In this document: one piece after another, positions 1 to 64,000 of the stretch
Numbering within the stretch: position 1 is the stretch's first letter
Layout of the letters: each line of letters begins with the position of its first letter
NCBI GenBank assembly: GCA_001244265.2
Contig: CDLV01000009.1
Location: 1,426,001-1,490,000 of the forward strand
Source of the DNA: Microbotryum violaceum
Taxonomy: Eukaryota
Direction: 5' to 3'
DNA: 64,000 nt
Made by a program: the position numbers and the translations under genes
The notes under the pieces: model-generated
What the model saw: the letters and a program-made list of their open reading frames with translations, nothing else
Databases searched by the model: none
Told to the model about the DNA's origin: nothing

Positions 1-18
1 GATCCGGTCCGGACGCAC

Positions 19-702
19 AGCTTGCCATGGATCCCCTTGAGTACGTCAGCACCCTTCTTCATCGCCTCGAGCGTCTCCTTGTTCATATTCGCCGATTCAA
101 TCGCGTTGACCTGCGGACCAAAAGCCAGGCGTACCATACCCATCAGTGCCCAGAGAGTGCGTTGCGAACAGATGCGCTGTGACCGGTGCGCACCTGGGTT
201 GTGAGCGTCATCTTTCGCCCGGCGATGCTGTCGAGTTCATTCTCGTACAGCTTCTTTTGCCGCAGTGCTTGCTTGGCGACTGGTGCATAATACGAGAAGG
301 AACGTGTGAGTAAGGGGTAGGGTTTCTGTTTCATCTCCTCCGCCACCTCGTCCCCCATCGCCCGTTCCCCCTTGCACGCCGCGTCCGTCCCGCGATCGTC
401 ATCCGTGACTCGACCGATAACACATACCCATACCCATGCCCATACCCACTCCACACCCACTCGACCCATCCGACCCAAACCCACCACCACCAAAAGCTAC
501 GCTCTCAAAACTCACCTCTCGGATTACTCGTCGCATTCGCCTTGGCCTTCCTCAACTCGGCCTCAATCTTGGTGCCCAAAAACTCCTCCTTCTTATCGAG
601 CATCATCAAATGTTCCCTCAGATTGACGATCGCCTCGCGGGTCGAATCTCGAGAACCGCGCGAGGATCCCGAGCCGGTGAAGTAGGAGAGCCAGGACGAC
701 AT
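19..702 (-). CDS. SNF7: ESCRT-III subunit Snf7/Vps32 (5' part; continues beyond the window start)
   Basis: Exons 702-516, 279-194 and 110-19 with GT-AG introns. Spliced product MSSWLSYFTG...REAIVNLREHLMMLDKKEEFL...VAKQALRQKKLYENELDSIAGRKMTLTTQVNAIESANMNKETLEAMKKGADVLKGIHGK is typical of Snf7. Confidence 0.93.
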
Positions 703-1251
703 GGTTGGTGGGCTGGGTGCGGTGTAGTGGGTGGGTGCGGTCTCGGGCGGTGCGGTGGGTCGGTGAGGCCGGTGAGGCCGGTGAGGAGGTGGTTTGTTCG
801 ATGACGAGCAGGCAGGGCGGGCACGCGCGAAGGCGGTGTGGAGTGGTTCGAGGTGGCTTGAGCTCAGGTACAAGTGTGGGTGGTGATCAATATTAGACGG
901 TGCGTGAACGATACAATCCCGTTCGTGGATGTAGGCTGTGTGCAGGTGTGGATTGATGTGCTCAGCAATGACGAGACGGACGGAGTGAGACCCACCCGCT
1001 TCGAATAAGCCGTGAGCCTGTCAAGTCAGGTGACGAAAGCGGGAGAAAGCGGACGTAAGGCGGGACAACTTGGTTGCATCACGCATCGCGGCCAAAGCTA
1101 GCGTCGTTTCCTCAGCATACACCGCGAGTTTCCTCAAATTCAAAAAGGATGTTGAAGCGTTGATCACACGCTGCTCGAAATCAGTATCACTAGAACAAGT
1201 CGAGAAAGAGGGGACACTCGAGGTCGTGAGGAGAGCCCGGACACAAAAAAC

Positions 1252-1347
1252 TGACCAGAGTGGGATTTGAACCCACGCCCTTTCGGACTAGCGAGATCAC
1301 GTAAAACAACCTGAAGCTAGCTTCTTAGACCACTCGAACATCTGGCC
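1252..1347 (-). tRNA. tRNA-Leu(CAG), intron-containing
   Basis: Acceptor stem GGCCAGA/TCTGGTC; D-arm TTCGAGTGGTCTAAGAA; anticodon stem CTAGC/GCTAG with TT-CAG-G; ~16-nt intron after position 37; long variable arm TCCGAAAGGG; T-arm GTGGGTTCAAATCCCAC; T6 Pol III terminator at 1245-1250. Confidence 0.93.
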
Positions 1348-1442
1348 ATTTCTTGGTAATGAAACCCGTTACGAACATAACACGTCACTTAACCTATAGA
1401 TTGACAACGACAAGTCACGTGACTTCAATCACAAAAAATCAC

Positions 1443-7450
<6,008 letters not shown>

Positions 7451-8114
7451 ATGCTGGGTTCGACTTTCCCCCACCACCACCACACACACACACACCAAAT
7501 TCTCGTGACATCATTTTCTCCTACTGTACACTAAATAGATCGCTTTCATCTTTCATTTGTTACAGGTTCACCGTTGCGGATCATGGACCATCTCGCGATT
7601 TGGCGTCGATTCGGTGTGGCTCGCGCTCTTCGGCTTCGGGGTTCTGAGTCAAGGGAGGGATCAGCGGACACAGGCAGAAAGTCGGCTTTGAGGGGCCAGG
7701 GACTGCCGATGGGGAGGTTTTGAGGGACCTTCACCGCGTCTTGTTGTGACTGAGCAGAGACTTGGAGCGTCGAGGGTCGTGGTGGTTGCGCAGTCGTGCT
7801 CTTGTCTTCGTCTCGACCGAGTGGGAAGTGGCTGTGGGGTGGGCCTTCTGTCGTTAGTACATTTTTTTCTTTCTTTTTTTCTCTTCATCTCTCTTTCTCT
7901 CTCTCATTAGTCTCCTGGGGGGAGCAACCGCTTGGCTAGGGCATTTGAATCCGAATCTCGGATTGGTGGACTTGGCTCGTTTCTCGCACTTTTGCGGGCG
8001 GTTTGTGTTATCATCGTAGTCTTCCATCTAGTTTTTCCGTAGGCCAAAACAGGGGGAACAGGAACTGGGGCAATATGATGAACGTTTTCTACAAAAAAAA
8101 AATAAAAAAATCAC

Positions 8115-8675
8115 GTCTTTTGGTCAATATCCTCGCGTCAAGGCGAGGCTCGTTTTGTTGTATTGGATCGGCTCGGCCCCGACGGCTCAACAGCCAGCAC
8201 TCGAGATTCAGCCAAGGGAGGACATTAGGCGCTGTCGGGGTGACGAGTAGCTGGGGCTTGGCTGCGGCCTGTTAGTCCCTGGGGACCTTTATCTCCGGCT
8301 TCGACTCCCTCCCTTGGCCCCTCAGGTGTGTTCCCCTCCTCTCTGTCTTAGTATTCCTGGTTCTCCGTATCCCCAGTCGTGACTTTCTGTATACTCTCCC
8401 CCTTCTTTCTCTAGGCGCTCTTGCCTGGTTTTCGAGTATCTTTACCCCGCTCTTGGGACGTGAAGCGGCAGCAGTACTCACCGCCCGTTGGAGTCCGCGT
8501 TAGGTGCTCGGCGGGCTTTGATCTGCGCAGCGCTCTTTGCGCGCAGGGGTTTGATTTTCACCCAGCTGCTTGTCGTTGTTGCTTTATTACCTCTTTTAGC
8601 TCTTTTTGTAGCGATTCTAGCCAACCCAAAGGATTGCAATTTATGAGCCCCAGTCAAAAAAAAAAAAAAAAAAAA
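8115..8675 (+). mobile_element. Non-coding poly-A-tailed retroposed segment (3' end of another LINE family, or a SINE-like element)
   Basis: Lies directly after the first element's TSD and ends in A20 (8656-8675). No coding similarity seen, and not similar to the neighbouring L1 3'UTR. Confidence 0.55.
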
Positions 8676-9017
8676 CCCCACAACTCGCGGGTCAGGGTAG
8701 TTGCGCAGTCGCTCTCCTGTCTTTGTCTCGACCGAGTTGGGAAGTGACGGCGGGGTGGGCCTCTTGTCGTTAGTAAATCGTTTTTATTACTCTGTTCTCT
8801 TTCTCTTTCTCTCTCCTTCTCTCTCTCATTCGTCTCCTGGGGGGAGCAACCGCTTGGCTAGGGCATTTGAATCCGAATCTCGGATTGGTGGACTTGGCTC
8901 GTTTCTCGCACTTTTGCGGGCGGTTTGTGTTATCATCGTAGTCTTCCATCTAGTTTTTCCGTAGGCCAAAACAGGGGGAACAGGAACTGGGGCAATATGA
9001 TGAACAAGTTCTACCAA

Positions 9018-9049
<32 letters not shown>
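8676..9049 (+). mobile_element. 5'-truncated L1 copy (3'UTR plus poly-A only)
   Basis: Homologous to ~7770-8092; 8832-9005 is identical to 7910-8083; ends in a ~31-nt poly-A. Confidence 0.9.
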
Positions 9050-9084
<35 letters not shown>

Positions 9085-9085
<1 letters not shown>

Positions 9086-9720
9086 GCCAGTACAAGTTGC
9101 TGAACATGGCTCGATCGTACACTATTCGTCGCATCCGCCGGGTCCTGAACGCGAAGGCCTTTACCAACACGCTCGGGCTCAAGGGACCACCGCAGCCGGA
9201 CGACCTCAGGAGCTTCTGGAAGGCGGTCAACTCGAAGGCACTGACGGCGAGGGAGAGGGAAGTTTGGTTCAGGCTGATTCTCCGCTTCACCCCGACGCGC
9301 AAGCTGCAACACCAACAAAATCACGACACTTCTCCCGCGTGCCTCGTCTGCGAAGCGCCGGTGGACGACACCGACCACTACTTTTTCGGCTGCGTTGACT
9401 CGCGGAACGTCTGGATCGCGGCAAGGGGCGTGCTCTGCGACGCACTCGGATGCGACACGATCTAGGACGACCAGTACACGACACTGCAACGGCTCTTTGG
9501 CCTCCCCAAGCTCAAGGCCAAGCTCAGCGAACAGAAAGGGGCGGGCAGACGATCGAGATCTTCACGGGGATGGTTTTGGAGATGATCAGCAGTGGGAGAT
9601 GGAGGATGCAGAAGCACGGGACGAGGATGGAAAGCGTGGAGAGGAAGAGGGTGGTACTGGAGGAGGGGATGAGTTGAGGGCGGGAGGAGCAAGAGGCAGG
9701 CGAGGGCAGTAGAGGCTGGG
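9085..9720 (+). pseudogene. Degenerate L1 ORF2 C-terminal fragment (related subfamily)
   Basis: YTIRRIRRVLNAKAF...CLVCEAPVDDTDHYFFGC...GRRGQ* parallels 6825-7450. In-frame TAG at 9463-9465 plus frameshifts. Similarity is cut off ~8 nt after the stop codon. Confidence 0.9.
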
Positions 9721-11469
9721 TATACTACGTTTGCTTCATAACTGCGTTGCTAAAATCTTTGGCTCGGGTGGAACCCGAACCTGACTAGCCCGTCGCTCCT
9801 TTATCAACAGCACCAAGCTACAAAAGCAGCGGAGAGACAGGGAAGGCCAAAGGCACACTCTTCTCGAGAAGCGCTGCAGCGCCCCTCAAGTTGAACAAGA
9901 GGCATCCGCCGCGAGCGATGTAAGCCTCGTCCTAACAGGTCCCGTGTTCGCCGGTGATCCCGTTTTCGACGGTGACTGACTGACTTCCCCCTTTGATGCG
10001 GACTTGTGTGCAACAGTATCTTAACCTCACAAACCAAACAAACCTGAAGCGAGCGCGTTGGAAAAGACCCCAAGCGGGTTATGTACGGCCGCTTCGGCGC
10101 GCCGAGGACAAGGAGGAGAAGAAGCAAGGCGCGGTGGGTGGCGCCATCGCCAACGGGAATGCGAATGCGGATCGACATGGGTGAAGGCACTGGAAGACCG
10201 GGTAATCGGCCATCGTGTTCTGCGTTCGATCAGCCCCTTTGTTGAGCTTGGTTGTGTCGTTTGGAACGGGCAAATAGACTTTGGAAAAATTGTCGAAACG
10301 ACTGAGGAAGTGAAGGGAGATCGCCCGCGTCGTCGTTGTCGTCATTGCATGCATGACGGGAGAGATTATGTACCTTGAGATGAACAGCCAAAAAGGAAAA
10401 GTGTGCATGGGTGTTGGTATGGCTTGAACGGCTTGTTGTGATGTATAAAAGATCTCCACGTTGACAAAGGCATACGGTATAGTAAGGATGTTTCCGGTGG
10501 TCTGACCGGAGTATGGCGCGCTCCTCTACTTCTAATTCTTCATGATGATAAAGGAAGGTATATGTTTCCCGAATACTCCCTGATCTTGGGCGTATTTGTC
10601 CGATGAGACGCCGAAGTAAAAGAAGCTGTGGGGACAGACAAGCTGTCAGTTGATCAAACCTCAAGAGGAAAGGAAGGTGCAGTGGAGGCACACACGCCGA
10701 GACATTTGCATTTGCTCCTTCGTCACCGGTGAGCTCCGCCCAGGGTATGTCATTTGGGATCGTGGTAGTGGTGCCTCCAGTGTAGAGCGGGATGTCGTAA
10801 TCGATAGCACCTATAGCATTGAGTCAACCTCAAGATCAAGTTAGCATCCAGTTTAGACATTGGTGTTTTTCTGTGGTCAGGGTCGCAGTGGCCTTTCGAC
10901 CTTTTCTGGGAGGCATCTGAAGGAGCTCACTGGTTTCCAAGTTCGTACTCCCACGGCATGTTAACCAAAGATCAGCTTTTGCAGGGGAGTGGGTCGGCAA
11001 CCACCTGTAAGTGACCGTATCGCCGGGCGGTATGTCTCGCCTCCCCAAGGATAGACGATGACGGGAAGGGTGGGAAAGGGGTAACGCGGGCGCGGATGCG
11101 AACGGGACCTTAGAGCGAGAGGGGCGACATGAGAGACGTCTCTGGTCAACGTCGAGGGGTGACGGAAGTCGGGGGTGTGTGAACCGGAGATGTTCTGCTT
11201 CGTGAAATCGGCGACTGCTTCGCTGCCAGGGGCCGGGTCGAAACTCCGGCCGTTGTCGAGCGCCTTCAGGGGCGAGGCGGTGAGGGGAGAACACGTTGCC
11301 AACTCGCTACGAGAGTGAATGCGGCCAAATGCGACCACAAGAGCAGCATGGTACGAGGCGTAGGTTCTTCACGGATGAGGTCGGATAGCAACGACTAACA
11401 AAGGGCGACTTTGATGGATGATACAAGCAAAAGGACAAGAGGCGTAACGATCCCCCGAGTCGACTCCGG

Positions 11470-11883
11470 TGTCAGGAGGAGATTTTCGTAACTGCCAGCT
11501 CTAGACTCCGCGCGCGCCCTTCCCCCGCAACCGGTGCTGTGCCCGTGTCTGCCCCTTTTCCCTTGGACTCTCGGTCAGACTCTCGCTCTCAGTCGGACTC
11601 TCGCTCTGAGACCTCTGTCGTCAGACTCTCGCTCTCAGTCGGACTCTCGCTCTGAGACCTCTGTCCTAGCTCCCCAGTTTCGTAGCTCGCTTCTCTCTTC
11701 CTTGTCTGCCCCTCAAATCTTGACAAAGGCCAGACCCTTGCTCTCGTCCCTCCTTCTCGTCGCTCTTGAGAAGTCGCCAGAACATCTCTCGACTCGTCCC
11801 GCGCCACTCGTCCTTCGTCTCGAGCCCCTTCGTCGGGCTCACACCCCTATCTTTGTCTTTCGATAGAGGGGGGAGGGGCGACA
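11470..11883. repeat. Possible solo LTR (TGTC...GACA) with an internal 46-bp tandem duplication (11574-11665); mirrored at 26094-26507
   Basis: 414 bp bounded by TGTC/GACA, pyrimidine-rich, with short hairpins. No matching TSD and no PPT. Confidence 0.3.
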
Positions 11884-12483
11884 TTTCACTGGTACAGAAA
11901 GTTGAGGTTTCCATGTTTTTTGCGGCGGAAGATCAAAACCAGTTGGGTCGCCGATTTCTTCGGGGGGGGGGCGTGTCGTGGGAAATTCGCCCCCACGCCC
12001 AGACTAAAAGCCAGTTAGTATATATTTACTATTCATCTTCATCCATAGAGATTGGCACACATGTCGTTCGGTCGGAGACGGCTCGTTGTATTACTCGGCT
12101 AACAAGAGACGACCGGACGGTTTAACAGATGGGATCGACGTGTTTCGACACTAGAAGGCAGGGGTTTCCAAGTTATCTCTCTTTCTCTCTCCGTTTCACG
12201 GTAAATTGCTCAGAAGGACGGCTCTCCACATTGAAATAAAGTCCTCTGATACTACTCTATCTAGATGCAGCATCAAACAACCGGCGACCACCACAGAACA
12301 GGAACGTGCTGTCCAACCAAATCAAAGTTCTGAGTTAACTATACTTACCTTTGCTGCCCAACCCAAATCAAATTCTGGAACTTCCACACCTCGAAAATGT
12401 GTTGACCATAAAATACGAACCCTTGATGGTCAACACTAGCCCTGGCGGATGTGGGTACGGCCGCTAGAGCGGCACCAGCACAT

Positions 12484-12984
12484 CAGGAACTTTACCACGC
12501 GCGCTTCAGAACAATCTAGAGCAATTCAGAGCCGATCTAGAACAATTCAGGCATAAAGCGCGTAAAGCGCATTCAGCCCTGCGCTGCTAGATTGCTCTAG
12601 ATTTGTCTGGAAATCCAGACATTCAGTGCGCTTCCAGAGCTTCCAGAGCATTTCCAGAGCATTTCCAGTGCATTTCAGAGCATTTCCAGAACTTTTTCAG
12701 CTTCGCTGGATAAAACTTATGGCTGTGTTTGCAATGACTACATCAGGATGTGAGCACTACTGCCTGCCGTGTGGTGCAAGACTCTGACTAGTGTGTATAA
12801 GTCCGTGACAGCGAAAACAATTCATTGCACAAGTTGCTGCTTCAGTGTGACGAAGTGGTGGATCTAGACACGATCCAGAACGATTCAGAACGATTCAGAA
12901 CGATTCAGAACGATTCAGAACGATTCAGACGGTAAAGTCATCTAGACAGATTTAGCCGCGCACCGGCAAGTGGTAAAGTTCCTG
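12484..12984. mobile_element. MITE-like non-autonomous DNA element (mirrored at 24993-25493)
   Basis: Perfect 15-bp TIRs CAGGAACTTTACCAC / GTGGTAAAGTTCCTG. Internal ~10-bp repeats (CAGAACGATT x5, TTCCAGAGCA-type). No TSD found. Confidence 0.6.
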
Positions 12985-13920
12985 GCAATACGGGGCGGCT
13001 CCGAGTCCAAGTGCTTGGAGTTGCTCCTGACTCTGAAGTAGCAGAGGGCAAAGTCAACGTACCACAGATTAGTGTCACTCTTTCAAATTTGTGGATTTCA
13101 CTCTTCACGCCTTTGGGAAATGATCTACTGACCGTAACGATGTGGCGGAGACCCGCATCCGAGTCAGTGCTCACAATATTCCTCGGCAGTTTGGCGCCCG
13201 CCGGGTGCCTGGCTCCAATCCACGCCTTATTAATCAGAGCCGGACTCCGGTAACCTCAAGGCTTCCCTGCGGAGGGCCCGGGGCGTCCGCCCATAAGAGC
13301 TTTCAAAATACGGACCAAAGAAGTGCTGGGGATCGTGAAGGCTAACATTCTGCACGTGCAAACTCCGACCAGAACCACGGCGTAAACTCGCTTACCTTCA
13401 TTGACTCTTGTTGGTCAATTCTCCCACTTCCGCAGTGGGGTCGACTCGTTGCCAGTGGGCGCCGCGAGAAGACAGTTGGTACGAACGGGCATTGCGAGCA
13501 CGATCTGAAGGTCATGCCAACGGGGGCACAATGGGGGGCTGGATGCTGTCCTCAAGATATAGAGCGACAGTCCTTCATCAGCTAAGTATAACTTGGGGTC
13601 ACCTTCGAATTCTGTAGAGCGCCCGCTGAGAGTCGGAGAATGGCGCCGAGTATCCGAGAAAGTCTCGATCAAGACACGGAGCACAACCACGGCCCCCTGA
13701 GGCTCTGAGGCACTATTCCTGTCCAATCAACTTGCCGCCTGTTCCGAAGTCCTCGTGACCCGAGCCTCTGTGTTTGTCCCCCGCCCACCGTGTTCCGAAA
13801 CTTGAAGCGATACAATTGCACATGAGTGTTTGTATGATATAGGAGAACGATCAAAGCAACAACTCGAAGCGTACTAACGATACAAAAACCTTGAAGCCCG
13901 AAAGACCAGTAAAGTGTTGC

Positions 13921-14854
13921 TCACTCCTCCATCTCAAACAACAGCCATTCCCCATCGGTATCCGCCACATTCTTCACCTCGAGTTTCCTGTCCCCCTCCT
14001 TACTGACCTCAATGAACGAAGCGTCCCCCTCCAAGACCAATCCTTCGTTCAATTTGAGAATCGCCCCACCATGATCGTATTTGTCATTCGCCGACACCGA
14101 AGGCTTGCGATACCCGAACGCATGAGGAGATGAAGGAACGCGCGTTTGGTCGTCTTGGCCATCTCGTACGAGATGGATTGGCCCGGTTCGAGGATTGAAG
14201 CATGCATCGTGATACCACTGTGAATGGGTGCAGGGCCTTGTGCGTTTCGTGAGTCGGTCACACCTTCTCGTCCTAAGGGAGCGACAACGCGGACGAGTAC
14301 GTTCGTCTTTTCCGCGTCCGTGAAGTGTCGGTTGTAGTATGCCGGTTTGAGACCCTTGGTATGAGGCATCCCCCAAATCTGAGCGAAATGAACGGGCGTC
14401 TTGGAATTACGGTTGTATTCCGAGTGCGAGATGCCGGTCCCGGTGGAGGTCATTTGGATGTCCCACGCTTCATGATCTCGAGGTTGCCGAGACTGTCGCG
14501 GTGTTCGAGTTCCCCTGAGATGATGTAGGACCAGATTTCGAACTCGCGGTGGCTGTGTTGACCAAAACCTTCACCGGGATCGACGCGGTCTTCGTTGATC
14601 ACTCGCAGGGGACCGTATTGGCTGAAGGCCGGGTCTTGGTAGGAGGCAAAGGAGACTAAGGCGAGGAATAGGAGGGGACATATCAATGTACTGCTCTCCA
14701 AGCCAGGTCTTACTGAGTTGAGTGTCTCACATGTGTGGTAAGACTTGAGCCAGCCATGATCGGCGTGGCCACGAGCGGCCGAGCGACGAGGGATGAACTT
14801 GAGCGTCGACTTGAGTTGGGAGGCAACGGCCTCGGTAGTAGCAGTAGCAGCCAT
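13921..14854 (-). pseudogene. Pirin copy in the left arm, apparently frameshifted
   Basis: Same sequence as 23118-24056 except two 1-bp G deletions in G runs (~14462, ~14115) and a 3-bp deletion (~14030). These could be consensus errors. Confidence 0.75.
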
Positions 14855-16652
14855 CTCTTGCTTGTTGTTGTTGGGAATTGCGGGTGTGTGAGGTGACAGG
14901 TTGTTGAGCTGAGTCAGGGATGTAGGTAAGAGGGAATGCGAGTCGAGGTAGACGGCGAGGAGGAGTGAACTGAGAGTGATGAGAAGGGGAAAGAGAGACG
15001 AACGAAGGAAAGCCAGCTTTTCAAGGTTGATCTAGAAGATCGTATTCGTCAACAGGTCTTCAAAAGGCAATACAGATGAGAGCTGAGTGAGGGAATGGGA
15101 TGGAAGGTGATAGAAGGAGAGATGCTTCATCGTACCGGGTGCCGTGACAGTAGTGCCGTGCCAACGTTTGACAAATTGCTCTCCCGTTCTGGCGCAGCCG
15201 TGTGGGGTTCAACGTTCGACTCCATCGTAAGAGCGCAATGCGAACCGAAATAGCTGGGATGGAGTCGGATTTGCAGCATAAGAACCAGGGATCCCGTAAC
15301 AAACGGGATGGGTTGAAAATCTACCCACGAGAGACCATAGATAAGAAAGTAAAGGAAAGAAATAGACCAACAAGGCTGTTTTTGTATTTATTTATTTTGA
15401 AGGGTGGGTGGGAGGAGACGAAGATAGAACGACTATGCTTGTAAAGCGCGATTCTATTAGTACTCGGAATACTGCAAAGACTCTGAGGACTATGGCATAC
15501 CTATGCTTGTAAAGCGTGTCGCTTGGAGACAAGAAGACAGCAAAGGAAAACAGACCTCAGACGCTGGTACGTCGAGGTTGGGTCTGTGTAGCAAGGTAGC
15601 CAAGTCAGTCAATGTGTCCAACAAGGACAGTCGAAAGCAGGAGTACCCTAAGGTAGAGCCTGAAGGTGGGTGATGTACCTCGGCTCTTTGAGCGAGACGC
15701 AGTCGAACCCGAAAGAGGCGCAGCACTGGCAGGTATCGCTGGGGGGGGGGGTCCTGTGAGAAGCTCGGAACCTGTCAGCCAATTGGCGGCAGGAAGAGTT
15801 CAAGGAAGGCCACTGACCTTGGCAGGAGGGAAACAGAGAGTCATGTGCCACGCTGCTTTGATGGGAAATGGAACCTCGGCGAACGTAGGCTGAAACCGCG
15901 CTAGCTAGCTGGGCCCGGGGATCAAAGCAGCGTGGCACATGACTCTCTGTTTCCCAGACCACTGGTTTTGCGTGCCTGCCACATTGTAGTGTAGTCCCTT
16001 CAACCATCCGTGACGTCATCAGCAGCTCTCGGTCCAGCGCGTCCCCCGGCCCAGCTAGCTAGCGCGGTTTTAGCAGGGGTCGGCCAGTGATAGCCCGTTT
16101 CCTCTACGTTCGCCGAGGTTCCATTTTCCATCAAATCAATGACTCTGGCTCAGACGACCTGTCTTGCGTGTCTACCACATCGTAGCGTAGTTACTTCGAG
16201 CATCTACTTCCTGCCACTGTCGAAATGTCATCTGTAAACTTTCACGTACAGAAGACTCTCCACTACGAATCTTCATGGAGAGGACAGGGGCAGCCGAGAC
16301 GTCGCCAATGTGAGCGAGGTCAGCGCGCCGTCCGCGAGGCTGAGAGGGCCGCCAACGAGGCTGCTTCGCGCTGTGTGCAAAGGGGGAGGAAATCATTATG
16401 AGGAGCAGCGCAGTGAGCAAACGAAGATACCGAGTAGAAGAGGATAGGGAACGTTAAGGGAAAAGAGAGGGTGAGCCGCGCTAGTCGCTGCCTCGGGTAA
16501 TCTAAGTCAGAATCTAAAGAGGTCCGAGCGCGCCCGAGTTCCCATCTCCCAATCTCCGTATGCTGGAGTTGAGAGCCCCCCTGCAATGTAGTGTACACGA
16601 TGACAATCATCAGCCCAGACCTCGCGCATGAGGATAGTAAAAACTTGAATGT

Positions 16653-19600
16653 ATGGATGCCCGCCGCCTTCGCGCTCCTCCGCCCAACCCGACTTCCGCT
16701 CTAATCACACAGACGCCGCCGCCAACAACCGCTGCAACTGCCGACATGTCATCTGCTAACTTCCATGTGCCCTTTCCTCAACAACAACCTTCACGTAGAG
16801 CACAGGGGCAGCAAAGACGTCGGCAACGTGAGCGAGCTGAGCGCGCCGCCCGCGAGGCTGCAGGCGCCCCTCCGCACAACCCGACTCCCGCTCTAATCGC
16901 ACAGACGCCGCCACCAATCGATCAACGCGACGTCGCGCAAAATGGATCGTCGAGTCGATCTGCACAGGCAGCCGGCACTCCCAATGTCGCCCGGCAAATG
17001 CGACGTGCCCGCAGTCCTTCACCTCCTGGCTTGAGATTCGTTCGTCCACGCTTTGAAGCATCCAGACCTCTCTCGCGTCGCCGGTTCGAGTACAGACGCA
17101 ACTACGACTTCAGCCACTACTGTCGTCGAACAACGATCCGCGGCGCAGCGTCAACGACGCCAACGCGAAAGAGGGCGATCGAGCCAGTCCGTCCCAACTG
17201 CGCTGCTGCCGTTGCCGGAAGGACCTTTTCCCCGGCACGACCTTGGATCAATGACGTTGCAGTGTCCGATCTGTTCGGCTCTACACTGGGAGTTCGAAAA
17301 ATCACCAACCCGAGGCGGCGCCACACCGTTCAAACTCTGTTGCACGAACGGCAAAGTTCGATTGCCCGGGATCGAAAAACCCCCGCCCGAGCTGCTCGAG
17401 CTCCTGACTGGCGATGGCCCAGGTTAGTACACGTCGAATCGTTCAACTTGCTAGAATGAGTACAGCGGACTAACGGCCTCGCTGACTATCCGTGAAACAG
17501 TTGAGAAGATTTTTCGGGACCGCATTCTTGCATTCAACGAAAGCTTTGCTATGGCATCATTCGGCACGAGCAAAGGTCATGGCATCATCAGCGGCGCCGG
17601 ACCGCCATCTTGCTACCTGAGCGGAACGGTTTTTCACCGTATCGGCACGCTGGCACCAGGCCCAGCAGACGACCCCGTCTTTGCCCAGATTCTCTTCCTG
17701 GCTCCGACTGAACGCATCGAAGCCCGACGGAGATTCAACGGACCGCCTGAAGAGGTTCGACGTCTGGACTCGGCGTATCAGCAGATCGTTCCTGTACTCG
17801 ACGGCATGCTGCGAGTCCATAACAGACGCGTCAAACTGTTCCTAACGGCAAAAGAATTCATGAACAGTGAAACGTCTCACATGTACAAGCTCCGCTTACT
17901 TGCACCGCGCAATCGAGACCCGAGAACGTACAACTTGCCGACGCAAGAGGAGGTGGCCGTCATACTACCCGGAGACGAGACCAAGTACCGATCTTCAAGA
18001 AGAGAGATCGTCGTGCGGTTACGTCACCCGCCAAACAATGACAGCCGCGGAATTCAGCTCATTCACGATGGTCACCCTGCACTCATGGCACTCACATACC
18101 CGCTATTGTTACCGTATGGCGAAGACTGGTACCACGACGGAATCCCCCTCAGCCAAAACGCTATCGCAACAGAGGCAGCTCGGCGTGTGCGAGACGAAAA
18201 CGGTGTATTGCAGCGCACAACAGATGACGCCAACGCCAACCCGCAAACCGGAACGGCCGGATCCAAACGTGTGACACAGAGCCAATTCAACCCGTATTAC
18301 TTCCATATTCATCCTCACAATATCAGTTACCCGACGCTGTTCCTAGGAGGGCGGTTGTTCCAGAAACTTGGCGCGGATGCCTGGGCAGTGACTGAACAAG
18401 AACGGCTATATTGGATGAGAGCGAATCAGAAGAAGCTCAGAGCCGAAGAGTATTCGTCCCTTCAAGCAAGCCTGGCTGAAGGACTCGATCCCGCGCAGAT
18501 CGGCAAAAGAGTCATTCTACCGTCCTCACACACCGGATCGCCACGCCAAATGGTCCAACTTTACCAAGATGCTATGGCCATTGTTCGTGTTTTTGGTGCT
18601 CCGGACATATTCATCAAAATGACATGCAACCCTGCCTGGTCGGAAATCGTCAACGCTTTGCTTCCTGGCCAAACCGCATCCGACCGTCCCGACATAGTAG
18701 CACGGGTCTTTCACGGTAAATTGAAAGCTCTTTTGGCGGATGTATTAGGCGTTGGTCGTGCGCCGGGAGTCTTTGGAAAGGTATGTCATCGACGCGGTGA
18801 ATCAAAATGAATAAGATGCTCATGAGTCTCAATCTTTGCACAGGTCATCGCATATGTCTATGTTGTCGAATTTCAAAAGCGCGGACTGCCTCACGCCCAC
18901 ATCTTTTGATCATGGACCCAGAAGACAAACCAAAAACAAATGACGACTACGACAAGATAGTCACCGCAGAAATACCGGACCGCGACAAATTTCCCGCATT
19001 GTTTGAGACCATCACAAACACCATGCTACACCGGCGATGTGATTGTCCCGGCAAGCATATCTGCCACGACGACCATGGAAAATGTACCAAACGGTTTCCC
19101 AAACGACTCCAACCGCGCACGACCAGCGAAGACGGTGGCTATCCACACTACCGGCGTCGCGGCATACACCAATATGTCAAATTCGCGGGCACAGCGCAAG
19201 AAGAAGTTTATACGGATGCAAATGTTGTTCCAACAAATCCGTTCCTTGCGTCCAAGTACAACTGTCATGTCAACGTGGAAATCGCAAGCGGCGTTGCTGC
19301 GATCAAGTACCTGTACAAGTACGTTTACAAGGGCCACGACCGTACTTCATTCACGATCGACGATCCCGAAGCTCAAGACGAAATCAACAACTTCCTTGAC
19401 GCTCGATATGTTTGTGCCCCCGAAGCCATTCACCGGATATTTCGATTCGGTATGCATGATCGAGATCCCGCCGTGGCCAGACTTGCGCTGCACCTCCCGA
19501 ATGAGCAACAAGTTCGGTTCGACCCAGATCACGGAGCACCGGATTTGTCAGCGCCACCGGAAACGACGTTAACCGCCTTCATCAAATTGTGCGCCAAGAC

Positions 19601-21854
19601 GCCGCCCGATCACAACGCACGAAATCTGCTTTACGTCGACGTGCCGACCCGTTTCACATGGAACAACGAAGATCGTACTTGGGTTCCACGAAAACGTGAC
19701 AACCGGACAATCGGAAGAATTTACTTTTGTGGTCTTGAAGGCGGAGAGCGATGCTACTTGCGGCTACTCCTTCTCAAGGTGCCTTCTCCGACATCGTTTG
19801 CGGATCTGAAGACTTTCAATGGTGTCGAGTTTCGAGCATTCCGGGAAGCCTGTGTCGAACGGGGGCTCCTACGCAACGACGCTGAAGCCGACAGATGTCT
19901 GACCGAGGCAGCGGTCTTCCGTACTGGCCACGAGCTGCGACACCTGTTTGCCATACTGTTAACGGCCGATGATGGAGTCACAAACGCGGCGCAGTTATGG
20001 ACAAGGCACTATGACAACCTCACCCAAGGCGTCGAATACCAGCTACGAAACCAAAGACCGCAGCCGATCATCACACCCGAGCATGTAGCCACCTGGGGGC
20101 TGCTACAGCTCAGCAATATTCTGCAACGACTCGACTCCTCATTGTCAGACCACGGCCTGCTGCTGCCAACGATTCAGTTCGATGACGAAGCTTCAACAAA
20201 TCGTCTCATCATGGAGGAATCAGCCACAGCAGCAGAACTCGACAAATTGGAGGGTATCTGGAGGAACAACTTCGAGTTGTGCAACGCCGAACAACGCGTT
20301 GTTGTTGAGACAGTTCTTGACTCGATTCTGAACAGCCGCGGAAAAGTCTTTTTCATTGATGCTCCAGGAGGGACAGGCAAAACGTTCTTGGAGAAAACGA
20401 TCCTTGCTCGGATTCGCTCAGAGGGAAAATACGCTCTTGCCGTTGCATCATCGGGTATTGCTGCACTGCTACTGCCAAAAGGCAGAACGGCACATTCACG
20501 GTTCAAGATCCCGATCGACATCTTCGACGACTCTACGTGCAATATTCCAAAACAAGGACAGCTCGCCGAGCTTTTTCGGATGTGCGACTTGATCGTCTGG
20601 GACGAGGCACCGATGCAGCACCGTCGATGTTTCCAGCTGGTGGACAGGATGTTGCAAGATGTGCGATCGTCAACGGCTCAGTTTGGTGGACTGACCGTCG
20701 TGTTGGCAGGTGTGTGTTAATCTTTCAACAGCACAGCGCAGGGCAGCATGAGTAACTGACCAGTTGGACTGTGACATCACAGGGGATCCGAAGCAATGCC
20801 TTCGCGTTATTTCCAAGTCATCGCCGGCACAAATTGTCGACGCTTGCATCATGAATGCTGACTTCTGGGGGGAAGTTGAGGTGCTGCATCTCTCTGTAAA
20901 TAGTAATCCTTTCTTGACTTTCAGACCCTATACTAACCACGGCACGGTGCAAGCACAGACAAACATGCGTCTTCTGGCCGCTGCAGACCGCATGACCGAA
21001 ACGGAACGGGAAAAGGCACAGGACTTTGCAAATTGGCTCTTGGGAGTTGGAGACGGCTCGGCGAACAAAACAGAAGACTCTATCGCGCTCCCGCGTGAGC
21101 TTCTCCTGCCGGCAACCACGAGGAACAGATCCGGCTTGATCAGACACGTATATCCCGTCCCCGCCTTCGAACTCAACAACATGTCAATTGGCGCAAAAAT
21201 CGAATATTTCCGAAATCGCGCAATTCTGGCGCCCAAGAACTCGCAGGTGGATCAAATAAACGACATGGTGCTCGACCTGCTGCCGGGAGAACCTCAGACA
21301 TTCTACAGCGCGGATTCGGTCGAAAACGAAGACGAATCACTATTTTCGATCGAGTATCTTCAGAGCCTCAACATCCCCGGGATGGCGTTGCACGCTGCAA
21401 AATTCAAAGTGGGATGTCCCGTTATGCTCCTCAGAAACTTGGACCCCGCCGCGGGGCTGTGCAAGGGCACAAGACTGTTGTCAATTCGGTTACACACCCG
21501 CGTGCTCGAGGCCATCATTCTCGGGGAGATCATGCTGGACAGCCCGTTTTGCTGCCACGGATAACGCTGAAGACAGGGTCATCAGCTGAGCTTCCGTTCA
21601 CTCTGCACCGGACGCAGTTTCCGATTCGGCTCGCAATGGCTATGACGATCAACAAGTCGCAAGGCCAGTCACTCGCGCAGGTGGGAGTCTGTCTGGAGAC
21701 GCCCGTCTTTTCTCACGGCCAGTTGTACGTCGCATTGTCTCGAGCAACGAATGTGGATGGTGTCAGAGTTTTGCTTCATCAGACAGAGAATGAAGAAGCA
21801 GACAATGTAACAGAAAACATCGTCTTTAGAATGGTTTTTGAGTTGATGAAATGA
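16653..21854 (+). CDS. Helitron Rep-helicase (zinc finger, Helitron_like_N/HUH Rep, PIF1 helicase), intron-containing, with frameshifts
   Basis: CPICSALHW...CCTNGKV; Rep motifs [34 protein letters not shown]; helicase motifs [61 protein letters not shown]. Introns ~17424-17500, 18781-18843, 20711-20782, ~20896-20959. Frameshifts near 17100, 18905 and 21525. Confidence 0.95.
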
Positions 21855-22057
21855 AGAGTTATGTCAAAGCTCCATAGTGAAGCTCCGCCAATTCCAATTA
21901 GCAGGTGAGGGATGGCGATGTCGGGAGGCTTCCATGAGAAGGTCCACACTCGACGCGGGTCTCGACGACGGTCTCAGCCCATCCTCGGGCTCCCAGAAAA
22001 CAAAAAAAGAGTTCAGTGATGAAATGAAGGCTCTGTACATTTGATCGTCATCGCGCC

Positions 22058-25000
22058 GGCCCAGCTAGCTAGCGCGGTTTCAGCCTACGTTCGCCGAGGT
22101 TCCATTTCCCATCAAAGCAGCGTGGCACATGACTCTCTGTTTCCCTCCTGCCAAGGTCAGTGGCCTTCCTTGAACTCTTCCTGCCGCCAATTGGCTGACA
22201 GGTTCCGAGCTTCTCACAGGACCCCCCCCCCAGCGATACCTGCCAGTGCTGCGCCTCTTTCGGGTTCGACTGCGTCTCGCTCAAAGAGCCGAGGTACATC
22301 ACCCACCTTCAGGCTCTACCTTAGGGTACTCCTGCTTTCGACTGTCCTTGTTGGACACATTGACTGACTTGGCTACCTTGCTACACAGACCCAACCTCGA
22401 CGTACCAGCGTCTGAGGTCTGTTTTCCTTTGCTGTCTTCTTGTCTCCAAGCGACACGCTTTACAAGCATAGGTATGCCATAGTCCTCAGAGTCTTTGCAG
22501 TATTCCGAGTACTAATAGAATCGCGCTTTACAAGCATAGTCGTTCTATCTTCGTCTCCTCCCACCCACCCTTCAAAATAAATAAATACAAAAACAGCCTT
22601 GTTGGTCTATTTCTTTCCTTTACTTTCTTATCTATGGTCTCTCGTGGGTAGATTTTCAACCCATCCCGTTTGTTACGGGATCCCTGGTTCTTATGCTGCA
22701 AATCCGACTCCATCCCAGCTATTTCGGTTCGCATTGCGCTCTTACGATGGAGTCGAACGTTGAACCCCACACGGCTGCGCCAGAACGGGAGAGCAATTTG
22801 TCAAACGTTGGCACGGCACTACTGTCACGGCACCCGGTACGATGAAGCATCTCTCCTTCTATCACCTTCCATCCCATTCCCTCACTCAGCTCTCATCTGT
22901 ATTGCCTTTTGAAGACCTGTTGACGAATACGATCTTCTAGATCAACCTTGAAAAGCTGGCTTTCCTTCGTTCGTCTCTCTTTCCCCTTCTCATCACTCTC
23001 AGTTCACTCCTCCTCGCCGTCTACCTCGACTCGCATTCCCTCTTACCTACATCCCTGACTCAGCTCAACAACCTGTCACCTCACACACCCGCAATTCCCA
23101 ACAACAACAAGCAAGAGATGGCTGCTACTGCTACTACCGAGGCCGTTGCCTCCCAACTCAAGTCGACGCTCAAGTTCATCCCTCGTCGCTCGGCCGCTCG
23201 TGGCCACGCCGATCATGGCTGGCTCAAGTCTTACCACACATGTGAGACACTCAACTCAGTAAGACCTGGCTTGGAGAGCAGTACATTGATATGTCCCCTC
23301 CTATTCCTCGCCTTAGTCTCCTTTGCCTCCTACCAAGACCCGGCCTTCAGCCAATACGGTCCCCTGCGAGTGATCAACGAAGACCGCGTCGATCCCGGTG
23401 AAGGTTTTGGTCAACACAGCCACCGCGAGTTCGAAATCTGGTCCTACATCATCTCAGGGGAACTCGAACACCGCGACAGTCTCGGCAACCTCGAGATCAT
23501 GAAGCGTGGGGACATCCAAATGACCTCCACCGGGACCGGCATCTCGCACTCGGAATACAACCGTAATTCCAAGACGCCCGTTCATTTCGCTCAGATTTGG
23601 GGGATGCCTCATACCAAGGGTCTCAAACCGGCATACTACAACCGACACTTCACGGACGCGGAAAAGACGAACGTACTCGTCCGCGTTGTCGCTCCCTTAG
23701 GACGAGAAGGTGTGACCGACTCACGAAACGCACAAGGCCCTGCACCCATTCACAGTGGTATCACGATGCATGCTTCAATCCTCGAACCGGGCCAATCCAT
23801 CTCGTACGAGATGGCCAAGACGACCAAACGCGCGTTCCTTCATCTCCTCATGCGTTCGGGGTATCGCAAGCCTTCGGTGTCGGCGAATGACAAATACGAT
23901 CATGGTGGGGCGATTCTCAAATTGAACGAAGGATTGGTCTTGGAGGAGGGGGACGCTTCGTTCATTGAGGTCAGTAAGGAGGGGGACAGGAAACTCGAGG
24001 TGAAGAATGTGGCGGATACCGATGGGGAATGGCTGTTGTTTGAGATGGAGGAGTGAGCAACACTTTACTGGTCTTTCGGGCTTCAAGGTTTTTGTATCGT
24101 TAGTACGCTTCGAGTTGTTGCTTTGATCGTTCTCCTATATCATACAAACACTCATGTGCAATTGTATCGCTTCAAGTTTCGGAACACGGTGGGCGGGGGA
24201 CAAACACAGAGGCTCGGGTCACGAGGACTTCGGAACAGGCGGCAAGTTGATTGGACAGGAATAGTGCCTCAGAGCCTCAGGGGGCCGTGGTTGTGCTCCG
24301 TGTCTTGATCGAGACTTTCTCGGATACTCGGCGCCATTCTCCGACTCTCAGCGGGCGCTCTACAGAATTCGAAGGTGACCCCAAGTTATACTTAGCTGAT
24401 GAAGGACTGTCGCTCTATATCTTGAGGACAGCATCCAGCCCCCCATTGTGCCCCCGTTGGCATGACCTTCAGATCGTGCTCGCAATGCCCGTTCGTACCA
24501 ACTGTCTTCTCGCGGCGCCCACTGGCAACGAGTCGACCCCACTGCGGAAGTGGGAGAATTGACCAACAAGAGTCAATGAAGGTAAGCGAGTTTACGCCGT
24601 GGTTCTGGTCGGAGTTTGCACGTGCAGAATGTTAGCCTTCACGATCCCCAGCACTTCTTTGGTCCGTATTTTGAAAGCTCTTATGGGCGGACGCCCCGGG
24701 CCCTCCGCAGGGAAGCCTTGAGGTTACCGGAGTCCGGCTCTGATTAATAAGGCGTGGATTGGAGCCAGGCACCCGGCGGGCGCCAAACTGCCGAGGAATA
24801 TTGTGAGCACTGACTCGGATGCGGGTCTCCGCCACATCGTTACGGTCAGTAGATCATTTCCCAAAGGCGTGAAGAGTGAAATCCACAAATTTGAAAGAGT
24901 GACACTAATCTGTGGTACGTTGACTTTGCCCTCTGCTACTTCAGAGTCAGGAGCAACTCCAAGCACTTGGACTCGGAGCCGCCCCGTATTGCCAGGAACT

Positions 25001-27910
25001 TTACCACTTGCCGGTGCGCGGCTAAATCTGTCTAGATGACTTTACCGTCTGAATCGTTCTGAATCGTTCTGAATCGTTCTGAATCGTTCTGAATCGTTCT
25101 GGATCGTGTCTAGATCCACCACTTCGTCACACTGAAGCAGCAACTTGTGCAATGAATTGTTTTCGCTGTCACGGACTTATACACACTAGTCAGAGTCTTG
25201 CACCACACGGCAGGCAGTAGTGCTCACATCCTGATGTAGTCATTGCAAACACAGCCATAAGTTTTATCCAGCGAAGCTGAAAAAGTTCTGGAAATGCTCT
25301 GAAATGCACTGGAAATGCTCTGGAAATGCTCTGGAAGCTCTGGAAGCGCACTGAATGTCTGGATTTCCAGACAAATCTAGAGCAATCTAGCAGCGCAGGG
25401 CTGAATGCGCTTTACGCGCTTTATGCCTGAATTGTTCTAGATCGGCTCTGAATTGCTCTAGATTGTTCTGAAGCGCGCGTGGTAAAGTTCCTGATGTGCT
25501 GGTGCCGCTCTAGCGGCCGTACCCACATCCGCCAGGGCTAGTGTTGACCATCAAGGGTTCGTATTTTATGGTCAACACATTTTCGAGGTGTGGAAGTTCC
25601 AGAATTTGATTTGGGTTGGGCAGCAAAGGTAAGTATAGTTAACTCAGAACTTTGATTTGGTTGGACAGCACGTTCCTGTTCTGTGGTGGTCGCCGGTTGT
25701 TTGATGCTGCATCTAGATAGAGTAGTATCAGAGGACTTTATTTCAATGTGGAGAGCCGTCCTTCTGAGCAATTTACCGTGAAACGGAGAGAGAAAGAGAG
25801 ATAACTTGGAAACCCCTGCCTTCTAGTGTCGAAACACGTCGATCCCATCTGTTAAACCGTCCGGTCGTCTCTTGTTAGCCGAGTAATACAACGAGCCGTC
25901 TCCGACCGAACGACATGTGTGCCAATCTCTATGGATGAAGATGAATAGTAAATATATACTAACTGGCTTTTAGTCTGGGCGTGGGGGCGAATTTCCCACG
26001 ACACGCCCCCCCCCCGAAGAAATCGGCGACCCAACTGGTTTTGATCTTCCGCCGCAAAAAACATGGAAACCTCAACTTTCTGTACCAGTGAAATGTCGCC
26101 CCTCCCCCCCTCTATCGAAAGACAAAGATAGGGGTGTGAGCCCGACGAAGGGGCTCGAGACGAAGGACGAGTGGCGCGGGACGAGTCGAGAGATGTTCTG
26201 GCGACTTCTCAAGAGCGACGAGAAGGAGGGACGAGAGCAAGGGTCTGGCCTTTGTCAAGATTTGAGGGGCAGACAAGGAAGAGAGAAGCGAGCTACGAAA
26301 CTGGGGAGCTAGGACAGAGGTCTCAGAGCGAGAGTCCGACTGAGAGCGAGAGTCTGACGACAGAGGTCTCAGAGCGAGAGTCCGACTGAGAGCGAGAGTC
26401 TGACCGAGAGTCCAAGGGAAAAGGGGCAGACACGGGCACAGCACCGGTTGCGGGGAAGGGCGCGCGCGGAGTCTAGAGCTGGCAGTTACGAAAATCTCCT
26501 CCTGACACCGGAGTCGACTCGGGGGATCGTTACGCCTCTTGTCCTTTTGCTTGTATCATCCATCAAAGTCGCCCTTTGTTAGTCGTTGCTATCCGACCTC
26601 ATCCGTGAAGAACCTACGCCTCGTACCATGCTGCTCTTGTGGTCGCATTTGGCCGCATTCACTCTCGTAGCGAGTTGGCAACGTGTTCTCCCCTCACCGC
26701 CTCGCCCCTGAAGGCGCTCGACAACGGCCGGAGTTTCGACCCGGCCCCTGGCAGCGAAGCAGTCGCCGATTTCACGAAGCAGAACATCTCCGGTTCACAC
26801 ACCCCCGACTTCCGTCACCCCTCGACGTTGACCAGAGACGTCTCTCATGTCGCCCCTCTCGCTCTAAGGTCCCGTTCGCATCCGCGCCCGCGTTACCCCT
26901 TTCCCACCCTTCCCGTCATCGTCTATCCTTGGGGAGGCGAGACATACCGCCCCGGCGATACGGTCACTTACAGGTGGTTGCCGACCCACTCCCCTGCAAA
27001 AGCTGATCTTTGGTTAACATGCCGTGGGAGTACGAACTTGGAAACCAGTGAGCTCCTTCAGATGCCTCCCAGAAAAGGTCGAAAGGCCACTGCGACCCTG
27101 ACCACAGAAAAACACCAATGTCTAAACTGGATGCTAACTTGATCTTGAGGTTGACTCAATGCTATAGGTGCTATCGATTACGACATCCCGCTCTACACTG
27201 GAGGCACCACTACCACGATCCCAAATGACATACCCTGGGCGGAGCTCACCGGTGACGAAGGAGCAAATGCAAATGTCTCGGCGTGTGTGCCTCCACTGCA
27301 CCTTCCTTTCCTCTTGAGGTTTGATCAACTGACAGCTTGTCTGTCCCCACAGCTTCTTTTACTTCGGCGTCTCATCGGACAAATACGCCCAAGATCAGGG
27401 AGTATTCGGGAAACATATACCTTCCTTTATCATCATGAAGAATTAGAAGTAGAGGAGCGCGCCATACTCCGGTCAGACCACCGGAAACATCCTTACTATA
27501 CCGTATGCCTTTGTCAACGTGGAGATCTTTTATACATCACAACAAGCCGTTCAAGCCATACCAACACCCATGCACACTTTTCCTTTTTGGCTGTTCATCT
27601 CAAGGTACATAATCTCTCCCGTCATGCATGCAATGACGACAACGACGACGCGGGCGATCTCCCTTCACTTCCTCAGTCGTTTCGACAATTTTTCCAAAGT
27701 CTATTTGCCCGTTCCAAACGACACAACCAAGCTCAACAAAGGGGGCTGATCGAACGCAGAACACGATGGCCGATTACCCGGTCTTCCAGTGCCTTCACCC
27801 ATGTCGATCCGCATTCGCATTCCCGTTGGCGATGGCGCCACCCACCGCGCCTTGCTTCTTCTCCTCCTTGTCCTCGGGCGCGCCGAAGCGGCCGTACATA
27901 ACCCGCTTGG
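22058..27910 (+). repeat. Right arm of the 5.85 kb inverted repeat
   Basis: Reverse complement of 10070-15915; starts GGCCCAGCTAGCTAGCGCGG and ends ACCCGCTTGG. Confidence 0.97.
23118..24056 (+). CDS. Pirin-family bicupin (YhhW-like, putative quercetin 2,3-dioxygenase)
   Basis: [20 protein letters not shown] after removing the 75-nt intron 23242-23316; [42 protein letters not shown], QIW. Metal-binding His/Glu residues present. Confidence 0.95.
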   Translation: [312 protein letters not shown]

Positions 27911-28639
27911 CCCTTCCCAACGCATCCAGTTGATCGGTCTATGAGGTCGAACGACTGTTGACTCCATGTCCGCATCAGAAGACTGAAAACGCGCTCATTT
28001 TTACTCGACTCCAACTCTCGCCTGCGACACCTCTTGCAATTCATCACATGCGGAGCCACTTGCGATGTCGCACCTGCGTCGACAGCCCATGTGCCCCCCC
28101 CCCCCCCCCCCCCGGCCTTTCCGATGCAACTCGGTAGAGAGCTCGAGAGGAACCGAGCGAGTTGAGTTTGTGGGGTGAGATTGAACGAGCTCGGCACGTT
28201 TGCCACGATATCGTGCCAAAAATATCGTGCCAGAAATTATCTGCAAATCGCTTTGGCGTAAGACCGTACGGAGCCCTCGGGTCGAAATTGCGTATAACCA
28301 GTAGGTCAAGCTTACTACAGGCTGTTGCGGTCGGTTGGAAATGGAACCCGCGGGCGTCGAACAGAGGAGCCGGACTCCAGGCACATCGATCGGACCCTGC
28401 TCGTGTCTCGGTCGTTGGTTCGCCTTCACTTCCTGATGACAGGCGTGTTCTTCGCCTGCGGCCCTTGTGTAGAATCTGTTTTGCTCCGTAGCTGAAAGGT
28501 AGAGCAGTCCGACGTACATCAGTTCTCAAACTCATCCCTCAAGCTCTTCTCAGCTTGAGCTCCATCGCTAGTACTCACCAGGCCGACTCCGCTCCCTTCA
28601 CCCCTTACTCTTCCCACCTGAATCTCGCCTTCTCCACTC

Positions 28640-29026
28640 TCAGTCATACTCCCCCTCCTTCCCCAACGCACTCATCTCCCACCCCTCATGACCCCGTCTT
28701 CCTCCCTCAAACCCCAATCCCAGATTTCGAACCGCGGTATACTCCCCCCGACTGGTTGAAGAATTTGAGCGAGGATGACGTGGACTGGGATCGGGGTCGA
28801 GGCCGAAGAAAGAGCGGAGGAGATGGAGTATGGACGGACCCATACAGGTCGCTTCGTGGCGGAGGAGTGGGGCGGGAGGCAGGGGGCAGAAGGAAGGGGT
28901 CAGTTCAAGTGGCTGAGGATACGGGATTGAGTGGGGTGGGGGGAGCTTACATAGTAGTATGAACACGATCCATGCGGCGAAGAATATGCAGAGGAAGATG
29001 ATCATCCTGAACAGGGACGAGTCCAT
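28640..29026 (-). CDS. Small (~95 aa) predicted single-pass membrane protein, divergent from VPS41
   Basis: ATG 29026; hydrophobic MIIFLCIFFAAWIVFILL; 99-nt intron 28950-28852 (GTAAGC...CTGAC...AAG) keeps the frame; stop at 28640. Confidence 0.5.
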   Translation of the reverse strand: MDSSLFRMIIFLCIFFAAWIVFILLCKLPPPHSIPYPQPLELTPSFCPLPPAPLLRHEATCMGPSILHLLRSFFGLDPDPSPRHPRSNSSTSRGEYTAVRNLGLGFEGGRRGHEGWEMSALGKEGEYD

Positions 29027-29240
29027 CGTGAATGCTGATGAGAGCTGGGAGTGAGATCACGAGAGCGGAAGGAGGAAGGAGGCGGAAGATGTAGGAAGAG
29101 GTGAACCCGACGACGATCGACGCTCTTGCGCGGCGCCCGTTCTTTGCCCTTCTGCCTTTCCCCCCCCTGACCCGACGTCACGTGCTTCTTCGTCCCAAGG
29201 CGGGAAAAGGAAGGCGTGTTCATCACGTAGGGAGTGAGCT

Positions 29241-58871: not shown

Positions 58872-59190
58872 ATGGCCAAGAAATCCACCTTATCACACTC
58901 AGCAAGCGACGACGACAGCAAGAACGACTCTGAGCACTCCGCTCACTCGAACACTTTGCGCAAAAAGAACAAAAGCAACACAGGCAAGGGCAAGAGCAAA
59001 AGCAAGTCGAGAGGGGCCGGGACGCGAGCGGAGAACTGGTCCGTTGCGCAGACCACCTTTTTGGTCCATCTCTATGGCAACAACATGCTGTCGCCCGAGC
59101 CTCCTCTGAAGCTTCCAGCCTGGAACATCATTGTTGCTGCGATGGTGAAGCAACACCCGAGCGCAAAGAGAGCTGTAGCCGACGCCAAGT
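58872..59190 (+). pseudogene. Harbinger Myb/SANT-like DNA-binding protein, truncated
   Basis: Basic NLS-like stretch, then ENWSVAQTTFLVHL...AWNIIVAAM with Trp spacing like Myb/SANT. No complete downstream exons seen. Confidence 0.6.
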
Positions 59191-59319
59191 GAAAGCTCTC
59201 TGGCTCATGGAGCACGCTCCCGTACCTTTGTCCATGGTCGGACCATTGGCATCGCGAGTGTACAAGGTACAAAACCCATGTCCTACAACAGTGACTTGCC
59301 TTTTTTTACCCAGTAGCCA

Positions 59320-60350
59320 TTATTTGAGGTGGTACCGAACGTTTCTGTACGGTGCCATGCACTCCTCGCTGATTGCAAAGCCTGCATCATCAAGAAACCA
59401 CTCTAGTATTTGCCTTCGGGGATGAGGAGGTCCCGTTCGCGGGCCCAATCCCACGCTTGCTGATCGTGAGCAGAACCTTCGCAGCGGGTCTGAAGATAGC
59501 AGGAGCGAAGTTCGAAAGTCATAGCCGCGAGTATGTCTTGTGTCTTGTCTCCTTTTCGATCGATCGATCGTTTGGCATCGTTGGCCGCTGAGTACAGGGA
59601 GCGTGCGTTCCGTCGATGGCGCCGATGCAATCGCCGAAGTATCGTGCAAACCGAGGTTTGTCGGTGATAACGCTCGATGTGGGCGTGTCTGCCGTGGGCT
59701 GAAAAACGTACAGCTTTCTGAGGTCGCTGTGCACAAGTAATCCAAGTGTTTCTGGCAAATGACTGCGACGCAAATAGGAAGGTGCATGAGTACTAGCGCT
59801 CAGGCTTGGAGTTAGGAGGAAAGCTGCGGACCTGTTCTGTCATGAAGTAGGACATGAGAGCAGGAACTATTAACCGAGCGATGGTATCCAACGACCTTTG
59901 AAAAACCTCGTCGATTTTGTGGTAAGACTCAGCGCCCCGCTGCCAGTACAGCAACATAGCAAGTTTCTCCTCGACGGTCACGTGATTCGAGGGGACGATC
60001 TCGGTGTGAAGAAGCACTTTTTTCACGAAGATGGAGAAGCAGGCCGGTATCATGCCAAGAGAATTACTCTTAGGAACAGGTTTCTTGTTGTTGAAGAGCT
60101 CCATAACGAAGATGAGGCCGGTTCGGACCGAAATATGCTGAAGCAAGGGCGGATTTCATCTTCGTTTGGCCGTTTCGTCCAGGAGACGGCGTTGCTGCAG
60201 ACGCCTTTCAATATACTTCTGCAGTATGTATATTCCCGCTGCGATGGCAGAATCTATCTGCTCGTCGGATTGATCCTGGGGAGTGTATCCATGACCTCGA
60301 GATGTCTTCATGCAGCGATGCGCATTGCTGAAGCAAGACACGCATCTCCT
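59320..60350 (-). pseudogene. Harbinger DDE transposase (DDE_Tnp_4-like), disrupted
   Basis: VTVEEKLAMLLY...FQRSLDTI, RYFGDCIGAIDGTH, EGSAHD, FLDDAGF...PYRNVRYHL*. Stops and frameshifts present; C-terminus missing. Confidence 0.85.
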
Positions 60351-60521
60351 CGTGCCGGATGTTGCGATTCGAATTTCGACATGCCGGGTTCAAACACGTG
60401 ACCTGAACTCGTCCGGTGAGCTCTCTCACCCGTCATATATCAGATCGCTCCCGGCCGTTCGCGCCTTGAAAGTGGTTCCTACATGTGAGGTGTTCAGCTG
60501 CTAAAAGTGGACCTTAACCAC

Positions 60522-61110
60522 TTTATTTATTTATTTGATAGACTTCATTAACAGCATAATTATATTAATACCTAGAAATCTTCGGAAAAGTCGGAGGGAA
60601 TGCTGTTACGCACACTGGCAGAAGCCAGTAGTGTAGGACTGATTGACCAATTGAGGCTCGAAGCCCCTCGAACTCCGTTTCGGTGATCGGTTCCAAAAGA
60701 TCCGACGAGAATCGACGACGGCGACAGAGCTTCCAGATCGAGTGAAAGAAAAGGACTCGTAGTTCGACAAGTCGACGTTCCGAGCGAGACACGACCGGGC
60801 ATACAAAGTCCACAAAGACTGGGTGGGGGTCGAGGACAGAGCAGACCAGAGGCGCCGGGCAAATGGGCAGCCGACCGCGAGGTGAACCAGGCACTCGGGT
60901 GCTTCCGAGAGGCACATCACACAGGAGGTAGATCGATTGTTGGGATGTGGGCTGGTTGGGGAGGCGACTTGGCTTCCCGGATGGAGGGACCCCAGGGAGA
61001 GAAGGTGGCCGGTATCCTCGGCGTCCGAGTGAACCCGGCGAACCTTGCGCAAAGCCTTCCACCAAGCATTCCAGCGTTGCTCAGGCAGATCGAATACCTC
61101 GCGCGCCGCT
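60522..61110 (-). mobile_element. 5'-truncated LINE (zf-RVT region, 3'UTR, (TAAA)n tail) nested in the Harbinger element
   Basis: WNAWWKAL...CVMCLSEAPECLVHLAVGCPFARRLW...SIWKLCRRRRF. Tail reads TTTATTTATTTATTT at 60522-60536 on the + strand. Confidence 0.8.
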
Positions 61111-62160
61111 TTCAGCTAAAAGTGAAAAGGTCCTAAAAGTGCTTTTCCAGCCGAACACGCCCTAAAGAGTCATTAGAATCGTGCCCCTGCTCCAGCTGTC
61201 TGCGCGCAATCTCCTCGATCAACCGAGACGAATCTGCAAGTGCTGCCCGAGACCGAAGTTTCCGATGCCAAGGTTTGAACAAGCGGCGGTAGTACCGGGG
61301 TTACCCACCGCTGCGGTACACCTTTCTGGCCCACATGGATCTCACCCCATCCTGTGCACACCATCTACTTGAGCAGAAGCTAAATACCGTGGATGTCAGT
61401 ACTAAGTGCGCCAAATCCGAATTTTGGGCGGGAGCAAGTGTTGCGCATTGATTTCGCTACAGCATGTGCACGTTGCTCATCAGGATGTCACAAGAACATA
61501 CCACCGCTTCGTCCTAGTACAAGCGTTTATTACATAGTCATCTTCACTAGCTCTGGCCTCGCTTGAAGAAAATTCGGACTCGGTCGATGCTTGCTAACAA
61601 GCAACCCAACATTCTATACAGAGACTGCAACCCTATATATACGAAACATTCCTGTCTGTTGAACTACATCTTGATGATCGGTGGAAGCTGTCAACGAACG
61701 AGTTTGTTACTTATTTCTCCTTTTAGAGGTCAAAAACTTGAGTGAACTGATCTGCAACGCACGTTGCGCGCGTACACATGCGCGCGCGAAACTTATGGAT
61801 CCCCCCCCCCCTTAGCCCCTTAGGTTGGCCAAGCGATCCGAGAGCGCCGAACAATTCGGTAATAATCCAACCCGGGGCAGCATGAGAATAACAGGTTCTG
61901 ACCCATGATCAAATCTTGTCTCCCAACTGAGGAAAAATGAAGGTAAGTCCCCAGCGAACCCAAAGTTGAATTTATTCATTAACCCGAGCTTTGCAGTTAC
62001 TTATTAGCTGGGGCGCGAGCGAGTTTCATTTCATGTCGATCCCTCTCACGGCCGGCGCGCCTCCACCCTCCTCCACCCGCATCTCCCGCATCGCCATTTT
62101 GTACGTTGCCTTCCACGCCTCCCTCTCTCAGTCGTCGCAGCCCCGACGACAAAGCGAACG

Positions 62161-64000
62161 ATGGACGTGGCCGTACCTTTGGTCGACACCTTGGCCGCTC
62201 CATTGGCTTTGGCGCCTTCCTTATTGAACACGACCGCTTTGGTCGCTTTGAAAGAAGGTCAGTCGTCCATGACCCATCCAAGGCGGATTCGCGTTGTCGT
62301 TCCCGATCGGGCTCGAGGCTCGGCCAGGAGGAGGGGAGGGGAGGGGCTAAAGGGGGGTAAAGGGGGGTTGGGTTGTTACATGAGAGGGAGAAGGGGCAGA
62401 TTTGCTGACGAGCATCCATTCATGTTTTAAAAAGAAATCAACCCGGAGACATGTGAATTGTTGGGGCCGTTCGCTTTGGTTGTTCAGGTGAGTGGGGGTG
62501 GCAAGTGTTTGTAGAAGGCGAGGGGAAGGGATGACGACGGATGATGTGAACACCGCCGGCGACGCACGGCGTTAGCCCGCTTGACGCCAAAAGAGAGGGG
62601 CCAGGGGACACGGATTGGAGATAAGACTGACTCTATTGAATTCCATCCGTTCACGTCCCACAGGCCATCATGGGCGTCGTCGTGGTCGGGTCGTTGTTGC
62701 TCAAGCGAGCGCACGAGAAGCCACGACGAAGGTGGAAGGTCTGGCTCGGCGACGTCGGCAAGCAGATCGTAGGACAGGCGTTTGTGCATTCGTCCAATGT
62801 CGCTATAAGCGGTCAGTACATTCTACAACGGCGGAACCGGGGGAGGGATTGGAATTCCTCCGCTGACTCGACAACTCTGGCGGATCCGCGCTCAGACTTG
62901 ATCGCTCGCCACAAACTCGACAACCCTTGTTCGCTCTACGCGCTCAACATCTTTATCGACACGACCTTGGGCGTCTTGATCGTCTATAGCTTCCTGAGGA
63001 TCTCGACCCATATCCTCAAGCAGTATTCACCGACGTACAAGACGGGCTATTACGGGAACCCATTCCAATTCACGTTTTGGGCTCGGCAGGTTAGTCCCAG
63101 AGCCCAGCCCAGCCGAAGGGACGTCATAGTGGCTGATGATGAATCGGGTTATGGGTCGCCCAGGCCGCCGTCTACGTCGGTTGCCTCACAGCGATGAAGA
63201 TCGTCGTGCTCCTTCTCTTTTGGGCTTTCCCGACCCTCTTTGTCTTCGCCAATTGGTGCCTCTCCTGGCTCGAATCCGACGAAGCCCAAGTCATCGCCGT
63301 CATGCTCATCCTTCCCATCATCATGAACCTCTTTCAATTTCTGATCACGGATTCAATTTTGAGGAGTAAGGAACTGCCTTTGGCTACTGGTGGTGGCGGT
63401 GGGGAAGGACACGAAGGAAACGGGGAGGATGAGGAGAGGGGTTTCTTGGAGGATCATGACGGGGATCGTGACGAGGAGGAAGAGGACGCCAAGCATCTTG
63501 CGGCGAGAGGGATACTCCATGCCGCGGGTGCATGCGATAGTGGCTATGATACGGTCACGACTTTGACGTCCTCGATGGGGAAGACTTCACCGCCCCTCGG
63601 ACTACAAACCGACGGATTAGGTCGGAATCAGAGAGGATCTTTCGTAGGCGGCAACTCTACTTCGCCTCATCAACAATTTGGATCGGGGTTGGAAAGGAGG
63701 CTCAGTCCTTCGATCGCTTATCCACCTTCGATGACGTCGTCGGCCAAGAGGATTGTGGTACCGGTGAGGATCGAAACGAACAGTCAAGGTGTTTCGCCGA
63801 TAGCGAGGTCGGGGACGCCGGCGAGTTATTTGATACCCCCTACGACGACGGCAGTGGGGATGGAGAAGCCGAAGGAAGAGGAAGAGGATGATTGGGGGGA
63901 CAACTTTTCCATTTCTAGCGAGGAGGGCGAATTGGGTGGGAACGCGAAGACGGAGAAGGAGGGTCAGAATCAGAATCAGGACCAGGAACTTGGTCGAGGA
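62161..64000 (+). CDS. STIMATE/TMEM110/YPL162C-like membrane protein (partial, runs off the window end)
   Basis: CELLGPFALVVQAIMGVVVVGSLLLKRAHEKPRRRWKVWLGDVGKQIVG...HSSN...NPCSLYALNIFIDTTLG...GYYGNP...QVIAVMLILPIIMNLFQFLITDSILR. Confidence 0.85.

Follow-up and report, generated by a model that had tools for sequence, protein, structure and literature searches.

The window, a 64-kb stretch of DNA from the anther-smut fungus Microbotryum, contains a large palindrome in which two inverted arms, each bearing a pirin gene, enclose a single-copy spacer occupied by a Helitron (Table 1). By self-BLAST, 10070-15915 and 27910-22058 formed one inverted alignment of 5855 columns with 0 mismatches and 9 gap openings, and a repeat search recovered eight inverted blocks in collinear order, 99-100% complementary, linking 10102-15915 with 22058-27877. 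In the MAFFT alignment the arms differed by nine indels and zero substitutions; eight of the indels were single nucleotides, the ninth was a 3-nt CCT, and all nine were located in or adjoining short C/G runs. Since the longest further self-match in the remainder of the window reached only about 640 nt, the match between the arms was beyond chance. These results agreed with the preliminary description, which had reported near-identical inverted arms of 5.85 kb differing by small indels only, a Helitron RepHel gene as the spacer and two outward-pointing pirin copies: 10070-15915 is the reverse complement of 22058-27910, Pfam and tblastn gave the same identity for the 6.1-kb spacer, and the right and left pirin copies were found on the plus and minus strands, respectively. 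Besides the body of an autonomous Helitron, the spacer contains 5 extra bases, a 35-bp copy of the Helitron end and a mini Helitron-like unit of 193 bp. No second copy of 15916-22057 was found within the window, and the body belongs to a transposon family that is multi-copy genome-wide. In the right arm, 3.85 kb contained no recognisable genes.

Table 1. Positions of the features at the palindrome and in its flanks (window coordinates)
Feature	Position	Strand	Remarks
LINE-like retrotransposon	3373..7450	(+)	Left flank; Pfam RVT_1 and zf-RVT
Left outer flank	9991..10069	(.)	Diverged inverted similarity to 27911-27981; dispersed repeat
Left arm	10070..15915	(-)	Reverse complement of the right arm; probably the derived copy
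Pirin, left copy	13921..14854	(-)	Broken as assembled by indels at 14027, 14112 and 14461
Mirror 3'-terminal module	15828..15915	(-)	Inner end of the left arm
Single-copy spacer	15916..22057	(+)	6.1 kb between the arms
35-bp Helitron end copy	15921..15955	(+)	Head-to-tail, directly before a 5' start
Mini Helitron-like unit	15956..16148	(+)	5' start and diverged 3' module; read by eye
Autonomous Helitron (inferred)	16149..22145	(+)	About 6.0 kb; last 88 bp within the right arm
RepHel coding region	16752..21851	(+)	Pfam, translations and tblastn
Right arm	22058..27910	(+)	Helitron 3' module and pirin gene; probably the parental copy
Helitron 3'-terminal module	22058..22145	(+)	88 bp in the right arm
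Pirin, right copy	23118..24056	(+)	Open frame of 312 codons; Pfam Pirin, E 4.5e-23
Right outer flank	27911..27981	(.)	Diverged inverted counterpart of 9991-10069
VPS41, start of gene	29238..31319	(+)	Right flank; Pfam Beta-prop_Vps41, E 2.4e-82

The proteins of the window showed exact matches to Microbotryum silenes-dioicae proteins. The exact protein of the right pirin copy is on record, and its orthologues were present in three other Microbotryum species. VPS41, recognised at 30027-31319 in the right flank, was 100% identical to one M. silenes-dioicae entry and was used as the synteny anchor. In M. intermedium the locus tags of pirin and VPS41 are two apart, and the Helitron content of this species is given as 0.04%, i.e. 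almost none, in an excerpt of PMC10502011. Because the closeness of pirin and VPS41 recurs in a genome described there as nearly free of Helitrons, the right arm is probably the parental one. The order SNF7-pirin-VPS41 had been put forward for comparison among relatives; its pirin-VPS41 part was recovered in M. intermedium, and no SNF7/ESCRT-III gene was found in the window among 24 open reading frames of the arms and near flanks, in which pirin was the only Pfam family above the reporting cut-off.

The RepHel region was identified by the Pfam domains Helitron_like_N (E 2.6e-44), PIF1 (E 1.5e-52), Pif1_2B and UvrD_C_2 on the plus strand, with a PIF1-type helicase downstream of, and fused to, Rep. 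The HUH motif LPHAHI and the two-tyrosine motif YLYKYVYKG were read in the translation. In tblastn, a 1470-aa Microbotryum Helitron protein covered 17068-21851, and the region was collinear with Microbotryum RepHel proteins of 1470 and 1740 aa. The gene contains one intron of about 64 nt and two changes of frame, one near 18897-18906 and the other within 21375-21558. Every aligned short-read contig had an additional C after 18902, and since the former frame change coincides with it, this change may be an assembly error. Judged from the translations, the RepHel gene appears nearly intact, with its HUH and tyrosine motifs kept.

The 5' start motif of the Helitron was found at both 15956 and 16149, each behind end-like sequence, and other genomic copies, seen as loose ends of contigs, cease to match the window at 22143 and at 15830, its mirror position. 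The 3'-terminal module opens with a 23-nt motif containing the palindrome GCTAGCTAGC. This motif, 23-29 nt long, occurs at 16046-16074 and 22056-22084 and in mirror form at 15889-15915, and a diverged copy of the module lies at 16046-16148, in the mini unit that stands in tandem ahead of the autonomous unit. In addition, 15921-15955 and 15828-15862 form a perfect 35-bp hairpin with a 58-nt loop spanning the left inner junction, the stability of which (-49 kcal/mol, z -10.6) was equalled by none of 200 shuffles. The inferred termini did not conform to canonical Helitron ends (5' TC, 3' CTRR, 3' hairpin and insertion between A and T): CTRR was absent at the apparent end 22143-22145, and, for the subterminal 3' hairpin, the last 131 nt folded no better than shuffled sequence (z +1.26). 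This may reflect a non-canonical variant of the element or a wrong placement of its ends, for which a single locus plus a few loose ends were used.

Both arms include the final 88 bp of the apparent 3' end of the Helitron, and the inner breakpoint is the first base of the 3'-terminal module, beside the 10-nt perfect palindrome (6-15 nt from the junction); for these reasons more than mere adjacency connects the arms with the Helitron. The inner junction at 15916-15920 holds 4-5 unmatched bases and no more than 2 nt of extra identity, which was seen on the duplicated allele only. Only some 40 nt separate the left inner breakpoint, 15915/15916, from the inferred junction of 3' end and 5' start. 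The outer breakpoint falls within about 79 bp of inverted similarity at 72%. The local alignment of 9991-10041 with 27981-27930 scored 30; none of 2000 shuffles reached this value, and 5 of 2000 real-sequence controls did. The outer flanks, GGAAAAGACC and CCCTTCCCAA, do not form direct repeats, and no target-site duplication was found at the outer ends. At 10069/10070 the left arm joins ordinary LINE-rich flank, so the duplication is interstitial, and neither an adjacent terminal deletion with telomere healing nor a translocation was seen there.

The contigs of four public short-read runs (X15, X1, X9 and X11), which came from more than one study, were compared with the window. One flank contig per run was adopted as the baseline of depth, and contig depth is not equal to copy number. 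Arm-unique contigs had 1.7-2.8 times the depth of the flank contig in three of the four runs, namely X15 (26.3, 27.9, 17.1 and 25.8 vs 9.84), X1 (43.9, 40.3, 34.6 and 48.4 vs 17.1) and X9 (40.2, 45.2 and 39.6 vs 20.3), and X11 was ambiguous (11.7, 7.23 and 15.9 vs 6.45). The depth of the arms, which the preliminary description had named as a check, was therefore about twice that of the flank in three runs when taken from short-read contigs, and because of this excess over the neighbouring flank the inverted duplication is probably real and not a single locus assembled twice.

At four of the nine indel sites (23511, 23861, 23949 and 26110) the right-arm spelling was found in contigs of all four runs, those of X15 being gap-free there, and the left-arm spelling was found in no contig of the four runs at the sites checked. 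Given that the contigs show right-arm spelling only, the nine arm indels are probably long-read consensus errors. The contigs over the sites mirroring the three indels of the left pirin likewise show right-arm spelling only, so these are probably consensus errors as well, and the genome now probably has two intact, divergently oriented pirin genes. No contig or read across a whole arm was seen, and no contig among the matches listed bridged either of the two inner junctions. At the right outer junction, the flank contig of X9 ended 30 nt inside the arm (27881), the bridging rule being 31 nt, and this end could reflect a dispersed repeat family instead of a second arm. The left outer junction was covered only by contigs of a repeat family (9635-10227; about 6x depth, 24 mismatches in about 593 nt); as these represent a family of about six copies, they leave the window's own junction unconfirmed. 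The repeat family is continuous over the left arm boundary, by which the left junction can be read as the older one.

Relative to the window, the arm contigs carried 8 differences in 3341 nt in X1 and 5 in 2313 nt in X9, with depth of about twofold there; a third contig of X9, with 14 differences in 507 nt, was dropped as a likely paralogue. The absence of substitutions between the arms, set against these differences between strains, suggests that the arms possibly evolve together by gene conversion, in a comparison where contigs can mask variants and descent of one palindrome shared among strains is an assumption. Either the arms are very young or they are held identical by gene conversion.

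From the observed repeat, gene content, breakpoint positions and roughly twofold depth, we infer the order of events, the parental arm, the repair pathway and gene conversion. The explanation that we favour, with a little more confidence than doubt, is an interstitial inverted segmental duplication made by fold-back or template-switch repair, with the Helitron as single-copy spacer and the right arm as the probable parent. The first step would have been insertion of the Helitron, as a tandem of mini and autonomous units, some 970 bp upstream of host pirin, next to VPS41. A break or stalled fork at or near the 5' side of the Helitron would then have been repaired from the wrong template, when a 3' end began opposite-strand synthesis 88 bp within the Helitron 3' end, by the 10-nt palindrome. 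The downstream host DNA would in this way have been copied over 5.85 kb in reverse orientation, pirin included, and the copy would have been rejoined to the other broken side via the short diverged repeat, giving an arm, a single-copy Helitron spacer and a mirrored arm. Such an interstitial event needs a second switch, unlike a classical fold-back, which ends in terminal deletion.

The near-perfect identity of the arms admits two other accounts. If a long-read assembler had laid one real arm twice in opposite orientations, zero substitutions with homopolymer-type indels only would be what two consensus passes over one locus leave behind; the assembly does carry many indel errors (12 gaps in 1107 nt between the window and the X9 flank contig), and the window's own left outer junction was in no contig among the matches listed. 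Such an artefact is nevertheless quite unlikely in view of the raised depth of the arm contigs in three of four runs and more than one study, and of the different unique flanks that the arms have inside a continuous 64-kb stretch; moreover, chimeric fold-back reads yield palindromes without a 6-kb spacer. The other account opposes only the recency of the event in the favoured explanation: an old palindrome, once extending at least from 9991 to 27981, would have had its inner 5.85 kb kept identical by conversion while the outer 79 bp or so decayed. The abrupt fall of identity at the outer boundary, where 100% gives way to about 72%, fits it, as do strains about 0.2% off the window in the arms that still have about 2x depth. 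But a divergence of 28% would predate the species splits, the similarity ends after about 79 bp, and the arms are without RIP-like C-to-T changes. In the 90% cluster, each of M. saponariae, M. intermedium and M. lychnidis-dioicae was represented by only one pirin sequence, which counts against it weakly because identical copies collapse into a single record. Taken together, an old palindrome seems very unlikely.

Two further accounts assign the palindrome to a mobile element. In one, the first option of the preliminary description, RepHel would nick at 15955/15956 or at the 3' end, and a break or wrong-strand transfer at the palindromic CTAG-containing motif would mirror the 3' flank to the 5' side. 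In its favour, the left inner breakpoint is only about 40 nt from the presumed cut junction, the right one coincides with the opening base of the module beside GCTAGCTAGC, which is identical on both strands, and RepHel is nearly intact with its catalytic motifs retained. Also, a stretch of the arm (26138-26242) encodes 35 aa that share 74% identity with a segment of the protein predicted for another Helitron, and therefore indicates past exchange between Helitrons and such sequence. Set against these points, the breakpoints are 88 and 35-40 nt off the inferred cleavage sites, the filler bases and homeology resemble host repair, and the outer arm end (27880-27910) was by eye unlike a Helitron 3' end and is therefore not a pseudo-terminator; a full-text literature search found no description of an inverted Helitron product of this kind. 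We regard such an enzyme-driven duplication as unlikely. Its narrower form, in which a RepHel cut at the head-to-tail junction would leave a one-ended break and the CTAG-rich palindromic module would permit the strand switch that mirrors the flank, is somewhat less likely again; if true, Helitrons would have a mechanism of their own for duplicating whole genes with their promoter, as opposed to fragment capture, and the two arms would then evolve together and might invert the transposon enclosed by them. Participation of the Helitron enzyme is possible, and nothing in the sequence demands RepHel; ordinary fold-back or template-switch repair yields a like anatomy in the cases excerpted from PMC3907307. 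The last account, a giant composite mobile element with the 5.85-kb arms as its inverted ends, had been the second option of the preliminary description and draws on shape only, long inverted ends enclosing a transposon gene. It is scarcely credible, given the missing target-site duplication between GGAAAAGACC and CCCTTCCCAA, arm-unique contigs that were two-copy (about 2x depth) and not multi-copy, and a conserved host pirin gene in its usual neighbourhood near VPS41. RepHel is the sole transposase-like gene, and to our knowledge RepHel enzymes do not act on terminal inverted repeats.

In Helitron gene capture or 3' read-through, captured DNA is normally inside the element, in the same orientation and moved to a new site. 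The Microbotryum palindrome resembles it in that host DNA 3' of a Helitron was duplicated along with Helitron terminal sequence. The Microbotryum copy is, unlike a captured one, inverted and outside the element on its 5' side, with only 88 bp of Helitron, and comprises an entire gene plus flanks. Gene capture was thus rejected, as the arms lie outside the inferred ends save for 88 bp and the extra copy is inverted. Large near-identical palindromes are also known from primate sex chromosomes, where they are kept alike by arm-to-arm gene conversion. They share with the present one multi-kb arms of >99.9% identity, a unique spacer, genes in the arms and possible concerted evolution; by contrast, the Microbotryum palindrome is much smaller and lies in an autosome-like, gene-rich fungal stretch, and its conversion was deduced only from the depth of contigs and from a few differences between strains. 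An ODIRA product has three copies, of which the middle one is inverted, and its formation depends on an origin within the unit; this inverted triplication was rejected, with two copies in the window and contig depth of about 2x, not 3x. Excerpts of PMC10766183 describe, for ODIRA, a switch of template from one strand of the fork to the other, leading or lagging, where short inverted repeats occur; the candidate switch points seen here, the 10-nt palindrome and the 35-bp inverted pair 58 nt apart, are a parallel to it.

In the human germline fold-back cases of Hermetz et al. (2014, PMC3907307), as far as the excerpted parts report them, single-copy spacers measured 766-70,466 bp (median 3,428), and junctions had 2-8 bp of inverted microhomology, insertions or hybrid repeats. 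Those cases and the Microbotryum palindrome have in common two inverted copies with a non-duplicated spacer of kb size (6.1 kb in the window) and, apparently, one natural junction beside a novel one at which homology is slight or absent or a few bases are inserted. The human cases in these excerpts were terminal, with deletion plus a new telomere or translocation, and extended over megabases, whereas the Microbotryum duplication is interstitial and 5.85 kb long; in contrast to them, its arm was rejoined via a short diverged repeat and its spacer is a transposon.

Two near-identical inverted arms of about 5.85 kb were confirmed by self-BLAST of the window, in which 10070-15915 and 27910-22058 formed a single alignment of 5855 columns with 0 mismatches and 9 gap openings. 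Eight collinear inverted blocks with 99-100% complementarity were detected by the inverted-repeat search, and the base-by-base comparison revealed that all differences between the arms were indels, of 1 nt in eight cases and of 3 nt in the ninth, each located within or beside short C/G runs. No other self-repeat longer than about 640 nt was found in the self-comparison of the 64-kb window. The claims of the preliminary description that the arms enclose a Helitron Rep-helicase (RepHel) spacer and that each carries one outward-facing pirin frame were also upheld by the domain and frame analysis listed in the table. In addition, an exact 46-bp tandem duplication was observed within each arm (11574-11665 and 26313-26404).

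Features of the inverted duplication and its spacer (window coordinates)
Feature	Position	Strand	Remark
Pirin, left copy	13921-14854	-	Interrupted in the assembly by three arm indels
Spacer domains Helitron_like_N, PIF1, Pif1_2B	15916-22057	+	Pfam
Putative remnant of Helitron end, 35 bp	15921-15955		Exact copy of the last 35 bp before 22146
Putative mini unit, 193 bp	15956-16148		Start sequence recurring at 16149
Putative autonomous unit, 6.0 kb	16149-22145		RepHel-bearing, inferred ends
Pirin, right copy	23118-24056	+	Open frame

The pirin protein of the window matched the recorded protein letter for letter. The SNF7 gene, which had been placed beside pirin in the preliminary description, was not recovered. 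Among 24 stop-free ORFs (4 arm ORFs and 20 further ORFs of the arms and near flanks), no SNF7/ESCRT-like gene was found and pirin was the sole Pfam family at E <= 0.01, while two matches of these ORFs at E 0.04-0.07 were both far under their own cut-offs. Nothing resembling ESCRT was read in the three frames of the minus strand at 25900-27930, and the codon-usage scan of 24057-29237 gave the short ORF 27798-27938 (-) as the sole coding-like one. The right flank contained ordinary genes, namely those for VPS41, aldehyde dehydrogenase, CLN3, GH3 glycosidase and STIMATE, and the VPS41 fragment showed 100% identity to a Microbotryum silenes-dioicae entry. The frame located 5' of the VPS41 propeller (29238-30026, +) carried a long acidic run of D/E repeats and is presumably an N-terminal extension of VPS41 in Microbotryum.

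Logan contigs from four public short-read runs (X1, X9, X11 and X15) were aligned over 8990-28989, and all evidence on depth and spelling was obtained at contig level. The arm-unique contigs (22724-23756, 23740-25022, 26016-26342 and about 27131-27607) reached 1.7-2.8x the depth of the flank contig in X15, X1 and X9, and the ratios in X11 (1.1-2.5) were ambiguous; contig depth is not copy number, and the baseline was one flank contig per run. Every arm-unique contig was placed on the right arm and none carried the left-arm spelling, and the contigs of X15 matched the right arm gap-free at four of the nine positions where the arms differ. As 12 gaps in 1107 nt were found between the window and the X9 flank contig (27881-28987), the nine arm indels were best explained as consensus errors of the long-read assembly, and the arms probably do not differ in the genome itself. 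The C run at 22224-22235, which was shorter in the contigs than in the window, was a further sign of assembly indel errors. An assembly artefact, in which the duplication would not be real, is considered improbable given the depth of the arm-unique contigs in three runs. The case for a real duplication is qualified by that single-contig baseline, by the left outer junction, where all contigs belonged to a repeat family of roughly six copies and had 24 mismatches and the window's own version was not seen, and by the X9 flank contig, which extended just 30 nt into the arm and was not counted as bridging (31-nt rule). Parts of the arms without contig cover, and contig joints such as 15209 to 23727 or a 544-nt skip at 12467-13012/24965-25510, were left out of the evidence.

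The Rep motifs and the helicase were present in the Helitron translations, and the region was collinear with RepHel proteins of 1470 and 1740 aa from the same species, with up to 90% identity. The RepHel gene contained one intron of about 64 nt and two frame changes, of which that at about 18900 (18897-18906) may be an assembly error because an extra C after 18902 was present in every aligned contig. Canonical Helitron ends were not found at the inferred termini, which had neither CTRR nor a significant 3' hairpin in the folding test; either the element belongs to a non-canonical Helitron family or the inferred ends are misplaced. The Microbotryum matches to RepHel were all from M. silenes-dioicae, and none adjoined pirin or VPS41 locus tags. 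Within the 5' region of the Helitron, about 520 bp were internally duplicated with 77-91% identity (16211-16342/16732-16860 and 16672-16725/16864-16917). By contig depth, the bin 16327-16993 ranked second within the Helitron in X1, X9 and X15 and third, behind 20329-20995, in X11, a pattern suggestive of many short Helitron derivatives that share these parts. A 35-residue translation of the arm (26138-26242, +; mirror 11736-11840, -) showed 74% identity to residues 76-110 of P0244, another M. silenes-dioicae Helitron protein (1740 aa), in which the arm-like stretch sits between parts matching the spacer Helitron. This likeness would be either a captured piece of arm-type sequence in the Helitron of P0244 or a small unrelated repeat common to both.

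At the inner boundary, the 35 bp preceding 22146 recurred directly before the start sequence at 15956, and the sequence from 15956 recurred in diverged form from 16149, again behind an end-like sequence. A motif of 23-29 nt with the perfect palindrome GCTAGCTAGC occupied 16046-16074 and 22056-84 and, as a mirror copy, 15889-15915. Contigs of other genomic copies parted from the window at two points, 22143 and the mirror position 15830. The remnant, the mini unit and the autonomous unit can be read as three elements arranged head to tail, on which reading the right arm would contain the final 88 bp of the Helitron (22058-22145) and their mirror image (15828-15915) would end the left arm. The inner arm boundary coincided with the first base of this 88-bp module within 2 nt, and 4-5 bases at the left inner junction matched neither side. 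Together, the remnant and the mirrored module fold into a hairpin with a perfect stem of 35 bp and a loop of 58 nt (-49 kcal/mol, z -10.6).

At the outer boundary, 9991-10041 and 27981-27930 showed about 72% identity with a score of 30; none of the 2000 shuffles reached this score, and 5 of the 2000 controls drawn from real sequence did. The last 15 nt before the boundary were also alike on both sides by eye. A lenient flank alignment gave a long low-identity match, which was regarded as compositional, and the stricter alignment was kept instead. No target-site duplication was found at the outer arm ends. A dispersed repeat of about six copies (9635-10227) was continuous across the left outer arm boundary; its contigs were about 600 nt with 24 differences from the window, and no Pfam family was detected in it. 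The comparison of 9700-10400 with the LINE copies and the rest of the window gave scores within the shuffle range, barring the known overlap at 9702-9721.

The locus comprised an arm, a 6.1-kb single-copy spacer and a mirrored arm. Of its junctions, one was continuous (the Helitron body runs on into the 3' module of the element), one had a few filler bases and one lay in a short diverged repeat. The same layout of copies around a single-copy spacer has been reported for fold-back inverted duplications, with spacers of 766-70,466 bp (median 3,428) and junctions of 2-8 bp inverted microhomology, insertions or hybrid repeats (PMC3907307). The locus is best read as an inverted segmental duplication of the fold-back type, anchored in a repeat. 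The DNA would have broken, or a fork stalled, beside the 5' side of the Helitron, a 3' end would then have primed synthesis on the opposite strand where the 3' module begins, 5.85 kb of flank would have been copied, and recapture by the other broken end would have followed via the similarity of about 79 bp. The reverse order, in which the repeat was invaded first and the Helitron side was end-joined last, is an equally good fit. Also possible is a two-step route, in which a solo Helitron end first folded back tightly and the 6.19-kb tandem unit then inserted exactly there, but it requires one extra event. Direct involvement of RepHel in the duplication is possible since the breakpoints lie within 40-88 nt of the presumed cleavage sites, though no observation requires it.

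The giant composite element proposed in the preliminary description was not supported, as target-site duplication was absent, the arms were two-copy and RepHel was the sole transposase. Unlike ordinary Helitron capture, the copy here was inverted, external to the element and included the complete gene with its flanks, and the two copies differed from the three of an ODIRA triplication. Within the fold-back-type duplication, the right arm is probably the parental copy, because the pirin and VPS41 locus tags are two apart in M. intermedium, a species almost without Helitrons (0.04% of base pairs, PMC10502011); they are eight apart in M. saponariae. The left junction could be the older one, given the repeat family running across the left outer boundary.

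The arms were without substitution, hence without RIP-like change, and RIP-like mutation at TCG has been reported in Microbotryum genomes (PMC10502011). The arm contigs differed from the window at 8 of 3341 nt in X1 and 5 of 2313 nt in X9, with depth there still about 2x; one X9 contig with 14 differences in 507 nt, which may be a paralogue, was excluded. If the duplication is common by descent, about 13 arm-to-arm differences would be expected and none was seen, which points to arm-to-arm gene conversion as a lead that rests on depth and on contigs able to hide variants. Although repeated DNA is subject to mutation in this genus, the doubled host pirin gene and its upstream region are substitution-free, so that the locus offers a way to gauge the pace of RIP-like mutation and of arm-to-arm conversion.

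Helitrons are known to be abundant in Microbotryum genomes, and in M. lychnidis-dioicae 373 copies accounting for 10% of the transposon space have been reported (PMC4469406). Recent gene gains by duplication near repeats have been reported in these species (PMC5967549), and the tables of that paper may include this gene. Full-text literature searches turned up no account of a palindrome centred on a Helitron, nor of this locus. The rearrangement class itself is known, and the unusual, well-resolved features were the Helitron as spacer and the inner breakpoint in the Helitron terminal module. Because of this inner breakpoint, rolling-circle transposons may seed whole-gene duplications via break repair rather than capture. 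The locus provides a clean natural example, from a fungus, of an interstitial inverted duplication that is resolved at sequence level and whose two breakpoints can both be read. On present evidence it adds another example to a known class of rearrangement; if the enzyme-driven reading were true, a new product would be added to the known Helitron repertoire.

The left flank was rich in transposons and contained a LINE-like retrotransposon (RVT_1, zf-RVT) at 3373-7450, whose 3' half was repeated partially and non-collinearly at 7770-8110, 8685-9034 and 9088-9721 with 78-90% identity. The contig depth of 8990-9656 was at least 50-fold above the flank. A dispersed direct repeat of 128 bp with 83% identity was located between ordinary genes (37244-37370 and 60522-60648). 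A tRNA gene was detected at 1252-1347 (-) (Rfam RF00005, 46.4 bits), and it possibly contains an intron, given its long match span of 96 nt.
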